Source: a phage
Sequence record: NC_100372.1
Reading direction: 5' to 3' (one strand)
Length of the DNA stretch: 64,000 bases
Made by a program: the position numbers and the translations under genes
Shown here: positions 1 through 64,000 of the stretch, piece after piece
Position numbering within the stretch: position 1 is the stretch's first letter
Layout of the letters: each line of letters opens with the position of its first letter
The notes under the pieces: model-generated
What the model was told of the DNA's origin: nothing
The model's input: the letters and a program-made list of their open reading frames with translations, nothing else
The model's database searches: none

Positions 1-806
1 AGGTCTGCACCACAAGCTTTCAGCATCTCTGCCATAATGCTTGCTGGTGCTTCATCCATGTCGAACTCGCCATTAATGGTGTAACGGCGCTCACTGGTTC
101 CGTCCGCGTTTTTTACAGCCTCGTCGCATATGTTGGCAGCTTCCTTGAAGGACTCCCAGTTGATGGTTTCGTCAGGACATTTAAGGTACGTTCTTAGGTA
201 GTCCAGAATCACCAGGGCAGCGTTATTGGTATGCACCTCTTTACTGATACGAGGATCATAACATTTTTTACCAACCTTGACGAGTGTAACGTTTGGCAAC
301 CCAAAAGGAAACTTGTTAGGGTCAAACTTGAAGCTGGCACGTAGCCAACTGATCCCTCTACCTATCATGTCCGGTGTCCACGAAGGGCAGTGTGTGCCCA
401 TGAAAGGATCAGAGGTTTTTCTGTCGTTATGTAGCTCCCAAGATACCAAATCTCCATATGAGGAAATAGGATTACCGTCGATAAGTATATCTTCTATACC
501 TTCCAAGGGATGATTGGCAAGAACAATAGCACAATGAAGGGTTCTGTCCCTGTCCTGCTCCAAAAACGCAAGCAATCCAGATGTGCGTGTCTTCCCATAC
601 ACTACAGAGCAAGGTGCAGCAGAAGATCTGAGAAGCTTTTGTCTATCTTGCTGACTTCTGTAAGATTTGTTACCTTCGAAAATCTTATCCAAGGTTCTGG
701 TGGTAACAGTGTTCAGGCTGTCAGCCAGAGCTGCCTTGGATGCGTTCCAGTCATAGCTCGAAGATCTTGCAGAAGCAACGATGTTATCAATCATTGCAAT
801 TGGCAT
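1..806 (-). CDS. tail tip / host-specificity-like structural protein, partial (C-terminus lies beyond window start)
   Basis: Minus-strand frame open from ATG at 806-804 to position 1 with no stop (over 265 codons); start overlaps stop of upstream gene (ATTAATG); follows an NlpC/P60 K-like gene as in siphovirus tip modules. Not in the ORF track because no stop lies in the window. Confidence 0.35.
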   Translation of the reverse strand, partial: MPIAMIDNIVASARSSSYDWNASKAALADSLNTVTTRTLDKIFEGNKSYRSQQDRQKLLRSSAAPCSVVYGKTRTSGLLAFLEQDRDRTLHCAIVLANHPLEGIEDILIDGNPISSYGDLVSWELHNDRKTSDPFMGTHCPSWTPDMIGRGISWLRASFKFDPNKFPFGLPNVTLVKVGKKCYDPRISKEVHTNNAALVILDYLRTYLKCPDETINWESFKEAANICDEAVKNADGTSERRYTINGEFDMDEAPASIMAEMLKACGAD

Positions 807-1243
807 TAATACCTCCAGACATCAACAACGATAGAATCTTTCATGTCGAACATAAAGATCCCTTTATCACCTTTCGCCCAAATCTGATTGTTCCAGAACA
901 CACCAGCGGTGAGCCCGTTCAGACCTTCGAAAATAACAATATCGCCACGCTGAACCTGTTTAGGAGTATCCAGTCGAGTCAAAAAGAGATCAAAAATAGT
1001 AGGCAGATGTGTGGTTTTGAAACGAAGCATGCACCATCTCTTGCTTTCCAACTCTGTTTTATACGTTCCTTCAAAGTTAGAAAGAAAATCTGTTCCGTAT
1101 TGGGCATCAACACACTTAGCCGCAAAAGTGCAGCAATCGTGGAATCCCCATTCAAACGGGACGGTGGCTTCTTCGTCAAACACTTTCCACAATCTTTCTT
1201 GCCAGTCCACTAAACGAGGGTGTGTGCTCATTAAACCTCCCAA
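806..1243 (-). CDS. NlpC/P60-family tail protein (lambda gpK C-terminal-domain-like)
   Basis: 145 aa; motif FEWGFHDCCTF resembles the Cys-containing NlpC/P60 motif of lambda K (FEHGVTDCYTLF), with downstream QRGDIVIF / TAGVF similarity; position in tail module. Confidence 0.45.
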   Translation of the reverse strand: MGGLMSTHPRLVDWQERLWKVFDEEATVPFEWGFHDCCTFAAKCVDAQYGTDFLSNFEGTYKTELESKRWCMLRFKTTHLPTIFDLFLTRLDTPKQVQRGDIVIFEGLNGLTAGVFWNNQIWAKGDKGIFMFDMKDSIVVDVWRY

Positions 1244-1797
1244 ATGATCGGGCGGCTTGCCACCTGATCCACATATTTAAAAAATCTGTCATTATCGTTT
1301 CTTGAGCTATGGCTCTCCTCTGTGTATCGATAAGGAAAACCTCTTAACCAGCTGTTGAAGATGGAAGATATGGATATGGACAAAGCACTATTCTCCCCTG
1401 TCTGAATAGCCATGTCTGTTATAAGGCCGTCAAACAAGCCATTGGTTGTAACAGGTAAACCATTCTCCATGGCTGTGATATACAACGTGGCACGACAACC
1501 CGAATACTCTGTCTTCAGCAGATCACCTACATACTTGGGATCAAACCCGTTCAATGTTGCTACCACAGACCCAAAGTTGGTGGCATCTTTCTCAGATACA
1601 GCAGTCAATGTTGCTGATCCCCCTATCCCTATAAAATGTTGCCCCTCAATCACCACAACACCAGTTCCTGAGCACACCCTAACAGTCCCTGTTGGTAGCT
1701 CTAGCTTTGCAGCAATTAAGATCTCAACACTATCAAGCTCCAGCTTTTCAAGAAATAAATTATCTAATGGCGCTCTAATCATCTTAGAAATCCTCAA
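1231..1797 (-). CDS. hypothetical tail-associated protein
   Basis: 188-aa ORF, overlaps neighbours by a few codons within the minus-strand late operon. Confidence 0.3.
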   Translation of the reverse strand: MRISKMIRAPLDNLFLEKLELDSVEILIAAKLELPTGTVRVCSGTGVVVIEGQHFIGIGGSATLTAVSEKDATNFGSVVATLNGFDPKYVGDLLKTEYSGCRATLYITAMENGLPVTTNGLFDGLITDMAIQTGENSALSISISSIFNSWLRGFPYRYTEESHSSRNDNDRFFKYVDQVASRPIIWEV

Positions 1798-2374
1798 AGA
1801 AGTTGATAACTATATTATCACCTTTTTGCATAGCATCGACTTTTTGCTTAATTTTATAAATATCCCTGATATGAAACCTACCCTTTGGGGATTGAGTTAT
1901 TATCTTCATAGTGTCCCCTGCGGCAATAGGTTTTCTAAGTCTTGGAGATATGCTTATAACAGCAGACCCAACACCATCGCTGCGCACTGGAGCTGTTACC
2001 ACTTTCAATTCATCGTTAACAGATATTTTATCCCCAGCTCTAGCTATGTCTCTGTTTGGCTCCCATCCGACCGTCTTCAAAAAATCGTCGTTACCAGTAG
2101 GCCCAAGGGCGATTGGCTCATTAGCTGTTACTGAGTGACCGTACGTTTTAATAAGAAAAATGTTCCCATCTTTATACACCTGATCAACAAAGCTCTTAAG
2201 CTCTAGCAGCTGTGACTCGCTGATATTGGAAACCGTCAAAGTGCCTTTCCAGTTAGGTGTGGCATAGGTCACTTTTTGCGTTTTACCTGTAAACGGACTT
2301 TTAAACGTAACAATATCTGCCAGCAGCTCCAATCTGATGTCTGGAAGGTATCTAGGCCTTTCCCATAAAAACAT
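1784..2374 (-). CDS. hypothetical tail-associated protein
   Basis: 196-aa ORF directly downstream of the long fibre gene and its terminator. Confidence 0.3.
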   Translation of the reverse strand: MFLWERPRYLPDIRLELLADIVTFKSPFTGKTQKVTYATPNWKGTLTVSNISESQLLELKSFVDQVYKDGNIFLIKTYGHSVTANEPIALGPTGNDDFLKTVGWEPNRDIARAGDKISVNDELKVVTAPVRSDGVGSAVISISPRLRKPIAAGDTMKIITQSPKGRFHIRDIYKIKQKVDAMQKGDNIVINFFEDF

Positions 2375-2446
2375 TGTGCCTCCAGGTTAAACAATCATGA
2401 TAGTTATTTTACCAGATTTTGAGTTAATACGCAATACAAACAAAAA

Positions 2447-2466
2447 GCCCCCGCCGAAGCGAGGGC
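2447..2466 (-). terminator. rho-independent terminator after long tail fibre gene
   Basis: Minus strand reads GCCCTCGC-TTCG-GCGGGGGC followed by TTTTTGTTTG, immediately after the fibre stop at 2474. Confidence 0.5.
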
Positions 2467-2473
2467 AAAACAG

Positions 2474-5400
2474 TTACTTCAGTTTCTCTTGCAACCCAGT
2501 AACAACCTCTGTCAATTTTTTAACCTGCTCCTCAAGGGAGGTTATTTTATCATCCTGTTCCCTACAAACTTGGACAAGCAAGCCTGTCACAGCTGCGTAG
2601 TCAACATTATAGAATCTTTCCTCGGTCATCAGAGGAATACCATCTTGAGTAGAACCAGGAACCTCTTTCCTTTTCACGAAAGAACCAACCGCTTCAGGTA
2701 ATGCTTCCATAACCTCTTGAGCAATTACCCCCGCGTGAGGCATACCATTCTCTTTTAGAGTGTAGGTATAGCCCTTCATCTTACGGATAGCTTCCAGCGC
2801 GTTAGGAATAACCTCTATGTTATCCTTCAGGTCTCTATCAGAGCTCTGGCTCACAGTGGTGCACTCAACTACACCGTTGACAGCAAAATATCTTGACTTA
2901 GCCTCGTCTGCCCTAGCCCCGCAGTGGAATACCCAACTAGCAGAAGAAGAGTTGTCGTTTATCTGAAACTCAAGAACGTTCTTCCTGTCTGCGCCGTTAC
3001 CCCAATAGTACATTCTACCTGAATTGGCGGGTAAGTTATCGGCGTTACTAGAAAGACTGTTAGCACCGACATGAATTTCCAGTTGATTACTGGTTTCACC
3101 AAAAGTGTAATTAGGTCTTAACTGGATGCCCTTACCAGCATCGTGTCTCCATTCTTCCCAAGTAAAGACATCGCCAACGTAGTTACCAGCACGAGTATAT
3201 CTGTCACCAAAATAGGTGATATATTCCTGCACACAACCTTGAGGTCTGTTAGCTGTGTTTTTGTAAACAAGCAGTGTACCAGCGTACGGAGCAGGGTAGT
3301 GGCGATCTATTACAAGTGCGTCAGCGTTTGAACCTTGGTGATAGAAACCTTCACGGCTACCATCATAGGCATTAAGGTCTTCTGTCCCCAGACCTTGACC
3401 ACGGTGCTGAATAACTTTGTTCCACGCCCTGTGGTTACCACCCTCAATAGATCTGGTGTATAACTGATCAAGGCGACCAGCCATTTGGAAAGCATAGTTT
3501 CCAGAAAACGCCACAGACAGTCCACCAACAACCATCGAACCTTCTGGCCCGTTGACGTTGCCAGCCATTATTTTTGACGGGTTATTAGGCCCGAACTGGT
3601 TGTTCCAGTCTCCACCAGTATGACATACAAAACCACCAGGGGCTGAGAAAGTACCATCTTTGTTGAAGTTGTAGAATCTGTGAGCGGAACCTACAACATC
3701 ACGAACAATAACTTGACCAGCTTCTGGAGTAGACCTGAACTCTGCTTGGCCTTGAAGGCCAGCACCATTACCGCATTTAGAGGTAAACGTGCCGTTAGTT
3801 AGATCCTCTGTTCCGTCAGATGCACACTGGAACCCTGCATTAGAGAATAACGCCTTTCTAGGACTGCCGTAGCACAAATAGTCAAGACCGTCTGCCCACA
3901 GCTCGACTTTAGGCATGTTCGTTTTGCTCATCACTGCATAGCGTTCAGGAGTCCCCAGGTAGTGCCACATAGTTCCACCACCAGTGTAGAAACCTGATGT
4001 TCCTTTGAACTCAACCAGAGGTCTGGTGTTTGTTACATCATCACCTTTGATTGCAAGACTCAAATCTGCAGATTCCAGAGGAGCACAGAACTTGACACCA
4101 TCTTGGTTACCTGTCACGTTGCCTACTTGCCAATCAGCCTCCCTGGTTGACACTTCTATTACAGTAGCGCCAGCATATACTGTAACAGGGAATGCACGTG
4201 CCTCTACATAGAATGCAACATACTCCTGCTTACCTCTGGTTGGAGATACACATCCGAGGATTGCTCTCTCGTTTTGGTAGAAATTAATAACCCCTTGGAA
4301 AGAATCACCTCTGTCCGTCCAGCCACCAGTTCTGTAGTGACACTGTAGTGTAGCACAGTTCATTGGGTCGCCGCCAGAAGAAGATCTGGTGACAATGGTT
4401 AAATCTGTCCCGATAGTTGCTGCAAAGTTGGGGTCAGTTCTGACGATAATAGGATAATACTTACCGTCCTGCATAGCTGCAGTTCTGGGCAGGTTTACAT
4501 ATGGTCTAGCGCCTGCTGCCAGAGGGATTCTGAATTGTGCTTGAGCATCCCCTACAGTCCTGGCACTGGTACCACCACAAGCTATCGGTAGTGGTTCCCA
4601 TTTGGCTTTCCGGTTGTTATAAACACCCCACTCAAGCGTTCCTTCACCTTGCTCGTCCATACCGCCATCCCAGATGACCATCTTGGCGGCTTTCTTAGAT
4701 CCCCAGAAACCTCTTTCTGCCCTTGAACTGCGGATCCATTCTCCAAGTCCCCAGTTTGCCAGCTGACCGTTCAGATCACCAACCTGCATATATTTAGGAC
4801 AATCTAAGACCCCATCCTCGCGGAAGCCTAAATATCTATGAGTTTCAGATCCTTTTGCGCCTTTGTGCAGGTGGATTGTCAACCAAGCCTTATTGTCGTT
4901 TCTTACCTCAGAGTAGATCCTATACCCATGCTCAAGGACACCGTCAGCGCTGTATTTGTCCCCGTTAACAATACCTGATGCCGACTTAACATCAGCCGAG
5001 CTTTGAGACAGGTAAAGGTGCCCGAAGGTAGGAGAATTCCTAGACCCAAGACCGATGTGCGATCTAAAGGTCTCATCGTTACGAGGTCTGACCATCGGCT
5101 GCCATGCAGTCCACTGGTTTGTGTTGGCCTGATAGGTTCTCAAATACCAAACATCTACGTTAGAGAATGGGTAGTATTCCTGACGACAGCCTGTACCGCC
5201 GTTAGCATTGTTCTGCCAGACAATCAAGTGACCAGCACCAGAACCTGCAGGGTAACCATTTGCCTCAGTTGCATAAGCAGTCATCGGCTGGTAGTATATA
5301 CCATCCTGATTACCAGTCAAGTTATTGATATTAAAATTTGACTCAAGGGCTGCACGTTGCTTATAGAAAGCCCCTAAATTAATGCGTGCACCTGCGGCAT

Positions 5401-6283
5401 CTCTGGCCCCTGTACCGCCCTGCTCTATAGCAAGAGGTTGCCACGAGGCTGTTTGTTGGTTCCACATACCCCAACGGCCTGTTGCATCAAGCTGCAAGTA
5501 CCCTGCCGTGTTTAAATCATCTCCGGCACGGATAACTGTTCTTGTTGGGTTGTTTGCCTCCAGGCGTTTAAATTCGTCACGAAGTGCTATTCTTTTTGTT
5601 GTTGCTACACCGTTGGCTACTGCAATGGTATACATGGCTCCGGAGGTAGCGCCACGGAAAATGCCATCAACAGTTGTAGTATCACGACGAGATACCACAC
5701 CGTTCAGAAATTTTTCACCCGCCGCTTCAGAAGGGTAGTTAGTAGTTCTTCCCTCTTCAATAACTGCAGGACCAACAAAGTTGACAAGGTGAATAACATC
5801 GCCTACAGTATGCACTGTGCCAAAATCTACCCGCTGTGCAAGTGCTTTAGCATCGTTGGCTGTCTGAACAGTAACATCCATTACATCCTGGACAGACTGC
5901 CCTTCGGCTGTCATGATCATAGATGCGCCAATGGTAGACTCCAGCTCCTCCCTTAAGGACGGATCTGTATATACCATCCACGCAGCGTCAGTAATCCCAC
6001 CGTCAGAATATGGTGAAGACAGTGCAGGGACAGTGTGTGGAAATTCGCCTTTCCAACGCAGGTATAGATCTTCCTCTTCGAAGTAGGCAAAATCCATTGG
6101 GCCGTTTAACTTACCACCTTCCTTAAAGGAGATTACATGAGAAACAGTCCCATCCACATGGACAACATCGCCAATTTTCACACGACGGGTCAGGTCTGGT
6201 TGTTGAACAACCAGGTAATCATCCTCTGTCACTGCGGTAGTGGCAGGAAGAGATTCAATTCTGACAACTTTAATATCAGCCAT
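2474..6283 (-). CDS. long tail fibre protein with C-terminal intramolecular chaperone (peptidase S74-like) domain
   Basis: 1269 aa; C-terminus DRDLKDNIEVIPNALEAIRKMKGYTYTLKENGMPHAGVIAQEVMEALPEAVG matches the auto-cleaving chaperone domain of endosialidase and T5 L-shaped-fibre type proteins; Gly/Thr/Asn-rich repetitive body; N-terminus paralogous to ORF 8918..9586. Confidence 0.8.
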   Translation of the reverse strand: MADIKVVRIESLPATTAVTEDDYLVVQQPDLTRRVKIGDVVHVDGTVSHVISFKEGGKLNGPMDFAYFEEEDLYLRWKGEFPHTVPALSSPYSDGGITDAAWMVYTDPSLREELESTIGASMIMTAEGQSVQDVMDVTVQTANDAKALAQRVDFGTVHTVGDVIHLVNFVGPAVIEEGRTTNYPSEAAGEKFLNGVVSRRDTTTVDGIFRGATSGAMYTIAVANGVATTKRIALRDEFKRLEANNPTRTVIRAGDDLNTAGYLQLDATGRWGMWNQQTASWQPLAIEQGGTGARDAAGARINLGAFYKQRAALESNFNINNLTGNQDGIYYQPMTAYATEANGYPAGSGAGHLIVWQNNANGGTGCRQEYYPFSNVDVWYLRTYQANTNQWTAWQPMVRPRNDETFRSHIGLGSRNSPTFGHLYLSQSSADVKSASGIVNGDKYSADGVLEHGYRIYSEVRNDNKAWLTIHLHKGAKGSETHRYLGFREDGVLDCPKYMQVGDLNGQLANWGLGEWIRSSRAERGFWGSKKAAKMVIWDGGMDEQGEGTLEWGVYNNRKAKWEPLPIACGGTSARTVGDAQAQFRIPLAAGARPYVNLPRTAAMQDGKYYPIIVRTDPNFAATIGTDLTIVTRSSSGGDPMNCATLQCHYRTGGWTDRGDSFQGVINFYQNERAILGCVSPTRGKQEYVAFYVEARAFPVTVYAGATVIEVSTREADWQVGNVTGNQDGVKFCAPLESADLSLAIKGDDVTNTRPLVEFKGTSGFYTGGGTMWHYLGTPERYAVMSKTNMPKVELWADGLDYLCYGSPRKALFSNAGFQCASDGTEDLTNGTFTSKCGNGAGLQGQAEFRSTPEAGQVIVRDVVGSAHRFYNFNKDGTFSAPGGFVCHTGGDWNNQFGPNNPSKIMAGNVNGPEGSMVVGGLSVAFSGNYAFQMAGRLDQLYTRSIEGGNHRAWNKVIQHRGQGLGTEDLNAYDGSREGFYHQGSNADALVIDRHYPAPYAGTLLVYKNTANRPQGCVQEYITYFGDRYTRAGNYVGDVFTWEEWRHDAGKGIQLRPNYTFGETSNQLEIHVGANSLSSNADNLPANSGRMYYWGNGADRKNVLEFQINDNSSSASWVFHCGARADEAKSRYFAVNGVVECTTVSQSSDRDLKDNIEVIPNALEAIRKMKGYTYTLKENGMPHAGVIAQEVMEALPEAVGSFVKRKEVPGSTQDGIPLMTEERFYNVDYAAVTGLLVQVCREQDDKITSLEEQVKKLTEVVTGLQEKLK

Positions 6284-6318
6284 TCTTTCTCCTGAAAGGG
6301 GGCAAACAGCCCCCTATG

Positions 6319-8916
6319 TTAAAGGTACAATCCACGGTATTGAGCATAAAGGCCAAGACCGCGAAGGATTTCGCCAGAGTGATAGCCTACCGGATCAGAA
6401 ACTGCCCAGCAGCCATTTAAAACATTATCCCCATTAATAAAGTGGTGCTTTTGCAGTAGCTTCATACAGGCTTCTACAACAATATCTATTTGAGGTATTG
6501 TTTCTGAATACCCGCACAGACCTAGCCAGCAGCAACCTGCAAGCCATTCACCTACCACCCACATCCTATCTCCTCTATCTTGATAAGAGTATCCACCAGA
6601 GGTGTTAAAGTCTGTAGGCAAATTTCCTGAATGGGATGACTGGAATCTGTTGAGGAACCATGCCCATTTCTGGCAGAACAGGAACAGTCTTTCATCAACA
6701 GGCTCTTTATGTTTCTTGAGCTCATATATTGTGCGGCACGCAGCAACAAAAGATCTTGACTGGAGCTTAGAGTTATCTACCATCTCCCACCAACCAGTCA
6801 ACCCTTCATTACCTCTTTGCCATACATAACGTGAGGCAACTGGACCCTCTGTCTTAAATGTATTGTTATACCAGACTTGAGAGTCATACAGAAAGCCTAT
6901 TGTATTTGACAATCTATGGCGGTCTATGTTTTCTGCACCCATGCAGTAGACTGCTGGGTATTGCATACCAGGACAGGGCCAACTTGGCCTTTCCTCTAAG
7001 AGATAATTTTCCTTATCTATCACCTTTCCGGCAGGGAACACACCTGGGGTGTGCCTGTAGGCACCTTGCTTGTAGTTTCTGACATAGCAATCACCAACCT
7101 TGGCGGTTGATTCTGTCTTGCTTGCCATCCATACGCTAAACCAGATTAGATAAGCATCCCTATCTGCAACATAAAATTGCGGCAGTGTGTTGACGCAATA
7201 CAGATCGAACAAGCCATTACCTATCTGCCTGTCGCTCAGACTGAAATCTACAGAGGTAATTCCTTTAGGGTTAGCAAAGAAAGGTTTAATCTCATCTTCT
7301 GTGTGATGAGGTTGTGTTGGGTCTAGTTTAAAATCACCTAGGGTAAGAGTTTCTGTTACCCATTGCCCGTTAGTGGCATATAGATCAGCATACCATAACC
7401 AACGGTCTTTGTCAAGAAATTTGACCCTTACCATCTCATCATCTGATCGATAAGTCACTGAGTTTAAAGAAATCTCTCTTCCAAAATTGAAAGTTACTTT
7501 GCCTCTTACTATATTGCAACGGGTGAAGTTGTCGGAGTGGTTGTAAATGTCGGTACCATACTGCATACTGACACTCGCGCCACCGCTTACGGTAATGTTT
7601 TCCTCTTTTGGCAAGAGATACGGGTTACCGTCTTTACCAACCACCTCCACGAAATCGGTGACCTTGGCAACTGTCTCTGTTACCTCTGCCCCTCCAAAAG
7701 GGACCCCTATCCTATACTGTTTTTTGTTATTGTTGCCATCATTAAGGATGAAATGTGGCTGGAACAGGACCCCTTCTCCTCCAAAATTCATAACAATTTC
7801 GGCATCTCTGCCTATTTTGTATGTAGTCCCTTTTTGGATTATTTCGCAAGGCTGGCGTGCGTTCATTCTAAAATTGATATATCCGTCACTATCCCTACTC
7901 ATGACAGGTACTGTTCCTGCAACTAGACAAGCGCCATCTGTGAACGGGGCCTTAATCAACGTGGTCTTTCTGAACAGCTTGTCGTAGGCATTTATATCAC
8001 TAAAATTAAGCAACTTATTGTAAGACTGCTTAAACGCGGTGTAATACTTTTCCTCACCTGTCAGGGTGTAGAGTTGATAACAAGCGTCACACCACATCTC
8101 TTCCCCATCTAACTCTGGGGCTTGATTGTCTGCAACCACGTTTATAGGATTTACAATTACAGGGGATCCAGCAGGTATCACCGATCCGCCCTGCTCTTGA
8201 GGCAATCTCACACAATAGGTAACCTTGTGGTTGCCTGTAACACCCTTATCTTGCAGTTGGATTGTGCCGAACTCTGCAGACGTATGACCACTGTCGGCTA
8301 TGCTACCGTTGGCCCAATAGCGGTTACCATCCCATGCTATATACCACTCAACCCACCAACTTAATCCGGAAGTTGTCCAATTAGGATTAGCATCTGTGCC
8401 GCCGTAAACATCAGAGTCTACAGTGTTTCTTCCTAAAACACCGTTATACGCCTGAAAAGCCTTGTCCAAGTATTCTCCCCATGTCGGGGATCCTGCTGGG
8501 ATTTTTCCTCTACCTTTGTTAAAAGACACAACCACATCTTTAAACCCACCATGTGATGGAACTCCATCTGTGGATAACGGGTAGTGGGACAATCTTTGCA
8601 TTTTACTTTCTACTGCATATACTCCCAGAAGATGACTGTTGTAGGCTTCCCAAGCCTCTTTGGCCCTGTCCAGATAAAAATCGCTTTTTGATGCCCTGTA
8701 TGCCTCAATGTATCCCAGAATCAACACAGCTTGGGACTCATGCATTGCCCAATCATTATTTATCTTACTTCCTGACCAACCTGACGCTATAAGTCCATCC
8801 TGGTTTACCAGTTTGTTCTGTGTAGGGAGATTGGTAATACCTGTGTTGTTATCGAGGCACTTCCTGTGCCCCTCGATCATCTGAAATACGTTATCAATGT
8901 TGTGTTGAATACGCAT
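6319..8916 (-). CDS. putative tailspike / enzymatic receptor-binding protein (possible depolymerase)
   Basis: 865 aa, Trp/Tyr-rich, enzyme-like N-terminal region (GWSGSKINNDWAMHESQAVLILGYIEAYRASKSDFYLDRAKEAWEAY); sits between the short fibre/adaptor and the long fibre. Confidence 0.4.
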   Translation of the reverse strand: MRIQHNIDNVFQMIEGHRKCLDNNTGITNLPTQNKLVNQDGLIASGWSGSKINNDWAMHESQAVLILGYIEAYRASKSDFYLDRAKEAWEAYNSHLLGVYAVESKMQRLSHYPLSTDGVPSHGGFKDVVVSFNKGRGKIPAGSPTWGEYLDKAFQAYNGVLGRNTVDSDVYGGTDANPNWTTSGLSWWVEWYIAWDGNRYWANGSIADSGHTSAEFGTIQLQDKGVTGNHKVTYCVRLPQEQGGSVIPAGSPVIVNPINVVADNQAPELDGEEMWCDACYQLYTLTGEEKYYTAFKQSYNKLLNFSDINAYDKLFRKTTLIKAPFTDGACLVAGTVPVMSRDSDGYINFRMNARQPCEIIQKGTTYKIGRDAEIVMNFGGEGVLFQPHFILNDGNNNKKQYRIGVPFGGAEVTETVAKVTDFVEVVGKDGNPYLLPKEENITVSGGASVSMQYGTDIYNHSDNFTRCNIVRGKVTFNFGREISLNSVTYRSDDEMVRVKFLDKDRWLWYADLYATNGQWVTETLTLGDFKLDPTQPHHTEDEIKPFFANPKGITSVDFSLSDRQIGNGLFDLYCVNTLPQFYVADRDAYLIWFSVWMASKTESTAKVGDCYVRNYKQGAYRHTPGVFPAGKVIDKENYLLEERPSWPCPGMQYPAVYCMGAENIDRHRLSNTIGFLYDSQVWYNNTFKTEGPVASRYVWQRGNEGLTGWWEMVDNSKLQSRSFVAACRTIYELKKHKEPVDERLFLFCQKWAWFLNRFQSSHSGNLPTDFNTSGGYSYQDRGDRMWVVGEWLAGCCWLGLCGYSETIPQIDIVVEACMKLLQKHHFINGDNVLNGCWAVSDPVGYHSGEILRGLGLYAQYRGLYL

Positions 8917-8917
8917 C

Positions 8918-9586
8918 TTAGATAGCTCCTGCGATGATCAGTGCCCCGTACCAAGTTAGTCCATTATCATATGTTTCCAACTTGAAAATGTCTGTTGCAC
9001 CAGCTGTAAATGTTAGGATAGGATCTCTTCCGTAGGCCCATTTAACATTGTCAGGCCAATAAACTTTGTTACCACCAGAGGTCTGCGTTATGCATACAGT
9101 TATAGTTCTTGCCACTCCGTCGAGCCCTTCTGTTTGATTTTCAAAAGAGATTGTGGTGTTTGAAGTGAGCCGAACTTTAAACGTGTCTGCAACGTCAAGA
9201 TCCATGTCAAGTTGACCACCAATAGAGCCGTAATCAACTATCCTACCTGAAGAAGTTGCAGCAAGCTCTCCAAAAACAGACCATGCTTTTGCAGACACAC
9301 CTCCGGCACCCTCTACAGTGGAATCTGGGAGGATTATTTTAGGATAATCTCCATTCCATGTGTAGTAGCGCTTAGTTTCCGGATCATAAGCAAAATCCTT
9401 CTTGCTCTTAAGATAACCGCCCTCTGTGAAATAAACTATTTTAGTAATGCTAAGATCATTGACAACATCATCAATCTTAGCCTTTCTTGTCCCGTCAGTC
9501 TGGTTGACAACCAAGAAGTCATCACTCAAGACTGTTTCTGCATCTTCAAGATCTGGGATTGGTATTGTAGGATAAGCTACAGCCAT
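8918..9586 (-). CDS. short tail fibre / adaptor protein sharing the N-terminal anchor domain of the long fibre
   Basis: 222 aa; N-terminus (IPDLEDAETVLSDDFLVVNQTDGTRKAKIDDVVND...FTEGGYLKSKKDFAYDPE) aligns by eye with the long-fibre N-terminus (LPATTAVTEDDYLVVQQPDLTRRVKIGDVVHVD...FKEGGKLNGPMDFAYFEE). Confidence 0.5.
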   Translation of the reverse strand: MAVAYPTIPIPDLEDAETVLSDDFLVVNQTDGTRKAKIDDVVNDLSITKIVYFTEGGYLKSKKDFAYDPETKRYYTWNGDYPKIILPDSTVEGAGGVSAKAWSVFGELAATSSGRIVDYGSIGGQLDMDLDVADTFKVRLTSNTTISFENQTEGLDGVARTITVCITQTSGGNKVYWPDNVKWAYGRDPILTFTAGATDIFKLETYDNGLTWYGALIIAGAI

Positions 9587-9595
9587 GATTTCTCC

Positions 9596-10312
9596 TTAGT
9601 TAACATCAATAGCACGACCAGACTGGTTGGCAATAGCCTCATCATTAGAGGTAGCAATAACACCAGAATATTCGCGCTCATCTGGAGCAAGCGTCCAGGT
9701 ATTGCGGTTAATGGTTTGTTCTGCATCAGTCATCAGCAGATCTTTATCCTGAGTCAACAGAGAACCTACAGGGATCGGGTTTTCCATCTCAGGACCAGCA
9801 TACTGGTTCCACCACGTAGCATCTCCAGTTCTAGGCAATCTGAAGTTGATCAGGTAGTACAGTTTATTAGCCCACTTAATCCAACCTTCATCATCACAAA
9901 GAGAGGTTGCCCCGTCATCAGGCTGTGGGTAGGTAAACTGATCAAGACCTACGAAAGCCAGCCTTACAATCTCGTTCTCCTTGGTAACAACCTCAAAGAA
10001 CGCTTGGTATGTTCTAGATCTTCGATCCATAGTAGACTGGAAGTTTATGATGTTTAGCACATCTGGCTCTTGTCTTGCCACTTCCATAATCTTGTTATCA
10101 AGAACAGTCTTCATGACCTTCTTACTGAGAAAGTCCATATAAGGGAAGCCAAACAACTCATCAAAGTACCAGCTCCCCTTCCATGTATTAAACCTCATCC
10201 ACAGGCGCTGGCGCAGACTTACTTGGTTTGAATCTATCAACTCAAGACCTTTGTCTATCGCCAAATCACCTGTCTGTGGGTCCATCAATATATCACTATA
10301 AAGCGTAGCCAT
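9596..10312 (-). CDS. baseplate wedge protein with gp25/GpW-like N-terminal domain
   Basis: 238 aa; N-terminus LYSDILMDP...NTWKGSWYFDELFGFPY resembles the T4 gp25 LYSDI / GSRPFDPEFG motifs. Confidence 0.45.
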   Translation of the reverse strand: MATLYSDILMDPQTGDLAIDKGLELIDSNQVSLRQRLWMRFNTWKGSWYFDELFGFPYMDFLSKKVMKTVLDNKIMEVARQEPDVLNIINFQSTMDRRSRTYQAFFEVVTKENEIVRLAFVGLDQFTYPQPDDGATSLCDDEGWIKWANKLYYLINFRLPRTGDATWWNQYAGPEMENPIPVGSLLTQDKDLLMTDAEQTINRNTWTLAPDEREYSGVIATSNDEAIANQSGRAIDVN

Positions 10313-10324
10313 TCAAGCCCTCTA

Positions 10325-11002
10325 TTAGTGCGGTCCACTTGTCTCGCCATCAGGGCAAGAGTGGGTATGACCTTTATATTCTGCATAGAATGAGTCCAAA
10401 TCCACACCAGCAGCCGTTATAATTCTACCTGATGGATCTATTGTGGCACCATTCATTCTGATATTTCCATCCACAGCAGCTCGTAAATTGGCAGCCCCGT
10501 TGGTGAAAGAAAACTCCCCGCTACTGTCGCACCGTAATGTCCCACCAGGTGTTTGAAGCTCAAAATCACCAGAAGGTGTTAGCTTAAAATAAACCCTATC
10601 ATTCCATAACTCTACATTATCAGGATCGATCTGCAAAGCATTCGAATCTGAATGAACAGAGGTTATTGCCCACCCTGGAAATAGGCCGTGAGTTTGTTGA
10701 TCATCGTTATTGTTTTCATTTCTCTCTGAAAACTGCAACCCTACAACATCCCCAGCCTTAATTGGTAGTGTTAACCTTGCCTTCCCACTGTTTGCAGACA
10801 TCACCTGGATTGGAACATCATAGATAAGAGGGTATCTCTCAACATCTCCGTCATCAAACGTGGTTTCAGCTATCGGCTGCACGGCTGCAGAAGGGATACT
10901 GTAATCTACACTGACAACTCTGGCCCTGATACTGGTGTGGTAGTCCCTCATTATTTTTTCTATAAAGGATCTTACAGCAGCATCTTTCCTATTTATTGCC
11001 AT
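10325..11002 (-). CDS. putative baseplate spike (gpV/gp5-like)
   Basis: 225 aa; C-terminal GHTHSCPDG His/Cys tip-like motif; position in baseplate cluster. Confidence 0.35.
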   Translation of the reverse strand: MAINRKDAAVRSFIEKIMRDYHTSIRARVVSVDYSIPSAAVQPIAETTFDDGDVERYPLIYDVPIQVMSANSGKARLTLPIKAGDVVGLQFSERNENNNDDQQTHGLFPGWAITSVHSDSNALQIDPDNVELWNDRVYFKLTPSGDFELQTPGGTLRCDSSGEFSFTNGAANLRAAVDGNIRMNGATIDPSGRIITAAGVDLDSFYAEYKGHTHSCPDGETSGPH

Positions 11003-12000
11003 TATACCTCCTCAGTTTTGTCAACAACTCCACCTATTGTTTCCCCAAGGCCAAGCTCTGTAGTGTAATCACCGCCTTCTATGGTGCCCTTATGATGGAC
11101 TGTGATCACCTTATAGAAGCCTGTGTATTGCCTGCTTTTAAGATAAATGGTGGACTCTGGGAGGATAGCCCCATTAAGACATGTGGTTACAGTAAGACCA
11201 ACATCCTCTCTCGGGTTTTTCTTTTTCTTACTTGTGCCACCTTTCGCAGCAGCTTTAGCTTTTCGTTTTTTAGCAGGTTCTGGGTTTTTAGGTGTGGGTG
11301 ATCCGTGCATCCCAGACTCTGCACTTATTTCAAATACAGAGTCCTTGAACCTTTTTCCAACCTTGGTCCAATATAGAGCACCGTCCTGAACGCTGAATGT
11401 TGAGTTTGTCAGCCTTGCAAACCTGCGGAGGTTCTCTGCAGTGTTCCCAGAGAAAGCCATAGAGTATTGTAAAGTCTGGTTTCCAAAACCAACAACCCTA
11501 CCTTTTGGCAAGTTCATATCCTTCAGCAGGTCATTAAGCACAGAGTTCAGAGGTGTGCCCTTCTGATAAGATCTTGTGCTTTGGCACTTAATGATGTTCT
11601 CAGTGCCATCCCCAAAGATGAACTTAGTTTTTCTGGTCGGACCTTCCCATCTGTCCTCAACAAACTCTACAGTTCCGGAGAATATCAACTGGTTCTCATT
11701 ATCATAGCCAGCCTCAAACATAACTGCAAGAGCATCAGCTTGATGCATATCTAGATAGTTAACTGTATCGTCAGACAGGTTGTAAACTGTCACATAGCCT
11801 TTGTTTGGCTCTTTGGTATTGTCCTTTTGTATGTCAAACTCTATATTGGCAGCACCAGTGTCCGAGCTAATCTCATAAACTCCGGAATCACTCTCTCCTT
11901 TCTTTTCAACAGATTTTGGGATATTGGTTTTTGATTTACCGCCATGCTCTACAGGACGACCAAATAATAATCGCCATGTTCTACGTCTGTACTCTGCCAT
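11002..12000 (-). CDS. hypothetical baseplate/tail protein
   Basis: 332-aa ORF with Lys-rich tract (KKRKAKAAAKGGTSKKKK); start overlaps upstream stop. Confidence 0.3.
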   Translation of the reverse strand: MAEYRRRTWRLLFGRPVEHGGKSKTNIPKSVEKKGESDSGVYEISSDTGAANIEFDIQKDNTKEPNKGYVTVYNLSDDTVNYLDMHQADALAVMFEAGYDNENQLIFSGTVEFVEDRWEGPTRKTKFIFGDGTENIIKCQSTRSYQKGTPLNSVLNDLLKDMNLPKGRVVGFGNQTLQYSMAFSGNTAENLRRFARLTNSTFSVQDGALYWTKVGKRFKDSVFEISAESGMHGSPTPKNPEPAKKRKAKAAAKGGTSKKKKNPREDVGLTVTTCLNGAILPESTIYLKSRQYTGFYKVITVHHKGTIEGGDYTTELGLGETIGGVVDKTEEV

Positions 12001-12380
12001 TATTCTAACCCTTGCTGTTCCTTGTAAAGATCAACTGGGGTGCCGTATACAAGCTGTAACTCGGATCTTGCTCCAAGGTTGTATCTTCCAACCCTGCCCC
12101 AATATTGATCATCTTTAAACGACAGCGCCATCAATCTACCTTTCGGTAAATCGTCTCTGTAATGCAGTCCGTCTAAGATATCTTGACAAGCTGTTACTTT
12201 TCTGGTTACTAAAGGGCTGTCACCTACCGGACCAAGGGATAACCACCAAGACTCATCCCTCTCATTCCATTGCATACGCATTTCATACGTTTCATTGTCT
12301 AAAACAACACGCATGGTTTGATCAGGAAAGCCGTCAATGTCCCACACAAAGGTGATTATGCACCAATCTTTAAGCTCCAT
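12000..12380 (-). CDS. hypothetical tail protein
   Basis: 126-aa ORF within the tail operon, overlapping neighbours. Confidence 0.3.
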   Translation of the reverse strand: MELKDWCIITFVWDIDGFPDQTMRVVLDNETYEMRMQWNERDESWWLSLGPVGDSPLVTRKVTACQDILDGLHYRDDLPKGRLMALSFKDDQYWGRVGRYNLGARSELQLVYGTPVDLYKEQQGLE

Positions 12381-12391
12381 TGCACGCCCCC

Positions 12392-13303
12392 TTATTTTCC
12401 GTTCACTTTGTTGTAGTTTCCCTGCTCAGATGGGACTATGGTAGAAGGTCTTCCATATTCCTGATAATACCAATCCGCAGCAGATTGAGTAACACCGTTT
12501 TCATCCGTCCACATCATAGATTTGTATGGCTGCCACTCTTCTGCGGCATTTGTGGATGCAGTGTCTGCAAATGCCCCTGTATCCCTCTTGTTACCTACGT
12601 TACTGCCATTCTTACAGTCGTTGACAGCACCTTTTTGCTGGGTCTTGCCTACTTTCTTAGGGTTGCTGTACACAGTTGCATTAACAACCTTGTTCAAGTA
12701 GAATGTGCGGAACTCTGTAAGTTCTACATCAAACACCATCGCAGCACCTTCACCAACAGACTTGTTGGCAGAAAGGCTGGTTATGATGTAGTTCTCAAGG
12801 AGTCTTTCCTCGGTAACCAAAGAAACCAACTGGCGCTTATTAATGATCTCAGTCAAAGCCTCCAGTGCAGCGCCTGGTCGCATAGATGCTGCAGGATTTT
12901 TAGAGTCAGTATTCCTGTCAATGTAGTTTTGCTCATAGATTATATGTGGTGATGTATTTACCCTACCAGTAAAAGAAAATACACCATCTTTAATTACAGC
13001 GTGGTCTGACAGGGTAGATTTATCTTCCACCGCAAACCCAGTTTTATCAACAGAATGTTTGAAAGAGTAGTTCTCAACCTGATCGAAGATAATGGCAAGA
13101 TCGTTAGTAAAGTTTTTACCCTTCATCTCCGTATTGCGACCGCCATAGTTAAGACCGCTGACAAACATAGTGTACTTTACATCGCTTTCAGTTTGCTGCT
13201 CTGCCTTTTCAGCCTTTGGAGATTTAACCTCTTGAGGCTTGTACAGGTCTTTTTCATCAACTATATTGCTTGGCATAACCTCTCCAGGACACTCCGATAC
13301 CAT
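12392..13303 (-). CDS. hypothetical tail/baseplate protein
   Basis: 303-aa ORF immediately downstream of the tape measure gene and its terminator. Confidence 0.3.
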   Translation of the reverse strand: MVSECPGEVMPSNIVDEKDLYKPQEVKSPKAEKAEQQTESDVKYTMFVSGLNYGGRNTEMKGKNFTNDLAIIFDQVENYSFKHSVDKTGFAVEDKSTLSDHAVIKDGVFSFTGRVNTSPHIIYEQNYIDRNTDSKNPAASMRPGAALEALTEIINKRQLVSLVTEERLLENYIITSLSANKSVGEGAAMVFDVELTEFRTFYLNKVVNATVYSNPKKVGKTQQKGAVNDCKNGSNVGNKRDTGAFADTASTNAAEEWQPYKSMMWTDENGVTQSAADWYYQEYGRPSTIVPSEQGNYNKVNGK

Positions 13304-13353
13304 CTAGATATTGTATCATAAAATAGCCGTTTTTACAACACCGATAAAATAAA

Positions 13354-13369
13354 GGGGGCCGGAGCCCCC
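13354..13369 (-). terminator. rho-independent terminator after tape measure gene
   Basis: Minus strand reads GGGGGC-TCCG-GCCCCC followed by TTTATTTT, just after the stop at 13383. Confidence 0.5.
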
Positions 13370-13382
13370 TATGTGCCGTTTA

Positions 13383-15719
13383 TTACCAAAGATCTGTTGA
13401 CATAAAGTTAATATCTTTGTTGTTCTCCCACTCAAGTTTTGCATCAATTATTTTGTTAAACTCGCCCTCATTTATTGAAATAGTGATTTTCCCATCACTG
13501 ATCTCTAAAGGTAGCATTTCCATAGTTCTTAATTGAGAAGCAAAACCAGGGCCACCTGGCAACGGAAGAGTACCGCCAGGTAAGGTGTCCAAAGGATCAA
13601 CAAACCCGTTACCTCCGGATATAATATCTTTGCGAATCATATCGCTGATAGTATCCAGTTGCTGATTTCTTTCACTCAGCGGGTTGAAACGGTCATTAAA
13701 TAACTCTCCGGCACTTAATATTGTGCCGATAATGCCCAGCTTGCCAAGTATGCCAACTTTACCACCAGGTGTCTTGAGGCCACCTCCACCTTTTCCTGCT
13801 GCGCCTCCACCACCAGATCCTTCTGCAGTGGCTGCACCTGCTGCTCCAGCTGCACCTCTTAGAGAACTAAGGAATTTAAAGGTTTTTACAAGCATGGATG
13901 CCATGACAAAACCTTTTGTCAGGGCGTTGACGACCAGCATGATGGCAGCAGCAAACCCTGCCCATTTAGCATAGCTAAAGGTGTCATGAAGCTCTTCAGA
14001 ATATTCCTTCGTCTTAGCTGTTATGAATCCCCATTTAATCCCCCATTCAAGGAAAAACATGCGGATCTTGACTATAGTGTTGTTCAGTTCACCAACTACC
14101 CAGTTAAGACCTCTCACAAACCCGCTAACAAAATCACCAGAGGCATCCCACACAAATTGCAAAGTCTCACCAGTGCGGATCAGTGTATAATAGAACTCTG
14201 TTAGTTCGTCAGCCCAACGGGTGAACAGTTTCTGACGGGACAGTTCGATGAAGGTTTTCAGTCTGTTTTCTGCCAGCACGTTAGACTTCTGCATTCTCTC
14301 ATAACCAGCTGCAGATGCCTCGTTCATGTACTTAGCCACATACTTCATGATCTTGGCTGTTTTAACCTCACCTTTCTTCATCATGTCCATGAACTGATCC
14401 ATGGAGAGTTCAGAAAGACCAAAAGCCTCTTTGGTGGCCTTGATGAAAGGTTCATATGCCCCAGGTAACGCCTCAGCAAGCTGTTGCTTAAGTTCTTCTG
14501 ACATTACCTGTCCTTTACCAAGCATTTGCTGGATTGCCATAATACCGCGCTGGTATTTTACCTCATCAGCACCATAAGCAGCAGCATATTGAGAGTATGC
14601 AGAGAATAGCTCATGTACCTCTTGGTTTGTCATCTGATTTTTGGCGTTCACCGCCATCTGAGAATAACCCTGAAGACCAGATTTGAGATCAAAACCAAGA
14701 CGCATAGCCTCCTGCTGGACAAACGCAACTTCACTGTTGGCTTTGTTTGGATCTCCAGTAACAGCAGTAAGAGCAGCACTTGCCCCCTCCATCATGTGAC
14801 CGGATCTGTTCACCGCAGCAAATCCAGAAAAAGCTGTATACGCAGCTGTTGCATTAATAACAGATCTACGTAAGTCTCTCAAGGCATCGCCTAGTGTAAG
14901 CGTTTGGCTGGTGGCGCTTTTAAACCCAGACTGCAGAGCTGACAGGTGGGCGTTAAAGGTTGACTTTTTCATCTCTCCGCGAGCAAACCTGGACTCTAAC
15001 TCGGAGTATCCTGGCAAGCTTCCACGGAATCCGGCTCCATACTTGGCAGAAAGTCTTATCGCAGAGTTGTATAGGTGGGTTCTCCTTGCCTCACGATCCG
15101 ACATAAGCCTATTATCCATACCAGCTTTACTGTCCCTTCTTAGCTGCCTATGGTAACGGTTCATAGCCGCTGTCTGAGCTTTCACAAGATTAGGGTCGGA
15201 AGCCACACCACCCATGTTAGGGTTACCGGGGATATATTTGAAAGATTTGGCATTAGCCAAAACTCTTGCCTTAGGTGCCTTATACCCGCCGTAAGACACT
15301 GGTGCAGATTTGGCAGCCTTTTTGGCCTCTTTAGCTTGCTGCTGGTAGAACTTACGCATCCTTGCCATTTCTGGATTTTTAGCAGTAAGATTACCTACAG
15401 CTTGTTTACGTCTCGCGTTCTCCCTACGTTCTATTGCAGCCCTTACTGCAGCCTCTTTCTTGGCTTGTGCTACGCTCTCCCTGTGCAGTTTAGCATTTGC
15501 CTGAGATTGCTGCCTGGCAACCCGCTGCATTGTTTGCTGGGTTTTAACAGCCACTGCCTGCCATCTACTCATTGGGTTGGCTGAGTTAAAATCCTCGCCC
15601 AGTTTCCTGAACTCCCTCCCAATACTGCGAATTTTCTCTACAGCTTTTTTGTAGGAGGAGTTCTCTATCTCAAAGCCAATCTTGTTGACTGTTGTGGCAA
15701 CTATTTTGTTTGTAGCCAT
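13383..15719 (-). CDS. tail tape measure protein
   Basis: 778 aa, Ala/Gln/Lys-rich helical sequence with internal Gly-rich tract (AAGAAGAATAEGSGGGGAAGKGGGGLKTPGG); follows putative tail chaperone genes. Confidence 0.7.
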   Translation of the reverse strand: MATNKIVATTVNKIGFEIENSSYKKAVEKIRSIGREFRKLGEDFNSANPMSRWQAVAVKTQQTMQRVARQQSQANAKLHRESVAQAKKEAAVRAAIERRENARRKQAVGNLTAKNPEMARMRKFYQQQAKEAKKAAKSAPVSYGGYKAPKARVLANAKSFKYIPGNPNMGGVASDPNLVKAQTAAMNRYHRQLRRDSKAGMDNRLMSDREARRTHLYNSAIRLSAKYGAGFRGSLPGYSELESRFARGEMKKSTFNAHLSALQSGFKSATSQTLTLGDALRDLRRSVINATAAYTAFSGFAAVNRSGHMMEGASAALTAVTGDPNKANSEVAFVQQEAMRLGFDLKSGLQGYSQMAVNAKNQMTNQEVHELFSAYSQYAAAYGADEVKYQRGIMAIQQMLGKGQVMSEELKQQLAEALPGAYEPFIKATKEAFGLSELSMDQFMDMMKKGEVKTAKIMKYVAKYMNEASAAGYERMQKSNVLAENRLKTFIELSRQKLFTRWADELTEFYYTLIRTGETLQFVWDASGDFVSGFVRGLNWVVGELNNTIVKIRMFFLEWGIKWGFITAKTKEYSEELHDTFSYAKWAGFAAAIMLVVNALTKGFVMASMLVKTFKFLSSLRGAAGAAGAATAEGSGGGGAAGKGGGGLKTPGGKVGILGKLGIIGTILSAGELFNDRFNPLSERNQQLDTISDMIRKDIISGGNGFVDPLDTLPGGTLPLPGGPGFASQLRTMEMLPLEISDGKITISINEGEFNKIIDAKLEWENNKDINFMSTDLW

Positions 15720-15773
15720 GCTTTCCTCATAATAAAAAGGGCCAGATCCCAGAAAAGGAATCCGGCCCTTAGA

Positions 15774-16022
15774 TTATCCTCTCCTGCGCTTAGCTTTCGC
15801 AGCAGCTGCGGCAGCCTTCTGCTCCCGCTCCATTTCCCTGTTTTGGACGGTATCTAGGAATTCTTCGATATCAAGATACTCACAGAGTTTCAGGAAATAC
15901 GCCATATCTGCAAGATTTAGCGATTCAAAATTTTCCCCTTTGAAATTCTTGAGCACCCTGCACCAAAGAAAGTCGAACCAGTTAAGTGAACTGTTCTTGG
16001 CTGCCCACTCACTGGCCCTCAC
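15774..16022 (-). CDS. hypothetical small protein (possible tail assembly chaperone partner)
   Basis: 82-aa ORF between the chaperone candidate and the tape measure gene. Confidence 0.3.
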   Translation of the reverse strand: MRASEWAAKNSSLNWFDFLWCRVLKNFKGENFESLNLADMAYFLKLCEYLDIEEFLDTVQNREMEREQKAAAAAAKAKRRRG

Positions 16023-16033
16023 AACAACCTTGC

Positions 16034-16507
16034 TTATTCCTGCTCTTCCGGAGCCTGATCCAGATTGTTCACCTGCTGGATCATACCCATCTGCTGTAAC
16101 ATCTCCAGAAGGCTTCCTAAACCGTCTTGTGTGAAAAAACAGCCGTAGTTAACCTCCAGAACCTTACCTGCCAGCTTAATCATCTCCAGCAGATGCCCTG
16201 CAAACACAACATCAGGGTTAAGCTTATCCACACCATCCACGGTAATATCTTCGAACAAGATCTTAAATAACTCTTCAATAGAGTTATCATCAAGTTCTTG
16301 AAACAGGTAAGCCAGGGCTGTAGGAAGGACCTCTGCCATATTCTGACCACCTGAGAGAATAGATCCGCCGACAGCTCCTAGCGGGACAGCTACAATCTTA
16401 CCGATTTTAGGCATGTTTTTCATTGCTTTCATCGGTCCCCAGTGGGTGATCACAAAGTTGTGCCCTGCTAAATCAATCTCTGTTGTAGGTCTAAAGTTTA
16501 TAGCCAT
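16034..16507 (-). CDS. putative tail assembly chaperone
   Basis: 157-aa acidic protein located between tube-like and tape measure genes; RBS AAGGATG upstream of ATG at 16507. Confidence 0.35.
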   Translation of the reverse strand: MAINFRPTTEIDLAGHNFVITHWGPMKAMKNMPKIGKIVAVPLGAVGGSILSGGQNMAEVLPTALAYLFQELDDNSIEELFKILFEDITVDGVDKLNPDVVFAGHLLEMIKLAGKVLEVNYGCFFTQDGLGSLLEMLQQMGMIQQVNNLDQAPEEQE

Positions 16508-16550
16508 TTTATAGCATCCTTATTAGTCATGTTGTGCACCATATTTGTGT

Positions 16551-16579
16551 ATTTTACCATGATTATGGTGCATTGTCAA
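16551..16579 (-). promoter_or_regulatory. sigma70-like promoter (TTGACA-N17-TAAAAT) flanked by a 9-bp inverted repeat
   Basis: Minus strand TTGACA (16579-16574), 17-nt spacer, TAAAAT (16556-16551); inverted repeat TGCACCATA / TATGGTGCA at 16535-16543 and 16564-16572 brackets the -10. Confidence 0.45.
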
Positions 16580-16630
16580 TTTAACCTTTCAAGCAATCCA
16601 AAAGAGTTTGTCAAAACCATAAAAGCAAAA

Positions 16631-16653
16631 AGCCCCACCCGAAGGTGAGGCTT
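16631..16653 (-). terminator. rho-independent terminator after tube-like gene
   Basis: Minus strand AAGCCTCACC-TTCG-GGTGGGGCTT followed by TTTTGCTTTT, downstream of the stop at 16670. Confidence 0.5.
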
Positions 16654-16669
16654 ATACTAAAGTGTGCCC

Positions 16670-17143
16670 TTAGATAATACCTGCAAGACCTGCGAGGCCA
16701 GTGAGAGCACCAGTGATGTTGTCACGGTTGAGCCATGCATCCAGAATACCGATATCCCAGTCCAGCTGACCTACTTCGGTTCCGTAAGTGAGGTCAGGCT
16801 GTTTTTGGATCCAACCGATTGTAGCAATACCAGGACCCTGGCTACCTTCCAGTAGAACCGGGAAGAATACCAGACCAGTAATAGATGCCTGTTTCTGCCA
16901 GTCAGAAAGGTAAGCGTTCCATACAGAAGTGTTCTGCAAAGACACAGTCATAACACCAGATTGGTTACGAGACAGGGCTGCAGACATTTCGCCATCCACA
17001 CCAACATGAGGGTAGATGTTGTCTTCGTTTCTTGAAACAACAATCTTGGTGTCAGCAGCGAAGCCAGTGACACGCTGCTGCATCAGATACAGTTTGACCT
17101 TTTTAGGGTCATAAGCATAAGGAGTTAAAATTTGAGTTTCCAT
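16670..17143 (-). CDS. putative tail tube protein
   Basis: 157 aa; directly follows the sheath-like gene and is followed by terminator, chaperone candidates and tape measure. Confidence 0.4.
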   Translation of the reverse strand: METQILTPYAYDPKKVKLYLMQQRVTGFAADTKIVVSRNEDNIYPHVGVDGEMSAALSRNQSGVMTVSLQNTSVWNAYLSDWQKQASITGLVFFPVLLEGSQGPGIATIGWIQKQPDLTYGTEVGQLDWDIGILDAWLNRDNITGALTGLAGLAGII

Positions 17144-17153
17144 CTAGTCTTCC

Positions 17154-18530
17154 TTATTCAGTCATTGCAACAGCATTGGTGGATTTAGAACCAACCTTGT
17201 CCAGAAGGACGTTGATCCGGATACGAACGAAGTGCAGGGCGTTGTTATACACCAGTTCTACTTTCACACCTTCCAGAACACGAGCAGCCAACTGATTGGT
17301 TGGGATCTCTGCACGTTTAGGAACTGTGATGATCGGGTCGTAGAACACATTGTTGTCTTCGTCAAAACCTGTCAGGATCGCGCCATTCTTAATGCCAGTA
17401 TTGATCGGGTTGTTCATCAGAACAGACTTGATAACCGGAAGATCATCATCAGACATCTTCATGCTTAAACCCATATTGGAGCGACGATGCATGTACCCAA
17501 ACATGGATTCTTCAGATCTGAACTTGATCCAGTGTGCAAAACGAATAGCGTCTGCATACTGACCTGAAGCACACTTACCTTCCCAGAAAGCGCCAACACC
17601 GTTAATCATTCTGTAGAAGTTAACGTGGTTTTCCCAAATCGCCATACGTTGAGTTAAAGTCAGAGATGGTGCAATCACACCTGGCATCTGTTTTAAGTGC
17701 AAGCTGTCACCGTAGGACGGATCGTTGGATGCCATAGCACCTATGATACCACCCTCCGGGAAGTCCTTATCTGCACGAGGATCGTACATGCCAACACTGT
17801 CATATTGTGCAGCTTTCAGTTTGGTAGCGATGTTGCTATCTTTGCCAGTCACATCTTCTGCAGTAGAGTAGACGTGCAGCTTGTAGTTGGCCTGAGCCCA
17901 CTTAGCACATGCTTCAATGTCGGTGTGGTCTTCATGGCACAGGAAGTACCAATTGTCCCGCTCAGCATTGATCTTATCAACTACTGTAGAAGGTTTTTCA
18001 GAATTGGCGATATTCTTGATTGTATAGTTACCAGTATGATAACCAACAGTGCAGTCACCAGTGATGGTGATAACACCTTCAGAAGCCTCTACAGTGATAT
18101 CGTTCAAGTTATCATCTGCTTCGATTTTAGTCTTCATTGATTCTGCAATCTGAGTTGCAGCTGTCCCACCAGAGATAGGAACTATCAAAGAGGTATTGTA
18201 GCCACCTTTTGCAATAGTCATTACGACATCAGTATCAGCTGCGGCAGCAATACCTTTAAAATCTACAGTGGTTTTTTCTTTGGCCTGTCTGCCGATCATA
18301 ACATATTGTGGAGGGAATACACCACCAAAAGCTTTTGCTGCAAACTCATACGCTGCAGAGCCTTGTGCGAAACCATCTTCCACCATCTGATCCAGCTCCG
18401 CATATACGCGAGCTCGCTCAGTGAAGTTGTTGTGGATAGCGATGAACAGGGGAGTTTCGAAACCTACAGTGTCAATAGGTTGGGTTCCGAGGTTAACTGT
18501 AACATCTACCACTTTATCTAAATATGGCAT
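17154..18530 (-). CDS. major tail protein, sheath-like (tentative)
   Basis: 458 aa; N-terminal VDVTVNLGTQPIDTVGFETPLFIAI resembles the sheath N-terminal pattern as recalled; sheath-tube-chaperone-tape measure order. Confidence 0.4.
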   Translation of the reverse strand: MPYLDKVVDVTVNLGTQPIDTVGFETPLFIAIHNNFTERARVYAELDQMVEDGFAQGSAAYEFAAKAFGGVFPPQYVMIGRQAKEKTTVDFKGIAAAADTDVVMTIAKGGYNTSLIVPISGGTAATQIAESMKTKIEADDNLNDITVEASEGVITITGDCTVGYHTGNYTIKNIANSEKPSTVVDKINAERDNWYFLCHEDHTDIEACAKWAQANYKLHVYSTAEDVTGKDSNIATKLKAAQYDSVGMYDPRADKDFPEGGIIGAMASNDPSYGDSLHLKQMPGVIAPSLTLTQRMAIWENHVNFYRMINGVGAFWEGKCASGQYADAIRFAHWIKFRSEESMFGYMHRRSNMGLSMKMSDDDLPVIKSVLMNNPINTGIKNGAILTGFDEDNNVFYDPIITVPKRAEIPTNQLAARVLEGVKVELVYNNALHFVRIRINVLLDKVGSKSTNAVAMTE

Positions 18531-18602
18531 TTGTTTCCTCTTAATATCTGTGCACGGATATCAAACACGCAGTGTAATCATTACACTACACAATTATAAC
18601 GA

Positions 18603-19154
18603 TTACTGACCACTGTCTGTAACCGCTTTACCAGAATTGGGTGAAGGGAAGTGTGTGGTTATTTCAGCCTTAATTCCCTGAAGATCCTCAAAAGCCCCAA
18701 TGTCTGTCTCAACAAACCTTACGTTAAATGTCAGCATTACTGTGGCTCTATTTTCATACGTCTGCTTATTCAACGGCACCCTTTGAGGTGAAATTGTTGA
18801 ATTGTTAGAGTAGGCAAAGCACGATCCCAGAGGGAAATACTTGTCATAAAACATTGGAAGGTTTATTGCTTGCAATACTCTGCTAAGTGCAGCATATGCC
18901 CTGCCGCGATAAGCTGTTAACAGATAAGTAACAGTGTAGCTGTGGGTGACGTAAGCATTACCCTCCGCATCTTGAAACTCATTATCTTCCCAAGTGGTGG
19001 GATTGATCGCCAGGGTTTGCAAAAGTACAAACTCACCTTCCGGCTTCGGTATGGTAGAGCTTTCTGCCAGAACTACAGTTCTTCCTGTGGCAACCTTGAC
19101 AAGCTTAGCGATGGTTGTTTCAAGATCAGAAAAAACTTTTTCGAAAGCTTCCAT
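18603..19154 (-). CDS. hypothetical structural protein (head-tail joining region)
   Basis: 183-aa ORF between head genes and sheath-like gene. Confidence 0.3.
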   Translation of the reverse strand: MEAFEKVFSDLETTIAKLVKVATGRTVVLAESSTIPKPEGEFVLLQTLAINPTTWEDNEFQDAEGNAYVTHSYTVTYLLTAYRGRAYAALSRVLQAINLPMFYDKYFPLGSCFAYSNNSTISPQRVPLNKQTYENRATVMLTFNVRFVETDIGAFEDLQGIKAEITTHFPSPNSGKAVTDSGQ

Positions 19155-19579
19155 CAGTTTTCTCCTTCAGGCTCTTCTACCACAAAAAATCTATATCTTC
19201 CACCACCAGACGTGACATAAGAATCGCATTTTAAAACGGTAAACCACTTCAGGTCACCACGGATGTCAGGCAGTTGAATTTGATCAGCCATTGCATATGT
19301 TCCTTCGTCTGGACTATACAACTTGGTTGAGGAGTAAACTGTAAAAGCCTCGTACTGTCTGTCACCCTCAGGATTTATCTGGGAGGAGTAATCTTTAGCT
19401 GCTCTTCCTGTCAACGGCTGCACAACACACTCTAAGACATCAAACTCTTCATACTCAAGTTCTAACCCCTCGTTAGCAAAAGGACTGCCAACTGTTTTGT
19501 TATATACTCTGTGGCGACCTTTGAATGTTTTACGAGGTATTAGCCTGTTCTTTCCTATCAGCTTATAACCTGCTGCCAC
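19154..19579 (-). CDS. hypothetical structural protein
   Basis: 141-aa ORF; stop overlaps the downstream start. Confidence 0.3.
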   Translation of the reverse strand: MAAGYKLIGKNRLIPRKTFKGRHRVYNKTVGSPFANEGLELEYEEFDVLECVVQPLTGRAAKDYSSQINPEGDRQYEAFTVYSSTKLYSPDEGTYAMADQIQLPDIRGDLKWFTVLKCDSYVTSGGGRYRFFVVEEPEGEN

Positions 19580-19598
19580 TCAACCACCCCCTTATTTT

Positions 19599-20069
19599 TT
19601 ACTGTCCAATTTTAAAGGTTGCAGATTCAAGCAGCACATCGTAATGCCGCATAGCCTCGTTGAAGCCCTTCTCTTGTGCCCACTGCTCACTAACAGTAGG
19701 GTTACTAAACTGACCAGCCTCAATAACAAACTGGATAGCTTTGGCCCCTGTGTCCCCCATCTGTCTAAGAACAGCCTCTGCACTTGATCCTCTAGCCATA
19801 GCTCTCAACAATTTTTCTGTCAAGGTCTGTAGTTGCGTGCTGTGAAATGCAAAGGCCGTCTCCATGAAATTGCGAACAGGCAGCCCGTTCCAACCGAAGT
19901 TGTGAATAGCTGCCAATGTTGCCATATTTAAGCCTGACGGGTGAGGTTCATCATAAAAGCCGTAGGTTATTGTTTTGCTTTCAAGTTTCACAAGGTCTTT
20001 ATAAAAGCGATCTAAACGCTTTAGGTTGAACCTTGTTTGACATTTAACCTTTAGCATTATATTCCTCAC
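19599..20069 (-). CDS. hypothetical structural protein
   Basis: 156-aa ORF in the head-tail connector region. Confidence 0.3.
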   Translation of the reverse strand: MRNIMLKVKCQTRFNLKRLDRFYKDLVKLESKTITYGFYDEPHPSGLNMATLAAIHNFGWNGLPVRNFMETAFAFHSTQLQTLTEKLLRAMARGSSAEAVLRQMGDTGAKAIQFVIEAGQFSNPTVSEQWAQEKGFNEAMRHYDVLLESATFKIGQ

Positions 20070-20110
20070 TAATGTATTTTACCACAAAGATACATCAAAA
20101 GCAACAATTT

Positions 20111-20788
20111 TTAAAAACTGCGTTTGCGTCTTGGGTGGCGAGGAGGTTGATTATTTAGACCACTAATAGGTGTAATCCCCTGAACATCGAACGGGCCGTT
20201 ACTGTTTTCATTAAATTTAACCCGAATTCCTTCGTCTACACGAACACCACCAATGATAATCATTCTGCTATAAGCATCTAGCTCAGAGTCTACATAATCT
20301 GGGTGTGCCAGCAGCCAATCAAGAAAATCTTTCCACTGAGCGTAGGAAGATCCACCACGAATCTCTATGGTCTCATCACCTATTTTTTCCAGACGAGAAG
20401 TTATACTTGCATTACCGCTGGAAACTTCCTGCATCATCAGCCACCGCACAAGCTGCACAAGCACATTGTACTTAAGCAGGGGTAGCTTATCAGGGTCTGC
20501 CGGATAATTTAGTTTCAGCTTCTCCATGTCAAGGAATGTTTTAATTACCTCATCAGGGAGTGTTTCCTCGTCAACATTGCCAAGCAATAACCTCATAATA
20601 TCAATAAGAGGTTGGTCTGGATCAGGTTCCGGAGGCACAGGATCTTCTTTTGGTGGTTCTTCTGGGGTATCGACTACACCATCATGGTTAGGCGGTGACG
20701 GGATAATCTCTTCATCTTCATACCATGCCATTTGAAAATACCTCGTAAAAATAAAGCCCCATTCCTGATTTGGAAGGGGCCTTAACAA
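20111..20788 (-). CDS. hypothetical structural protein
   Basis: 225-aa ORF, acidic/Pro-rich N-terminal half. Confidence 0.3.
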   Translation of the reverse strand: MLRPLPNQEWGFIFTRYFQMAWYEDEEIIPSPPNHDGVVDTPEEPPKEDPVPPEPDPDQPLIDIMRLLLGNVDEETLPDEVIKTFLDMEKLKLNYPADPDKLPLLKYNVLVQLVRWLMMQEVSSGNASITSRLEKIGDETIEIRGGSSYAQWKDFLDWLLAHPDYVDSELDAYSRMIIIGGVRVDEGIRVKFNENSNGPFDVQGITPISGLNNQPPRHPRRKRSF

Positions 20789-20790
20789 AA

Positions 20791-21645
20791 TTATGCCAGT
20801 GCAGCCTCAAAATCTTTCATCATATTTTGGAAAGTTTTTGCCTTACTTAAGGTGACACCGTGCTCTTTAGCGAAGGTTTGGAGTGCATCTTTCGAACCAC
20901 TTTTGTCATCTTCGTTGTTAAGAGCTGAGGCTTGCTGTAGTATGGCATCAATATCATTACCGGAAGATCTTGATTCTTGTGCCTGTTCAGGATCCTGCTC
21001 AGTGCCTTCCGTACCATCCGGTGCGGTAGGGCCTGGTGATTCCTCACTGCCACCACCAGGCTCAGTAGGGCCTACAGGTGGCTCAGGCTCTGGTTCAGGT
21101 TCTGGGGCTACTGTAGAAGTCAGCCCAAGATTTACAACCTGAGAACGTTTCTTAGGCCACTCAATGGTGAAAGTCTGGGTATCTTCTGCATAAGCAACAT
21201 CGCATTGCTCATCGTTTATGGTCACTTTTTTGGGCATCCCTTCAGGGTCCCACAGATGACCTTCTGCTACGGAAACCTTGAAAGCAGCATCTACCTCTTT
21301 AAACACTGACGGGGTGAGTGTGATATTGACATCACCGCTTTGCAGTGTTAAAGTGCTTTCATCAAGGTTTTCTGTGAAGAACAGAAGAATAACACCCATA
21401 CGGATAGTTGAAATACCAGTATCAATTGGCAGACCTGTGTGTTTTGCAATCTTCTCGAAGAAGTCTACAATCGTTCTGCATGGATAGTGAACACTGCCAA
21501 TAACGAACTCTGTTGGTGGCAGCAGGGCTGATAAACCAACATTGATTTCTGGATTGTATTGTGCTAAAAATTGATAAAAACTTAACTGATTGTTGAAAAC
21601 TCTTAATAGAGGATCATACTCGACTGGATATACGGCTCTCTTCAC
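20791..21645 (-). CDS. hypothetical structural protein with PEPEPEP linker
   Basis: 284-aa ORF following the major-capsid terminator; contains PEPEPEPEPP Pro/Glu linker and Gly/Ser/Thr-rich tract. Confidence 0.3.
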   Translation of the reverse strand: MKRAVYPVEYDPLLRVFNNQLSFYQFLAQYNPEINVGLSALLPPTEFVIGSVHYPCRTIVDFFEKIAKHTGLPIDTGISTIRMGVILLFFTENLDESTLTLQSGDVNITLTPSVFKEVDAAFKVSVAEGHLWDPEGMPKKVTINDEQCDVAYAEDTQTFTIEWPKKRSQVVNLGLTSTVAPEPEPEPEPPVGPTEPGGGSEESPGPTAPDGTEGTEQDPEQAQESRSSGNDIDAILQQASALNNEDDKSGSKDALQTFAKEHGVTLSKAKTFQNMMKDFEAALA

Positions 21646-21678
21646 GGGACACTCCTGTTAAACCCTAATAAATAAAAA

Positions 21679-21702
21679 GGGGAGGGGGAGAACCCCCTCC
21701 CC
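21679..21702 (-). terminator. strong rho-independent terminator after major capsid gene
   Basis: Minus strand GGGGAGGGGG-TTCT-CCCCCTCCCC followed by TTTTATTTATT; perfect 10-bp GC stem. Confidence 0.6.
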
Positions 21703-21726
21703 ATATGGGATGAATCACCTTAGTGA

Positions 21727-22734
21727 TTAGTCACCTTTCAGAGTTGCTTTAACAACCAGCTCTGGGCGGGTGTTAACTGCCAGCATTGAAGTTTCAGATT
21801 CAATCTTCTCTTCACGCAGGTATGCAGAGTGTTTATACCACATGTACAGTTCCTGTGCAGGGGTGTTTGCTTCGTTAACATCATCTGCCGGAGCAAAGTG
21901 CAGCTGGAACATCTGATCAATACCCATCGGCAGGATGCGAGCCTCTTTCTTAGGAATATTGCCAGAGATATCTTCGATAAAGGTGATACCTTTATGTTCA
22001 AACACACGGTATACGCTGTCTTGACCGCCAGCACCCAGACGGCGACGCAGAGGTTCCTGAGCAGAGCCGTAATAGGTGTATGCCAGTTCTACCAGCGGGT
22101 GATGGGTAACAGCACTGAAGAACTCCGGTGAGCACAGAGCTACAATACGATAGCCAGCTGCGTTATCACCAGCTTGCAGTGCGATGTGCAGACGAGCTTC
22201 TTCCAGAACCTCCATAGGATCCTGATCTGCTTTTGCAGGGTCGATCTCAACAGACTTCTGAGACACACCCCACAGAGTGTAGTAATCATACTGGCAGGTA
22301 GCGTCACCAGGCGCATAGGATTTACCCAGAATAGCCTGGAACAGCGCTTTCTCACGCAGTGCTTCATGAGAAACACGGATACGGCGAACAACGCGGGTTA
22401 CTACATCCTGAACAGTTTTCGGAGCGTCAGGGGTGAAGTAACGACGGAAGTTCTGAACATCTGCAGCAGTGATGCCTTTGTCCAGAGGGAAGAACGGGAT
22501 GTTCAGGTTTTTAACCTGAGCACGTTCACTACCAACATAGTTACGCTCACCACCACGACGGCGTGCCGGAATGTCGGTTACAACTTCATCAACACGCTCG
22601 ATCTGAGCAATTGTTGAGGTGCCGAGACGGGTTTCGAACAGATCCATACCGGTAATCAGTCGGAATTGGCGCGGAACAAGGTCCAGAGTAGCACCTAAAT
22701 CGACAATGCCAAATTCATCTTTACGAGTAATCAT
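21727..22734 (-). CDS. putative major capsid protein
   Basis: 335 aa; follows scaffold-like and small decoration-like genes; strong RBS GGAGAAATAAATG; followed by the strongest terminator in the window. Confidence 0.5.
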   Translation of the reverse strand: MITRKDEFGIVDLGATLDLVPRQFRLITGMDLFETRLGTSTIAQIERVDEVVTDIPARRRGGERNYVGSERAQVKNLNIPFFPLDKGITAADVQNFRRYFTPDAPKTVQDVVTRVVRRIRVSHEALREKALFQAILGKSYAPGDATCQYDYYTLWGVSQKSVEIDPAKADQDPMEVLEEARLHIALQAGDNAAGYRIVALCSPEFFSAVTHHPLVELAYTYYGSAQEPLRRRLGAGGQDSVYRVFEHKGITFIEDISGNIPKKEARILPMGIDQMFQLHFAPADDVNEANTPAQELYMWYKHSAYLREEKIESETSMLAVNTRPELVVKATLKGD

Positions 22735-22784
22735 TTATTTCTCCAAAGTAAAACTTAAATATTTCCCGAACAATTTAGGGCTTA

Positions 22785-23171
22785 TTATTCACCAACAGTT
22801 TGGACGTGAACTTTGTTACCTAAAGCTTCCAACTTATCCAGAATTCTTTGGTCTGCTTTAGCTCCCTCTGCACCTAACAGCATGTCTTTTGCAAAGGTAA
22901 CACCGTGAACGGCAACAACCAGGTTATAGGATTGACCAACTTCTAACGGTTTTGCAAGATGAACCGTACCAGCATCTTTGACAAGAGCACGGTCAACAAG
23001 AACGCCGTACACATCAGAACCGTCTGCGTTAGCGATGGTCCCAGTTTTTGTTACAACAGTACCAGCGTGGTGATGCTCTGTCAGTGTTACCTTGATTTCT
23101 TTAAAATTGTAGCCAGCATCGCTAGAATCAACTTTGCCGAGCACGATATCAGAATATTGAGCGGTAATCAT
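22785..23171 (-). CDS. putative head decoration protein
   Basis: 128-aa ORF immediately upstream of the capsid candidate (lambda D/E-like arrangement); RBS GGGGGAAATAAATG. Confidence 0.3.
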   Translation of the reverse strand: MITAQYSDIVLGKVDSSDAGYNFKEIKVTLTEHHHAGTVVTKTGTIANADGSDVYGVLVDRALVKDAGTVHLAKPLEVGQSYNLVVAVHGVTFAKDMLLGAEGAKADQRILDKLEALGNKVHVQTVGE

Positions 23172-23191
23172 TTATTTCCCCCGTTAATGTC

Positions 23192-24169
23192 TTATTTGGT
23201 AGATTCTGCACGTGCACGAGCAAGTGCTTTTGCAACGTTTTCAGCAAGAATTTCTTCTGCGGATTTTGCAATATCATCCACAACAGGTTCGCCATCATTA
23301 CCATGTTCAGTGGTGGCAAACTCTTCTTTGGTTTTATGCACCTCTGCTTCCAGCTCTTTAATTTTGGCTTGAGCTTTCTCCAGCATAGCTACGATAGGTT
23401 CGTTAGCTTTTTCCAGCATGAAGTCAACCAGGGTTGCATGATCTTCTTCACCAACAAAGCTTAAAGCTTGAGCTTTAGCCAGCATTTTAGCTTTTTCAAC
23501 TTCAACCTGGGCCTTGATGATTTCTTCAGCTTTACTCTGGGTTGCTTTCAGCTCTTCTACTTGCTTCAGCAGATCCAGATACTCTTTAGTTTTGGTTACG
23601 TCCACCGGATTCTCCTCGGTATTTGCGGATTTTGCAACATCATCCACCTCGGTAGTTTTATCCACCTCAGTAGGTTCCTGTACCGCCTTGATCAGGTTCC
23701 CTTCTTTATCGAAGAGATCAGCGGTTACTTGTTCAAAAATCTGTTGTGTTTTTAACAGACTGTACTGATCTACCACACTAAGCTGCTTGCCTTCTTTTGC
23801 AGCTTTATGAATGGTCACGTTATCACAACGCTCTTCCAGCCATGCAATGCAAGACTCTGCGTCAGCTTGTGCCCATTCCCAATCAGGATGCTCTTTAGCC
23901 CAAGCTTCCTCTTCAATCTCAAAACCAAGCATGTGTGCGAGTGCTTTGGCATCGTCATACCACATATCGAAGAAACGACGCAGGTATTCTTCAAAACTCA
24001 GCTCCACAGTAACTTGGCGAAGTGCCTTAACAATATCGTCTGTTAACTGCTCAGGCTGAAGATCACTCTTCATCAAAAGAGATACAGGTCTGTTGTTAGC
24101 GCTATAGCCTTGCGCCTTATGGCACAGGGCAATCCCCTTCTCTTTAATAGTGATTGTTTTTTCAGACAT
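23192..24169 (-). CDS. putative scaffolding protein
   Basis: 325 aa, C-terminal half highly charged Ala/Glu/Lys-rich coiled-coil-like (AEEIIKAQVEVEKAKMLAKAQA...KIKELEAEVHKTKEE); between portal and capsid candidates. Confidence 0.4.
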   Translation of the reverse strand: MSEKTITIKEKGIALCHKAQGYSANNRPVSLLMKSDLQPEQLTDDIVKALRQVTVELSFEEYLRRFFDMWYDDAKALAHMLGFEIEEEAWAKEHPDWEWAQADAESCIAWLEERCDNVTIHKAAKEGKQLSVVDQYSLLKTQQIFEQVTADLFDKEGNLIKAVQEPTEVDKTTEVDDVAKSANTEENPVDVTKTKEYLDLLKQVEELKATQSKAEEIIKAQVEVEKAKMLAKAQALSFVGEEDHATLVDFMLEKANEPIVAMLEKAQAKIKELEAEVHKTKEEFATTEHGNDGEPVVDDIAKSAEEILAENVAKALARARAESTK

Positions 24170-24600
24170 TATTCATTGCCCTCTTCTACAACACTGATCC
24201 CGAAATTTACATTGGTAATTTCGCCCGTCTCTTCATCAACATTACCTGTTGCCTGAATGCTTAGGCCACCAACAATGCCAGCCTTCTTAGCTTCCCATAA
24301 TTCAGGATTATTGTATTTAACTTTAGCAACCCAAGAGCCAGCCTTGATGACCTGCTCAGTACCAATTACTACAACATCAAACTCTTCTTGAATCCACGTC
24401 TTTTCAATAGTGAAAGCATCTGTAGAGGTCAAGTGGAAAAGGTTTTCAGAAACCAGGCCTGCGGCGTATGCTGCGTCCCAATTATCTTTAGCCTTTTTGA
24501 TGGTGTCTTTACTCATCCACTCACCGTGAGCGTCTTTAGTGTCCGGTTCGTAGATGATTTCGTAGGAAATCATTTCTTCCTGTGGCATCTTATTCCCCAT
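24169..24600 (-). CDS. hypothetical head morphogenesis protein (start uncertain)
   Basis: ORF track start 24744 overlaps the portal gene by 88 nt; internal ATGs at 24600 or 24588 are more plausible starts. Confidence 0.3.
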   Translation of the reverse strand: MGNKMPQEEMISYEIIYEPDTKDAHGEWMSKDTIKKAKDNWDAAYAAGLVSENLFHLTSTDAFTIEKTWIQEEFDVVVIGTEQVIKAGSWVAKVKYNNPELWEAKKAGIVGGLSIQATGNVDEETGEITNVNFGISVVEEGNE

Positions 24601-24655
24601 GTGGATTATTTTATCACGCCAAAGGAGGTTTTGCAACCCCCTGTGTTGATAATTT

Positions 24656-26212
24656 TTAATTTTCCATGTTGGATATGGAATTATCTCTGGTTGATGACAT
24701 CTTAGAAGTGCCGTTGCCAGTGGATCCTGCAGCCATTCCATCACCAGCCCTACTGATATCCTGGCCCAAGAGCTTCATTAGCTCTTCCTGATCCATGTCC
24801 TCGTCAAATCTTTCATCAAACCCACCTACTTCAAGAATCTTATTAATTACTGCAGGAGTTTTTGGCAAGTAACCTACAGCACCGATCCTCTGGACAAACT
24901 TGGAGAAGCTCTCCATGTCCACCTCTTCAATCAGACCAGGTTTCAGTTTAGGCATATCATCATCTTCAAGGATGATACCATTCAATGCCAGAAGCTGTGG
25001 AATAAGATCTTTATTGAAGGCCTCAGTGATAATATCTATATCACGCTGAACAAAATGACCATGGATAGACTGTTTTGACTCAGACAGAGAGAAGGATCCG
25101 ACGTTATCGTTACCGAGGTTAATAAAGCCAGCACCGAAACGGTCAAGAATCGCCTTCTTACGGGCATCAATCAAATCTTTAGTGGAATACTGCTTGCCCA
25201 TACCGTCAACCCCCTTCAGGGTCATGGAGTAAAGCTCTTTACCAGACTTATCTCTATCAGACGGAAGTATAAAGAAACTTTGCTCCCCACTATGGGCGTT
25301 TGCTGCGTCAAGCATAAGATCTGCAACCATTCTCCCTTCCATTGAATTCGGGTCAATACTGGCCTTGTTCAAAATATTGGAAGGAATTTTCAGCTCAAGC
25401 ACACCACCAAGGTCTTTGGAACAGCCAACAACCTCAAGGTTTTCAATCAAAACTTTCTCACGGAAAGATCTGTAGCAACCTATCATCGGTGACACACCTG
25501 CAGGGTTAGATTCTGTTCCTGACAGAGTCATGAGCATAAGCTTTTTAGCAGGGATGAAAATTTCAGGCTCATTAAAGCCTTTTGAAGGCATTGCAGCGAG
25601 AGGACCAGCCCAGCGTGCATTCTGCGTGTTTAGAAATGCATTAGGTGATTGATAAATACCTGTCAGTGTTCTACTATTCTTGTCAAAGACAAACGGCTCT
25701 GATCTGGACAAACTGGCCTGTGGTCGGAACGCAATCTTATCAATGAGAAGCATCCCGGCGTATTTGCCTTCTTTCTCTCTGCGGTATACTTTCTCAAACA
25801 GTGAAAAACCATACTCGTTAAAGGTAGCTGCGCTTCTTGCAATATCTCGAAGAGTTTGTTGGTTTGCCAAATTACGCAAAGAATACTCTATAAGCTCGGC
25901 GGCTTTCTTAGAGTCTTCACTTTTAACATTATAAAGGATCTTAAAATCATTGAATGCTTTCGTGATGAAAACATATTTTGTATCTAAGGCAGTAGCAACT
26001 GTGGAATCACATTTCATAGTCTCCACTGTGGCAATCAGCTGAGGCCAACGCAATTCCTCAACCATCATAGATTGTGATTCTGCCATAATTTGGGAAAGTG
26101 CGCCAGAACCGATCTCACTCATACGAACATTATGAGTTGGTGCGCCTGCGTTCCCAGATTTATTCACAGTTTTGGCTGTGGCGTTGTGTTTCCTGCGGTT
26201 CTTTTTGGACAC
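24656..26212 (-). CDS. putative portal protein
   Basis: 518-aa ORF immediately downstream of large terminase; size and position typical of portal. Confidence 0.55.
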   Translation of the reverse strand: MSKKNRRKHNATAKTVNKSGNAGAPTHNVRMSEIGSGALSQIMAESQSMMVEELRWPQLIATVETMKCDSTVATALDTKYVFITKAFNDFKILYNVKSEDSKKAAELIEYSLRNLANQQTLRDIARSAATFNEYGFSLFEKVYRREKEGKYAGMLLIDKIAFRPQASLSRSEPFVFDKNSRTLTGIYQSPNAFLNTQNARWAGPLAAMPSKGFNEPEIFIPAKKLMLMTLSGTESNPAGVSPMIGCYRSFREKVLIENLEVVGCSKDLGGVLELKIPSNILNKASIDPNSMEGRMVADLMLDAANAHSGEQSFFILPSDRDKSGKELYSMTLKGVDGMGKQYSTKDLIDARKKAILDRFGAGFINLGNDNVGSFSLSESKQSIHGHFVQRDIDIITEAFNKDLIPQLLALNGIILEDDDMPKLKPGLIEEVDMESFSKFVQRIGAVGYLPKTPAVINKILEVGGFDERFDEDMDQEELMKLLGQDISRAGDGMAAGSTGNGTSKMSSTRDNSISNMEN

Positions 26213-26242
26213 AAGCTTTACCCCTCAAAACAGTATAACAAA

Positions 26243-26264
26243 ATAGCCCTCGTGTCAGAGGGCT
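26243..26264 (-). terminator. hairpin (terminator-like) between terminase and portal genes
   Basis: Minus strand AGCCCTC-TGACAC-GAGGGCT followed by ATTTTGTT. Confidence 0.3.
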
Positions 26265-26314
26265 AGTATCTCCGATTACTCTATTCTACCACATCTAATT
26301 AAGATTGGCAACAC

Positions 26315-27862
26315 TTAGATAAAACGCTTGAACATAGAAGGTGATGAGATTGATGGAATCACACAAGGCAGCGCTACCTCCTCTTTCTCCAGGAAATTAA
26401 TCGCAGAAGCTACACAGTCGGCCCAGTCGTCTTTTCTGTTAAATGTTGATCTTTCCCCGTTGAACTTTTCAAGTTCAGTCAGAAATGCTTCCAGAGTGTC
26501 AGGATGGAAACTGGATTTTACAATCCTCACCATTCCTTGTTGGGCAAGATTGGCAAAAGGTGAGAACCTTGTCAGTTTAGATTTGTTGGAAGGCATTGGA
26601 TCTTCTTCAACCCTGAACCCTTCGGCGAGCAAAGATCTGGACGAGGTTAAGAACTCACTCTTACCTGCCTGACCGGGGTCTACAGAAAATACGATTATGC
26701 AATCATCTCCATCAAACTGCGCCTGTTTCCTGATGATCACATCTCGTTCCCCAGCCTTTTTACAGAACTTTCCTTCCAGACCTGTGGAATACCTACCGTC
26801 ATCCACGTTCTCAGGACAATAATCCCCGGACAGGTAATAAAAGCCGTCGCTATCTTTACTTACCTTAACACTGGCAGTAAAGTCAGGAAATTTATTACCG
26901 GAAGTTCTCTCGGTTCCTGCCTTATCCCATGCCCTGCAAGATACTGATCCAAGAGGTACTCTATCGGCATCCCGAAGGAAAGATCTTTGGAAATAGTTTG
27001 CACCCTCAGGTTTGGCAAACCAGTTGCCATGAAGAAGCTGGGCTTTTTCAAGCTCGGGTAGACCTTCAAGGAAAGCAAGGTATTCCGGGTTGTCTCTCAA
27101 ACAGACAGGATTATCGAAAATTGTTGCGCCTATAAACGAGAATGACAACGGTCTTGGCTTGATCTCCACACCCAGTCCGTTAACCGTGGTGTATTTCTCT
27201 ATTAACTCTTCTTTAGAGTCTCCCCAAATAAATTCACCGTCGCGTCGGATAAAATATCTTTTCTTACCACATTTCTCCGGATCTGGATACCCTTCATCGT
27301 CCAACCACCACCTAACCAGTTTGGCAAGCATGTGTTCTGAGTCGGGGTTACAGCTGATAACCATTCTTGATGGATACTTTGACTGAGATCGCAGACGAGA
27401 CATCAAATAGTCTATCTGCTCCCATTCGAATTGCGTGCCTTCATCGAAGCAAACCATGGTGTACTCAAGGCCTTGATGGTTAAGCTTATCTTGGACATAC
27501 TCCATGTGGCAGTATTTTACAACGGCCCCTTTTTTGCTCCTGTCCCACTTGCCAGTGCTCGGATCAAACCGTGGAAAAATAAACTTATGATCCTTCTCTC
27601 TGAACTTTGGTTTAATGTTTTCAGGCAGATCACTGTAGATAGCTACTGCTTTAGGCCATAGCCCACCCTCACCTTCCAACTGGGGAGTTGTTCTTCGGAA
27701 CATAACCACAGAGCTGTGCGGGTCATCAATAATTTTAAGCGGCATTAGCTGCAAGAGGAACGACTTGCCAGACCCAGCTGCACCTCCGATCACCAAAATA
27801 TCTGCATCGTTCTCTAGGATCATCTTCTGCTTTTCAGAACACGGTCCGTAAATCTTAGACAT
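26315..27862 (-). CDS. terL: terminase large subunit
   Basis: 515 aa; Walker A VIGGAAGSGKSFLL near N-terminus; C-terminal nuclease-like region; precedes portal. Confidence 0.85.
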   Translation of the reverse strand: MSKIYGPCSEKQKMILENDADILVIGGAAGSGKSFLLQLMPLKIIDDPHSSVVMFRRTTPQLEGEGGLWPKAVAIYSDLPENIKPKFREKDHKFIFPRFDPSTGKWDRSKKGAVVKYCHMEYVQDKLNHQGLEYTMVCFDEGTQFEWEQIDYLMSRLRSQSKYPSRMVISCNPDSEHMLAKLVRWWLDDEGYPDPEKCGKKRYFIRRDGEFIWGDSKEELIEKYTTVNGLGVEIKPRPLSFSFIGATIFDNPVCLRDNPEYLAFLEGLPELEKAQLLHGNWFAKPEGANYFQRSFLRDADRVPLGSVSCRAWDKAGTERTSGNKFPDFTASVKVSKDSDGFYYLSGDYCPENVDDGRYSTGLEGKFCKKAGERDVIIRKQAQFDGDDCIIVFSVDPGQAGKSEFLTSSRSLLAEGFRVEEDPMPSNKSKLTRFSPFANLAQQGMVRIVKSSFHPDTLEAFLTELEKFNGERSTFNRKDDWADCVASAINFLEKEEVALPCVIPSISSPSMFKRFI

Positions 27863-28149
27863 TAACCTCTCTCCTTTGGAAACAGTGTTCTTATATAGTC
27901 TTGCAAAATGATCAATTTAGCTCTATCATTACTACAAGACAGGTTATTATCCCTCATAATGCCAGAATTCACCGCATCTGGCGCACCTTTCTTCAAAGGG
28001 ATAGCTTTAGCAGGTGGTTTCATAGCACCCTCGGGAGGTTTAACAATCAACCTTCCTACATCCGGAGGGTCAATCTTGTATTCTCTCTCAACACTGGTTG
28101 CACACCCACACAATAACAAGCACAAAACAACCAGTGCAGTAACTCTCAT
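27862..28149 (-). CDS. outer-membrane spanin (Rz1-like lipoprotein)
   Basis: 95 aa; signal peptide with lipobox LLLCGC, Pro-rich mature region; overlaps the i-spanin gene end. Confidence 0.55.
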   Translation of the reverse strand: MRVTALVVLCLLLCGCATSVEREYKIDPPDVGRLIVKPPEGAMKPPAKAIPLKKGAPDAVNSGIMRDNNLSCSNDRAKLIILQDYIRTLFPKERG

Positions 28150-28544
28150 CGAACCTCCTGATTGATACTCTCATTATAAATATCTATTAGCTGATCAGGA
28201 AGTGTTGACTTCTTACCTTCAGGAGATTGGAGGTAGATAATCTGCTTTTCTTTACCTGCCTTCTCAGCCATATTTAATTTATCCTGTAGATCAGAAAGAG
28301 ATTTTTCAAGGTTTTTAACCTCCTCTGCGTGGCCCATTTTAATTTTGTCGGCTTGCTTTTGTTGTTGGTCAAGGATCCGTTCCCACTTCAACTCTGTTGC
28401 TGACACACCTTCCTGATAAGCATCATTGAGCTTAGAGTTAAACCAATACACGGCCCCAAGATAAGCCATGCCTATAGCCGCTGCAAAAACTAAACCTTTT
28501 ATGATCCCTCTGTATTTACTCATCAATGTTAAGACTGAAATCAT
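28146..28544 (-). CDS. inner-membrane spanin (Rz-like)
   Basis: 132 aa; N-terminal transmembrane segment (GLVFAAAIGMAYLGAVYWF) followed by charged coiled-coil periplasmic domain. Confidence 0.55.
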   Translation of the reverse strand: MISVLTLMSKYRGIIKGLVFAAAIGMAYLGAVYWFNSKLNDAYQEGVSATELKWERILDQQQKQADKIKMGHAEEVKNLEKSLSDLQDKLNMAEKAGKEKQIIYLQSPEGKKSTLPDQLIDIYNESINQEVR

Positions 28545-28568
28545 TTTAAGGCTCCAGAAACGAAAAAA

Positions 28569-28593
28569 CCCCGCAGCTATACAGCTAACGGGG
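28569..28593 (-). terminator. terminator-like hairpin closing the tRNA operon
   Basis: Minus strand CCCCG...CGGGG hairpin followed by TTTTTTCG, between the 89-aa ORF and the spanin gene. Confidence 0.4.
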
Positions 28594-28649
28594 CGGGTTA
28601 AAATTGAGTAACCTAAATAGATCGAAACTAACTAAAAGGAGACTAATAC

Positions 28650-28919
28650 TTATCGAGGCACTCGGTGGATGATTCTGACAGTAACCGCATTCTCATTCAT
28701 CAAGTAAGCATCCACATCTCTGTAAATATAAAACTTCTGCTCGCTATCAACAACACAAGCTACTGCCCCTTCAGAGTTGTCTTCAAAGAAGACCACAACT
28801 GCATCGCAGCTTAGTTCATGATACGACTCTCGAAGATTTACAGCAAGAGGGTTGAAATCTTCACGAAAATCTACAGTATGGGTTGGATTTACACGTTCTA
28901 CAATTTTAAGTGTATACAT
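28650..28919 (-). CDS. hypothetical protein co-transcribed with tRNA cluster
   Basis: 89-aa ORF, RBS AAGGAACC upstream of ATG at 28919, located 46 nt downstream of tRNA-Pro. Confidence 0.4.
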   Translation of the reverse strand: MYTLKIVERVNPTHTVDFREDFNPLAVNLRESYHELSCDAVVVFFEDNSEGAVACVVDSEQKFYIYRDVDAYLMNENAVTVRIIHRVPR

Positions 28920-28965
28920 TTTAAAGGTTCCTTTTGTGTGTATATATTTAAAGTATAACTAAAGG

Positions 28966-29042
28966 TGGTCTCCACGGAGTGATTCGAACACTCGACCTCC
29001 TGATCCCAAATCAGGCGCTCTACCAAGCTGAGCTACGCGGAG
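28966..29042 (-). tRNA. tRNA-Pro (anticodon TGG), CCA encoded
   Basis: Manual fold: acceptor CTCCGCG/CGTGGAG (one G-T), D arm GCTC/GAGC, anticodon stem CCTGA/TCAGG with loop TTTGGGA, T arm GAGTG-TTCGAAT-CACTC, 3' ACCA. Confidence 0.75.
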
Positions 29043-29053
29043 TATTTATTATT

Positions 29054-29128
29054 TGGTGGCCCTGGGTGGAATTGAACCACCGTCTGGCGATTATGAGTCG
29101 CTTGCTTGAACCTTCCAGCTACAGGGCC
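29054..29128 (-). tRNA. tRNA-Met (anticodon CAT; initiator, elongator or Ile2-type undetermined), CCA encoded
   Basis: Manual fold: acceptor GGCCCTG/CAGGGCC, anticodon loop CTCATAA, T loop TTCAATT, 3' ACCA. Confidence 0.7.
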
Positions 29129-29129
29129 A

Positions 29130-29205
29130 TGGTGCTGATGGCAGGACTTGAACCTGCAACCTATTGATTACAAATCAATTGCACTGCCAATTGTGCTACA
29201 TCAGC
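29130..29205 (-). tRNA. tRNA-Thr (anticodon TGT), CCA encoded
   Basis: Manual fold: acceptor GCTGATG/CATCAGC, anticodon stem ATTGA/TCAAT with loop TTTGTAA, T arm GCAGG-TTCAAGT-CCTGC; 1 nt after tRNA-Met. Confidence 0.75.
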
Positions 29206-29211
29206 AAAAGG

Positions 29212-29308
29212 TGCTAGGTGATGGAATCGAACCACCTATGTATTCAACGACTACCTCGTCTATTTTCAGGATTAAAAATCCTCGCCCTTGCCAAAGGGCT
29301 TACCTAGC
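29212..29308 (-). ncRNA. atypical 97-nt tRNA-like element (possible Lys-UUU-type anticodon loop; not a canonical fold)
   Basis: Perfect 7-bp acceptor GCTAGGT/ACCTAGC, D arm GCCC-TTTGGCAA-GGGC, T arm GGTGG-TTCGATT-CCATC, but the central region is two short hairpins (AGGATTTTTAATCCT and GACGAGGTAGTCGTT), about 31 nt between anticodon-like hairpin and T stem; A at position 8; 3' end ACCT not CCA. Confidence 0.4.
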
Positions 29309-29406
29309 GCAATATGTTGACCATGTGGCTAGTCGGCGATGACGACTGTAACATTTGATAATCCGGTTCTGCTTCCGGCTTTCGCTTAATTACAAGGTCA
29401 ACAATG

Positions 29407-29497
29407 TGGCGGAGAGTAATGGAATCGAACCATCATCGAGTCATCCTCAACGGGACGGTTTTCAAGACCGCTTGAGCACCATTGCTCCCTACCCTCC
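29407..29497 (-). tRNA. tRNA-Ser (anticodon TGA), type II with long variable arm, CCA encoded
   Basis: Manual fold: acceptor GGAGGGT/ACTCTCC (one G-T), anticodon stem GCGGT/ACCGT with loop CTTGAAA, variable arm about 17 nt, T arm GATGG-TTCGATT-CCATT, 3' GCCA. Confidence 0.7.
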
Positions 29498-29611
29498 TTT
29501 ATAAATTACACTGATAATGACACTGATTTTCGAGCAGTTAGTGACTAGTATAAACGACGATAAATATCAATGTCATTATCTGTATGATTTATGCATTTAA
29601 AAATATAAATT

Positions 29612-29698
29612 TGGTGGGGAGTGGTGGAGTCGAACCACCCGAGTCGCAATGACAATAGATTTACAGTCTACACCGCTACCTCTACGGGATAACTCCCC
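29612..29698 (-). tRNA. tRNA-Tyr (anticodon GTA), long variable arm, CCA encoded
   Basis: Manual fold: acceptor GGGGAGT/ACTCCCC, anticodon stem GTAGA/TCTAT with loop CTGTAAA, T arm GGTGG-TTCGACT-CCACC, 3' ACCA. Confidence 0.7.
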
Positions 29699-29702
29699 AA
29701 TT

Positions 29703-29777
29703 TGGCACCCCGTACTGGACTCGAACCAGTGTCAACGGCTTAGAAGGCCGCTGCTTTATCCACTAAGCTAACAGGGC
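29703..29777 (-). tRNA. tRNA-Arg (anticodon TCT), CCA encoded
   Basis: Manual fold: acceptor GCCCTGT/ACGGGGT (two G-T), D arm GCTT/AAGC, anticodon stem GCGGC/GCCGT with loop CTTCTAA, T arm ACTGG-TTCGAGT-CCAGT, 3' GCCA. Confidence 0.7.
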
Positions 29778-29835
29778 ACTGGGTGGCTTTCTTTTACACC
29801 TGAGCCGCCAGAAAAGGTGGGAGACCATGTTTATA

Positions 29836-29864
29836 ATATTACACTGTTAGGCAAAGTTTGTCAA
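29836..29864 (-). promoter_or_regulatory. consensus sigma70-type promoter for the tRNA operon
   Basis: Minus strand TTGACA (29864-29859), 17-nt spacer, TAATAT (29841-29836); about 60 nt upstream of tRNA-Arg 5' end. Confidence 0.6.
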
Positions 29865-29873
29865 GAAAATATT

Positions 29874-30212
29874 TTAACTATTGCCAACAGGCTGTATTTC
29901 TGTGGTAAATGGCATAAAAGGTGCTGGTTTTTCAGCCTCTTCTACTACCACCTCTTCCTCTTCACCAAACATCTCATCATATTCTTCCTGCATTCGGTCT
30001 GCCTTATCAAGAACATACTCTGCAATGCTTTGACGAATATTTTGTTTGGTTTTCGGGTCCAACATCAGCTCTCTTAAAACTTTGTGAGCTTCTGGAACCA
30101 TCGCTATAAAAGATTCCTTCATATCAAGAATGTTCTTCTCTAGCTGAATGGCGTTGGACTCCTCTTTCAGAGGTCTGCCTCTACGGCGACGCTTTTTAGT
30201 TGTATCCGCCAT
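29874..30212 (-). CDS. small basic protein with AT-hook-like motif
   Basis: Start set at internal ATG 30212 with RBS GGAGGA (ORF track start at 30332 lacks RBS); N-terminus MADTTKKRRRRGRPLKEE has GRP AT-hook core; acidic C-terminus. Confidence 0.4.
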   Translation of the reverse strand: MADTTKKRRRRGRPLKEESNAIQLEKNILDMKESFIAMVPEAHKVLRELMLDPKTKQNIRQSIAEYVLDKADRMQEEYDEMFGEEEEVVVEEAEKPAPFMPFTTEIQPVGNS

Positions 30213-30557
30213 GTTTCCTCCATTATCACGTGATAGGTGGATTTTATCACGGCAAATACTGATTGTCAAGTTCGCCGCAGGGTGGTATTCCCTGCGACTT
30301 GCCCAGCGTCCTGGACCAGCAAGACCCAACAAGTGGGTTACCAGATACCCATTACCGCGCTCTGGCTCGACCTTATTACAGGTTGGCTGGGGTCACATCG
30401 TCATGTGCTGGCTGCCCCTACCATTTTAAGTGTGGTGCACTATCAAGCCCTCTAAGGGGAACTCAGCCTTCTCCGAACCCTGTTTCAAAGCATCCGGAGA
30501 TAAAGCCATCAAACTCATCTTTAAATTGGATATTCATCATGATACACGAAAACAACC

Positions 30558-30800
30558 TCATTGTAAAGCACAAATAAATAAAACATACTTAATTTGTTTG
30601 TTATCGGGCTCAGGGTAGAAGTAGAAGATCTTGCTATCACCAATCTGAACACCACCATCCCAACAACATAAACCATAACCAGTATTCATACAAGCTAAGT
30701 CGTTGGCAAAATCTATTGCATCATCTAGTGCACGAAATTCACCTTCATCTTCTAAATAATCCTCATTCATGGAACGGAAAACGAGCTTAACCTTAAACAT
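30558..30800 (-). CDS. hypothetical protein
   Basis: 80-aa ORF on the minus strand. Confidence 0.3.
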   Translation of the reverse strand: MFKVKLVFRSMNEDYLEDEGEFRALDDAIDFANDLACMNTGYGLCCWDGGVQIGDSKIFYFYPEPDNKQIKYVLFICALQ

Positions 30801-30876
30801 AGCATTACCTGTAGACCTCGTAAGTTAAAATTGTATCACATCATATTGCAGATCTTATCAGGTAACATTATTTTTG

Positions 30877-31086
30877 TCAACAGATTCCGGCCTTATCCTT
30901 CCTGTCTGCGTATTCTTTAATCGCAACCTCACCTGCATTGGTGACTAGATCTTCAAAGTAATTCTCAAGCTCCTCGTCAATGTCCGGTGACCAGCTCTTT
31001 TTCCTGTCGGTGTGAATTGCAGACTTGTTGAACTTATTACAGTTCTTTGCTACCGGATTGTTCATTAAGCTCTCCTCAACGTTCAT
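30877..31086 (-). CDS. hypothetical protein
   Basis: 69-aa ORF; stop overlaps the start region of the upstream 192-aa gene. Confidence 0.25.
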   Translation of the reverse strand: MNVEESLMNNPVAKNCNKFNKSAIHTDRKKSWSPDIDEELENYFEDLVTNAGEVAIKEYADRKDKAGIC

Positions 31087-31654
31087 AGTAAATCTTATTC
31101 AACATTACCTCATCGTTTGCAGAAAGGATATCAAGATATGCATCACCAAATCTGCCTGCAACAACCTCTGCATGATACATCACTTCGTTAACATCGTCAA
31201 GAGTGATAACCGGATGACCATATCTTTCTGAATATTGTCTCAGGGTGCGATGTAACGAGTCGTCATCATATGCAGACTTTTTAATATCACAAACACGACG
31301 AATAGCCTTGATGTCGAAAAAACCTGTGCGATACCACCCAAGAAAAAAGTTCCGTGTAGTGTCAACATCTACATCAATACCATTAAGAACCTTATCTACA
31401 AGATAGCTGTCATCCTTTGGACTAGTGTCCTTAGTGCGAATGTAGTTGCCATCTTTTCCAGGTGATAGCTCCTTCTCATCACCAACCTGCATGCCATCAT
31501 TTGGCGGTGTTAGCCACTTATCAGGATGCTTACGATCACGAGCGTTAGAATGATTACGCTGGAAACCTGGCTTCCACTTGAAAGTTTTCTCCATCTGTTC
31601 TTCATTCTGATAACGTTTTGCAATCTTTTCACTGGCATCTTTGCGTGAACTCAT
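31076..31654 (-). CDS. hypothetical protein
   Basis: 192-aa ORF with RBS-like GAGGAG upstream of ATG at 31654; preceded on the minus strand by about 660 bp of ORF-free sequence. Confidence 0.4.
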   Translation of the reverse strand: MSSRKDASEKIAKRYQNEEQMEKTFKWKPGFQRNHSNARDRKHPDKWLTPPNDGMQVGDEKELSPGKDGNYIRTKDTSPKDDSYLVDKVLNGIDVDVDTTRNFFLGWYRTGFFDIKAIRRVCDIKKSAYDDDSLHRTLRQYSERYGHPVITLDDVNEVMYHAEVVAGRFGDAYLDILSANDEVMLNKIYYER

Positions 31655-32160
31655 AGCAGACTCCTCTTCAAGTTATAGAAAAAACTCACTGTATCGCTTT
31701 GTAACGAGCTTTTCTATCAAACTGGTGCGATTGCCTTACTTGGTATAGTTTATATAGCTGTGGAGCGATTTAGGGGCCTTCTTGTCAGTTTCCACACATA
31801 AACTTTATCCGAACTCGCGCGGGAGGCTCTCAACCGACTCCTTCCGGCGCTGGCAAGCTTTCGTCGGTGGTCCACATTAGTGCTCGGCCTTTGGCCTGTG
31901 CTATCGCTTCGCTCCCACACATGTTAACAGTCCTGCATGTATGCACTTCTGTTATTGTGTGCACTATGGAGGCCCGGCATCTCGCCCCTCGTAGGCGAGT
32001 GCCAATGAAGGGCCGACACTACCCATAATAAGTAATAAATTTAAAACATGGTACTTAGGATCTAGTATATTCTACATAAGTTAAGTATATGTACTTTAGT
32101 ACCATAAGTACTAGATCTTTTATTTTTTATTATTTAGTTATTTTAGTTATATTCTTTATG

Positions 32161-32243
32161 TGTCCGTATCACGGACAGTTAGTGTCCGTATTACGGGCAA
32201 ATGTGTCCGCGTGACGGACAGTAGTGTCCGTATCACGGACAGT
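32161..32243. repeat. array of four phased palindromic sites (consensus GTGTCCGTATCACGGACAG)
   Basis: Copies start at 32161, 32183, 32204, 32225 (21-22 bp phasing); copies 1 and 4 identical, 2 and 3 degenerate; each has 7-bp inverted arms TGTCCGT / ACGGACA. Confidence 0.65.
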
Positions 32244-32316
32244 TACTAACCTCTGTTCCATAGTGAACATAAAACATACAAATCCTTATAGTACAGATGT
32301 TTAAGTTTTTACTGGT

Positions 32317-32667
32317 CTAACCAGTTGTTGACATTCGAATAACTTCTTCTGGTGGCAAAACTTTGGAAAATGTGCATCTTTTACCTCTCCCTTGTGTGGA
32401 TATTTCAACCACTCCTGCACATTCTAAAGTTTTAACGCACGCTGCTGCTTTTGTTTTCTTTATCCCAACATCTGCTGCAATTTTCCTTGTGCTGGGTGTG
32501 AAGCGTAAATTTTCTCCAAGCTTATACCAGTTGTGCAGGTAGCAGTATACGATCTTGTCATATAAGTCAAGAACAACAACCTCCCCAGTTGTGTCATTCA
32601 AAACTTTTGACATAGACAGTATTTCAAGGGGGACTTTAAGATATAGCAGCTTATCCCCATCTTTCAT
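32317..32667 (-). CDS. putative DNA-binding protein (helix-turn-helix / winged-helix-like)
   Basis: 116 aa; segment STRKIAADVGIKKTKAAACVKTLECAGVVEISTQGRGKRCTF resembles an HTH recognition helix plus wing; the palindromic array lies just 3' of this gene. Confidence 0.35.
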   Translation of the reverse strand: MKDGDKLLYLKVPLEILSMSKVLNDTTGEVVVLDLYDKIVYCYLHNWYKLGENLRFTPSTRKIAADVGIKKTKAAACVKTLECAGVVEISTQGRGKRCTFSKVLPPEEVIRMSTTG

Positions 32668-32714
32668 ATCTCCTGATTCTCCTTGTGTGGCAATTTTCTT
32701 TAAAATAGCAGGGA

Positions 32715-33269
32715 TTACTCCCCGCTGTCAATAGCAAGACTCATTGCAATACGGTATGCCTCTTCTAATGGTAAGAGTCTCCCCCACACATCCCAACCGA
32801 CATCAAACTGCCTGCCAAACAACTGCTGTGTGGTTCCGTGAGCATGACCGAACAGTTGGACTGATCCGTGAGGCTTTCTGTTCCACTTTGCAAACTGGTA
32901 ATGGCTCATACAGATCAAATTCTTGTTGTGGCGAAGCTCGTAATAATCTACAACCTCATGACCGAACTCTTTCATAATTCTGACAGTCGTCCTTGTGTCA
33001 TGGTTACCACGAACAAGAATAATATGTCCGTTCAACATATTTAGAACATCTGGAAGCAATTTGTTGATATTCTTATCATTAGTGCACGCAATATCCCCCA
33101 AGTGAAACACAGTGTCTGCAGGTGACACAACAGAGTTCCACTTGGTGATGATTCCCGCATTCATACTGTCAAGATTGTGATCATACTGAGATCTGTGTTT
33201 TTGACATGAGTCGAACTCCATTACCCGCTGGTGGAGAAAGTGTGTGTCGCTTGTTACAAAGTATTTCAT
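32715..33269 (-). CDS. calcineurin-like metallophosphoesterase (candidate RNA 3'-phosphatase)
   Basis: Start set at ATG 33269 with RBS GAGGAA; motifs SDTHF (DxH), GDIA (GDxx), VRGNHD (GNHD), GHAHG (GHxH). Confidence 0.7.
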   Translation of the reverse strand: MKYFVTSDTHFLHQRVMEFDSCQKHRSQYDHNLDSMNAGIITKWNSVVSPADTVFHLGDIACTNDKNINKLLPDVLNMLNGHIILVRGNHDTRTTVRIMKEFGHEVVDYYELRHNKNLICMSHYQFAKWNRKPHGSVQLFGHAHGTTQQLFGRQFDVGWDVWGRLLPLEEAYRIAMSLAIDSGE

Positions 33270-33276
33270 ACATTCC

Positions 33277-33687
33277 TCATTTAAGTTTAATGCAGTTTTT
33301 AAGCTGGCGTTCCATACGATCCACAACCCTGTCTGGAACATCATGAATGCTTTTATTACCATGGCGGTTTTCAACCACGATCACGGTATAACTATATCCA
33401 TGACTGATCGCCATGTCAATATATTCTTGCACATATTTTTCTTTTGTAAACGTATTACTTACCACGATACGGTCGTAGCCCATACGCATCATATCTTCTA
33501 CGTTATCTTTGCACCATTTTGCTGCAAGTGTTACTTTACTTGCATCCCAATTGTAATTGCCGTCATCGTCGTACCAGAACATATCGTTCTCAAAATGTGG
33601 ATACAGACCTTCTAAAGATAGCGCATTTGCCAGTGTTGATTTGCCAGACCCTGGTAGACCACGCACGATATATAGCATTTTAGACAT
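33277..33687 (-). CDS. P-loop kinase, polynucleotide 5'-kinase-like
   Basis: Start set at ATG 33687 with RBS GGAGAG; Walker A GLPGSGKST at N-terminus; 136 aa; 7 nt upstream of the phosphoesterase gene. Confidence 0.55.
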   Translation of the reverse strand: MSKMLYIVRGLPGSGKSTLANALSLEGLYPHFENDMFWYDDDGNYNWDASKVTLAAKWCKDNVEDMMRMGYDRIVVSNTFTKEKYVQEYIDMAISHGYSYTVIVVENRHGNKSIHDVPDRVVDRMERQLKNCIKLK

Positions 33688-33715
33688 AGTAACTCTCCGT
33701 TTTAATTTTAATGAT

Positions 33716-33744
33716 AGTATACCTAACTGTTTTGTTAATTTCAA
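33716..33744 (-). promoter_or_regulatory. sigma70-like promoter for kinase/phosphoesterase operon
   Basis: Minus strand TTGAAA (33744-33739), 17-nt spacer, TATACT (33721-33716); a plus-strand TTGACA at 33748-33753 suggests a divergent promoter for the ligase operon, but its -10 is weak. Confidence 0.45.
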
Positions 33745-33787
33745 GTGTTGACACCAAGTTATTTGTGTGGCAGGATAAAGGGACAAA

Positions 33788-34723
33788 ATGACAAATGAGG
33801 AATGTATAATGAAGTATTTTAATGCAGACAACCTAGTTGACAAAGGTCTTGTAACCAGCAGATATTACCCGGATCTTGGGTTAAAGATCTATAAATATGC
33901 CAGAAAAGTATTCTACAACAATTTATGGCATTTGTCTCCTCGTTTGCTGGAGTGCCGAGGCATTGTTGTCGGTAATGAAGGAAATGTTGTGGCATGGCCC
34001 TTCACAAAAGTGTTTAACTTGGGAGAAAATTCCACCAACCTGCCTGACAATAAACTTGTGACGGCGGTAGAGAAAAAGAACGGATTCCTTGGTGTGGTAT
34101 CATCTCATAAAGGTGAACTATTGTTCTCAACAACCGGGTCTCTTGATTCTCCATATTGTAACCTCGCAAAGGAAACAATCCAGGAGCAATGTGGTAATTT
34201 AGATCTTATCAAGAGGGTTATGGGCCATGAAAACATGACATTCATGTTTGAAATTTGTCACCCTTCAGATCCGCATATTGTTCAGGAAGATCATGGCGCA
34301 TATTTGATAGGTTGCAGATATAATGATTCTGGAATAATGCTACCAGAAGCAGCTTTAGATGGGATTGCCAAATACCTTGGTGCAAAACGTCCTCACACTG
34401 TGCGTGAAATTCCGTTCAGCTATGCAAAAGAATTAGCTGCAGAAACAAGAGGTGAAGGGTATATGATTCGTAAGCCTTACTACCCTTATGATCTGCAGCT
34501 GAAGATCAAGTCTCCATACTATTTGGCACGGAAGGCCGTAATGAGGGGTAAAGCTTGGAAGATTTGGGATGATGATATCTTTAAACGTGTTGACGAAGAG
34601 TTTTACGGCATGGTAAACTTCATTCGTAGAAACTACACAGAAGATGTGTGGAATTGCCTCCTGGAGCAGGAACGACGTGAGATACTTGACTGCTATTTCC
34701 ACAACGAGGACTATATGCAATGA
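33788..34723 (+). CDS. RNA ligase, Rnl2-like nucleotidyltransferase
   Basis: 311 aa; motif I EKKNGF (KxNG, cf. T4 Rnl2 KxHG), motif IV EGYMIRKP (cf. EGYVLKP), motif V LKIKS; alternative start at ATG 33809 with RBS GAGGAA. Confidence 0.6.
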   Translation: MTNEECIMKYFNADNLVDKGLVTSRYYPDLGLKIYKYARKVFYNNLWHLSPRLLECRGIVVGNEGNVVAWPFTKVFNLGENSTNLPDNKLVTAVEKKNGFLGVVSSHKGELLFSTTGSLDSPYCNLAKETIQEQCGNLDLIKRVMGHENMTFMFEICHPSDPHIVQEDHGAYLIGCRYNDSGIMLPEAALDGIAKYLGAKRPHTVREIPFSYAKELAAETRGEGYMIRKPYYPYDLQLKIKSPYYLARKAVMRGKAWKIWDDDIFKRVDEEFYGMVNFIRRNYTEDVWNCLLEQERREILDCYFHNEDYMQ

Positions 34724-35070
34724 AGAAGTTGATTGTGTGGCTGGATGACTTGAGAGATCCGTCAAATTATGGGCTCCCAGATGCTCTTTGGCTAAAGAAT
34801 TCCTCTGAGTTTATGGATTTTATTAACGATAAGGGAAAGCTCTACAGGCGCGTTTCTGAGTGGCACATGGACAACGACCTTGGAGAGGTATTTGAAGGGT
34901 ACGATTGCCTATCTATGCTGGAGGAAAAATTTGTATTTGGTAAGCCTCCTGTAGTTGACAACGTGAAGATTTTCGTGCATACTTCTAACCCATCAGCTGC
35001 TCGTAAATTCATGCTTGCTGCTGACTCGTTTAAAAAGTTTGGAATAGAGATTAAACAAAACATCTACTGA
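34720..35070 (+). CDS. hypothetical protein translationally coupled between RNA ligase and sirtuin
   Basis: 116 aa; start overlaps ligase stop (ATGA); no motif recognised. Confidence 0.4.
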   Translation: MKKLIVWLDDLRDPSNYGLPDALWLKNSSEFMDFINDKGKLYRRVSEWHMDNDLGEVFEGYDCLSMLEEKFVFGKPPVVDNVKIFVHTSNPSAARKFMLAADSFKKFGIEIKQNIY

Positions 35071-35078
35071 GGACACTT

Positions 35079-35840
35079 ATGCGACGACTGATCATTATCT
35101 CCGGTGCTGGTTTGAGCGCTGAATCTGGTATCCCAACTTTCCGATCTGGTGGCACTGCAATGTGGGAGAATTTCAGCATCGATGAGGTGTGTAACATCCA
35201 CACCTTTGCCAAGAACTATTATAAGGTTCATGACTTTTACAATGCACGGCGTGTAGCTCTGGGCAGTGTTGATCCTAACCTTGCACATCTCCGGATCGCT
35301 GAATGGTATTCCCGCTGGTCTGGTCGCGTGATCAACCTGACAACCAATGTAGATGATTTGCTGGAGCGTGCTGGTGTAAAACATGAAGATATTTTACATG
35401 TCCACGGATATTTGCCAGAAATAGTCTACGAGGATGATGAAGGGAGTAACGTCATTAAAGACATTGGATACTCTGAGGTAGATGCAAGCAAGTATACTTG
35501 GGTTAAGCCTAATGTCGTGTTCTTCGGAGAAGTAGCTCCAAAGTATACAGACATGTATGACCTGTTGACTTCTCTGACGAGCAATGATATGGTTATCCTT
35601 GTAGGGTGCTCCAACACAGTTATCAATTTTAACTGGGAGCTATTCCCTGCCTGTAATAAGGGGACCAAACTGCTGATCGTTAACAAATACGACTCACAGC
35701 ATTTAGGGGAGAATGGCATTTCACGTAGTGACATTTACCAGTATGAGGATCGCGGCATCCCAGTTTGGTTTAACGGGGCTGTTGACGCTTTCTCTGATAA
35801 AACATTCATTGACATCGTAGAAAACTTTATGGAACTGTAA
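35079..35840 (+). CDS. Sir2-family NAD-dependent deacylase / ADP-ribosyltransferase homologue lacking the zinc-binding cysteines
   Basis: 253 aa; GAGLSAESGIPTFRSGG NAD-binding motif, FYNARR, PNLAHL, TTNVDDLLERAG, catalytic HG (HVHGYL), VVFFGE, all paralleling E. coli CobB; no CxxC pairs in the expected zinc-ribbon region. Confidence 0.8.
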   Translation: MRRLIIISGAGLSAESGIPTFRSGGTAMWENFSIDEVCNIHTFAKNYYKVHDFYNARRVALGSVDPNLAHLRIAEWYSRWSGRVINLTTNVDDLLERAGVKHEDILHVHGYLPEIVYEDDEGSNVIKDIGYSEVDASKYTWVKPNVVFFGEVAPKYTDMYDLLTSLTSNDMVILVGCSNTVINFNWELFPACNKGTKLLIVNKYDSQHLGENGISRSDIYQYEDRGIPVWFNGAVDAFSDKTFIDIVENFMEL

Positions 35841-35854
35841 GCGGAGGCCTTTTA

Positions 35855-36568
35855 ATGCTGAATACTAAACTGATTGACAACTTGGAAAAACTGTCTCAGC
35901 CTGAAAACTACCTTTGGTCTGCCAACTGGGTGGAAAATTGGAACCGTGTAGCAGCTAAAGTGAAAAAATCATACACACCATTCGAACTTCAGCTGAGTTT
36001 CATTGAGGAAGAGTTCAATGAAGTTTTGGAAGAGTTGGAGAAAGGTGATGGTGGGGATCATCTCCTAAAAGAGGCCTGCGATCTTCACGTTGTCACAAGT
36101 TATGCCGCTTATCTTGTTAACGATAACCATGAAAAGTGGTCAAACCTGTTTGATAATCCGCGAGGTCTTAAGTTTAAGATCGGTGAATTTTATGATACAC
36201 TGATCGCTGCGAAAAATACCTCTAAGCAAAGAGCGTCTGCTTACCGCTTAGCAGAGTTGTCGACAGCTTTGCTGTTCCAGCTTCGCGGTGATGTGTGCGG
36301 GATGATGCGGAAGGTTCTAAAATCTAATGACAGCAAGTTTGCACGCGTCAACCATCTGCGGTATTCACACGGTGCCAGTGCAGATATGCCTGCTGAACAA
36401 CTTATCGAGTTGGAGATTAAAGATCTTGAGCGACGCTTTGATGGTCGCTATGAAGGTTTTGTTGCTAAAGAAGAATTCTACAACGGAAATAAAGTTATCA
36501 TATTCCTCGACAGTAAAGGTAAGATTATGAAGCCTTCAAGCTTCAAGGATGTAACAGAATATATTTAA
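35855..36568 (+). CDS. putative MazG-like nucleotide pyrophosphohydrolase
   Basis: 237 aa; acidic helix motif EEEFNEVLEELEKGD...LLKEACDLHVV resembles the EExxE/D metal-binding motif of MazG/HisE proteins. Confidence 0.35.
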   Translation: MLNTKLIDNLEKLSQPENYLWSANWVENWNRVAAKVKKSYTPFELQLSFIEEEFNEVLEELEKGDGGDHLLKEACDLHVVTSYAAYLVNDNHEKWSNLFDNPRGLKFKIGEFYDTLIAAKNTSKQRASAYRLAELSTALLFQLRGDVCGMMRKVLKSNDSKFARVNHLRYSHGASADMPAEQLIELEIKDLERRFDGRYEGFVAKEEFYNGNKVIIFLDSKGKIMKPSSFKDVTEYI

Positions 36569-36574
36569 TAACAT

Positions 36575-36603
36575 AGCCGGGGCGATCCCGGCTTTACTTG
36601 TTT
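36575..36603 (+). terminator. rho-independent terminator
   Basis: AGCCGGG-GCGA-TCCCGGCT hairpin followed by TTACTTGTTT. Confidence 0.45.
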
Positions 36604-36632
36604 AGGAAAGTATGCAAGTGAGGTAGAAAGTT

Positions 36633-36941
36633 ATGTACAAGCACTCCAGAGATCTTGAAAACGATGCTGTGTTTGGGGATCAGATGAAAGAATTGGTTAA
36701 ACTTATAGGTAGGATAGAGGATAAGTTTGACACTAAGATCTACATCGACAGCAAAGTATTCAACCACAAAATATGGACAAATCTGTGTGTTGGACTGCAT
36801 GGAGATAAAGATGTGGTAAATTTAGTTGTAATTAAGTTCATAGTGTGGCAGAATAAAACTATAAATTATTACGATCCGCACCTGCTTGTTTACCCGATAA
36901 AAGACCTATTAGAGAAGGAGGACTGCAATGCTGTTATTTAA
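36633..36941 (+). CDS. hypothetical protein
   Basis: 102-aa ORF. Confidence 0.35.
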   Translation: MYKHSRDLENDAVFGDQMKELVKLIGRIEDKFDTKIYIDSKVFNHKIWTNLCVGLHGDKDVVNLVVIKFIVWQNKTINYYDPHLLVYPIKDLLEKEDCNAVI

Positions 36942-37197
36942 TCTTGCTAAACCTGTAGAAGCACACCAGTTTGACGGAAGCTCTTCATCAGTATCTGATC
37001 TGCAACGGTGGATTGATACAGGTGTGTTTACACCGTCACCTGTTCGGACCAGAGATATTCTTCGCATGTGTGAGCTTGTCGAGCCGTTTGGTAACCTGGT
37101 CTTGTACCAAGGGGATTGGTTAGTTGACTTTATGGGAGACTGGTTGGTAATGAGCAAAGAAGAGATGTTTAAAATTTTTAAGGAAGAGGCTGAGTAA
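36928..37197 (+). CDS. hypothetical protein
   Basis: 89-aa ORF; stop overlaps DNA ligase start. Confidence 0.35.
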   Translation: MLLFNLAKPVEAHQFDGSSSSVSDLQRWIDTGVFTPSPVRTRDILRMCELVEPFGNLVLYQGDWLVDFMGDWLVMSKEEMFKIFKEEAE

Positions 37198-38480
37198 TGC
37201 ATCAGATCAAAACAACACTGTACGCACTGAACAAAGATGGCAGCTACCAACAGTGGAAAGTATTCACGGATGGTGATAAGGTTATTGTAGAGTTTGGCAA
37301 GCTTGATGGTAAACTGCAATACAAAGAGACGATCTGCACACCTAAGAACGTGGGTCGTGCCAATGAAACTACAGCTGAGCAACAGGCTGAGCTGGAAGCG
37401 ATCAGTAAGTGGGAAAAACAAGTCCGTCTGGGGTATGTTGAAAATATGGAAGATTGCGAGCAGGGTGTTGACCTTTTACCCATGCTGGTGCATGACTACC
37501 TGAAGCGTGGAAAGGCACTTAAATTACCTTGCTGGATCTTGCGTAAGTTAGATGGCCTTCGTCTACTGGTTGTTTTCCAAAACGGTGAGCCTAAATTTAT
37601 TTCCCGTGGTAATAAGTCCTACCCTATTCAAGGAAAGCTTCTGGAGCAACTTCGTTCTTTCCACTTCACCACCGGGATTAAACAGCTCGACGGAGAGATC
37701 TATATTCATGGTCTGCCTCTGCAGAAAATAGTGTCTCTTGCTAAACGTTGGCGCACACAGGAAGAGATTCAGGCCGAGATCGATAAAGACTACGAGGCAG
37801 ATAAAAAACGCCGTCATGCCGCAATTAAGGCAGGCTTATCAACATACAAAAACTTCAATAAGGTAGATATTCCTGTTGATGTTGAGCCTGTTCGTGATGA
37901 TTTGCGTTACGGAGGGTACTGTAGCTATGACTTAGAGTATCATATTTTCGACATCCCTAGTGACAAGGTATGGTGGGATCCGGAAACAGAATCTGGACGA
38001 TGCAAGGATCTTATGGATGCAGAAGATACCATTACCACTCTGATGCTTGACCATATCAAGGTTGTTGACGCAGAGCTTGCGTACACAGTTGATCATTGCG
38101 AAGAATCTGTTGGTGTATTCATGTCCGAAGGATATGAAGGTACTATCATGCGTAACTTCTGTGGTAAATACGAATACGGTCAGCGAACATCTGAAGCATT
38201 GAAATGGAAAAAGTTCAACGATGCTGAGGTGAAAGTTATTGACGTTGAGAAAGATAAGAATGATGAAGGTGTTCTTATCTGTGTTGACAAGGAAGGTATC
38301 GTTGTTAAAATGAAGATGAAAGGTACGCACGAGGAGCGTAGCTATGACAGGATGCAGGAAATGATCGGCAAGTTTGTCACCTTCAAATATCAAGCAAGGA
38401 CAGAAGACAACAACTACCAATTCCCTGTCGGCATCTGCGTCCGAAATGTTAACCCAGACACTTGGGAGGTTCTGGAATGA
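37197..38480 (+). CDS. ATP-dependent DNA ligase
   Basis: 427 aa; adenylation motif I KLDGLR (KxDG), motif IV-like EGYEGTIMR, motif V-like LKWKK. Confidence 0.8.
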   Translation: MHQIKTTLYALNKDGSYQQWKVFTDGDKVIVEFGKLDGKLQYKETICTPKNVGRANETTAEQQAELEAISKWEKQVRLGYVENMEDCEQGVDLLPMLVHDYLKRGKALKLPCWILRKLDGLRLLVVFQNGEPKFISRGNKSYPIQGKLLEQLRSFHFTTGIKQLDGEIYIHGLPLQKIVSLAKRWRTQEEIQAEIDKDYEADKKRRHAAIKAGLSTYKNFNKVDIPVDVEPVRDDLRYGGYCSYDLEYHIFDIPSDKVWWDPETESGRCKDLMDAEDTITTLMLDHIKVVDAELAYTVDHCEESVGVFMSEGYEGTIMRNFCGKYEYGQRTSEALKWKKFNDAEVKVIDVEKDKNDEGVLICVDKEGIVVKMKMKGTHEERSYDRMQEMIGKFVTFKYQARTEDNNYQFPVGICVRNVNPDTWEVLE

Positions 38481-38604
38481 TGTAGGAAGGTTTAGTAGGT
38501 AACGGTAGCCAATTGAATGATGGTTTTTCAATTGGCACCTGCATAACCACATTATGCAGTGTTGTTGATCGGGTTAGTTATGAGTAAATTGGAGAGTATG
38601 AAAA

Positions 38605-39075
38605 ATGAAACTTGATAAAAATGTTCAACGAAAAGCTTTCTTGGATATGATCGCATATTCAGAAGGTACAGATAACGGTAGACAACCTACCAAGGATCGG
38701 GGCTATGATGTCATAGTCGGTGGCAAGCTGTTTAGCGATTACAGCAAGCATCCGGGTGTGTACGTTAAGCTAAATGCTAAACTTACCTCCTCTGCTGCGG
38801 GGCGCTACCAAGTTTTGGAGAAGTTTGCTAAACACTATATGAAACAGTTAGGATTACCAGATTTTGGCCCTGCCAGTCAGGATAAGATCGCACTACAATT
38901 GATCCGTGAGTGCAAGGCGCTCGATGATATTGATGAAGGTCGTATTCATCAGGCCATCCATCTTTGCAGATCCCGATGGGCAAGCCTTCCTGGTGCAGGG
39001 TACGGTCAGCATGAACAGAAGATTGAGAAGTTGATCGAGGTGTTTAAAAAGGCAGGCGGCATTGTCCTAGATTAA
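38605..39075 (+). CDS. endolysin, lambda R-like lytic transglycosylase
   Basis: 156 aa; near-colinear similarity to lambda R: QRKAFLDMIAYSEGTDNGRQPTKDRGYDVIVGG..., GAGRYQ, WASLPGAGYGQHEQK. Confidence 0.85.
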   Translation: MKLDKNVQRKAFLDMIAYSEGTDNGRQPTKDRGYDVIVGGKLFSDYSKHPGVYVKLNAKLTSSAAGRYQVLEKFAKHYMKQLGLPDFGPASQDKIALQLIRECKALDDIDEGRIHQAIHLCRSRWASLPGAGYGQHEQKIEKLIEVFKKAGGIVLD

Positions 39076-39078
39076 TCA

Positions 39079-39107
39079 TTGACATGACCACATGGACGTG
39101 GTATTGT
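39079..39107 (+). promoter_or_regulatory. sigma70-like promoter (TTGACA-N17-TATTGT)
   Basis: TTGACA 39079-39084, 17-nt spacer, TATTGT 39102-39107; upstream of ORF 39139. Confidence 0.45.
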
Positions 39108-39138
39108 TACCTAGTAAAATGTTAAGAAGGGTTTAACC

Positions 39139-39345
39139 ATGAAAGATTTTCTGTTGGCAATTTTGTTCATGGCAGCATGTCTGGCCTGTGGTGTCGTGTT
39201 TGCAGGTGAAACAGCGTATCTTGTCGATGTATATCGGGACAATGGTAAACGTATTTGCCTTTATGAAACAAGCCAAGGTGAGCTCTACGAGCTTGTTAAA
39301 CAAGGCGAGGCTGGATCTTGTCCTCGGACTCACTTCTTCGAATAA
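39139..39345 (+). CDS. small secreted/lipoprotein-like protein (possible lysis accessory)
   Basis: 68 aa; N-terminal hydrophobic segment LLAILFMAACLACG with possible lipobox Cys; immediately after endolysin. Confidence 0.35.
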   Translation: MKDFLLAILFMAACLACGVVFAGETAYLVDVYRDNGKRICLYETSQGELYELVKQGEAGSCPRTHFFE

Positions 39346-39362
39346 GGTTGGTAGTATGGCTT

Positions 39363-39574
39363 TAGAAGGCACTGATTATATTCACGATTACCGTGGGAGT
39401 GCAGTGTATGTGGGCGATACTGTTGCAGTATACTACGGTTATGGTTCCCTAGAAACAGCGAAGGTCATACAGATCAAGAATGACCGTGCTAAGCTTGAAG
39501 TTTATTACTCTAATGGTGAAAGATCGATTTCTAAGTGGAAAGATGGTCATTGTATGGTCAAATTGGAGGGCTGA
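39363..39574 (+). CDS. hypothetical protein
   Basis: Start set at ATG 39363 with RBS AAGGTTGG (ORF track start 39188 overlaps previous gene); 70 aa. Confidence 0.3.
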
Positions 39575-40038
39575 TGGAAGACGGACGTTTAATGAAGTCT
39601 GAACGCAGGCTTATTGTGCAGCTGATCCCAGAAACAGCTTGGTATAATAATCTCCGAAACGCTGTGAAGAAGAGTGAGTGGGATAAGATCCGTAAGAAGT
39701 GCTACAGAGAAGCCAACTATACTTGTGAGGTGTGCGGCGGTAAAGGCAGCAAACATCCGGTGGAGTGTCATGAACTTTACACTTTCGAAGAGGGAGTGAT
39801 CCGGCTTGTCGGACTGATAGCGTTGTGCCCAGATTGTCACACATCGGTGCATCCTGGGTTAGCAAATATCCGTGGAAAGTATGCTCAGGCAGTTAATCAG
39901 TTGGCTAAGGTGAATAAGATCACCAAGGGTATGGCAGAGGCCTATTACCGAGACTGCTTTGCAGAATGGCGGGAGCTTAGCAAAGTTCCTGAATGGAGAA
40001 CTGACTTTTCGTGGATAGAGGGTTACCTTGATGGCTAA
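39574..40038 (+). CDS. zinc-finger protein, possible HNH-type nuclease
   Basis: Start set at ATG 39574 overlapping upstream stop (TGATG), RBS GGAGGG; Cys/His clusters CEVCGG...HPVECHELY...CPDCHTSVH. Confidence 0.35.
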   Translation: MEDGRLMKSERRLIVQLIPETAWYNNLRNAVKKSEWDKIRKKCYREANYTCEVCGGKGSKHPVECHELYTFEEGVIRLVGLIALCPDCHTSVHPGLANIRGKYAQAVNQLAKVNKITKGMAEAYYRDCFAEWRELSKVPEWRTDFSWIEGYLDG

Positions 40039-40321
40039 GAAACCTGTAAAAGAGAAATTTGATAAGACAGCTTTTGTATTCGATACACCTCTGGACGACA
40101 TTATTAGAGGTATGCAAGCACTGTATCGAAAGGCTGAATCTGAGCAGTTGTCTGAATCAGAACTTTACTGGCTTGGTTGGTGGGAGTTAAACCTGCCTAA
40201 AGCTGAAAGTTCTTGTCTGAGAACTGTTAAAACGTGCGCCCAAGAAAACGCCGCACTTGGAATCTACCACAAAAGGAAAAGATCAACAAAAAGCTCTCCA
40301 AGAAAGACTAAAAAGTCTTGA
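40028..40321 (+). CDS. hypothetical protein
   Basis: 97-aa ORF with Lys-rich C-terminus. Confidence 0.3.
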   Translation: MMAKKPVKEKFDKTAFVFDTPLDDIIRGMQALYRKAESEQLSESELYWLGWWELNLPKAESSCLRTVKTCAQENAALGIYHKRKRSTKSSPRKTKKS

Positions 40322-40347
40322 CAAAAGTGCTATTAATCTGATATTAT
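40318..40347 (+). promoter_or_regulatory. sigma70-like promoter (TTGACA-N17/18-TATTAT)
   Basis: TTGACA 40318-40323, TATTAT 40342-40347; followed by RBS AGGAGAA and ATG 40381. Confidence 0.6.
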
Positions 40348-40380
40348 CAGTCAGATATTTATAAACTAGGAGAACTAGAC

Positions 40381-40689
40381 ATGCTTAAAATTTTTATTGT
40401 TGAAGATAAAGATATTGTCCAGTTGTATGCAAACGAGAATCATAAAGGTATGATCCTGAAGAAGGCAAGCAACCTTCATGAAAACACCATTCAACCTGGC
40501 GATGTAATTAAGATCTGTGGCTATCTGATACCAGACTCCTTGATGAAAATAACCCACCACTGGGGGTCTAATCCGTTCCTTTTTGAAAAATATTGGGATG
40601 TTGAGTCGCTTATTGCAGAGAGTGATGATGCATTCCATTACAGCATCCAACCATCTTGCAGAGTAACTAACAGGAGGGTCTTTGAGTAG
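40381..40689 (+). CDS. hypothetical protein
   Basis: 102-aa ORF with strong promoter and RBS. Confidence 0.4.
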   Translation: MLKIFIVEDKDIVQLYANENHKGMILKKASNLHENTIQPGDVIKICGYLIPDSLMKITHHWGSNPFLFEKYWDVESLIAESDDAFHYSIQPSCRVTNRRVFE

Positions 40690-41821
40690 AGAATATCCGC
40701 TTATTGAGTCCATAGATTGTCTAGCTGATCTTCTTGAACCTGACGCTATAGTTTATTATGACTTCGATCAGGTTGCATACCAAGCTGCAGCAAGCTGTGA
40801 AAAAAGGACAATTGAGGTAACACATAAAGCCTCCGGACGTAAGAAGGTGTTTAAAACACGAACAGAGTTTTGGGGGAGGCAGAAGAACGCAGTTGGCGGC
40901 TGGTTAAAGGCTGAGAACACCAACCGTGAAGCTGCATGTAAAAAAGCTGGCAAGGAGTTTATTCCGTGGACACGAGAAGATTTCGATGTCTTGGATATCC
41001 AAACCCCTGATCCTGTAGAGAACTGCTTGCACACAATTAAGTGTAAAGCTAATGCAGTCCTTAACTATCTCGGTATTCCTGAAGATCGGTGCGTAGGGGT
41101 GCTTGGAGGAACAGGCAATTTCAGACTAGATCTTCCCATGCCGGAACGATATAAAGCCAACCGTAACAATACTCTTCGACCACTGTTGCTTGAAGATGCA
41201 AGACAGTATCTACAAAAGCAATATAACGCTCAAGTGATCAACGGTATTGAAGCTGACGACTGGTTAGCTATCCAGCAATTTGAAGGTTGGAACCACTACC
41301 AGAAAACAGGAAAGTTCAACAAGTTTATTATCTCTATAGATAAGGACCAGCGAACACTTCCTGGGCTTGTATTCGATCCGATGAGGAACGATAAAGGTGA
41401 TTTTGTAAGAGAGACACCTATGCTCATTGATAACGGTATGGGTAACATATTCATGAAACCAAACGGCGATGTTGGTGGGTATGGAATGTTGTTCTTCGGT
41501 TATCAAATGCTGTGTGGTGACTCGGCTGACAATATTAAGCCTTACCAAGGGCTTATTGGTAAAGGAAAGTTTGGAGATGCATCTGCATTCTCCTTACTGT
41601 CTCAGTGCAGCACACCGAAAGAGATGTGGTTAGCAATTATTGATCAGTATAAAAAATGGTTTCCGAAAGGTGCCGTTAAGTATACTGATTTCAATGGTAT
41701 CGACCGTAGGATTTCCGTAGGCCAGTGGATGAGTATAATTTTTGACTGTTTGTATATGAAGCGAACATTCAATGATCAAACAAAACTTGTTAACGTTCTT
41801 AGAAATGTTGGAGCAATTTGA
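40682..41821 (+). CDS. 5'-3' exonuclease / flap endonuclease (T4 RNase H, T5 D15 family-like)
   Basis: 379 aa; motifs GIEADDW, ISIDKDQRTL, CGDSADNIKPYQGLIG (helix-3-turn-helix); TTG start preceded by AGGAGGG. Confidence 0.6.
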   Translation: MSREYPLIESIDCLADLLEPDAIVYYDFDQVAYQAAASCEKRTIEVTHKASGRKKVFKTRTEFWGRQKNAVGGWLKAENTNREAACKKAGKEFIPWTREDFDVLDIQTPDPVENCLHTIKCKANAVLNYLGIPEDRCVGVLGGTGNFRLDLPMPERYKANRNNTLRPLLLEDARQYLQKQYNAQVINGIEADDWLAIQQFEGWNHYQKTGKFNKFIISIDKDQRTLPGLVFDPMRNDKGDFVRETPMLIDNGMGNIFMKPNGDVGGYGMLFFGYQMLCGDSADNIKPYQGLIGKGKFGDASAFSLLSQCSTPKEMWLAIIDQYKKWFPKGAVKYTDFNGIDRRISVGQWMSIIFDCLYMKRTFNDQTKLVNVLRNVGAI

Positions 41822-42144
41822 TGACTAAAAATTCTGTAGATAATGCAATTATGGAAGCTGTTTTTGAGGATGATCATACAACAGGGACCCTTAAAACAAA
41901 AAATACATTTATTGTTGCTACAGGTATGTGGCGGTTGTATGAAGATGACACTATTGCATACATCCTGTATACTGATGATTACGCAGATGATCGTGTATGG
42001 TCTGCTGTTTTAAAAGAAGATTGCGAGCTGATTGAGGGCGAGCGGTTATGCATGTTTACCAGCGTGGAAACAGACGTTAAGCTTTGCTCTCTTGTGCTAT
42101 TCAAAGACAAAGCTTATTCTCCAGATGAAGAGGAAACAGCATGA
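41818..42144 (+). CDS. hypothetical protein
   Basis: 108-aa ORF, overlapping starts/stops with neighbours. Confidence 0.35.
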   Translation: MMTKNSVDNAIMEAVFEDDHTTGTLKTKNTFIVATGMWRLYEDDTIAYILYTDDYADDRVWSAVLKEDCELIEGERLCMFTSVETDVKLCSLVLFKDKAYSPDEEETA

Positions 42145-42770
42145 GAGAAAGACTGCTGTCTATAGACCAGTCTCTTACCCACACAGCCTGTGTTGTATGG
42201 GACGATGGTAAGCCTGTTCATAAGATTGTGTTACGCACACAAAGCTCATCTGCAAAAGAGAAGAAACCAGGGACGGTTTCTTTTGCAACAGCTGCTGAGC
42301 GTATTGACTGGATCTGCAAACAGGTTAGATATTATATCCACACGCACGGAGTCGATACTGTGGTTATGGAAGGGCTTTCCTTTGGATCGCGAGGTGATGC
42401 CACACGTGAGCTGGCTGGGTTGTTTTACGGTCTTGAAGTTATGCTTTGGGATGCTTTAGCAGATTGTGAAAATGACGGCCTGTTTAAGGTTCACACAGTG
42501 ACACCAACAACTGCCAAAAAGTTTGCTCGTAGTCATCTTCCTGAAGAACTTGCTTTTGAGGAGAAGAAAAAGCTTGACAAAAGGACAGGTAAAGAGCATA
42601 CTGTGAAGAAACCTGTTACGATGGATAAAAAGTTGATGGTTAAGGCCTGCGAAGTATCTGAACCCGGGTTCCTGGATGGGATCAACTTGGTACAAGGTAA
42701 GGCCGATCTCGCAGATGCTTATTGGATAGGCAGGGCGCATCTGGAGGGATTATCGCAAAGCGTAAAATAA
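42141..42770 (+). CDS. putative RuvC-like Holliday junction resolvase
   Basis: 209 aa; N-terminal LSIDQSLTHTACVVWD (catalytic Asp context), VVMEGLSFGSRG (Glu), C-terminal ADLADAYWIG. Confidence 0.45.
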   Translation: MRERLLSIDQSLTHTACVVWDDGKPVHKIVLRTQSSSAKEKKPGTVSFATAAERIDWICKQVRYYIHTHGVDTVVMEGLSFGSRGDATRELAGLFYGLEVMLWDALADCENDGLFKVHTVTPTTAKKFARSHLPEELAFEEKKKLDKRTGKEHTVKKPVTMDKKLMVKACEVSEPGFLDGINLVQGKADLADAYWIGRAHLEGLSQSVK

Positions 42771-43327
42771 GAAAGAAAGCTGTCAAAGCCCCCGTTCATA
42801 GCGGGTGGCTAAAAGATTCTAAGGACATAGCTAACTTTCGGAAAGAATTGTCAGAAGAGCAGGATGGTCTTGATCCGATCTTGTGCGAACCACTTCGTAA
42901 GCCTTGTTTAGATCATGATCATCTGACTGGTCGTTGCAGGGGTGTTTTGTCCCAATGCACTAATACCTTTGAGGGGTATGTGCTTAAATACTGGATGAAA
43001 TACTGTAACGAGTATACAGATTGCAGTTTATCAGAGGCGTTACGCCGGATGGCTGACTATCTGGAGAAAGACTACAGCGACTTCCCGCTCCACAAAAACT
43101 ACAGAGATGATATGACAAAGTTCTTGAGGAGATGCTCTAAAGCTACGATTATTGCACGTGCAGAATCAGATCTCGGTCTTGTCATTAATTCAGAGTATAC
43201 CAAGCATGAGGCTATTGAGGCCTACATGCAGGAGTTTATAAAGAAAACTGAGGAGAGAGATTTCTATGGGGACGAAAAAGGTATTCAATCCTTGCGATTC
43301 AGTTCTGATCAGGATGAAATACCGTAA
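42722..43327 (+). CDS. putative endonuclease VII-like protein (start uncertain)
   Basis: Motif CLDHDHLTGRCRGVLSQCTNTFEG resembles T4 endonuclease VII zinc/HDH core; ORF begins with TTG and overlaps upstream gene by 49 nt. Confidence 0.5.
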   Translation: MDRQGASGGIIAKRKIRKKAVKAPVHSGWLKDSKDIANFRKELSEEQDGLDPILCEPLRKPCLDHDHLTGRCRGVLSQCTNTFEGYVLKYWMKYCNEYTDCSLSEALRRMADYLEKDYSDFPLHKNYRDDMTKFLRRCSKATIIARAESDLGLVINSEYTKHEAIEAYMQEFIKKTEERDFYGDEKGIQSLRFSSDQDEIP

Positions 43328-43499
43328 CTGGAAAGGTGTTGTTGCAGATCGCTGCGTTACTGAGCCTAATTTATGGTTTGGCTCTACAGAGTATCATAAA
43401 GAAGAGCAGTGGTTGATGCATGCATTTGACGTAGATAAGGGCGAATACCGTGACTTCGCTTTAAAAGACATTCTTCAGTTTTACTAAGGAATCTTAACG

Positions 43500-44483
43500 A
43501 TGATGACAAAGTTAACTCTTGAGCAAATTTTAACACTAAAGCAACAGGGATACACTAATAGACAAATTGCTCGTGAATTTTTAGGGCGTGAGTCGCGTGA
43601 GAGCTGGATCCGACTACAGCTTAAACGTGCACAAGAGAATATGTCAGAGATTGTAGGAGAGGCAACGGAGCGCTTCCTTGAAGAACACAAAGGCGCTAAA
43701 GTTTGGGTGTATGATACAGAGACATCCCCAACAAACGGCTGGTTCTTTGGGCACTATAAGACCAACATTCAAACCTGCGGTATTGAAATTATGCCTTATA
43801 TGCTAACTTTCGCAGGTAAATGGTTAGACAGCCCTAGTGTGGTCGACTGTGCTCTTCCTGATTACAAAATGTGGGGCGAGGATATCCACAACGATCTTGA
43901 ACTGATTCAAGATTTGTGGTATTATCTGGATAAATGTGATGTTGCAGTAGCGCACAACTCTGGTTTTGACTGTGGATGGGCCAACCAACGATTTGCATTT
44001 CACGGTTTACCACCAACAAGTCCATACAAAGAGGTTGACACCCTCAAGATGATTAAAAAGGCATTCCGTTTGAATGCAAACACGTTAGAGTATGCATGTA
44101 AATACTTCCAACTGGCCCGACAGAAGCTGATTGACCACACATTTGAAATGTGGATCAAGTGTGTTCATGGTGATCTTGAGGCGTTTAAACAGATGCGGGA
44201 GTATAATGTTGGGGACATCTTGTCTCTTGAAGGCCTGTATTTGCTGGCGCGTCCGTTTGCTAAGCAGCACCCTAACATGTCGTTGTACTACCAAGATGAG
44301 GAGTCAAAAGTTCGTTGCCCACGTTGTGGTGGAGAACACCTTCACGAGGAAGAAGCTTTGGCGTATACTCAGCTGAGTGCATTTAAAACATACCGCTGCG
44401 AAGGTTGTGGATCTGTTGTTCGTGATCGTAACAACATCCGTACTAGGGAAGAGATGAAAAACACCCTTATTCAGATAATCTAA
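43500..44483 (+). CDS. DEDDy-type 3'-5' exonuclease-like protein with N-terminal HTH and C-terminal zinc ribbon
   Basis: 327 aa; HTH-like LTLKQQGYTNRQIAREF; exo motifs VYDTETS (Exo I), AHNSGFD (Exo II), YNVGDILSLEGLY (Exo III YxxxD); C-terminal CPRCGG...CEGCGS. Confidence 0.5.
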   Translation: MMTKLTLEQILTLKQQGYTNRQIAREFLGRESRESWIRLQLKRAQENMSEIVGEATERFLEEHKGAKVWVYDTETSPTNGWFFGHYKTNIQTCGIEIMPYMLTFAGKWLDSPSVVDCALPDYKMWGEDIHNDLELIQDLWYYLDKCDVAVAHNSGFDCGWANQRFAFHGLPPTSPYKEVDTLKMIKKAFRLNANTLEYACKYFQLARQKLIDHTFEMWIKCVHGDLEAFKQMREYNVGDILSLEGLYLLARPFAKQHPNMSLYYQDEESKVRCPRCGGEHLHEEEALAYTQLSAFKTYRCEGCGSVVRDRNNIRTREEMKNTLIQII

Positions 44484-44490
44484 CAAATAG

Positions 44491-44519
44491 AGGGAGGCTT
44501 GCGCCTCCCTTTTCCTTTT
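44491..44519 (+). terminator. rho-independent terminator
   Basis: AGGGAGGC-TTGC-GCCTCCCT hairpin followed by TTTCCTTTT, directly after the stop at 44483. Confidence 0.6.
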
Positions 44520-44528
44520 GGAGGCACT

Positions 44529-45335
44529 TTGAGCAAGAAAGAGTCCAACGACAAATATTACACAGACCCCGAGTATGCAGAATATCTTGTTGGTAAAGTA
44601 AAAGGTAAGTATGGGAATTGTGCATACGTTGAGCCTTCTGCTGGAAAGGGTTCTTTTTCAAAACTATTTTCAGAGATACTGTCGTATGATTTGGTACCAG
44701 ATCCTGAATTTGAAGGCCCAACCCCGTGTATTAAGGCAAACTTCTTAGAGGTGTACCCCAAGGCCGATGTATTCATAGGTAATCCTCCATTCGGCAAAAA
44801 TTCGTCTTTAGCTTGCAAGTTCTTTAACCACTGTGCATCATTGCTAGAGCCTGGTGGAGCTATAGCCTTCATCTTGCCACGGACTTTTGAAAAAATATTT
44901 TTTGCAAACAAACTGGACATGTCGATGCACCTTATTTACAGCGAAAGGTGCCCCAAGAACTCGTTTTTACTTAACGGCAAACCTTATGACGTGCCATGTG
45001 TTTTCCAAATTTGGGAGAAAAAGGTGTGCAATAGGGACCCTGTAGAGATCGGGGAGAATAAGTTATTTTCTTTTAGCACACCGGACGATTACGACTTCTG
45101 TATAAGACGTGTTGGGTATAATGCTGGGAAAGTATTGGGAGAGGATGACCCAAAATCTGAAGAATCAACATATTTCATAAAATCTTTAGTTGATGGTGTT
45201 GACAGAGTGTTTGCTGAGTGCTATTCTTCTTTTCAAGAAGAAGCAGGTAAGACTGCTGGAATGAAGAGTATAGGCAAGAAAGAACTACAATACATTTTGG
45301 AGACCAGGTATGATCAAAAGTATAGACTTGACTAA
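44529..45335 (+). CDS. DNA N6-adenine (amino) methyltransferase
   Basis: Start set at TTG 44529 after RBS GGAGG (ORF track start 44499 would read through the terminator hairpin); motif I EPSAGKGSF, motif IV GNPPFG, N-terminal YYTDPEYAEYL. Confidence 0.65.
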   Translation: MSKKESNDKYYTDPEYAEYLVGKVKGKYGNCAYVEPSAGKGSFSKLFSEILSYDLVPDPEFEGPTPCIKANFLEVYPKADVFIGNPPFGKNSSLACKFFNHCASLLEPGGAIAFILPRTFEKIFFANKLDMSMHLIYSERCPKNSFLLNGKPYDVPCVFQIWEKKVCNRDPVEIGENKLFSFSTPDDYDFCIRRVGYNAGKVLGEDDPKSEESTYFIKSLVDGVDRVFAECYSSFQEEAGKTAGMKSIGKKELQYILETRYDQKYRLD

Positions 45336-45768
45336 AGAGCTTACTGATGCAAAAGCTTTTGGTGAGACAGCTGTGCAAAGGGGGCAGGCTATGGGGCTGG
45401 CACTACCTTTTGTCTTAAAAGAGCATTTTACAGATTTTCAGCTTATCCGTGGTGAAAAGGGGATGCTTATTCTGGAGCATAAGCTGAGTAAGAAACGTTA
45501 TAAAGTTGTTTTTAATTCTAAAGCTCCAACAAAACTTGGATTCAGAACTTACAATCTCAACCCTTCTTATACTAAGGGTGTTGGAAGAGTGGAACAGCAA
45601 CATCTCAGTGCTAGAGCTTCTTTAGCCCCTTTGATGCTAAATTTCTCAGGTGTTGCTTTGGGATACCTGGATAAGAAAAGAGTTCTTCATGTTCGTTTTA
45701 CAGACTTCGTAACGCTTTTAGCTAACAACGAAGTAGATGAAAAGGGACGTGTAAAAACAAACTTCTAA
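45310..45768 (+). CDS. hypothetical protein
   Basis: 152-aa ORF. Confidence 0.35.
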   Translation: MIKSIDLTKELTDAKAFGETAVQRGQAMGLALPFVLKEHFTDFQLIRGEKGMLILEHKLSKKRYKVVFNSKAPTKLGFRTYNLNPSYTKGVGRVEQQHLSARASLAPLMLNFSGVALGYLDKKRVLHVRFTDFVTLLANNEVDEKGRVKTNF

Positions 45769-45783
45769 TAACGTGCAGTATGA

Positions 45784-45987
45784 TTGGAGACCGCAATGAC
45801 ACCAGAGTTAACAATTCCAGACAGCTTTTCAGAAAGCTTTATCCCAGAAATGATGAAGAAGATGCAATCACTGCTTGATCAGATTGAGGAGGCTGTTTGG
45901 GAAGACGATGCTGTAGTAGCTAACGAGCTGGTAGATAAGTGTAAAAGTATTATTGATGCAATTGAAGAATACCACGGAGGTTTTTAA
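45784..45987 (+). CDS. hypothetical acidic protein
   Basis: 67-aa ORF; stop overlaps next start. Confidence 0.3.
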   Translation: METAMTPELTIPDSFSESFIPEMMKKMQSLLDQIEEAVWEDDAVVANELVDKCKSIIDAIEEYHGGF

Positions 45988-46589
45988 TGGATATTATTGT
46001 TCTTAATGCTCCACCAAGTTCTGGAAAAGACCATATCGCAGATCTTTTGTTGGAAGCCATTCCAAACTCGCATCACCGCGAGGTAAAGGAAATGCTATTC
46101 AGTGTGGCAATTAAGGCAGCGGGTATTTCACCACAGTTGTGGAATGCACTCTATGATCGCCGCTACAAAGAAGAACCGTGCCCGTTCTTAATGATAGACG
46201 GCAAGCATGTTTCTCCGCGAGAATGGATGATCCATTGTAGTGAAAATCTGATTAAACCTATCTTTGGTGAAGACGCTTTCGGTAAGGCCGCAGTCGCATC
46301 CTTGAAGAAAGATTTCCCTGAAGGTAAAGGGGTTGTTGTTTACTCCGATGGTGGCTTCAAAGAGGAGCTGGCATGCCTTGGCGAGTACGCATACAGCACA
46401 GGTGGCGATCTTCTACTGTTCCGTATCCACCGTGCAGGATATGATTGGGGAAATGATTCCAGAACTTACCTTAGCCTAGAGAAGAACGGGATAAAAGGTA
46501 TCGAGTTTGATGTTGTTAACCCTGAGGGGTCTCCTTGGGAGTGCGCATCTGAGATTGTGTGCAAGTATATTGATGCTAAAGAGGTCTGA
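45987..46589 (+). CDS. deoxynucleoside monophosphate kinase (T4 gp1-like)
   Basis: 200 aa; N-terminal LNAPPSSGKDHIADLLL parallels the T4 dNMP kinase LSGVKRSGKDTTADFIM P-loop. Confidence 0.55.
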   Translation: MDIIVLNAPPSSGKDHIADLLLEAIPNSHHREVKEMLFSVAIKAAGISPQLWNALYDRRYKEEPCPFLMIDGKHVSPREWMIHCSENLIKPIFGEDAFGKAAVASLKKDFPEGKGVVVYSDGGFKEELACLGEYAYSTGGDLLLFRIHRAGYDWGNDSRTYLSLEKNGIKGIEFDVVNPEGSPWECASEIVCKYIDAKEV

Positions 46590-46594
46590 GAACA

Positions 46595-47188
46595 ATGCTG
46601 ATCGGAATTGATGTAGATTTAACACTGGTAGACTCAGGAACAGCATGGTGGGAGTGGCTAGAGCGTTTATATGGTCCAGCCAGCAAGACAGTCGCTAAAC
46701 CTTCTAACGGACTGATGTATTACGATCTGTCAAAGTATTGGCCTGATCGCCCCAAAGAAAACATCATAGGGCCTTTTGATTTCTGGAGTGACCCGTTCCT
46801 CTACGACTTTCTTAAGCCTGAAGAGGGGGCTATTGAGGTTATGAAAGATTTGGTGGCTCGTGGTCACAAGCTTGCATTTATCTCTGTATGCAAGAAAGGT
46901 CACCTTGCATCTAAATCAAGGTTCTTAAAGCGTTGGACCAGCGATTTTATGGATCTGGACGATCACACCCAGGGTCACGGCTTCTACGCCACACATTTCA
47001 AAGGTAATGTGGCTGTAGATGTTATAATTGACGACAGACATGAATACCTGAACCAATTCGCTTCACGCCCTGAAGTTATTAAAATCTTAAAAGACACTCC
47101 TTATGAGCAATTCGAGGAGTTGAAGGTCAGTGTTGACTATACCACCAATAGTTGGTATAAAATAGGAAAGTTTTTAGAAGGTATTTGA
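46595..47188 (+). CDS. putative HAD-family nucleotidase/phosphatase
   Basis: 197 aa; N-terminal IGIDVDLTLVDS (HAD motif I-like), VIIDDRHE (motif III-like). Confidence 0.35.
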   Translation: MLIGIDVDLTLVDSGTAWWEWLERLYGPASKTVAKPSNGLMYYDLSKYWPDRPKENIIGPFDFWSDPFLYDFLKPEEGAIEVMKDLVARGHKLAFISVCKKGHLASKSRFLKRWTSDFMDLDDHTQGHGFYATHFKGNVAVDVIIDDRHEYLNQFASRPEVIKILKDTPYEQFEELKVSVDYTTNSWYKIGKFLEGI

Positions 47189-47189
47189 A

Positions 47190-47390
47190 ATGGGCAGATG
47201 TTCTAAAGGTGGCGATCCTGTAGTCAGATACGGTGACTGGCTAGAGGTATATGATCTTGGAGGTAAGCTAGTGTATGCCTCCAGGATCACCCAAGACATG
47301 TGCTCTGATATGTTTAACAGATACCTTGCATTTAAGGCCAACATAAACCCAGACGAAATTTCCAAAATTAAAACAAGGAGAGCTAAATAA
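47190..47390 (+). CDS. hypothetical protein
   Basis: 66-aa ORF between nucleotidase-like gene and thyX. Confidence 0.3.
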   Translation: MGRCSKGGDPVVRYGDWLEVYDLGGKLVYASRITQDMCSDMFNRYLAFKANINPDEISKIKTRRAK

Positions 47391-48373
47391 TGCTAAAACT
47401 GTGCACTGCAAAGATTATTGCCGACAGCATTTCCGAGAAAGGTAAGCGTATCACCACTTTTGAGCTAGAGTATCCTCGAATTATTCACTCAGAGCTTATG
47501 ACACATCGAGTGTTCAGCCGAAACGCCATGTCTTCTCGTGCAGTTCCTGTCGGTAAGATGCTACAGCAGATCGTGGAGAATCCGGCAATGCCAGTTCGCT
47601 TCGGTGTAAATAAGCGAGGGATGGAAGATGGTGGGGAACACGATCAAAAGATCCGTGTAGAGTATACCGACATGGAGTTAACTCCTGAAGAGTTTTGGAA
47701 AGAAGCTGCAAAAAACGCCGCGTGGCATGCAGAGAAGTTCGCCCTTGCTGGTTACCATAAGCAAGTATGTAATCGCTTAGTGGAGCCGTTTCAGCGCATG
47801 AAAACAGTTGTAACAAGCACCGAGTGGAATAATTTTTTCCATCTGCGTTGCTGGCACGATGCTGATCCTACGATTCAGATGCTGGCTAATTGTATGTGGG
47901 ATGCTCTTATGAATAGCACTCCTGAAACCCTTAAACCAGGCCAATGGCACACCCCATATGTAGAGCACGTTTATTTGGACGGTGAGTTTAACTATGCCGT
48001 GCGTGACACAGAAGGGAAGCTATGCATTCTCGATACTGGAGAAGCTCTATCTATTAGTGCGAGCTGCTGTGCACAAGTATCTTATCGCAATATTGACAGC
48101 ACGTTTGAAAAAGCAGATAGTGTGGCTAAAAAATTGATTGGTGGGGATCGTATTCATGCAAGCCCTTACGAGCACCAGGCGACACCTATGGATCACGATA
48201 ATGCAATGGAACGTTTAAACTACTACCTGTCTTCATGTGAAATCACACAAGATAGTTGTGTTTGGCAGGAAGGTGTAACCCATCAAGACCGTGATGGTAA
48301 ATTCTGGTCTGCCAACTTTTGTGGGTGGGTTCAGCACAGACAGTTGCTTAATAACCACTTCATGAAAGGGTAA
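47390..48373 (+). CDS. thyX: flavin-dependent thymidylate synthase ThyX
   Basis: 327 aa; ThyX signature HRVFSRNAMSSRAV (RHRxxSxxxxSxR); longer than typical ThyX. Confidence 0.8.
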   Translation: MLKLCTAKIIADSISEKGKRITTFELEYPRIIHSELMTHRVFSRNAMSSRAVPVGKMLQQIVENPAMPVRFGVNKRGMEDGGEHDQKIRVEYTDMELTPEEFWKEAAKNAAWHAEKFALAGYHKQVCNRLVEPFQRMKTVVTSTEWNNFFHLRCWHDADPTIQMLANCMWDALMNSTPETLKPGQWHTPYVEHVYLDGEFNYAVRDTEGKLCILDTGEALSISASCCAQVSYRNIDSTFEKADSVAKKLIGGDRIHASPYEHQATPMDHDNAMERLNYYLSSCEITQDSCVWQEGVTHQDRDGKFWSANFCGWVQHRQLLNNHFMKG

Positions 48374-48402
48374 GCCTATCACAGCGATAGGTAACTTTTG
48401 TG

Positions 48403-48431
48403 TTGACTAATAGCATTAGATAATCTATAAT
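48403..48431 (+). promoter_or_regulatory. consensus sigma70 promoter (TTGACT-N17-TATAAT) with hairpin at +1 region
   Basis: TTGACT 48403-48408, 17-nt spacer, TATAAT 48426-48431; 8-bp inverted repeat TGGCTCAC / GTGAGCCA at 48434-48455; RBS GGGAGA and ATG 48472. Confidence 0.65.
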
Positions 48432-48471
48432 AGTGGCTCACTTTGTTGGTGAGCCAGAAAGGGAGACAGAT

Positions 48472-48933
48472 ATGAGTGATGTTATGATTCCTAAAAAGAC
48501 ATTTATTTCAGTTACTTTAGATTTCCTATCTACCGTTCCTGGGTTTAACGTTCGCACACGAAACGGTCTTCGAGCTGCACTCTTTGCCGTAGGGTTTGAT
48601 TTAAAAAATATTGATGTTCTTCGTGGAAAAAACGTTAGATGCAAAAATAAACCAACTCATTATCGAAAGGCCGATGTATTTGCTGGTGTCATGCGTGCAG
48701 ACTTTAGATACCCACAAATGTATAATGGTGTAGATATTCTAGATGTAGATAAAGCACCCGGTGAGACAATGCTTGTTCAAGATCTTCCGTATGATATCCC
48801 CGTAGAGGATCGTGTCAATGTAAGAAAGTATACAAAACAATCTGAAAAGGCTGAAGATATTCATATTGTTGATGAACCTTTCAATTTTGAAGATCTGCAT
48901 CGCCTGGAAAAATTATTCGGTATTGAAAGCTAA
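48472..48933 (+). CDS. hypothetical protein
   Basis: Start set at ATG 48472 (ORF track start 48433 lies within the promoter -10 / leader hairpin); 153 aa. Confidence 0.4.
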   Translation: MSDVMIPKKTFISVTLDFLSTVPGFNVRTRNGLRAALFAVGFDLKNIDVLRGKNVRCKNKPTHYRKADVFAGVMRADFRYPQMYNGVDILDVDKAPGETMLVQDLPYDIPVEDRVNVRKYTKQSEKAEDIHIVDEPFNFEDLHRLEKLFGIES

Positions 48934-48943
48934 GGTGGTGAAG

Positions 48944-49174
48944 ATGAGTCATAACTCCAAGTGGAAGGATCTTGGTTTTGCAAGTCGGGCAGAATATGTT
49001 GGTTGGCTTTGGTTCAATGGCCTGACAAACGATATTAAAATGTATGATGATGTTTATTATGACGAGTATACAGGTAAAATTATAAATATCTCTGTAGAAG
49101 AGGATACCTTTACCCAACAAGATACTGATACCTGCCTTGATAAATACGTTGATGAAGTGGAGGAAGCAAATTGA
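48944..49174 (+). CDS. hypothetical protein
   Basis: Start set at ATG 48944 with RBS AAGGTGG; 76 aa; stop overlaps nrdA start. Confidence 0.3.
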   Translation: MSHNSKWKDLGFASRAEYVGWLWFNGLTNDIKMYDDVYYDEYTGKIINISVEEDTFTQQDTDTCLDKYVDEVEEAN

Positions 49175-51486
49175 TCACCAAGGTAATTAAAAGCAACGGA
49201 TGTGAAGTAGCATTCGATCCGGAACGTTTAAATAAGGCAGCTATTTTCGGTGACGACGGTAACGGCAATTGGTCACATATTGCACTTGATGCATACAAAC
49301 GGCTGTATGATGGATGCACAACCAAAGAAGTTAACCAAGCTATTATAGACTCCTGTGTTAGCCGTAAGGACGAAGCACATTCTCGTATGGCTGGTCGTGT
49401 TCTTATCGGTCAGATTTATAAAGAGGCTTTTGGAGGATTCACAAAGATCCCTTCCTTACCATCATTTTACAATACCATGGTTGATAAAGGGTATTGGGAG
49501 GATATGGGCTATAGCTTTACCGAGTTAAACACTTTAGACACTGTTATTGATCACAGTAAAGACCTTGGTTATGGCTATGCAGTCCTTAAACAGTTTCGAG
49601 ACAAATACGGGATCAAGGATACTCTTAAAGACACCCTGTTCGAATCTCCACAGATGATGTTTATGGGGATAGCGATGGCTGTCATGAAAAATATGCCGAA
49701 AGAACGCCGTATTGACGATGTTGTAAAATTATACACTTATCTGTCAGACTTAAAGATCAATGCCCCGACACCGTACTTAAACGGTCTACGCACAGGCAAG
49801 ACAGGGTATGCATCTTGTTGTGTAATAAAAGCTGACGATACAGCAAAATCTATTGGTGTGGCACGTGAAGTTGCATACACAATGACGGTTAACCAAGCAG
49901 GTATTGGCTACTATTTATCATCAAGATCTGCAGGTGATGGTGTTCGTGGTAACACTATTAAACATATGGGCAAGATTCCATATTATCGAGGTATTGATGC
50001 TGGAGTTAAGGAGAACAGACAACAATCACGTGGCGGTTCTGCAACAGTATCATTCCTTGCACTGGACCCGCAGATTGATGAGCTAATCCGTTTGAGAAAC
50101 CCTATGACTGTTGCTTCAAAAAGAATCAACACCATGGACTACTCTATAGGTATTAATAGGTCGTTTATCAACCGTGTGGCTAAGAATTTAGATTGGATGC
50201 TTGTTTCTTATAAGCACGCTCCTCAACTGCATGAGGGTATCTTCACCATGTCTATGGAGGAGTTTGATGCAGAGGTTGATCGTATCGCTAAAGATGACAG
50301 TATTCCTAAAACATGGATCCGAGCTAGAGATCTTGCTGTTGAGCTGATCACTCAGCGTACCGAGGTTGGAAGGCTGTACGTATACTGGACAGATGAGATG
50401 AATAGACATACACCTTTTAAAGATGTAATCTATTCAAGTAACCTGTGTGCAGAAATAGCCCTCCCGACAAAAGGCTATTCAGATATGCGTAATATCTTCA
50501 AGTACGATGTTGATGATGGCGAAGTTGCATTGTGCTTCCTGTCATCTCTTGTAGCCGGAAGGGTTACCCCAGAGGAGTATGAGGATGTTGCATACTACAC
50601 GGTGCTTATGATTGACAATGTTATGGAAATCATGACATATCCGTATGAAAATATGGAGAGCACTGTTAAAAAACGCAGATCCATTGGGGTTGGCCTTACT
50701 AATGTTGCACATTTTATTGCCAGCCACAAGGTTACTTACGGATCTCCTGAAAGTAAACAGCTTGTTCACGATCTTGCAGAACTTCACAGCTACAGCTTGC
50801 ATAAGGCAAGTTTACGATTGGCAAAAGAGCGTGGTGTCTGTGAGTGGATGCATAAAACAAAATACCCGGAGGGTTGGTTACCAATCGACACCTATAACAA
50901 AGAGGTCGATAGTGTGGTGAAAGATCCTTCTCTTAAGCAGGATTGGGAAGGGTTACGTAAAGAAATCATTGAAAATGGTGGGCTACGTAATAGCGTTCTT
51001 GAAGCATATATGCCTAATGAAAGCTCTTCGCTGGCAACAAACACCACTAACGGGGTTTATCCTGTCCGTGAACACATTATCTTTAAAAAGTCACCACAAG
51101 GGCAGGTGCTGTTTATCGTTCCTGAATATGATGAACTGAAAGAGTATTATACCTCGGCTTGGGACGTTGATACTAGCGACATGATTGATATGTATGCTGT
51201 GATTCAAAAATTCACAGGACAGGCAATCAGTGCTGACCTATATATTGATTACACCAAGTTGAAAGATGGTAAAATTTCAATGAAAGAGCAGCTGGGGTAT
51301 CTTATCCGTGCTACTAAATTCGGGATGAAGACATGGTATTACTTAAACTCTCGGGTTGGTGCTGGTGACTCTTTGACAGAGGAGCTTCACGCGAAGAAAC
51401 AGGCTGAAGATGAAACCAGAAAGAACTATCCTTTGATTGCAGATAGTTCAGTTGAAGATCCGTATTGCGAAAGTTGTGCACTGTAA
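49171..51486 (+). CDS. nrdA: ribonucleoside-diphosphate reductase alpha subunit (class I)
   Basis: 771 aa; N-terminal ATP-cone-like region, active-site NLCAEIALP, C-terminal CESCAL tail; TTG start after GGAGGAAG. Confidence 0.9.
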   Translation: MITKVIKSNGCEVAFDPERLNKAAIFGDDGNGNWSHIALDAYKRLYDGCTTKEVNQAIIDSCVSRKDEAHSRMAGRVLIGQIYKEAFGGFTKIPSLPSFYNTMVDKGYWEDMGYSFTELNTLDTVIDHSKDLGYGYAVLKQFRDKYGIKDTLKDTLFESPQMMFMGIAMAVMKNMPKERRIDDVVKLYTYLSDLKINAPTPYLNGLRTGKTGYASCCVIKADDTAKSIGVAREVAYTMTVNQAGIGYYLSSRSAGDGVRGNTIKHMGKIPYYRGIDAGVKENRQQSRGGSATVSFLALDPQIDELIRLRNPMTVASKRINTMDYSIGINRSFINRVAKNLDWMLVSYKHAPQLHEGIFTMSMEEFDAEVDRIAKDDSIPKTWIRARDLAVELITQRTEVGRLYVYWTDEMNRHTPFKDVIYSSNLCAEIALPTKGYSDMRNIFKYDVDDGEVALCFLSSLVAGRVTPEEYEDVAYYTVLMIDNVMEIMTYPYENMESTVKKRRSIGVGLTNVAHFIASHKVTYGSPESKQLVHDLAELHSYSLHKASLRLAKERGVCEWMHKTKYPEGWLPIDTYNKEVDSVVKDPSLKQDWEGLRKEIIENGGLRNSVLEAYMPNESSSLATNTTNGVYPVREHIIFKKSPQGQVLFIVPEYDELKEYYTSAWDVDTSDMIDMYAVIQKFTGQAISADLYIDYTKLKDGKISMKEQLGYLIRATKFGMKTWYYLNSRVGAGDSLTEELHAKKQAEDETRKNYPLIADSSVEDPYCESCAL

Positions 51487-51494
51487 TTTAAAAA

Positions 51495-51513
51495 GGGGCT
51501 TCGGCCCCATTTT
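51495..51513 (+). terminator. hairpin terminator/attenuator between nrdA and nrdB
   Basis: GGGGC-TTCG-GCCCC followed by ATTTT. Confidence 0.45.
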
Positions 51514-51525
51514 AGAGGTAGAATA

Positions 51526-52614
51526 ATGGCTGTATTTAATACTGAGAACACTGCTCATAAAACTGGTGATTATCCGCTGTTTTTAGGACAGCAGATGGGG
51601 ATGTACGACTCTATTAACAAAAAGTACCCACAGCTGTTTGAACTATACAAAAAACAAAAAGAACAAGATTGGGCAGAGGACGAAGTAGATTTGTCACAGT
51701 CTATTTCGGATTTCGTAACATGCTCAAAGTCAACTTACGATGTAATGGTGCAGACACTGATGTGGCAATGGGAGGCAGACAGTGTTGCAGCAAGATCTAT
51801 CATTTGTCTGTTTTCACCATTTATCACTAATAGTGAACTTTTCACCTTGTTGATGAAGCAGTCTGAGATCGAGGTTCTTCATGCACTAACTTACTCAGAG
51901 ATTGTTAGACAATGCCTTCCTAATGCTCGTGAGATTATAGAAGAGATTCAGGAAAACCAGAACGTGCTAAGCAGGTCTGGAGTTATTGTCAAATATATGC
52001 AAGAGCTTGAGGTTATTGGTGCAAAATACCGACTGGATCCTTCCAGTGTTGAAGAAGATGTTGTACGGAAATGTATCCTTAGAGCACTTTTTGCACTTTT
52101 AGCTCTAGAGAGTATTGAGTTTATTGCAAGTTTTGCATGTACGTTCGCAGTAGCTGAGCAAGGTATTTTTGTTCAAGTTGCACAACTCGTTCAAAAAATT
52201 ATGCTTGATGAGATGCTGCATTCGAAAGGTGATTTTGCTATCATCGATATCCTGCTTGATGATCCTACATGGGAGCAAAGCTTTCTTGAGATTAAGGGAG
52301 AGTTAAAAGAGATTCTTGACGAAGTACGGATCAAGGAGTACGGTTGGAGTGACTATATTTTCAGCGAAGGAAGGGCGATTATAGGGCTTAACTCACCATT
52401 ACTTAAAGAATGGGTTGACTATAACTGTTCACCGATTTATGATTACTATAACATCGACAAAGACTTTGTGCCGCCAACAAAAGACCCGTTACCGTTTATG
52501 CAGGTGTGGATGAAACCTTCACTGCAACAGACGGCTAACCAGGAAATGTCTAACACCGACTATCGCGTCAACACAACTGTTAATGACGCTGAAGAAGAAA
52601 TTTGGGAGTTTTAA
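51526..52614 (+). CDS. nrdB: ribonucleoside-diphosphate reductase beta subunit (class I)
   Basis: 362 aa; follows nrdA; helical ferritin-like sequence with conserved Glu/His ligand contexts (EIEVLHALTYSEIV, LDEMLHSKG). Confidence 0.8.
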   Translation: MAVFNTENTAHKTGDYPLFLGQQMGMYDSINKKYPQLFELYKKQKEQDWAEDEVDLSQSISDFVTCSKSTYDVMVQTLMWQWEADSVAARSIICLFSPFITNSELFTLLMKQSEIEVLHALTYSEIVRQCLPNAREIIEEIQENQNVLSRSGVIVKYMQELEVIGAKYRLDPSSVEEDVVRKCILRALFALLALESIEFIASFACTFAVAEQGIFVQVAQLVQKIMLDEMLHSKGDFAIIDILLDDPTWEQSFLEIKGELKEILDEVRIKEYGWSDYIFSEGRAIIGLNSPLLKEWVDYNCSPIYDYYNIDKDFVPPTKDPLPFMQVWMKPSLQQTANQEMSNTDYRVNTTVNDAEEEIWEF

Positions 52615-52617
52615 TAT

Positions 52618-52896
52618 ATGAGCTGTGAAAAATCTTTTTTCATTATCATCTACGGTAAGGATAACTGCCCACATTGTGTAAGAGCAAAAGAATTTGCAGC
52701 AAGCAAAGGTATACCTTTCGTATACAAGACGCTCGGTGAAGGATACACAAAAGAAGAGCTTATTGAGAAGTGTAGTCCATTTGTTCCCAGAACGTTGCCT
52801 CAGATCTTCTTGGAAAGCAACCTTGATAGTGTCCACATAGGTGGTGCTGACGATTTCATCTCTTTTGTTAAGAATGGTTTTGGAGAGAAAAAGTGA
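52618..52896 (+). CDS. glutaredoxin / NrdH-like redoxin
   Basis: 92 aa; CPHC active site (GKDNCPHCVRAKEF); between nrdB and nrdD. Confidence 0.7.
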   Translation: MSCEKSFFIIIYGKDNCPHCVRAKEFAASKGIPFVYKTLGEGYTKEELIEKCSPFVPRTLPQIFLESNLDSVHIGGADDFISFVKNGFGEKK

Positions 52897-55016
52897 AAGT
52901 TGTAAAACGGGACGGTAGAGAAGAGGTCTATAACGGAGTTAAGGTAATCAAGGCGGCAGAGTCCGCCTTACTTGAGTCTGGGCATACTGAAGAAGAAGCT
53001 TACCGGATCGCTTGTGCGATTAATGAAGTTGTTGCCAACAATCTACCAACCGACCAGTGCACGATCTCTGTAAAAAATATCCATATCCTTGTTGAAGATG
53101 CTCTTATGGATATGGGTTTAAAATGTGCAGCCAGAGAATATATCCAGTATAGACAGACAAGAGATAATAACAGAGAGGCAGGTGGAAAACTGCTTGCAGA
53201 TATTAGTGGCTTCTTGGATCGAACTTGTGATGAATTTACAAAAGAAAACGCAAATAAGCCCACTAATCATGTACATACTCATCGTGACCTGCTTGCAGGT
53301 ATCCTTAGCAAACACCTTGCATCAACACAGATACTGCCAGATCGTGTCTCCGAAGAGCACAACAAGGGATTCATCCATGTGCATGATCTTGACTATCTGA
53401 TCAGTCCGTTAACAAACTGCTGTTTGGTGAATTATCCGGATATGCTGGAAAACGGATTCAACATTGGCAACGCCCATGTCAGTAAGCCGAAGTCAATAGG
53501 GGTTGCAACAACAATCCTCAGCCAAATCTCTAGTGCAGTAGCTAGTGCTCAATATGGTGGTCAGACCATGAGCCATATTGATCATTATCTGGCGCAGTAT
53601 GCTGAAGCAACCTATGAGAAGAATCTTAAATTTTGTCAGGAACATTGGTTGCCGGATGCTGAGACTGTTGCAATGCAAATGACGGATAAAGACGTGTTTG
53701 ATAGTATGCAAACTTTGCTATACCAAATCAATACGTTAACTTCTGTCAACGGGCAAACCCCATTCATCACATTAAGTTTAGGACTGGATACCTCAATCTT
53801 TGGTAGAATGATTACCAAAAACTACCTGAAAGTCCACAAAATGGGTCTTGGTGAAGAACGTATCACACCTGTGTTCCCTAAGGTGCTGTTCTTCCTGGAG
53901 GAGGGTATCAACATGAACCCCGGGGATCCTAACTATGATTTGAAACGATTAGCTCTGGAATGCTCTGCAGAGCGGATTTATCCTGACTTCGTATCTGTAC
54001 CACTAAATAGAAAAGTGACAGGTTCAACAGAAGGTAATGTCACAAGCATGGGTTGCCGGAGTTTTCTTAGCAAATACAATGACTTGGAAACAGGAGAGGA
54101 GAAATACCTTGGCAGATTTAACTTAGGTGTTGTTAGCCTTAACCTACCAATGATTGCGGCAAAAGCTAAAACGGAAGGTGTTGATTTCTTTGCAGTTCTT
54201 GACGAGTACTTGGATCTGGCATACGAGGCTCATCTTGTAAGGGTTAACCGTCTAAAAGGAACAAAGGCAGGGCAGAACCCCATCATGTGGTGTGAAGGAG
54301 CTCTTGCTCGCCTGGATCCTGAAGAGAGTATTGATAAACTCTTCTATGACGGGTATGCTTCCATAAGTATTGGATATATTGGTGTGTATGAAACCTGCCA
54401 GATTTTAGGCAGAGAGGGAGACAAGTCCTTAGCTCTTGGGATCCTTCAGCACATGAAAGACGCTTGTGATCGGTACAAAAAAGAAAGTGGTCTGGCATTC
54501 AGCTTGTACGGCACTCCTTCAGAGAGCTTGTGCTATAAGGCTGCAACATGTCTAGATCGTGAATATCCTGAAGTGTTGAAGCACGAGCACGAATACCTTA
54601 CCAACAGTTTCCACCAGCCCGTGTGGATCAATAGCTCACCTTTTGACAAGTGGAAGTATGAGGAAGGTTTTGCTATGATCTCTTCTGGCGGTAACATTGG
54701 ATACATAGAAACACCTAACCTGAAAAACAACCTGGATGCTTTGGAATCCCTTGTCGATTTCGGGTATAAACACATTATGTATTTTGGTATTAACCAACCT
54801 GTGGATAAATGTCTTAAGTGCGGATTCTCTGGTGAGTTCAGTGCAACAGCTAAAGGCTTTGTATGCCCAGAGTGCGGAAACCATGAAGAGGGAACGATCA
54901 GTGTGATTAGACGTGTATCTGGGTATCTGTCCAGTCCAAACTCCCGACCTTACAACAAAGGTAAGCAAGCGGAAGTTATAGAACGGGTTAAGCACTACGG
55001 CAGCTGTGGTTGCTGA
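52893..55016 (+). CDS. nrdD: anaerobic ribonucleoside-triphosphate reductase (class III)
   Basis: 707 aa; N-terminal ATP-cone, C-terminal zinc site CLKCGF...CPECG and glycyl-radical motif RRVSGYLSS; GTG start. Confidence 0.9.
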   Translation: MKVVKRDGREEVYNGVKVIKAAESALLESGHTEEEAYRIACAINEVVANNLPTDQCTISVKNIHILVEDALMDMGLKCAAREYIQYRQTRDNNREAGGKLLADISGFLDRTCDEFTKENANKPTNHVHTHRDLLAGILSKHLASTQILPDRVSEEHNKGFIHVHDLDYLISPLTNCCLVNYPDMLENGFNIGNAHVSKPKSIGVATTILSQISSAVASAQYGGQTMSHIDHYLAQYAEATYEKNLKFCQEHWLPDAETVAMQMTDKDVFDSMQTLLYQINTLTSVNGQTPFITLSLGLDTSIFGRMITKNYLKVHKMGLGEERITPVFPKVLFFLEEGINMNPGDPNYDLKRLALECSAERIYPDFVSVPLNRKVTGSTEGNVTSMGCRSFLSKYNDLETGEEKYLGRFNLGVVSLNLPMIAAKAKTEGVDFFAVLDEYLDLAYEAHLVRVNRLKGTKAGQNPIMWCEGALARLDPEESIDKLFYDGYASISIGYIGVYETCQILGREGDKSLALGILQHMKDACDRYKKESGLAFSLYGTPSESLCYKAATCLDREYPEVLKHEHEYLTNSFHQPVWINSSPFDKWKYEEGFAMISSGGNIGYIETPNLKNNLDALESLVDFGYKHIMYFGINQPVDKCLKCGFSGEFSATAKGFVCPECGNHEEGTISVIRRVSGYLSSPNSRPYNKGKQAEVIERVKHYGSCGC

Positions 55017-55019
55017 TAC

Positions 55020-55049
55020 TTGACAAAAGCCACAAGGATGTGGCATATT
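55020..55049 (+). promoter_or_regulatory. sigma70-like promoter (TTGACA-N18-CATATT)
   Basis: TTGACA 55020-55025; -10 CATATT 55044-55049; upstream of small Cys-rich ORF and nrdG. Confidence 0.4.
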
Positions 55050-55079
55050 GTTGTTACACAGTAAACTAGGAGGTGCAGT

Positions 55080-55196
55080 ATGTCGTCAGGTATTTATAAA
55101 ATTTGCAAGTGTGGTTGTCATTGCAATCTTCGTTGGTGCAAGGCACTGGATGATTTTATTTGGCATTGTCCTAAATGTGATGCGGAGTACTTATGA
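55080..55196 (+). CDS. small Cys-rich zinc-ribbon-like protein (38 aa) coupled to nrdG
   Basis: RBS AGGAGG then ATG 55080; MSSGIYKICKCGCHCNLRWCKALDDFIWHCPKCDAEYL; stop TGA overlaps nrdG ATG (ATGA). Below the ORF-track size cutoff. Confidence 0.4.
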   Translation: MSSGIYKICKCGCHCNLRWCKALDDFIWHCPKCDAEYL

Positions 55197-55666
55197 ATAT
55201 TGTCGGATACACAGAAATATCCTACACCGAAGGGCCAGGTCTCAGGACGGCCTTGTGGGTATCTGGGTGCCCACACGCTTGTCCTGGTTGCTTTAATCAA
55301 GCATTTTGGTCCAAAGATAAGGGAAGAGAATTCACCGAAGAAGATTTGCAGAGAATTTTGTCAGATTTGGACAATGAATCTATATGCGGTATTTCTTTGC
55401 TTGGTGGAGAGCCTTTGGCTACGTATAATGAGCCCGGTATTATTAAACTTATGAGGAGAATTAAGGAAAAGTTTGGTGACAAGAAAACTATTCTTGTGTA
55501 TACTGGGTTCACATTTGAGCATATCTCTAGTGATGTTCTTGAGCTGGCTGATATCATCATTGATGGCAAGTATGTAAAAGATTTACCAACAAAGAAACCA
55601 TTCCGAGGCAGCGATAACCAAAGAATGTTTAAAAAGGTAGCAGGCGGTTGGGTTCAGGTTGACTAA
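55193..55666 (+). CDS. nrdG: anaerobic ribonucleotide reductase activating protein (radical SAM)
   Basis: 157 aa; CxxxCxxC radical-SAM cluster motif CPHACPGC; follows nrdD. Confidence 0.85.
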   Translation: MNIVGYTEISYTEGPGLRTALWVSGCPHACPGCFNQAFWSKDKGREFTEEDLQRILSDLDNESICGISLLGGEPLATYNEPGIIKLMRRIKEKFGDKKTILVYTGFTFEHISSDVLELADIIIDGKYVKDLPTKKPFRGSDNQRMFKKVAGGWVQVD

Positions 55667-55669
55667 TCG

Positions 55670-55699
55670 TTGACAAAGCTTTGGTAAGTTGGTTATAAT
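55670..55699 (+). promoter_or_regulatory. consensus sigma70 promoter (TTGACA-N17/18-TATAAT)
   Basis: TTGACA 55670-55675, TATAAT 55694-55699; followed by RBS GAGGAGG and ATG 55729. Confidence 0.6.
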
Positions 55700-55728
55700 T
55701 ATCGTAATGAAAGCAGAGGAGGTGCCAA

Positions 55729-55842
55729 ATGGCTAAAAAAGCCTTGAAGAAGGCGTACAAGAAAGAGATTGCGCTTGAGCTTAAGAAAAAACACAAGCGT
55801 GAAAAGAAATATCATGAAGATGAAGAGGGGGTGCAGCAGTGA
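55729..55842 (+). CDS. small Lys-rich basic protein (37 aa)
   Basis: MAKKALKKAYKKEIALELKKKHKREKKYHEDEEGVQQ; strong promoter and RBS; stop overlaps GTG start of next gene. Below ORF-track cutoff. Confidence 0.35.
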   Translation: MAKKALKKAYKKEIALELKKKHKREKKYHEDEEGVQQ

Positions 55843-56189
55843 CACAAGAGCGTATTGATTTAGCCAGTAAGTTTGTAGATCTCATTTTGCCACGGTTGGT
55901 TACTCAACATGCAGACGCTATTTCTACCAATCTTGATGGCTTACGCCTAATGCTGAACCGAACAGATGACCCACGTATTCGGGCCGATTTAGAGGCCTCT
56001 GCCAACAAACTGGAAAAGTTCTTGCAAGTAGACACGCAAGAAGCCTTGCACAAGATTATGGTGGAAGGTTTCTCTAAAGAATTCACCGTTAAAGAGCTTA
56101 AGGAGCTGATCCGCCAAGAAGAGATGAATATCCGAGTTCAGGCTGTTGCAAGCAGCATGGAAGCGGCTATTGAAAAACTGTTGCAGTAA
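55839..56189 (+). CDS. hypothetical protein
   Basis: 116-aa helical ORF. Confidence 0.4.
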   Translation: MTQERIDLASKFVDLILPRLVTQHADAISTNLDGLRLMLNRTDDPRIRADLEASANKLEKFLQVDTQEALHKIMVEGFSKEFTVKELKELIRQEEMNIRVQAVASSMEAAIEKLLQ

Positions 56190-56227
56190 AAGTCCTTGAC
56201 ACATCTCAATCTGAAAGGAGTCCCAAC

Positions 56228-57016
56228 ATGGGTCGAGCTAAAGAAACAAAACGCATGCGTGATGAAGCCAGAGAGGCTCGCAAATCTGATCGCCTGCGTA
56301 AGGCTGCTGAGAAATTTGCTGACGAACGAGAGCACACAGCTCCAGCTCTCCGACCAATGAACAAAAAGCAGCAAAAGTATCTTGATTATCTAGGATCGCG
56401 TAAGATTATTATTGTAAACGGTGTGTTTGGATCCGGTAAGACATTCATGGCATCCGCATATGCAGGTGATCTTTTGCGTAAGAACGAGATTGATAAGATC
56501 ATTGTTGCACGCCCTTACGTTCAGACAGGAAAGACTTCAGGGTTTAAACCTGGAAACGCAATGCAGAAACTGTGGCCCTATCTCCGAAGCATGATGGACA
56601 CGATTTGTCGTCGTGTTGGCAAAGGTGCTTTTGCCGCAATGCTGGGAGATGGTCAGAACAGTCGTATCGAGATCTGTGAAGTTGAAAGCATTCGTGGTCG
56701 TAGTTTCGATGAGCGATGCTTTGTCCTAATTGACGAGGCACAGCAAACTAACCCTGAAGAGATGTTGTCAATTATCACAAGGATCTCTGATCAGGCCACA
56801 CTTGTAATCATGGGTGATAATAGCCAACGTGACATCCCTGGTAAGTCTGGGCTTGCATGGGTAACGGATTTCTTTACTCGTCATCCAGATCCTGAGGTTG
56901 GGATGATTAGCTTTGATAGCCCAGATGATGTTGTTCGTTCTGGATTGGGCCGTCAGATTGCACTCAATCTTATTAAGGATCGTGCAAATCATATTTGGAC
57001 ACCTGTTTCCGAGTAA
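56228..57016 (+). CDS. phoH: PhoH-like ATPase
   Basis: 262 aa; Walker A GVFGSGKTF, Walker B-like VLIDEAQ, typical PhoH length. Confidence 0.85.
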   Translation: MGRAKETKRMRDEAREARKSDRLRKAAEKFADEREHTAPALRPMNKKQQKYLDYLGSRKIIIVNGVFGSGKTFMASAYAGDLLRKNEIDKIIVARPYVQTGKTSGFKPGNAMQKLWPYLRSMMDTICRRVGKGAFAAMLGDGQNSRIEICEVESIRGRSFDERCFVLIDEAQQTNPEEMLSIITRISDQATLVIMGDNSQRDIPGKSGLAWVTDFFTRHPDPEVGMISFDSPDDVVRSGLGRQIALNLIKDRANHIWTPVSE

Positions 57017-57023
57017 TACAAAA

Positions 57024-57040
57024 GGGTGGTTATTCCACCC
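57024..57040 (+). terminator. hairpin (weak terminator) after phoH
   Basis: GGGTGG-TTATT-CCACCC followed by TTAAATATCT. Confidence 0.35.
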
Positions 57041-57059
57041 TTAAATATCTAAAACAATT

Positions 57060-57088
57060 ATTGACAAACAGATAAGTTTTAGGTATTA
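57060..57088 (+). promoter_or_regulatory. sigma70-like promoter (TTGACA-N17-TATTAT)
   Basis: TTGACA 57060-57065, 17-nt spacer, TATTAT 57083-57088; RBS AAGGAGAA, ATG 57115. Confidence 0.6.
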
Positions 57089-57114
57089 TCGAACAAAACA
57101 AGGAGAATGACAGT

Positions 57115-57426
57115 ATGGCTACAATACAAGAGAGACTGAATAAGATATACTGCCTATTTGTCTATAACGGTGAGACAATTTTGGCAAACAAAGGATACAA
57201 GAATGTGTGGATTAAGGACAGCGGTGGTAACATAATCAACTTGGCGCTACTACGTGAGCGAAGACACCGATTCTTCACTGAGTCCCGTGTTATTGAAAGC
57301 AACACATTTTACAGAACAGGGGATAAAGTAATTGTTGACAATGACACGTGGTATGTGGTAGACTGGCAATCGTTGACCTGTGATGCTTCTGACAATTGTA
57401 AGTATTCCATGGTAATTGCTAAATAA
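57115..57426 (+). CDS. hypothetical protein
   Basis: 103-aa ORF with own promoter. Confidence 0.4.
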   Translation: MATIQERLNKIYCLFVYNGETILANKGYKNVWIKDSGGNIINLALLRERRHRFFTESRVIESNTFYRTGDKVIVDNDTWYVVDWQSLTCDASDNCKYSMVIAK

Positions 57427-57487
57427 AGGCAAATGAGAATCAGGTTTAAATAGATCGCTTTTAACTTTCCAACATTAAGGACCTCAC

Positions 57488-58537
57488 ATGAATTTAACAC
57501 CTCGCAGCACCATGGTACACGGCATGAAAGAAAAACAGAACGGCTTCGAACCGATGAGTAATAAAATGTTTGGTATGCCTGGTGGTATTATGGAAACATA
57601 CAGCTACCCAACGCCAGTTGTTGACCACGTGCTTTATATTGACGATCTTGATGATTTGCAGGATCATATGTCCCGTTTGCAAACAATTCGTATGGCACGG
57701 CCGGAAGAAAGTATCCGTGTAATTGTTAACAGCCCTGGTGGTTGCGTCCACATTGCTATGGCGTATTTGCAGGCATTCCGCGAGTCTCAGGCAAGCGTTG
57801 TTGTACACGCTGAAGGGATGTGCTGCTCAGCAGGAACAATCTTATGGCTGGGTTGCAAAGAACGAACTGTGGCTCCGGACACAGAGTTTATGTTCCACTA
57901 CTATCAAGGTGGCACCTATGGCAACGGTGTGAACATGAATACTCAGGTCAACTACTGGAAGAAACGTTTTGAACGCCTGATCGAAAAATACTACGGTGGG
58001 GTTCTGACAGAAGATGAGATCGCATCCATCACGGCTGGTGGAGAAGTGTGGTTGGATGGAGAAGAGCTGGCAGCTCGAACTGGTGCTATCATTCTGGACG
58101 ATGAAAACATTCAGCGCATTCAGAATGGGCAGAAACCGAAAAAGCTTTTGGCAAAAAGTGATGAAGAAGGTGTGCTAGGCGAAGCAGGCCTGCCAGAGAT
58201 TCACCAATGCACATCTCTGGACGAGCTGGTCCATGCTGTTGAGTCTGCAAAAGTAAATGGTATGAAAGGTGATGTTCACACTGTGTTCCTGAATCTGCAG
58301 ATGGAGAGTGGTGAGACCGTTAAGATTGCACTGGGTGAGATTACCTCGGAAGATCTGCAGCGATTCTCTGTGGTAGAGCTTCAGGACATTTTGTCCCAAT
58401 TGAAAACCACCCTGAACGGAGGTGAAGAAGTTCAGGTTAAAGATAAGACCCGCAAGCGTCTGGTGGACAATATTATTAAAACAGCAAAAGAGCTCAATGA
58501 AAAAATCCTGGGCGCAGGAATTGTCGAAGAAGCTTAA
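57488..58537 (+). CDS. ClpP-like serine protease (S14 family) with C-terminal extension
   Basis: 349 aa; ClpP-like catalytic contexts GMCCSAGT (Ser) and FMFHYYQGG (His); C-terminal about 150 aa acidic/helical. Confidence 0.55.
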   Translation: MNLTPRSTMVHGMKEKQNGFEPMSNKMFGMPGGIMETYSYPTPVVDHVLYIDDLDDLQDHMSRLQTIRMARPEESIRVIVNSPGGCVHIAMAYLQAFRESQASVVVHAEGMCCSAGTILWLGCKERTVAPDTEFMFHYYQGGTYGNGVNMNTQVNYWKKRFERLIEKYYGGVLTEDEIASITAGGEVWLDGEELAARTGAIILDDENIQRIQNGQKPKKLLAKSDEEGVLGEAGLPEIHQCTSLDELVHAVESAKVNGMKGDVHTVFLNLQMESGETVKIALGEITSEDLQRFSVVELQDILSQLKTTLNGGEEVQVKDKTRKRLVDNIIKTAKELNEKILGAGIVEEA

Positions 58538-58550
58538 ACATTAATCTTAA

Positions 58551-58573
58551 AGCCCTCTTCGGAGGGCTTTTAT
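58551..58573 (+). terminator. rho-independent terminator
   Basis: AGCCCTC-TTCG-GAGGGCT followed by TTTTAT. Confidence 0.55.
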
Positions 58574-58588
58574 GATCTGGAGATTTGC

Positions 58589-59122
58589 ATGACTTGTGCT
58601 AGAAAACCTGACGAACAACGTAACGCCTATGATGAATATGTGACACCAGAGTGGTGTGCAGAAGGGTTGTATGACCTCATTCCGTTCCCAGAAGATTGGA
58701 CCTATTTGGAGCCTTGCAGGAATAGCGCCTCAGGTGTGTTCTACTCCCGTATGCCGTTAGGATCTGCATGGGGAGAAATCCAAGAAGGTGTTGACTATCT
58801 GAATACGGAATACAACCATGTTGACTGTATTATCACCAACCCGCCGTACAGCCTGGCTCGTGAGTTTGTGGACAAGGCGTTGAAAGATGCCGACGTAGTT
58901 ATTATGCTTTTGCGTCTTAATTTTCTGGAAAGCAAGGCCAGATTTGAATGGTGGCTTGATAATGCCCCTACCACTGTGATCACAATATCTAAGCGTCCAT
59001 CATTCCAATCGAATGGCAGAACTGACGGGCAAGCATATGCATATTTTGTGTGGGACAAGAAGAACCGTTTAGACCTACCACCATTTATGTGGTTGGCACC
59101 TCCGGAGGCAGACTTGAAATGA
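58589..59122 (+). CDS. DNA amino-methyltransferase (N6-adenine or N4-cytosine), small Dam-like
   Basis: 177 aa; catalytic motif ITNPPYS (NPPY). Confidence 0.6.
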   Translation: MTCARKPDEQRNAYDEYVTPEWCAEGLYDLIPFPEDWTYLEPCRNSASGVFYSRMPLGSAWGEIQEGVDYLNTEYNHVDCIITNPPYSLAREFVDKALKDADVVIMLLRLNFLESKARFEWWLDNAPTTVITISKRPSFQSNGRTDGQAYAYFVWDKKNRLDLPPFMWLAPPEADLK

Positions 59123-59403
59123 AAATGAGTGCTAAGGACAAGTTGCACCAGTTAGCGCTAAAACGTCCTGTAACTCTCCCTGACGAGCTTAACTCCATTT
59201 ATGATGCGATTGTAGGGGAGATACAAAATAAGGCGTTAGCAGGCTTTCTGGGATGCGGATTTTCGATAAATCTTCCATCACACCTCTCAGACTACTTCCC
59301 ACACATCGTTGGGGATTTGAGGGCAGGAGGTCTGCAGGTGGATGTTGTTGGCATCTCCCCGGAGAAAAATAACACAGTTGCCTACTTGACAGTGACCTGG
59401 TAG
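59119..59403 (+). CDS. hypothetical protein
   Basis: Start set at ATG 59119 overlapping MTase stop (ATGA); 94 aa. Confidence 0.35.
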   Translation: MKMSAKDKLHQLALKRPVTLPDELNSIYDAIVGEIQNKALAGFLGCGFSINLPSHLSDYFPHIVGDLRAGGLQVDVVGISPEKNNTVAYLTVTW

Positions 59404-59439
59404 TAGTGTATTTTGTTTTCAACAAGAGGGGGGTCATCT

Positions 59440-59679
59440 ATGTATAAGTCATTTTCAATTTACTCAAGACAGGCAAAACACTACACAGAGATTCTGATCA
59501 CTCAGAAAAAATCTGTGGAAGGTGAGTGGGAATATCATCATAAAATGTTGCGTCCAGACTGGGTTTTTGATAGGCTTATTGCTATGATCCCTCTTGGAGA
59601 AGTATACCCTCTGACAGGTCATAGGGATGCTTGGGATTTAATTGACTATATAGATTCATTTAAGGAGCCTAGATTATGA
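59440..59679 (+). CDS. hypothetical protein
   Basis: Start set at ATG 59440 after RBS AGAGGGGGG; 79 aa. Confidence 0.3.
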   Translation: MYKSFSIYSRQAKHYTEILITQKKSVEGEWEYHHKMLRPDWVFDRLIAMIPLGEVYPLTGHRDAWDLIDYIDSFKEPRL

Positions 59680-60074
59680 AGATTGAGATTACTGAAGAAG
59701 GTAAGAAAGTCTCTGGTAACTATGCAACAGTTATCCGTGATGTAATGTTCGAAGTCACTAAGATTGGCACATCCAAGGTTGGTCAAACGGTGAGTGTGCA
59801 AGGTAATATCACCGCAGGAGAGAAGATATTCATCGTGATAAAAGGCCAGGATCCTGTAGAAGGGACAGTTGGACGTGGTGGATACTTGTGTATCTCTGAA
59901 GAGCCTCGCATGCTAGTTGCTGATAACTCCACAGGTAAAAAGCGAGTATGTAACACGGACGAGGTGATGATTATCTATCCAGTCAACCCGGATGATCCGG
60001 CAACATGGATTGTGGGAAATGAAATCTTCTCTTTAGAAGAGCTATCCTTCCCAGCTCCGCGATCTGTTCAGTAA
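59676..60074 (+). CDS. hypothetical protein
   Basis: 132-aa ORF; start overlaps upstream stop. Confidence 0.35.
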   Translation: MKIEITEEGKKVSGNYATVIRDVMFEVTKIGTSKVGQTVSVQGNITAGEKIFIVIKGQDPVEGTVGRGGYLCISEEPRMLVADNSTGKKRVCNTDEVMIIYPVNPDDPATWIVGNEIFSLEELSFPAPRSVQ

Positions 60075-60113
60075 TAATTTATCTTGCCAGGGACGGCAAA
60101 AGCAGGAGGTAGC

Positions 60114-60347
60114 ATGAAAGTTAAATTTCTTACAGATTTAGGGTACCCTTCCTTGGTTGACTGCGTTGGTAAAATTGTGGAAGCAAAACGGCTATCTGCA
60201 AACGATAATGTTGTCATGGTTAAGGGAAAAGATTTACTAGCTGCAGGTGCAGAGTCTGGCAGGATCTCTCCTGACTATACGTATTACCTGTCTTTAAGTA
60301 ATCTACCAGAACGAGGCGGCAAAGGCCTTGAAGTTGTGGAGGAGTGA
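60114..60347 (+). CDS. hypothetical protein
   Basis: Start set at ATG 60114 after RBS GGAGG; 77 aa. Confidence 0.3.
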   Translation: MKVKFLTDLGYPSLVDCVGKIVEAKRLSANDNVVMVKGKDLLAAGAESGRISPDYTYYLSLSNLPERGGKGLEVVEE

Positions 60348-60889
60348 CAGGTATGCTTCTGATTAACTGGGAAGACCTCTATGGGGACAAAGACCCTGTT
60401 GCGTTTGTTGATCGTAGGTGGAGGTACACTGAAGAACAACTGGCTGCAAAAAATTTAACTGCAAAACGCAGAAAGATCATCCAGTGCAAGTACAAATACG
60501 CACAGTTTGCTGCAAAAGTGTCTCCACAAATCGAGAGTTTTGTACTTAAATTGTATGACGAGTACCTCAAATTCAAATTGGATTTTGTACAGGTATACCG
60601 TGCACAGGTACGTCCAGATACCAACATCTGTAGATGGAAGGTTGTTTGTGATGGTAAAGATTTGCCGCTCAGTTTGACAATTGAGTGGCGTTGGGGGTAT
60701 CATGAGTGCGGTTTGTATGATATTTGGGATGTCATTGTAGATCCTGCTAAGTACCTGAACACAGAGGAGCTGGAATATATCAATAAGGTTATTCTAGATA
60801 TGTTTTTCAGCTACACCCATGAAAACTCTGAGAAAGAACGGGATAATTTTCTTGACACCCTCGGCAACCACCTGCAGTGTACAATTTAA
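60344..60889 (+). CDS. hypothetical protein
   Basis: 181-aa ORF, Trp/Tyr-rich. Confidence 0.35.
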   Translation: MTGMLLINWEDLYGDKDPVAFVDRRWRYTEEQLAAKNLTAKRRKIIQCKYKYAQFAAKVSPQIESFVLKLYDEYLKFKLDFVQVYRAQVRPDTNICRWKVVCDGKDLPLSLTIEWRWGYHECGLYDIWDVIVDPAKYLNTEELEYINKVILDMFFSYTHENSEKERDNFLDTLGNHLQCTI

Positions 60890-60907
60890 CCTACAAAGGA
60901 GGAGCCA

Positions 60908-61144
60908 ATGAGTATAGATGCTGTGCTGATAGGTTACCTGGTAGTAGCTGTTATAACAGCAGTAATCTTGGCAGGTATATGCATCGTGTCTACACGAAGG
61001 GTGAAGTTTGATGATTTTATCACCATCATCACTGCTGCGCCCTTTTGGCCTGTTGTTATCTTCATCGTAATAATGTGCCTAGTTGATTACCACAAGAATA
61101 TCCGTAAGGAGAAAAAGGAGAGTAGGGATGGATACCGCACCTAA
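60908..61144 (+). CDS. small two-TMD membrane protein (holin-like topology)
   Basis: 78 aa; two hydrophobic helices (VLIGYLVVAVITAVILAGICIV; IITAAPFWPVVIFIVIMCLV) and charged C-terminus KNIRKEKKESRDGYRT. Confidence 0.35.
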   Translation: MSIDAVLIGYLVVAVITAVILAGICIVSTRRVKFDDFITIITAAPFWPVVIFIVIMCLVDYHKNIRKEKKESRDGYRT

Positions 61145-61257
61145 AACTGTTTATACTGTTCTTAAAGAGATTGCGTTCTACGCAGATCTTAGCCGGGCAC
61201 CTTTATGGGAAAAGAATATGTATTTAAAATGGTGCGTGAAATTAGGGGGGCCTTCTA

Positions 61258-61386
61258 ATGTTTCAAGCCATGTTTATTGAAATGCTCTCTGGGGTATTAC
61301 TGCTGGTAGCCATTTTGGGTGGCGCGGCACTGATGTATAATTATCTTGAAAAAGGGGACAGTAATGACAAAAAAATAAATCCTTAG
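61258..61386 (+). CDS. small single-TMD peptide (42 aa)
   Basis: MFQAMFIEMLSGVLLLVAILGGAALMYNYLEKGDSNDKKINP; ends in an A7 run followed in the -1 frame by a 60-codon start-less open frame. Confidence 0.3.
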   Translation: MFQAMFIEMLSGVLLLVAILGGAALMYNYLEKGDSNDKKINP

Positions 61387-61546
61387 AACAGGCTGAAAAC
61401 CTTCTCCACGAGCTGGTAAAGGAGTGGAAAGTTGAATACTCAGATTTTAATGCAAGAGAGGGGGAAGATTATTGGCCTACAGAGCGCTCAGAGGGAGAGT
61501 GGTATCAAGATTTCATAGAATGGCTATATCAGACGTGCGATGAGGG

Positions 61547-62008
61547 GTGACGATGTTTGTTAAATATGTAAAAACGTGCCTCAACAACCTTGGTAGAGAG
61601 CATTGGTACACACTGCTTGAAAAAGGAGAAATTTTAACAAAATCTGGAAAGATAACTTTGATACCTTTGGACGATAAAGACCCGTCACTACTTGTCATAG
61701 ATGATTACGTTACAGGTGTGTCGTACGAGGTATCTGTGGAGAGGTTAATACGCAGATCTGGAGGTCCTTATGACCGAAGAGAGTATGTTTTCGATTCCGT
61801 TACAGAGAAGGAAGATCCGTCCCTAATGTTTAGAATGGTAATCAGGGATATGAAATCATCTATAAATAGGATCGTAAAGGACATTAAGGAGCCTTTTAGG
61901 GTAAAAGTTAATAAGTTTTTTGATTCTAAGATCAACATACTCACCGTTGTGCTAGGCGTAATTCAACTTCTGTTAATTTTGCACTATTTTGAACTGTTGT
62001 TTAAGTAA
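61547..62008 (+). CDS. hypothetical protein with C-terminal transmembrane segment
   Basis: 153 aa; C-terminal ILTVVLGVIQLLLILHYF hydrophobic helix; GTG or ATG (61553) start. Confidence 0.35.
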   Translation: MTMFVKYVKTCLNNLGREHWYTLLEKGEILTKSGKITLIPLDDKDPSLLVIDDYVTGVSYEVSVERLIRRSGGPYDRREYVFDSVTEKEDPSLMFRMVIRDMKSSINRIVKDIKEPFRVKVNKFFDSKINILTVVLGVIQLLLILHYFELLFK

Positions 62009-62068
62009 TGTGCATTATGGCACAAAGGATGTGCCATAATTAAATAAACTAAGAAAGAGGTAGAGAGA

Positions 62069-62416
62069 ATGTCAAAGATTAAATCGATATTAATGTGGGT
62101 GGCTGTTGTAGCTTTTGTAGGATACTGGACTTGGGAAACTGAATTAAAAGATATTGGGTATACCAGCCTTGAGAGCAAGGCGTGCATTGGCATAACCGAT
62201 GCATTCAGGCAGAATGCTATGGATCACGAATGTGTCGATGCAGATATAGATGAGAAACTGTCTAAGGACAAAGATTTTTACCATGGTCATGCCTTGCTTG
62301 ATAGTGGTGACACTGTGGAATTCTGGTCGTGGTTCCGTGAAGATGGGACAATAAAGACAGCAGTAAAGATTTCCAACAAAGAGTTGATGCTGTTGCAGCA
62401 GAAGGAGGTGCAATGA
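62069..62416 (+). CDS. hypothetical secreted/membrane-anchored protein
   Basis: 115 aa; N-terminal signal/anchor ILMWVAVVAFVGYW. Confidence 0.35.
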   Translation: MSKIKSILMWVAVVAFVGYWTWETELKDIGYTSLESKACIGITDAFRQNAMDHECVDADIDEKLSKDKDFYHGHALLDSGDTVEFWSWFREDGTIKTAVKISNKELMLLQQKEVQ

Positions 62417-62700
62417 TCTGGATATCCTACGCTGATGGCACCATGCTGTATACTGCAGGTACTAGATATGAAGTTAAGGAGGACGATAAAAAATTTATCG
62501 TAAAAACATTTGACAAGGACGACAACCTTTTGCTAGAATTGACTTACAAGGTTGGGGATGTATCTAGCATCCAATTAGATTGCGGTCATAAAGATAACCC
62601 GCTCAAGAAACCTGGGGTAGGTAAAGCTTCAGAAGAACGCCTGTCTCGTATTGCAGAAAGCGTTTCTGCACAAAAATCTAAAAAGGGGACTAGAAAATGA
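62413..62700 (+). CDS. hypothetical protein
   Basis: 95-aa ORF; translationally coupled to neighbours. Confidence 0.3.
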   Translation: MIWISYADGTMLYTAGTRYEVKEDDKKFIVKTFDKDDNLLLELTYKVGDVSSIQLDCGHKDNPLKKPGVGKASEERLSRIAESVSAQKSKKGTRK

Positions 62701-62891
62701 AAAACTTACATTTTAACACTTATTACTACAACACTTTGAATGATTTGTATTATATTGTTCGAAGTAAAAATCCTGAAACAGTCCTATTCTGCCGCGAACC
62801 TTTCAAAGGAGAGGAAGTGGAGTCTGAGATGAATGTTAGCCAGATTACCTCTTTGTTGCTCTCAGGTGCAATGGAAGAAGCAATATTCTAA
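62697..62891 (+). CDS. hypothetical protein
   Basis: 64-aa ORF. Confidence 0.3.
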   Translation: MKNLHFNTYYYNTLNDLYYIVRSKNPETVLFCREPFKGEEVESEMNVSQITSLLLSGAMEEAIF

Positions 62892-62909
62892 ACCAGGCGG
62901 GAGGGTTTT

Positions 62910-63095
62910 ATGAAGCACTATTGTCTGTCTGGTAGGATGGGGGTGGATTGTGATTGGGTTTTCTTAAAACTTGTCAGCGTTCGAGAGTCCATCCCAGAGG
63001 AAGAGCAAGAAAGTGAGCTGATGTCATGGATCAACTATTACGGCAACACTTTCCGGCATGTCAAAATGGAAGAGCTGCCAAACGAGGCTGATTGA
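62910..63095 (+). CDS. hypothetical protein
   Basis: 61-aa ORF. Confidence 0.3.
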   Translation: MKHYCLSGRMGVDCDWVFLKLVSVRESIPEEEQESELMSWINYYGNTFRHVKMEELPNEAD

Positions 63096-63190
63096 TTATG
63101 GTCGCATCAATATTAACGTTTATGGGTGGCGTGGCATTCGGATTCATTCTTTGTCTGTTTATAGTTATCATGGCTATGCGAGGCTGAATT

Positions 63191-63475
63191 ATGAAACTGT
63201 TCGAGTGGTTTAAAAAGTTTAAATACCAGGCTGTTGCTGTATCGAAATGGACCGTCCGCTGGGTGGACGATGATGGAACACAAATTCCCGGTGATCAGGA
63301 TACCGGATACTGGGTTATGATGGAGAACGGATTTGGGAAAAGGAAGTTTAAATGTGTTGGTGCTCCTACTCTTTTAAATGTTAGAAGTGTGCCAGGGTAC
63401 AGCACTATGGTTGTTTGGGAGCTATCCGGTGTTCCTCCTGCTAATGTGCAATATCTGCCAAACCCAGAAAAATAA
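63191..63475 (+). CDS. hypothetical protein
   Basis: 94-aa ORF. Confidence 0.3.
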   Translation: MKLFEWFKKFKYQAVAVSKWTVRWVDDDGTQIPGDQDTGYWVMMENGFGKRKFKCVGAPTLLNVRSVPGYSTMVVWELSGVPPANVQYLPNPEK

Positions 63476-63487
63476 AAGGAGAAGATA

Positions 63488-63772
63488 ATGAGCAATGGTG
63501 TTAGCAATAGTGCTGCAGAGTTTAAAGTGATCTGTAAAGGAACTTATTGGATAGTGAAACAGAAAGTGTACCTATTCGGTTTCATACCGTTTTGGCAGAG
63601 ATTTTGCTGGGGAGCTAACGAGCTTAAGAGATACGCAACCAAGGCTATGGCACTTATTGGTATAGCTGAATACATTGCTGCCAGGGACAGAGAGGGTAAA
63701 ACTTGTTACTACACTGCTGACGAGATTCGTAACAGTGTTTACGTTCCACAACCGCCCGATGGAGACCGCTGA
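63488..63772 (+). CDS. hypothetical protein
   Basis: 94-aa ORF with RBS AAGGAGAAG. Confidence 0.3.
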   Translation: MSNGVSNSAAEFKVICKGTYWIVKQKVYLFGFIPFWQRFCWGANELKRYATKAMALIGIAEYIAARDREGKTCYYTADEIRNSVYVPQPPDGDR

Positions 63773-64000
63773 TGAAAGTTAAAGTTTTAGATTCAAGCTT
63801 CTATATTGGTCAGGAGCCCTTAGTGGGGAAAGTGTTTACCGCTATCCCTAACGAAGATTATCCTGACCTTCTAAAAATAAAAGGTGCAGATCTTATTGCC
63901 GCTGGTGCATCCCAGGAATGCTTTGACAGTCAGTGGACCTACAACTTTGCCCTAGGAGAGGATGTGGAGATAGTGGAGGACGATCATGAAGGTTAAAATT
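63772..64000 (+). CDS. hypothetical protein (ORF ends 63996; reported coordinates overrun the TAA stop by 4 nt, which ends 4 nt short of the window end)
   Basis: 74-aa ORF (63772..63996) with its stop inside the window; the feature end was set at the window boundary, but only 4 nt lie beyond the stop. Confidence 0.3.

Follow-up and report, generated by a model that had tools for sequence, protein, structure and literature searches.

The window analysed here, a stretch of 64,000 nucleotides of phage DNA (NC_100372.1), belongs to an rV5-like (Vequintavirus) contractile-tailed phage of E. coli; it is 95-98.6% identical to about 120 Vequintavirus genomes, and 120 phage records match it at 90-99%. 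Positions 1 to 2374 contain four tightly coupled genes on the minus strand, encoding a distal tail protein (Dit), a 183 amino acid tail-tip protein, a DUF6950 protein and the N-terminal part of a J-type central tail fibre. A sequence-only reading of the same DNA had proposed a siphovirus-like tip module of two genes; the module is real and grows to four genes, and all the open reading frames which that reading named are present on the minus strand. Both junctions of the DUF6950 gene are TAATG overlaps, in which the start codon lies on the stop of the neighbouring gene (the J start ATG is at 806), and the Dit gene is separated from the 183 amino acid gene by 1 nt. No sigma-70 promoter for the cassette was recognisable in a scan of the local sequence. 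The tail fibre gene on the upstream side encodes a protein matching phrog_6578 (E 0), with a Tail_spike_N adaptor domain (PF18668, E 1e-10) and a C-terminal S74 chaperone (PF13884, E 1e-16), and is followed by a terminator-like hairpin with a stem of 8 bp including 7 GC pairs, a TTCG loop and a T-run. The slot in which the cassette lies is a tail-fibre hot spot reaching from the sheath-initiator gene to the wedge genes. Positions 1 to 2374 hold a complete, translationally coupled siphophage tail-tip cassette in a contractile-tailed phage.

Features of the tail region, with positions in the window and the matches on which the assignments rest
Feature	Position	Strand	Evidence or remark
J-type central tail fibre / tip hub, N-terminal 268 codons	1..806	-	gene continues past window start
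DUF6950 protein, 141 aa	806..1231	-	PF22262, phrog_2134, AF2 fold
Tail-tip protein, 183 aa	1231..1782	-	phrog_2048
Distal tail protein (Dit), T5 pb9 type, 196 aa	1784..2374	-	phrog_1302, AF2 fold
Intrinsic terminator-like hairpin	2447..2466	-	between 1269-aa fibre gene and cassette
Tail fibre, 1269 aa	2474..6283	-	adjoins cassette on upstream side
Sheath initiator (gp25-like), 238 aa	9596..10312	-	phrog_4233 E 1e-97, phrog_120 E 1e-20
Central spike	10325-11002	-	PF18352 phi92-spike N-domain E 1.4e-9
Baseplate hub	11002-12000	-	phrog_196 E 2e-83
Tail sheath, 458 aa	17154..18530	-	phrog_205 E 1.7e-118; PF11863 E 9e-12

The part of J inside the window matches phrog_31 'central tail fiber J' (E 6.6e-39, best stretch residues 143-267) and, over residues 43-267, phrog_5616 (E 1e-39), and is 57% identical over 226 amino acids to the J-like tip protein of phage VogelGryff. 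Because the rest of J extends past the window, domain tests were done with the full-length copy of NHEP1, a 98.6%-identical phage, in which the Phage_Tail_Tip (PF09327, E 7e-39) and Ig_J_second (PF24489, E 3e-30) domains were found, while PF24421 scored only 23.9 bits for a cut-off of 29. Against the PDB, a full-length homologue matches lambda gpJ (8IYK, E 9e-28). The earlier assignment of the partial frame starting at 806 to the tip or host-specificity proteins is borne out by the agreement of the PHROG, VogelGryff and lambda gpJ matches, and the sequence beyond the window start, taken from relatives, leads to the same protein family. Full-length J obtains 144.6 bits against the NCBIfam lambda_TipJ model, whose cut-off of 1950 is not reached, so that J is not an equivalog of lambda J. 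In relatives the protein measures 1199-1381 amino acids (gp37 of rV5). Its hub region is 53% identical to that of siphophage J over about 690 aligned residues with few gaps, and Vequintavirus J carries in addition a coiled-coil insert of 270-370 amino acids and a genus-specific C-terminal domain, the latter 93-100% conserved across Vequintavirus. No tandem DNA repeats were found in the J gene; repeats were seen at the protein level only.

The DUF6950 gene can be read as a 145 amino acid frame with a TTG start (806-1243) or, from an ATG at 1231, as a protein of 141 amino acids. The ATG is almost certainly the real start, because it overlaps the upstream stop (TAATG) and because relatives annotate a gene of 426 nt. 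The 141 amino acid protein matches phrog_2134 (E 7e-49) and, in Pfam, DUF6950 alone (PF22262, E 6e-34); NCBIfam gave no match at E <= 1 and no curated NlpC/P60 model passed. The family is large: at E <= 0.001 it matched 2167 clusters formed at 50% identity. The AlphaFold (AF2) model (pLDDT 95.7) resembles the peptidase MepS/Spr (Foldseek E 5.6e-5, probability 1.0, TM 0.59), the next Foldseek matches belong without exception to NlpC/P60 proteins, the non-catalytic RipD among them, and the family profile finds MepS in the PDB at E 0.008. In an 'HDCC' motif, Cys33 is conserved in 108 of 108 aligned relatives and Asp32 in 107; in the profile alignment Cys33 falls on the 'DCSGF' motif of Spr. The histidine of the MepS 'RHVGIY' motif corresponds to Thr108, a position with threonine, alanine or serine and no histidine in the 108 aligned sequences, and that of 'VHAS' to Trp118 or Ala119, with no histidine in the family at either. 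The protein is thus predicted to have an NlpC/P60 fold with an invariant cysteine but without the catalytic histidines, and may have an unconventional active site.

The sequence-only reading had also likened the 145 amino acid protein to lambda gpK on the basis of an NlpC/P60-like cysteine motif. The motif stands, given the fold match and the invariant cysteine; the likeness to gpK, taken as direct homology, is at chance level. The hhalign probability is 7.5% and the Smith-Waterman score is 31, with shuffled sequences scoring no worse (mean 29.2); gpK matches phrog_2134 faintly (E 0.0048). The label 'gpK homologue' was dropped, the hhalign result being not significant and the pairwise score being that of chance. 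Lambda gpK has an N-terminal 'HSHPGG' segment, which we take to be a JAB/MPN metalloprotease domain, followed by an NlpC/P60 domain in which both histidines are kept; the DUF6950 protein lacks the 'HSHPGG' segment and consists of a single NlpC/P60-fold domain.

The Dit protein matches phrog_1302 'distal tail protein' at E 2e-50. Its AF2 model (pLDDT 89.3) aligns over the full length with pb9 in the T5 tail tip (7QG9_V, Foldseek E 4e-9, TM 0.61); the matches 7QG9_V, 8HQZ_H and 4JMQ span E 4e-9 to 7e-6 and TM 0.52-0.61 over about 200 columns, and the matches besides 7QG9_V include entries of DT57C, Chi and JBD30. The model predicts a Dit fold of the T5 pb9 kind, with an N-terminal tube-like beta-sandwich and a C-terminal domain. 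The 183 amino acid protein, whose TTG-start version extends to 1797 and encodes 188 amino acids, matches phrog_2048 'tail protein' (E 9.5e-68) and has no Pfam, NCBIfam or PDB sequence match. Against lambda gpL the hhalign probability is 0.1%. The protein has two cysteines only, at residues 37 and 96, and since there is none in its C-terminal third, the gpL-type C-terminal four-cysteine Fe-S site is absent. The label 'gpL homologue' was dropped, the hhalign result being not significant; what the protein shares with gpL is the gene position alone, the hub-adaptor place between Dit and DUF6950. For the three small proteins, DUF6950 was the sole match in NCBIfam and in lenient Pfam scans; PDB profile searches with Dit and the 183 amino acid protein gave no match, and single-sequence PDB searches with the three proteins returned chance matches only. 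Dit and DUF6950 were resolved by structure prediction only; the alignment for the prediction was built from database proteins. Word-indexed homologue searches for DUF6950 and the 183 amino acid protein retrieved few proteins.

Upstream of the cassette the phage encodes sheath, tube, tape measure, tube initiator, hub, spike and sheath initiator, and the wedge gene which follows J in relatives carries the Baseplate_J domain (PF04865). The tube initiator carries the Pfam Dit_like domain. For the sheath initiator, a 92%-identical homologue has PF10934 (Sheath_initiator) on record; the protein has a C-terminal extension of 33-34 amino acids that is absent from Seunavirus and Mydovirus. The sheath-like, gp25-like and spike-like calls made earlier for the upstream genes hold, and profile search places the 458 amino acid protein among the sheath proteins. 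In rV5, the 458 amino acid gp53 is listed as tail sheath protein and found in virions, and the tail is contractile by electron microscopy (PMC3606486); the sheath protein of another Vequintavirus, FV3, is described as self-assembling into polysheaths (PMC6357053). The alternative raised by the sequence-only reading, that the sheath and gp25 assignments are wrong and the tail is long and non-contractile, is refuted by the sheath match, the baseplate set from sheath initiator to Baseplate_J wedge, the rV5 microscopy and virion data and the FV3 polysheaths, and nothing was found in its favour. What holds is the other possibility considered there, a mosaic tail, with a siphophage-type cassette and a full myovirus baseplate in one phage. 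With a full hub, spike and wedge baseplate of its own, the phage carries the cassette as an extra. The mosaic is found throughout Vequintavirus as a fixed trait and is not peculiar to one genome.

The nearest relatives of the cassette outside Vequintavirus are in Queuovirinae siphophages, with the four genes in the same order; identities to VogelGryff are 31% for Dit, 38% for the tip protein, 45% for DUF6950 and 53-57% for the hub and Ig domains of J. All contexts read outside Vequintavirus (VogelGryff, twelve IMG/VR loci of 9-61 kb, about 60 kb if complete, and Vibrio phages of 58 and 83 kb) are of siphophage type with the order Dit, tip protein, DUF6950, J, and the DNA ahead of the cassette is annotated in two records, VogelGryff and Vibrio phage K473, both of which show the tape measure gene there. 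The Vibrio phage vB_VibM_83AMN, named as a myovirus, was considered as a second myovirus carrier and discarded, being classified in Queuovirinae and having a siphophage gene order. The tail regions of Seunavirus and Mydovirus gave no tblastn match to any cassette protein, their wedge proteins being 57-64% identical, and the published gene orders of Septuagintavirus W70 and of phi92 show no such cassette genes. The DUF6950 search gave no match between 60% and 90% identity, unlike the sheath initiator, which is common to 69 records at 60-80% identity. From this we infer that a Queuovirinae-type siphophage was the source from which an ancestor of Vequintavirus acquired the cassette, with neither tape measure nor tube gene included; the direction from siphophage to Vequintavirus is drawn from distribution and not from phylogeny.

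Each of the nine Vequintavirus-type loci read has all four frames undamaged and in unchanged order, and positions 1 to 2500 of the window are covered to at least 80% in 116 of the 120 matching records. In divergent sister contigs identity is 83-85% for Dit, 87% for the 183 amino acid protein, 79% for the J N-terminus and 58-61% for DUF6950; in the same contigs it is 84% for the spike and 92% for the sheath initiator. In three of the four genes dN is 0.08-0.16 with dS saturated. The cassette is fixed across Vequintavirus and under purifying selection, and in the sister lineage Dit, the 183 amino acid protein and J are as well conserved as the core proteins of the baseplate. A recent siphophage fragment, decaying or selfish and of no use to the virion, would agree with the position of the cassette behind a terminator, with the lack of a recognisable sigma-70 promoter and with the fast evolution of DUF6950. 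Such a remnant is very improbable considering the intact frames, the coverage in the matching records, the dN values, the conservation of the J C-terminal domain and the J peptides in virions. Of the identity, origin and retention of the cassette we are highly confident.

As to the role in the virion, rV5 gp37 (J) was weakly detected by virion mass spectrometry (4 peptides, 5 spectra, 4.2% coverage, one strong tryptic peptide). In the same dataset, which is shallow (15 spectra for the sheath, 4 for the tube), gp38-40, with gp39/gp40 corresponding to Dit and the 183 amino acid protein, were not detected; a J copy number from spectral counts was abandoned for the same shallowness, and no second Vequintavirus virion proteome was found in the literature. 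The assignment of fibres to genes in rV5-like phages is openly called unclear (PMC8594841). In cryo-EM of two Vequintavirus phages, only three of the nine annotated fibres were located and a density remained unassigned, and the same study noted a Vequintavirinae fibre with a central-fibre-type N-terminus (PMC12143355). Most likely the cassette supplies one more receptor-binding fibre, for which Dit and the 183 amino acid protein would be the adaptor. A J trimer, three copies of the 183 amino acid protein and a Dit hexamer would form a closed tip complex like those of lambda and T5, which would be attached to the baseplate or to the fibre network, where it would act as an added receptor-binding fibre and not as the end of a DNA conduit. 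The tube-docking face of Dit, the most diverged cassette component in comparison with siphophages, would now serve as an attachment adaptor, and the coiled-coil insert and genus-invariant C-terminal domain of J would reach a conserved structure on the host surface. Since it lacks both catalytic histidines, DUF6950 would probably have a part in assembly, as is thought for lambda gpK, rather than work as a canonical peptidase. A captured siphophage tip cassette reused as a side-mounted fibre is, with somewhat better than even confidence, the best explanation overall; the side-mounting mechanism itself is put forward tentatively, at rather less than even chances. Against it, every solved Dit/J complex is coaxial on a tail tube, and no precedent for a side-mounted hexameric Dit ring was found in the literature.

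The same structures, which need a six-fold tube-like partner (PMC10721106), lend weight to a coaxial arrangement, in which the Dit ring and J cone would lie on the tail axis, under the hub and encircling the spike. The phage would then have a lambda-like central fibre, which would have to open or be shed before spike and tube could pierce the envelope. Tube-type stacking surfaces do exist in this tail, as the tube initiator carries a Dit_like domain, and the low abundance of J in the rV5 data fits three copies per virion. Against it, in phi92 the iron-tipped spike is the central piercing device, with wedge pin domains around it (PMC13450770), hub, spike and sheath initiator are 60-90% identical to those of genera without the cassette and show no obvious accommodation, and the Bas49 and Bas54 baseplate reconstructions report no central fibre. 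We regard the coaxial arrangement as unlikely. The same low probability is given to a virion with J alone, attached as an ordinary lateral fibre by its N-terminus, for which Dit, the 183 amino acid protein and DUF6950 would be folding or trimerisation chaperones. This would suit gp37 as the sole cassette product in the rV5 spectra, the label 'lateral tail fiber protein' given to J in the BASEL collection and the absence of the assembly factor gpK from lambda virions (PMC10721106). It sits badly with the sister-lineage conservation of Dit and the 183 amino acid protein, which at 83-87% are as tight as structural proteins, DUF6950 being at 58-61%, and with the siphophage-like hub region of J, since in lambda the closing of the ring by this region depends on gpL and gpM; small low-copy proteins could have escaped the shallow rV5 dataset, which has 4 spectra for the tube protein.

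Taking the side-mounted fibre further, Vequintavirus virions may carry complete siphophage tip complexes off-axis on a contractile baseplate, a conduit-end module reused as a fibre, which is a speculative proposal and somewhat doubtful. If true, such complexes would be a hybrid adsorption organ. Their target might be an essential protein of the outer membrane, for instance LptD, which serves the donor-type siphophage VogelGryff as terminal receptor. Speaking against the side-mounted fibre, screens for the receptors of rV5-like phages yielded glycans only (ECA/NGR, LPS core) and no phenotype for J; knock-out screens would miss a receptor of the LptD type because it is essential. rV5-like phages are commonly isolated on E. 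coli and are therapy candidates because of their broad host range. Four genes of their 'fibre locus' prove to be an intact siphophage tip complex, which is a concrete candidate for the unassigned cryo-EM density. It also exemplifies the passage of an entire tail sub-assembly of several proteins from one tail morphotype to another, and it might allow siphophage receptor specificities to be grafted onto a myovirus. The DUF6950 cysteine, always kept in the 108 aligned members while both histidines are always absent, raises the question of what proteins in the gpK position do in tip assembly.

The literature searched offered no earlier case of a siphophage tip module in a myovirus, and comparison is with the two halves of the mosaic separately. 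On the myovirus side phi92, Seunavirus, Mydovirus and W70 share the order tube initiator, plug, hub, spike, sheath initiator, fibres, wedge, and in the genera closer to Vequintavirus baseplate proteins are 57-92% identical; the slot holds other fibre or depolymerase genes, and Dit, DUF6950 and J are absent. On the siphophage side, lambda has the same functional order (Dit, hub adaptor, NlpC/P60 protein, J) in gpM-gpL-gpK-gpI-gpJ. Its J shares the Ig_J_second and Phage_Tail_Tip domains with Vequintavirus J, and the gpK cysteine motif is resembled by 'F-E-x-G-x-x-D-C' of DUF6950; gpM has 109 amino acids whereas the Vequintavirus Dit is of the two-domain pb9 type with 196, gpI has no counterpart gene in the cassette, and the protein in the place of gpL has neither detectable similarity to it nor its Fe-S site. 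T5 pb9 is the best structural match of Dit, at a sequence identity of 10-14%, but in T5 the hub domains are fused into pb3 and there is no NlpC/P60 gene at that position (PMC10721106). The closest system is that of the Queuovirinae (Seuratvirus VogelGryff bas25_0017-0020; Nonagvirus 9g), which have the same four genes with the same order, overlapping junctions and PHROG families. Their J is without the coiled-coil insert and ends in a different C-terminal domain, and there the cassette follows the tape measure gene and ends a non-contractile tail, while in the myovirus studied here the Dit gene comes after the gene of the 1269 amino acid fibre and its terminator.

The four-gene module at the start of the window encodes a Dit-type protein of 196 aa (1784-2374), a 183 aa tip protein (1231-1782), a DUF6950 protein of 141 aa and a J-like protein whose gene runs over the window start. 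Over the first 2500 nt, 120 phage records are 90-99% identical; nearly all are Escherichia phages of the genus Vequintavirus (rV5-like), the best match being NHEP1 (98.6%). Genes from position 1 to about 33 kb are on the minus strand only, and their order, given below, is based on PHROG and Pfam matches and on annotation. Downstream of the J-like gene, relatives have a Baseplate_J-type wedge gene, a second baseplate gene and then further fibres. As the myovirus tube initiator has a Pfam Dit_like domain, this genome carries two Dit-type proteins of different origin.

Tail genes and associated features in the window, in order of transcription
Feature	Position (nt)	Strand	Remark
Sheath	17154-18530	minus	
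Tube	16670-17143	minus	
Tail assembly chaperone	16034-16507	minus	
Tape measure	13383-15719	minus	
Tube initiator	12392-13303	minus	PF21821 Dit_like, E 2.5e-22
Plug	12000-12380	minus	
Hub	11002-12000	minus	
Spike	10325-11002	minus	
Sheath initiator	9596-10312	minus	238 aa
Three fibre proteins	8918-9586, 6319-8916, 2474-6283	minus	
Strong terminator hairpin	2466-2447	minus	
Four-gene module	1-2374	minus	

Three further features of the records and the window were observed. The region at about 33000-34000, where both GC skew and coding strand change sign, is a divergent transcription boundary, with genes on the minus strand up to about 33 kb and on the plus strand beyond it. Seven tRNA genes are clustered at 28966-29777 on the minus strand, six for Pro, Met, Thr, Ser, Tyr and Arg; the seventh (29210-29308, 99 nt), to which ARAGORN gives an anticodon of four bases, "atcc", without an amino acid, is still scored as a tRNA by Rfam (35.5 bits). 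Eighteen GenBank records titled "Campylobacter phage" (MG0656xx) also match positions 1-2500 of this E. coli Vequintavirus sequence, 16 of them with C. jejuni as host; among those listed, identity is 95.6-95.7% across the full query, and the host labels look doubtful.

The 196 aa protein matches phrog_1302 "distal tail protein" (E 2e-50), and its model (pLDDT 89.3) matches T5 pb9, the Dit of T5, over the full length (E 4e-9, TM 0.61) as well as chains of the DT57C, Chi and JBD30 tail-tip or baseplate entries. The 183 aa protein belongs to phrog_2048 "tail protein" (E 1e-67); it gave zero matches in Pfam, NCBIfam and PDB sequences, and comparison with lambda gpL revealed no similarity. The mechanical ORFs of 145 aa (to 1243) and 188 aa (to 1797) begin at TTG. 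Annotation places the starts at ATG codons immediately adjoining the upstream stop (1231 for 141 aa, 1782 for 183 aa), and these are more plausible. The probable DUF6950 start at 1231 overlaps its upstream stop as TAATG. Neighbouring genes of the module are separated by a single nucleotide at one junction and overlap as TAATG at the other two, which points to one translationally coupled unit.

Both tip ORFs named in the sequence-only reading are real, and their matches lie well above chance level. The partial ORF beginning at 806, proposed from sequence alone to be J-like, is indeed assigned to phrog_31 "central tail fiber J" (E 7e-39). In full-length copies from relatives (1199-1381 aa), Phage_Tail_Tip and Ig_J_second domains are present and the solved lambda gpJ is matched at E 9e-28. 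The distal 187 aa are 93-100% conserved throughout Vequintavirus and largely genus-specific, with weak siphophage matches only for the first 80 or so residues. Beyond the window start, the Vequintavirus J resembles a siphophage J with an inserted coiled-coil region, in which the motif TN[KQ]xT[TV]DL[LI]N recurs at a spacing of 44-62 aa. Six copies are present in NHEP1 (1381 aa, L002:16661-20806), four in WalterGehring (1279 aa, L001:16964-20803), one in the sister lineage (1199 aa, L004:10429-14028) and none in the siphophage VogelGryff (879 aa), so that fibre length varies by repeat number; no tandem repeat was found in the J genes at the DNA level.

The 145 aa ORF (806-1231 from the ATG) matches Pfam DUF6950 (E 6e-34). 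The NlpC/P60-like Cys motif read in it was correct, the Cys being present in 108/108 relatives with a nearly invariant preceding Asp. The AlphaFold model, built on the alignment of the 108 relatives, is confident (pLDDT 95.7) and has as best PDB matches the NlpC/P60 endopeptidase MepS/Spr (E 5.6e-5, TM 0.59), followed by further NlpC/P60 proteins; the family profile also matches MepS by sequence (E 0.008). The catalytic His positions of MepS correspond to Thr108 and Trp118/Ala119 and are never His in the family, while lambda gpK keeps both. The likeness to gpK suggested by the sequence-only reading could not be demonstrated by direct comparison, with an hhalign probability of 7.5% and a pairwise score at the level of shuffled sequences; gpK has a faint match (E 0.0048) to the same PHROG as the DUF6950 protein. 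Neither "active peptidase" nor "gpK homologue" is established as a description. Compared with the loci of relatives L004 and L007 (10001-10426), the protein is 58-61% identical with dN 0.35-0.39, against 79-87% and dN 0.08-0.16 for its three module partners, and this fast evolution fits a non-structural or relaxed role.

When 50,697 phage records were searched by tblastn, DUF6950 gave 117 copies with at least 90% identity (Vequintavirus) and 215 below 60%; the range from 60% to 90% was empty. Among the more distant copies, the highest identities (44-46%) belong to Queuovirinae siphophages such as VogelGryff, 9g, SE1 and Greed. VogelGryff has the order tape measure, 194 aa, 194 aa, 144 aa and "J-like tail tip protein", to which the window proteins are 31% (Dit), 38% (183 aa), 45% (DUF6950) and 53-57% identical (J, aligned with few gaps over about 690 residues). 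The same four-gene order was found in 15/15 IMG/VR loci retrieved with the Dit alignment, three of Vequintavirus type and twelve on contigs between 9 and 61 kb long, the complete ones being about 60 kb, and in more distant Vibrio phages (58 and 83 kb); in one of these, K473, the module lies immediately after the tape measure gene. Relatives in the wider Dit family also occur frequently on large contigs of enterobacteria, which are presumably prophages. The sheath initiator has homologues of 60-80% identity in 69 records, Seunavirus and Mydovirus among them; in the tail regions of these two genera the wedge proteins match at 57-64% and the four module proteins find nothing. In W70 the wedge gene directly follows the sheath initiator gene, and the phi92 baseplate structure lists no components of the module type (PMC13450770). 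The absence from the sister genera, together with the W70 and phi92 orders, identifies the slot between sheath initiator and wedge as a variable fibre locus of the subfamily; in Vequintavirus one cassette of this slot is a whole siphophage tail tip without tape measure or tube gene.

Divergent sister-lineage contigs, from metagenomes and E. coli assemblies, carry the module in exactly the same place. Synonymous sites are saturated in this comparison, and identity is 83-85% for Dit, 87% for the 183 aa protein, 79% for the J N-terminus and 58-61% for DUF6950; the first three lie in the range of the baseplate proteins (spike 84%, sheath initiator 92%). The J of rV5, gp37 (1279 aa, COG4733), is among the proteins detected in virions, with four peptides and five spectra in the raw table, one peptide being strong and fully tryptic; the dataset is shallow (sheath 15 spectra, tube 4) and does not list gp38-40, the other module proteins (PMC3606486). 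That J alone is incorporated would agree with this list, but given the constraint on Dit and the 183 aa protein we regard it as unlikely.

In the lambda tip a hexamer of gpM (Dit) sits on the tube, followed by a ring of gpL and gpJ hub domains, three of each, and then by the J fibre, and gpK is absent from virions (PMC10721106). Since the small protein is conserved along with the Dit fold and the whole hub region of J, we infer that Dit, the 183 aa protein and J would still assemble into such a closed complex. A position coaxial with the tail, as in lambda, is improbable, since the axis is already filled by the phage's own tube initiator, hub and iron-tipped-type spike, common to relatives without the module, whose phi92 counterparts form the central piercing device (PMC13450770). 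The filled axis leads us to read the complex as an extra fibre for receptor binding, attached off-axis to the baseplate or fibre network with Dit as the putative adaptor; this is our best, although tentative, reading. Four observations are compatible with such a re-purposed fibre without proving it. Of the module proteins, Dit has diverged furthest from its siphophage equivalents (31% identity, J having 53-57%). In Vequintavirus, C-terminal extensions of about 24-34 aa, which could be docking sites for extra fibres, are present on the sheath initiator and on the second baseplate protein (228 aa, L002:14367-15053 in NHEP1); the Seunavirus and Mydovirus sheath initiators (205 and 204 aa) have none, and the alignment with their second baseplate protein covers residues 1-204 only. 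In a cryo-EM study of two Vequintavirus phages, only 3/9 annotated fibres were placed and unassigned density was left on one fibre head; the study also noticed, without placing it, a Vequintavirinae fibre whose N-terminus it called "common in central tail fibers" (PMC12143355). Against an extra fibre count the absence of an off-axis Dit ring from any solved structure and receptor screens of rV5-like phages, which returned glycan receptors only.

In the literature searched we did not find the four genes described as one intact Queuovirinae-type siphophage tip cassette, nor its genus-specificity, its strong constraint in a myovirus with a full baseplate of its own, or the lack of the catalytic His residues in its NlpC/P60-fold member. 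Single genes already bear the GenBank labels "central tail fiber J", "distal tail protein" and "lateral tail fiber protein with fibronectin type III domain", and the COG4733 domain of rV5 gp37 was noted in 2013 (PMC3606486).

Follow-up and report, generated by a model that had tools for sequence, protein, structure and literature searches.

A bipartite N-terminal attachment module and a conserved gene pair in the tail locus of an rV5-like E. coli phage

Results

Organization of the locus

The window analysed in this study (64,000 nucleotides of phage DNA, record NC_100372.1) originates from a Vequintavirus, i.e. an rV5-like E. coli myophage. Three predicted ORFs, all on the minus strand, were confirmed with their original coordinates. 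They encode a 222-aa protein (8918..9586), an 865-aa protein (6319..8916) and a 1269-aa long tail fibre (2474..6283), which are the orthologues of rV5 gp43, gp42 and gp41, respectively. All three rV5 proteins were detected by mass spectrometry of virions (PMC3606486).

The gene located immediately upstream of the first of these ORFs (9596..10312, minus strand) encodes a sheath-initiator-like baseplate protein of 238 aa, identified by synteny as a homologue of phi92 gp139, to which the role of sheath initiator has been assigned (PMC13450770). The Sheath_initiator profile (PF10934) is also recorded on the equivalent gene of two related loci, L021 and L023. The 238-aa protein carries a C-terminal extension of ~60 aa that is lacking, as judged by alignment, from its phiTE counterpart. 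Just 3' of the fibre gene there is an intrinsic-terminator-like hairpin (2447..2466, minus strand), with an 8 bp stem including 7 GC pairs, and a T-run. The Murica record likewise contains an annotated terminator.

Shared N-terminal module

The predicted N-terminal similarity between the 222-aa and 1269-aa proteins was confirmed by two approaches. In BLASTP, residues 8-105 of the former and 7-105 of the latter formed the sole significant alignment (38% identity, 55% positives, one gap, E=3e-18), and the profile Tail_spike_N (PF18668, TSP1/Gp66 N-terminal domain; curated gathering threshold of 25 bits) was found in both, with scores of 40.4 bits (residues 51-104 of the 222-aa protein) and 42.0 bits (residues 46-103 of the fibre). 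The common region is longer than the ~90 residues originally proposed, since it reaches about residue 105. Exactly two copies of this module are present in the window, and tblastn searches gave the same number for the full tail loci of relatives.

The module is bipartite, and consists of a leader of ~48 residues, followed by the PF18668 domain. In the 222-aa protein the leader, delimited by alignment and by a leader HMM, comprises residues 1-48 (9443..9586, minus strand) and the PF18668 domain residues 51-104 (9275..9436, minus strand), while the paralogous module of the fibre, composed of the same two parts, occupies residues 1-105 (5969..6283, minus strand). The alignment revealed a leader motif, ...SDLP...DYLVVDQ.D.TRK.... 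A leader HMM built without phi92 gp143 recovered this endosialidase, which has its leader in common with phi92 gp140, at E=1.7e-9 (the best noise among 1,419 ORFs was at E=4.7), as well as the leader-bearing proteins of loci L021-L023 (E 1e-17 to 1e-25). The PF18668 region of the 222-aa protein matches, by sequence, a number of solved structures, including CBA120 TSP1/3/4 and G7C gp63.1.

Leader-bearing proteins of related phages

Relatives have 2-3 leader-bearing proteins per genome, encoded by the genes that follow the sheath initiator. The distal parts found behind the leader comprise a beta-helix, a SASA esterase, a BNR sialidase-like protein, a spike annotated as colanic-acid degrading and the phi92 endosialidase. 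In Seunavirus the module resides on a small protein and on the 712-aa spike with the colanic-acid annotation. L021 encodes a 690-aa Beta_helix spike directly 3' of the sheath-initiator gene, and then an 850-aa Phage_tail_beta spike, both carrying the module, while the module carriers of L023 are proteins of 518 aa, 938 aa (SASA) and 1012 aa (BNR_4). PF18668 is N-terminal and precedes a variable distal body in the proteins of the window as well as in carriers of the Beta_helix, SASA and BNR_4 types. The occurrence of one leader in front of freely swapped distal parts supports the predicted modular exchange of distal domains. L021 and L022 additionally encode, beside their leader-bearing spikes, a protein with an N-terminus of the CBA120 TSP1 type.

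The 1269-aa tail fibre

Among vequintaviruses, variation in the 1269-aa fibre is confined to its distal half; conservation of the 222-aa and 865-aa proteins is 96-100%. A windowed identity profile (versus Bas59, WM, FV3 and JEP1) showed that the identity of the fibre to its counterparts drops to 42-56% near residues 950-1150, and the mosaic distal part, residues ~500-1147 (2843..4786, minus strand), is the probable receptor-specifying region. The locus had been proposed as a host-range determinant. This probably holds for the distal half of the fibre; given their conservation, the other two proteins are not the variable determinants.

The fibre ends, as predicted, in an intramolecular chaperone domain (residues 1148-1269; 2477..2842, minus strand), identified by the Peptidase_S74 profile (PF13884; cut-off of 22 bits), which matches residues 1148-1199 of the 1269 with 61.1 bits and E=1.2e-16. 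The fibre C-terminus also matches the S16 gp37 and MYRF chaperone domains in the PDB. The catalytic Ser-Lys dyad is present with its Ser-x4-Lys spacing (S1148-DRDL-K1153) and agrees with the site at which cleavage is annotated in phi92 gp143 (T756|S757-DGTL-K762); the agreement with the gp143 chaperone domain is limited to this motif and the Pfam profile, as BLASTP detected nothing at E<1e-3. By analogy, the fibre is predicted to cleave itself before Ser1148. RBPseg cryo-EM covers the S74-bearing class of vequintavirus fibres, and the Bas54 fibre map has no density for the S74 domain (PMC12143355).

The 865-aa protein

The structural model of the 865-aa protein (6319..8916, minus strand), a member of a family referred to here as p865, has moderate confidence (pLDDT 68) and shows an (alpha/alpha)6 barrel, in which residues ~100-260 and 330-613 are large beta-rich insertions that split the fold. 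The protein, originally noted as Trp-rich, contains 3.1% Trp. It could not be assigned to a glycoside hydrolase (GH) family by sequence: no Pfam or NCBIfam family was found at E<=0.1 and the single sequence had no match in the PDB, while the best hit of the profile (E=0.003, to epimerases) spans just 34 residues. In comparison with the (alpha/alpha)6-barrel glycoside hydrolases (GH8, GH48, GH76, GH88, GH105) and AGE-type epimerases, it is ~10% identical to each, lacks CAZy-type sequence membership and differs in the beta-rich interruptions of the barrel. Five acidic residues (E60, D270, D678, E732 and E849) are invariant in the family and are located at or near barrel helices; none of them could be assigned to a known catalytic position. 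The 865-aa protein is probably an enzymatic body, a putative glycoside hydrolase.

A conserved gene pair

The C-terminal part of the 222-aa protein, residues ~110-222 (8921..9259, minus strand), is predicted by AF2 to form a beta-sandwich (pLDDT ~95), which we call the C-domain. Among 50,697 phage genomes, 514 were found to have the C-domain and 524 the p865 family; the counts per genus match, and the two genes are adjacent wherever the coordinates of both are listed. In 10/10 lineages examined (4 of them picked solely via C-domain matches), a full-length p865 homologue is encoded directly downstream of the gene that terminates in the C-domain, with a junction of -8 to +12 nt. Between lineages, the small proteins have unrelated N-terminal parts (153-473 aa; SPRY in one case), whereas every large protein can be aligned starting at residues 1-14 and lacks a lineage-specific N-terminal extension. 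In the loci scanned, neither the 865-aa protein nor any homologue of it was found to carry the attachment module.

The C-domain is not an exclusive partner of p865. Its homologues formed 3,191 clusters at E<=0.001, and it was C-terminal in 131/147 carriers. At loci without any p865 homologue (L018, L019, phiTE_215), long fibres contain 3-5 copies, and the C-domain also occurs there as a terminal domain. In a mirror-tree test, the C-domain and the large protein diverged together only to a modest degree (r=0.49, Mantel p=0.03); phi92 gp141 and its Seunavirus homologue share 78% identity, and the C-domains of their partners only 46%. No fusion of the two was present among 166 collected proteins. 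An apparent additional C-domain copy in Seunavirus ORF40 proved to be an artefact, caused by contamination of alignment columns with sequences containing only the N-terminal module. A comparison of the C-domain profile with CBA120 TSP1-4 by hhalign gave a probability below 1% for similarity to their T4 gp10-like XD domains, and a gp10-like similarity was confirmed neither by Foldseek nor by hhalign.

The gene-pair data suggest that the 222-aa protein is probably not the second receptor-binding protein that had been proposed, but the anchor half of a conserved two-gene unit, holding the anchor-less 865-aa protein encoded right after it. The latter had been described as an enzymatic-looking third spike; the enzymatic character is retained, and its independence as a spike is probably not. 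We infer that the two proteins bind each other.

Discussion

It is well known that tail fibres are modular, and the presence of a common N-terminal anchor on two tail proteins of one phage is an ordinary instance of this. Here we propose, as the somewhat favoured explanation of the data, that the window encodes part of a multivalent adsorption apparatus, in which the shared module is present on two appendages. The module of ~105 residues would dock these trimeric structures at equivalent sites of the baseplate periphery or of the fibre network. The first appendage would be a two-chain "split spike", in which the 222-aa protein provides the anchor and a beta-sandwich connector, and the translationally coupled 865-aa protein the enzymatic body, acting on a conserved surface glycan. 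The second would be the 1269-aa fibre, whose conserved proximal half bears the mosaic distal half specifying the receptor; its S74 chaperone would promote trimer folding and afterwards be cut off before Ser1148.

The main alternative, which we consider rather unlikely, is that the 222-aa protein constitutes an independent, stubby receptor-binding fibre with the beta-sandwich as a distal glycan-binding knob, a role that would also fit the C-domain copies at loci without p865. The enzyme would then be mounted otherwise, for example through its own conserved N-terminal helix or the C-terminal extension of the sheath initiator, and the two genes would co-occur because binding and hydrolysis of one conserved glycan are needed jointly. 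However, Kolesnikvirus, Rosemountvirus, the vB_CsaP-named phage Ss1 and a Burkholderia prophage differ widely, yet in all of them the p865 family starts at the same conserved helix, and it therefore has no lineage-specific part with which to fit such tails; within the pair, only the small protein has a lineage-specific element, namely its N-terminal part. Moreover, the near-invariant residues of the C-domain are identical even where the phages infect very different hosts, a pattern more in keeping with a constant partner than with host-specific receptors.

It is improbable that the two modules compete for a single docking site, giving mixed virions, or that the fibre docks on the unit formed by the 222-aa and 865-aa proteins as a CBA120-like branched chain: L021 and L023 encode 2-3 leader-bearing proteins yet no C-domain, which means that this domain cannot be a general docking partner of the leader, and its likeness to gp10 was, as described above, left without confirmation. 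Finally, although gene pairs for a fibre and its chaperone typically also show tight translational coupling and co-occur almost perfectly, the small protein is most improbable as mainly an assembly factor or chaperone for the 865-aa protein, with no function as a virion anchor, since rV5 gp43 is present in virions and the attachment-type module, which elsewhere heads full-length tailspikes, would be superfluous for a pure chaperone.

The split-spike arrangement leads to a broader idea, advanced tentatively and with slightly less than even expectation, that the small protein and its (alpha/alpha)6 partner form a portable plug-in appendage. The beta-sandwich would serve as a universal enzyme connector, and exchange of the N-terminal part would mount the same enzyme on very different tails. 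In phi92-like phages, gp140-gp141, sharing its leader with gp143, would then account for density left unassigned in the 2026 structure (fibre II or the fibre I arm).

The rV5-like and phi92-like phages are common, broad-host-range candidates for therapy. Which of their genes build which fibre has been stated as unclear (PMC8594841), and phi92 fibre II as impossible to assign (PMC13450770). Our results suggest concrete rules of assembly: the appendages encoded 3' of the sheath initiator are marked by a common leader and can exchange their distal parts freely, and the conserved enzyme is probably carried by a small adaptor. These rules point to specific complexes for fitting into existing maps. 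They also suggest a simple design principle for retargeting, namely exchange of whatever follows the ~105-residue module, or of the N-terminal part of the adaptor.

The closest known system is that of phi92 (Stephanstirmvirinae). The C-domain of gp140 is 41% identical to that of the 222-aa protein and the leader is common to both, although gp140 lacks the PF18668 part; gp141 shows 34.5% identity to the 865-aa protein across its full length. Like the 1269-aa fibre, gp143 combines the leader with a terminal S74 chaperone, but it is an endosialidase and not a long fibre. gp141 has already been listed as a "glycosidase" (PMC5380687), while the 2026 structure paper does not mention it, and assigns no gene to fibre II or to the arm of fibre I (PMC13450770). 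The papers surveyed mention neither the shared leader nor a partnership of gp140 with gp141.

The tailspikes TSP1-4 of CBA120 (Ackermannviridae), on whose TSP1 PF18668 was defined, are likewise encoded by consecutive genes and combine different enzymatic bodies with common N-terminal attachment modules. They differ in that the D1 domain of TSP1/TSP3 is unlike the ~48-residue leader, in their XD domains, which are not detectable by sequence here, and in their enzymes, which are beta-helices, whereas here an (alpha/alpha)6 protein is located on a separate chain. The gp37-gp38 system of T4/S16 also pairs a C-terminal fibre domain with the product of the next gene downstream; however, gp38 is a small adhesin and not a hydrolase-like protein of ~100 kDa, and there is no sequence relationship.

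In the gp37-type adaptors of K1-5/K1E/SP6 and in the G7C gp66-gp63.1 system, an enzyme that itself lacks a virion-binding domain is attached to the tail through another protein that has one. In comparison with these adaptor-mounted tailspikes (a comparison partly drawn from PMC13450770), the pair proposed here has a small candidate adaptor with a dedicated C-terminal beta-sandwich, and would be portable across very different phage groups.

Organization of the tail locus

Escherichia phage EI-SP-GF shares 97.7% identity with the region, and more than 100 Vequintavirus (rV5-like) genomes, the BASEL phage EduardKellenberger/Bas59 among them, are 90-93% identical to it. About 20 GenBank records (MG065635-MG065662) named 'Campylobacter phage', with Campylobacter jejuni as the host, match Vequintavirus or phi92-like genomes of E. 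coli at 90-98% identity here, and these host labels look doubtful.

All genes of the locus lie on the minus strand, in the order tape measure, tube initiator, plug, hub and spike, followed by the genes for a sheath-initiator-like protein (9596-10312), a 222-aa small tail protein (8918-9586), an 865-aa (alpha/alpha)6 glycoside-hydrolase-like protein (6319-8916) and the 1269-aa long tail fibre (2474-6283). Judged by synteny and similarity, the last three are the equivalents of rV5 gp43, gp42 and gp41, respectively, while phi92 gp140 and gp141 are the counterparts of the 222-aa and 865-aa proteins. Since gp41, gp42 and gp43 were all detected in rV5 virions by mass spectrometry (Kropinski et al., PMC3606486), the orthologue of the 865-aa protein is a virion component; its absence from virions would have counted against the original reading.

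Downstream of the fibre gene, a siphovirus-style tail-tip set is present within this myophage (1-2374, minus strand), running off the start of the window. It encodes a Dit-like protein of 196 aa (PHROG 1302), a tail protein of 188 aa, a DUF6950 protein of 145 aa (annotated in BASEL as 'cell wall hydrolase') and a large fibre truncated at the edge of the window, of which only the N-terminus, lambda gpJ-like by eye, lies inside; its rV5 orthologue, gp37, bears COG4733. The interval directly past the fibre gene (2375-2473) contains a strong terminator, and the fibre gene appears to be the end of a transcription unit. By eye, a promoter-like TTAACT...TAAAAT stands between this terminator and the next gene. 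The 865-aa protein and fibre genes are separated by an interval (6284-6318) with a GC-rich hairpin, GGGGGCTGTTTGCCCCC, that has only TTT after it. On a larger scale, the GC skew changes sign at ~32000-36000 (negative below ~34 kb, positive above), which is consistent with a change in the direction of transcription.

A shared N-terminal module with exchangeable distal parts

The resemblance between the N-termini of the small protein and the fibre, originally noticed by eye, proved to be significant: BLASTP returned one significant alignment (residues 8-105 versus 7-105, 38% identity, E=3e-18), and both proteins scored above the threshold of Pfam PF18668 (Tail_spike_N). In tblastn searches of the window and of the complete tail loci of relatives, exactly two copies of the module were found per tail locus; it was not found in the 865-aa protein. 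Alignment with the relatives separates the module into (a) a leader of ~48 residues (…SDLP…DYLVVDQ.D.TRK…) and (b) the PF18668 beta-domain. In phi92 gp140 the leader alone is retained ahead of the C-terminal domain, and a leader HMM built without the phi92 endosialidase gp143 matched the N-terminus of the latter (E=1.7e-9), the next-best of 1,419 ORFs having E=4.7.

In the Seunavirus EspYZU15, both parts are carried by the small protein and also by a 712-aa spike with a colanic-acid-degrading annotation. In two metagenomic relatives the sheath initiator is followed either by spikes of 690 and 850 aa, in which both parts precede Beta_helix and Phage_tail_beta domains, respectively (L021), or by a 518-aa protein with both parts and then by proteins of 938 and 1012 aa that add SASA and BNR_4 (L023). 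The relatives carry two to three leader-bearing proteins per genome, whose distal parts are swapped freely, and this supports the original prediction that modules are exchanged on a shared attachment unit.

In all relatives with a visible upstream gene, a leader-bearing protein occupies the slot directly after the sheath-initiator gene. The sheath-initiator-like protein has a C-terminal extension of 30-60 aa in the window phage (~60 residues, 9596-9775), phi92 and Seunavirus, while phiTE has neither the extension nor leader-bearing proteins in this slot. With only four genomes compared, the extension is a candidate docking element for the module; in phiTE, a helix from the sheath-initiator C-terminus joins the N-terminal bundle of a fibre (PMC11972413).

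In two rV5-like metagenomic relatives (L021 5718-9686 and L022 2699-5008), a protein adjoining the leader-bearing spikes has first ~60 residues close to the N-terminus of CBA120 TSP1. To judge from this similarity, Ackermannviridae and rV5-like phages appear to have attachment modules in common.

The long tail fibre

The chaperone domain predicted at the fibre end was borne out by a match to S74 (PF13884; residues 1148-1199, E=1.2e-16). The profile begins exactly at S1148-DRDL-K1153, and this Ser-x4-Lys motif also marks the position at which phi92 gp143 is annotated as being cleaved. In the RBPseg cryo-EM study of Bas54, the S74-bearing fibre class is found in the baseplate-wedge and distal-fibre maps, with the peptidase domain lacking density (PMC12143355), and gp41 of LL12 is without an S74 domain (PMC7229145).

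Fibre residues 1 to ~500 are 94-100% conserved. The part from ~500 to 1150 is mosaic, with identity falling to 42-56% near 950-1150, which fits the strong allelic variation stated for this gene in BASEL. The motif 'W.PL....GGT(G/S)AR' is present twice, at residues 289-310 (window ~5350-5420) and 570-590 (~4510-4580), the second copy lying close to the start of the mosaic region. Similar tail-fibre motifs have been proposed as module junctions or recombination points, and the copies described here could be either.

The small-protein/865-aa gene pair

The 865-aa gene starts 1 nt past the stop of the 222-aa gene, and the gene pair is widespread. Of the 865-aa homologues compared, the three most divergent (24-28% identity; one from a Burkholderia prophage, two from metagenomic phages) all have immediately upstream a protein ending in the C-terminal beta-sandwich of the 222-aa protein (residues ~110-222, the C-domain; E=1e-30, 3e-30 and 2e-20), and the N-terminal parts of these upstream proteins are unrelated, with lengths of 153, 244 and 473 aa and SPRY in one of them. 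Four phages chosen through C-domain matches alone (Erwinia phiEa104, Salmonella PMBT28, Cronobacter vB_CsaP_Ss1 and Salmonella birk) all encode a full-length 865-aa homologue (995-1,417 bits), whose gene begins at the stop of the C-domain gene or overlaps it. A survey of 50,697 phage genomes found 524 records with the 865-aa family and 514 with the C-domain, and the counts by genus match (Escherichia 242/239, Salmonella 101/98, Vibrio 62/58, Erwinia 33/33, Campylobacter 23/23, Cronobacter 12/12, Aeromonas 7/7 and Klebsiella 6/6); according to these totals and sampled coordinates, the genes adjoin wherever both coordinates are listed.

In every lineage, the alignment of the 865-aa family begins at residues 1-14 and has a conserved N-terminal helix. 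The pair's sole lineage-specific element is therefore the N-terminal part of the small protein. On the simplest reading, the 222-aa protein would be an anchor plus connector and the 865-aa protein its cargo; the pair would then correspond to the single-chain spike in the same slot of L021, divided over two chains.

The C-domain is very common (3,191 clusters at E<=0.001), is C-terminal in 131 of 147 carriers, and in general is a distal-tip module. It could alternatively be a glycan-binding knob, which would fit its presence in loci with no homologue of the 865-aa protein: as three tandem copies in the last gene, which follows the one for a gpJ-like tail tip (L018), as five copies within a protein of 2,036 aa (L019) and at the tip of phiTE_215. 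The co-divergence of the C-domain and the 865-aa family is modest (r=0.49, p=0.03). Phi92 gp141 and its Seunavirus homologue are 78% identical, whereas the C-domains of the adjoining small proteins share only 46% (L005 4712-7588 versus L004 12669-15458), a mismatch that recombination with a breakpoint between these genes, or unequal constraint, may explain; the 865-aa protein of the window is ~35% identical to both homologues.

Within the 865-aa protein, the central beta-domain (window ~7170-7630, residues ~430-580) is a separate mobile module, which recurs in the adjoining 502-aa tail protein gp071 of phiEa104 (L014 3003-4511; E=6e-41) and in PHROG 23426.

Comparison with known systems

The pair as a putative adaptor-mounted tail enzyme, a reading drawn purely from comparative genomics, is moderately interesting. 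In the phi92 structure paper of 2026, gp141 goes unmentioned and fibre II has no assignment (PMC13450770). The papers compared contain neither the leader common to the gp43/gp140 family and a variable spike (including phi92 gp143), nor the slot rule for the gene that follows the sheath initiator, nor the widespread small-protein/(alpha/alpha)6 pair. Taken alone, an N-terminal anchor shared by two tail proteins is ordinary; the proteins themselves, their domains PF18668 and S74, the prediction of a glycosidase and the general modularity of N-terminal anchors were already known.

Follow-up and report, generated by a model that had tools for sequence, protein, structure and literature searches.

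An inverted repeat centred on the -10 element of a predicted sigma70-type promoter behind the tail tube terminator of an rV5-like coliphage

Introduction

The operators of lambda cI and Cro, of P22 Arc and Mnt, the LexA boxes and bioO all have dyad symmetry lying over the site of RNA polymerase. Classical operators of helix-turn-helix dimers span 14-22 bp, and the half-site centres of a dimer operator are about 10-11 bp, or an integral number of helical turns, apart; bioO of BirA, a 40-bp operator, is a long example. In T4, late promoters are placed within hairpins which, in early RNA that reads through them, cover the translation start, as in gene e (lysozyme), soc, I-TevI and gene 49. The free-standing homing endonuclease genes of T-even phages (seg, mob) are located in intergenic spacers, with polymorphic targets nearby.

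Promoter P51 of the rV5-like coliphages resembles each of these systems in some respects. Like the palindromic operators, it has dyad symmetry over the RNA polymerase site. Like the hairpin promoters of T4, it is a late-type promoter between two arms, and RNA initiated there lacks the 5' arm. Like the seg and mob loci, the spacer carries an HNH-type gene in some relatives, a scar-like remnant, and a polymorphic patch by the junction. It also differs from all three. Unlike the palindromic operators, the P51 repeat is a single site, its half-sites are 29 bp apart with an unconserved gap of 20 bp, and its symmetry is broken by natural alleles. Unlike in T4, the 3' arm excludes both the Shine-Dalgarno sequence and the start codon, and the predicted effect on accessibility is small. 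Unlike a T-even seg or mob locus, the window (the whole 64,000-nucleotide stretch of phage DNA analysed here, NC_100372.1) does not contain the endonuclease gene, and the target site here is only a candidate.

We favour the reading that P51 is a constitutive sigma70 promoter of the extended -10 type, which restarts transcription behind the terminator of the tube gene, and that the repeat around it is incidental. We give this reading a probability of roughly 0.6.

Results

The locus and its genes

In a megablast search with positions 15700-18600, the window had 116 near-full-length matches at 95-99% identity and proved to be an rV5-like coliphage of the genus Vequintavirus, with EduardKellenberger (MZ501061) as the closest relative. 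The genes around the promoter, in 5' to 3' order of the minus strand, are as follows.

17154-18530, minus: sheath gene (phrog_205)
16670-17143, minus: tail tube gene, 157 aa (phrog_280 virion structural protein, E 1.4e-41)
16034-16507, minus: tail assembly chaperone (TAC) gene (phrog_3840, E 1.7e-68; Pfam Phage_TAC_15)
15774-16022, minus: 82-aa ORF
13383-15719, minus: tape measure gene

A protein identical to the tube gene product matches Pfam Phage_Tube_PhiTE, and the gene is annotated as tail tube in relatives. The chaperone gene has a Shine-Dalgarno sequence, AAGGA, at 16521-16517 (minus) and its ATG at 16507-16505; both are outside the repeat described below, at least 13 nt downstream of it. 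A ribosome-binding site is annotated at the equivalent position in Murica.

Within the chaperone gene there is a slippery site, T_TTT_TTC, at 16133-16139 (minus), which is canonical for -1 programmed frameshifting, and the -1 frame is open to 15774. The product of frameshifting at this site would consist of about 122 N-terminal residues joined to the frame downstream, which ends with the 82-aa ORF. In rV5 the overlap region is annotated as a separate gene, gp050.

Eighteen GenBank records of the MG0656xx series (e.g. MG065652 and MG065690) are named 'Campylobacter phage', and Campylobacter jejuni is their listed host. Over the tube-chaperone region these records are 95-97% identical to the Vequintavirus of E. 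coli, and they probably owe their names to mislabelling or to contaminant assemblies.

A terminator followed by a predicted promoter

The tube gene is closed by a terminator on the same strand.

16620-16653, minus: rho-independent terminator t052 (stem 16653-16630, TTCG loop, then T-run)

Its stem has 10 pairs, six of which are G-C. The terminator is listed as t052, at -18.3 kcal/mol, in Table S4 of Kropinski et al. 2013 (PMC3606486), and it is annotated in EdH4, Gotham and Murica. As a terminator-plus-restart unit we counted a G+C-rich hairpin with a T-run and a promoter within about 100 bp on the same strand. The terminator at 16653-16620 and the -35 element beginning at 16579 form such a unit, and the layout is shared by P040/t041 and P048/t049, whose promoters, like P051, are directly behind terminators. 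The late region of rV5 has at least three units in which a terminator is followed by a late motif, P51 being one of them.

Positions 16623-16653 (minus) are 90% identical over 31 nt to the annotated T7 terminator at 7564-7594, which we take to be the early terminator TE. The tube terminator is also 100% identical over 27 nt to intergenic sites of Erwinia and Serratia jumbo phages. These likenesses could have arisen by convergence on hairpins with a TTCG loop, or from a module common to these phages.

Anatomy of promoter P51

The elements of the promoter are as follows.

16574-16579, minus: -35 element TTGACA of P51 (RefSeq NC_011041, 'Sigma70-type promoter; P51')
16551-16559, minus: extended -10 element TGgTAAAAT of P51 (TG 16559-16558, TAAAAT 16556-16551), the core of the rV5 'late' motif TggTAaAAtA
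16544, minus: predicted transcription start of P51, an A, 7 nt past the -10 from the usual sigma70 spacing

We regarded as sigma70-type a promoter with TTGACA and TATAAT hexamers 16-18 bp apart, the extension being a TG one base upstream of the -10. P51 has a 17-nt spacer between -35 and -10, matches the hexamers at 11 of 12 positions, carries the TG extension, and is the best sigma70-like site between 10000 and 24000. The earlier note had described a TTGACA-N17-TAAAAT promoter between the tube terminator and the chaperone gene, and it is present on the minus strand exactly where that note had put it.

The promoter is not new, as it was predicted already in 2013; what is new is the observation of the repeat. 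Kropinski et al. 2013 (PMC3606486) listed P051 in Table S4 under sigma70-type promoters, and also among eight 'late promoter' sites which were found by MEME upstream of genes 27-66 and share the motif TggTAaAAtA. The 37-nt MEME entry of P051 in the same table (PMC3606486) is TGCACCATAATCATGGTAAAATACACAAATATGGTGC; it covers both arms of the repeat save the final base of the downstream arm. The text of that paper (PMC3606486) contains neither 'inverted repeat' nor 'palindrom'. P51 is also annotated in the Gotham record. When compared to P51/P051 of rV5 at the same locus, the 56 nt from 16528 to 16583 were 100% identical.

The promoter is probably more than a chance match, because it is unchanged in 117 of 117 GenBank relatives and its motif is enriched in the window. 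The searchable full-text literature yielded no start-site, transcript-mapping or expression studies of Vequintavirus; the activity and timing of P51 are predictions, and we infer its activity and its start site.

An exact copy of TGGTAAAATA at 16559-16550 (minus), upstream of a structural gene, makes P51 a member of the late-motif family. Allowing up to one mismatch, the window holds 16 copies of TGGTAAAATA against 5.85 expected, and none of 100 shuffles reached 16. Most of the other late sites of rV5 have TTGCnn 17 nt from a TG-extended -10. Further copies of TGGTAAAATA on the minus strand of the window, at 2405-2414, 20075-20084 and 26282-26291, correspond to P040, P056 and P064 of rV5. Since these three have TTGCnn -35 boxes at 17 nt, they appear to be ordinary sigma70 promoters of the extended -10 type and not a promoter class peculiar to the phage.

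The inverted repeat and its expected frequency

The two arms of the repeat are located on either side of the -10 element.

16564-16572, minus: upstream arm TGCACCATA, within the promoter spacer (-28 to -20 if +1 is 16544)
16535-16543, minus: downstream arm TATGGTGCA, about +2 to +10 of the P51 transcript

TGCACCATA and TATGGTGCA are exact complements over 9 bp, separated by a 20-bp spacer, and the symmetry axis at 16553.5 is the centre of the -10 hexamer. The perfect repeat centred on the -10, as it had been reported from the sequence, is therefore an exact match. The half-site centres are 29 bp apart, or about 2.8 helical turns, and the accompanying statement that such geometry is 'typical' of a dimeric regulator was overstated.

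In the window, perfect 9-bp inverted repeats with loops of 3-30 number 18 (at about 13 loci), against 8.8 +/- 3.6 in first-order Markov simulations, and several of the excess loci are terminators. The 9-mer of the repeat, with up to one mismatch, is not enriched in the window (20 occurrences, 17.5 expected). On its own, the repeat is within chance expectation, which is about nine such repeats per 64 kb. Against an incidental origin, the chance of one in any given 50-bp stretch is less than 1%, as derived from the Markov simulation.

The earlier note had proposed a search for the same repeat elsewhere, and this search gave no second copy in the 137,947-bp genome of rV5. The exact 9-mer occurs five times in that genome and forms an inverted pair only at P51, the three other occurrences all being unpaired. 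Degenerate arm pairs, with 2 mismatches per arm and loops of up to 40, were at chance level as well (23 found, 18.5 expected). None of the 24 other annotated promoters of rV5 shares the arms. The repeat was rejected as a general feature of late promoters, since the other seven late-motif sites are flanked by inverted repeats of 4-6 bp only.

Variation of the repeat among relatives

All 117 GenBank records agree over the 40 nt from 16518 to 16557, a stretch that includes the -10 and the downstream arm, and the 56 nt from 16528 to 16583 are identical in 106 of the 117. In the 11 variant records the changes are confined to four positions.

16565-16568, minus: hypervariable patch CCAT within the upstream arm (C5T, C6A, C6T, A7G, T8C, C5T+C6T)

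Eight of the variant GenBank records have A7G, JEP1 and HMD-6 have C6T, and ECP26 has C5T+C6T. Contigs from ENA, Logan, JGI and metagenomes add C5T, C6A, T8C, another CC>TT and two more cases of C6T. The downstream arm is changed in one metagenomic allele, C8A in L069, and this change is uncompensated. The repeat is perfect in about 87% of genomes. Across about 140 related genomes, seven alleles disrupt its symmetry, none of them is compensated, and no pair is changed on both sides; in the same genomes the -35, the TG and the -10 are invariant and the leader is almost wholly so. With only about 3-4% divergence within the genus, there is limited power to detect selection on the arms.

Over the GAAAGG...ATGGC element of these approximately 140 genomes, the 4 nt of CCAT account for at least six independent events, and the other 84 nt together for 4. 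Simple neutral drift of the spacer does not explain this clustering of substitutions. Escape from a restriction site was rejected as an origin of the hotspot, since in rV5 the k-mers that include CCA are as frequent as expected and the recognition patterns of EcoKI, EcoBI and EcoprrI do not fit. CCA-N6-TGG occurs 60 times in rV5, with about 25 expected. Templated (quasi-palindrome) mutagenesis through the inner ACCAT/ATGGT hairpin was also rejected, as the changes that it predicts are outside CCAT and none of them was seen.

In Seunavirus, Mydovirus, Avunavirus, Henunavirus and more distant relatives, the tube-chaperone spacer is 74-87 bp long and unrelated in sequence. The sigma70 promoter and the repeat are both absent from this spacer in the other genera of Vequintavirinae and in more distant relatives. 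The repeat is kept in most Vequintavirus genomes and missing from the other genera of the subfamily.

These distributions bear on the reading in which a dimeric or tetrameric regulator, of phage or host origin, has its operator in the repeat and would occlude RNA polymerase at P51 and so gate re-initiation. A symmetry that is perfect over 9 bp and lies exactly on the centre of the -10 would suit an operator, as would its retention in most genomes of the genus, and among the proteins of rV5, gp153 is annotated as a transcriptional regulator and gp75 as GntR-like. However, there is one such site in 138 kb, with no degenerate copies above chance, and all other annotated promoters and late-motif sites lack it. 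Seven natural alleles break the symmetry of the DNA uncompensated while the promoter hexamers stay fixed, and the other genera of the subfamily do not have the repeat at all. From general knowledge, a centre spacing of 29 bp is atypical for helix-turn-helix dimers, and the repeat alone is within chance expectation. No cognate regulator gene is adjacent, the neighbouring genes being structural. All five tests, of uniqueness, other promoters, other genera, variation within the genus and geometry, went against an operator; we consider one highly improbable and infer that P51 is without a regulator. The earlier proposal of regulated re-initiation within the late operon is therefore reasonable as to re-initiation, with a strong promoter following a terminator, and unsupported, like the operator itself, as to regulation.

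Folding of the read-through RNA

The repeat might instead act in RNA. Read-through RNA would pair both arms and P51-initiated RNA would be without the upstream arm, so that the two classes of mRNA may differ near the ribosome-binding site of the chaperone gene, or in their processing or stability. The predicted start, with +1 at about 16544, is between the arms, so RNA from P51 should be unable to form the hairpin. In modelled read-through RNA the 9-bp stem had a probability of 0.91-1.0, and the hairpin had an MFE of -13.1 kcal/mol (z = -3.7). The Shine-Dalgarno sequence was modelled as unpaired at 0.66 in the P51 transcript, at 0.42-0.47 in the read-through RNA and at 0.74 when the upstream arm was mutated, although this modelled difference in accessibility is modest and the downstream arm includes neither the Shine-Dalgarno sequence nor the AUG, each of which is at least 13 nt away. 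Five of the seven CCAT substitutions retain G-U pairing in the sense strand, but base composition and transition bias predict such a tendency (about 50% expected), and C6A, T8C and the downstream C8A break pairs. The arms show no compensatory changes. Given the strength of the upstream terminator, little read-through RNA may be made, and nothing comparable was found at the other late promoters.

A switch of the T4 type would thus be geometrically possible at P51 and is weakly supported, because about 50% of G-U retention is expected in any case and because the arm is without Shine-Dalgarno sequence or AUG. We regard a function of the hairpin in distinguishing the two classes of mRNA as unlikely. 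RNA folding found no structured 5' leader in P51 transcripts (z = +0.48). An Rfam search over the spacer returned nothing, with only a sub-threshold match to GcvB in the chaperone gene (E 0.18). Homologues of gp33, gp45 and gp55 are absent from rV5 (PMC3606486).

An endonuclease gene next to the promoter in some relatives

In JEP1, HMD-6 and two Logan contigs (L075 and L078), a protein of 540 or 541 aa is encoded between the terminator and P51. The protein of the JEP1 type matches phrog_559 (HNH endonuclease, E 8.5e-112) and phrog_3339 (homing endonuclease, E 2.2e-68). PDX has an intact variant of the gene, encoding 616 aa, together with wild-type CCAT. The endonuclease gene is absent from the window and from most relatives. 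The coordinates in the relatives, and the related features of the window, are as follows.

JEP1 (L049) 2237-3859: endonuclease gene, protein QOC67640.1
PDX (L050) 1052-2902: endonuclease gene, 616-aa variant
L075 and L078 3280-4905: endonuclease gene
16581-16600, minus: scar or landing site, shared with the last codons and stop (TAA 16583-16581) of the endonuclease gene of JEP1, HMD-6 and PDX
16609-16614, minus: second TTGACA, part of GGTTTTGACA, which the window has kept

These free-standing HNH endonucleases of 540-616 aa carry repeated zinc-finger modules. A pseudogene-flagged 'HNH endonuclease' at this locus in Klebsiella phage K45PH128C2 was left out as an unreliable annotation.

The match breakpoints of A135, PDX and JEP1 in BLAST place the insertion junction at about 16595/16596. 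The endonuclease coding sequence of JEP1 ends in ...GATTGGTTGAAAGGTTAA, and that of PDX is alike; the last codons with the stop, GGATTGGTTGAAAGGTTAA, are also found just upstream of the -35 in genomes without the endonuclease. Downstream of the shared GGTTTTGACA, JEP1 and PDX have the leader and start codon of the endonuclease gene, and the second TTGACA is probably the leftover -35 of that gene's promoter. Part of the spacer of the window looks like a scar or landing site of the endonuclease gene, because the window keeps both 16600-16581 and GGTTTTGACA.

With an endonuclease gene so near, the repeat or the CCAT patch might be part of the recognition site of an HNH homing endonuclease, and the variant alleles might be cleavage-resistant or immune. 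The gene is inserted about 25 nt upstream of the CCAT patch in JEP1, HMD-6, L075 and L078; the substitutions are clustered in 4 nt by the insertion site, and nowhere in the region is polymorphism higher than in the spacer around the junction. C6T is present in all four JEP1-type carriers and in no endonuclease-free genome, but this association may be plain linkage in one clade, and linkage is adequate to explain it because CCAT is wild type in PDX, where the endonuclease variant is intact. Most of the variant CCAT alleles are, moreover, in endonuclease-free phages that show no sign of exposure to the enzyme, and homing endonucleases usually cut a nearby conserved gene. That the repeat or the patch belongs to a recognition site is very unlikely in our view. 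We place equally little weight on the related proposal that CCAT reflects repeated selection of cleavage-resistant alleles at the sole promoter positions that are free to change without harm to transcription, with the window carrying the scar of a lost copy of the gene.

Discussion

Under the preferred reading, that of a restart promoter with an incidental repeat, P51 would be a promoter of the host sigma70 type with a consensus -35 and an extended -10, one of a few late-region promoters that share the TGGTAAAATA core. It would restart transcription directly past the terminator that closes the highly expressed sheath-tube unit, and would thereby keep the chaperone gene (the first gene served), the frameshift product, the tape measure gene and the genes beyond transcribed. 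The upstream arm would be ordinary promoter-spacer DNA that is drifting freely. The repeat would be a genuine sequence feature of the ancestor of the genus and not a protein operator, and physically it would presumably do no more than form a hairpin in the rare RNA that reads through the terminator. The exact centring of the repeat on the -10, its being perfect in about 87% of genomes and the clustering of substitutions in CCAT count against this reading.

An operator at P51 would imply a regulator that gates the expression of tail genes in coliphages which are widely used for therapy and typing, and the evidence argues against this. What remains is the restart promoter that had been predicted earlier, and the late genes of rV5-type phages appear to use host sigma70 promoters with an extended -10. 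The landing site of the endonuclease and the hypervariable patch in the promoter spacer have a modest interest for the population genetics of phages and for work to engineer the locus.

On the opposite strand, a 39-codon ORF (MLCTIFVYFTMIMVHCQ...) at 16529-16648 (plus) spans the whole spacer and has a hydrophobic N-terminus. It has no evident Shine-Dalgarno sequence, L011 has a 1-nt insertion and L012 has further insertions within its span, and we set it aside as probably spurious; its frame is probably not preserved among relatives. Every CCAT allele would be non-synonymous in this ORF.

In the other genera of Vequintavirinae, the tube-chaperone spacer contains two conserved hairpins, GCCAC/GTGGC and ACGC-AGGA-GCGU, the latter around the Shine-Dalgarno sequence. 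Compensatory changes are seen in each hairpin, among them a switch from G-C to A-U that is present in 7 of 15 sequences. In Vequintavirus this two-hairpin spacer is replaced by a cassette made up of the terminator, the endonuclease gene in some genomes, and P51.
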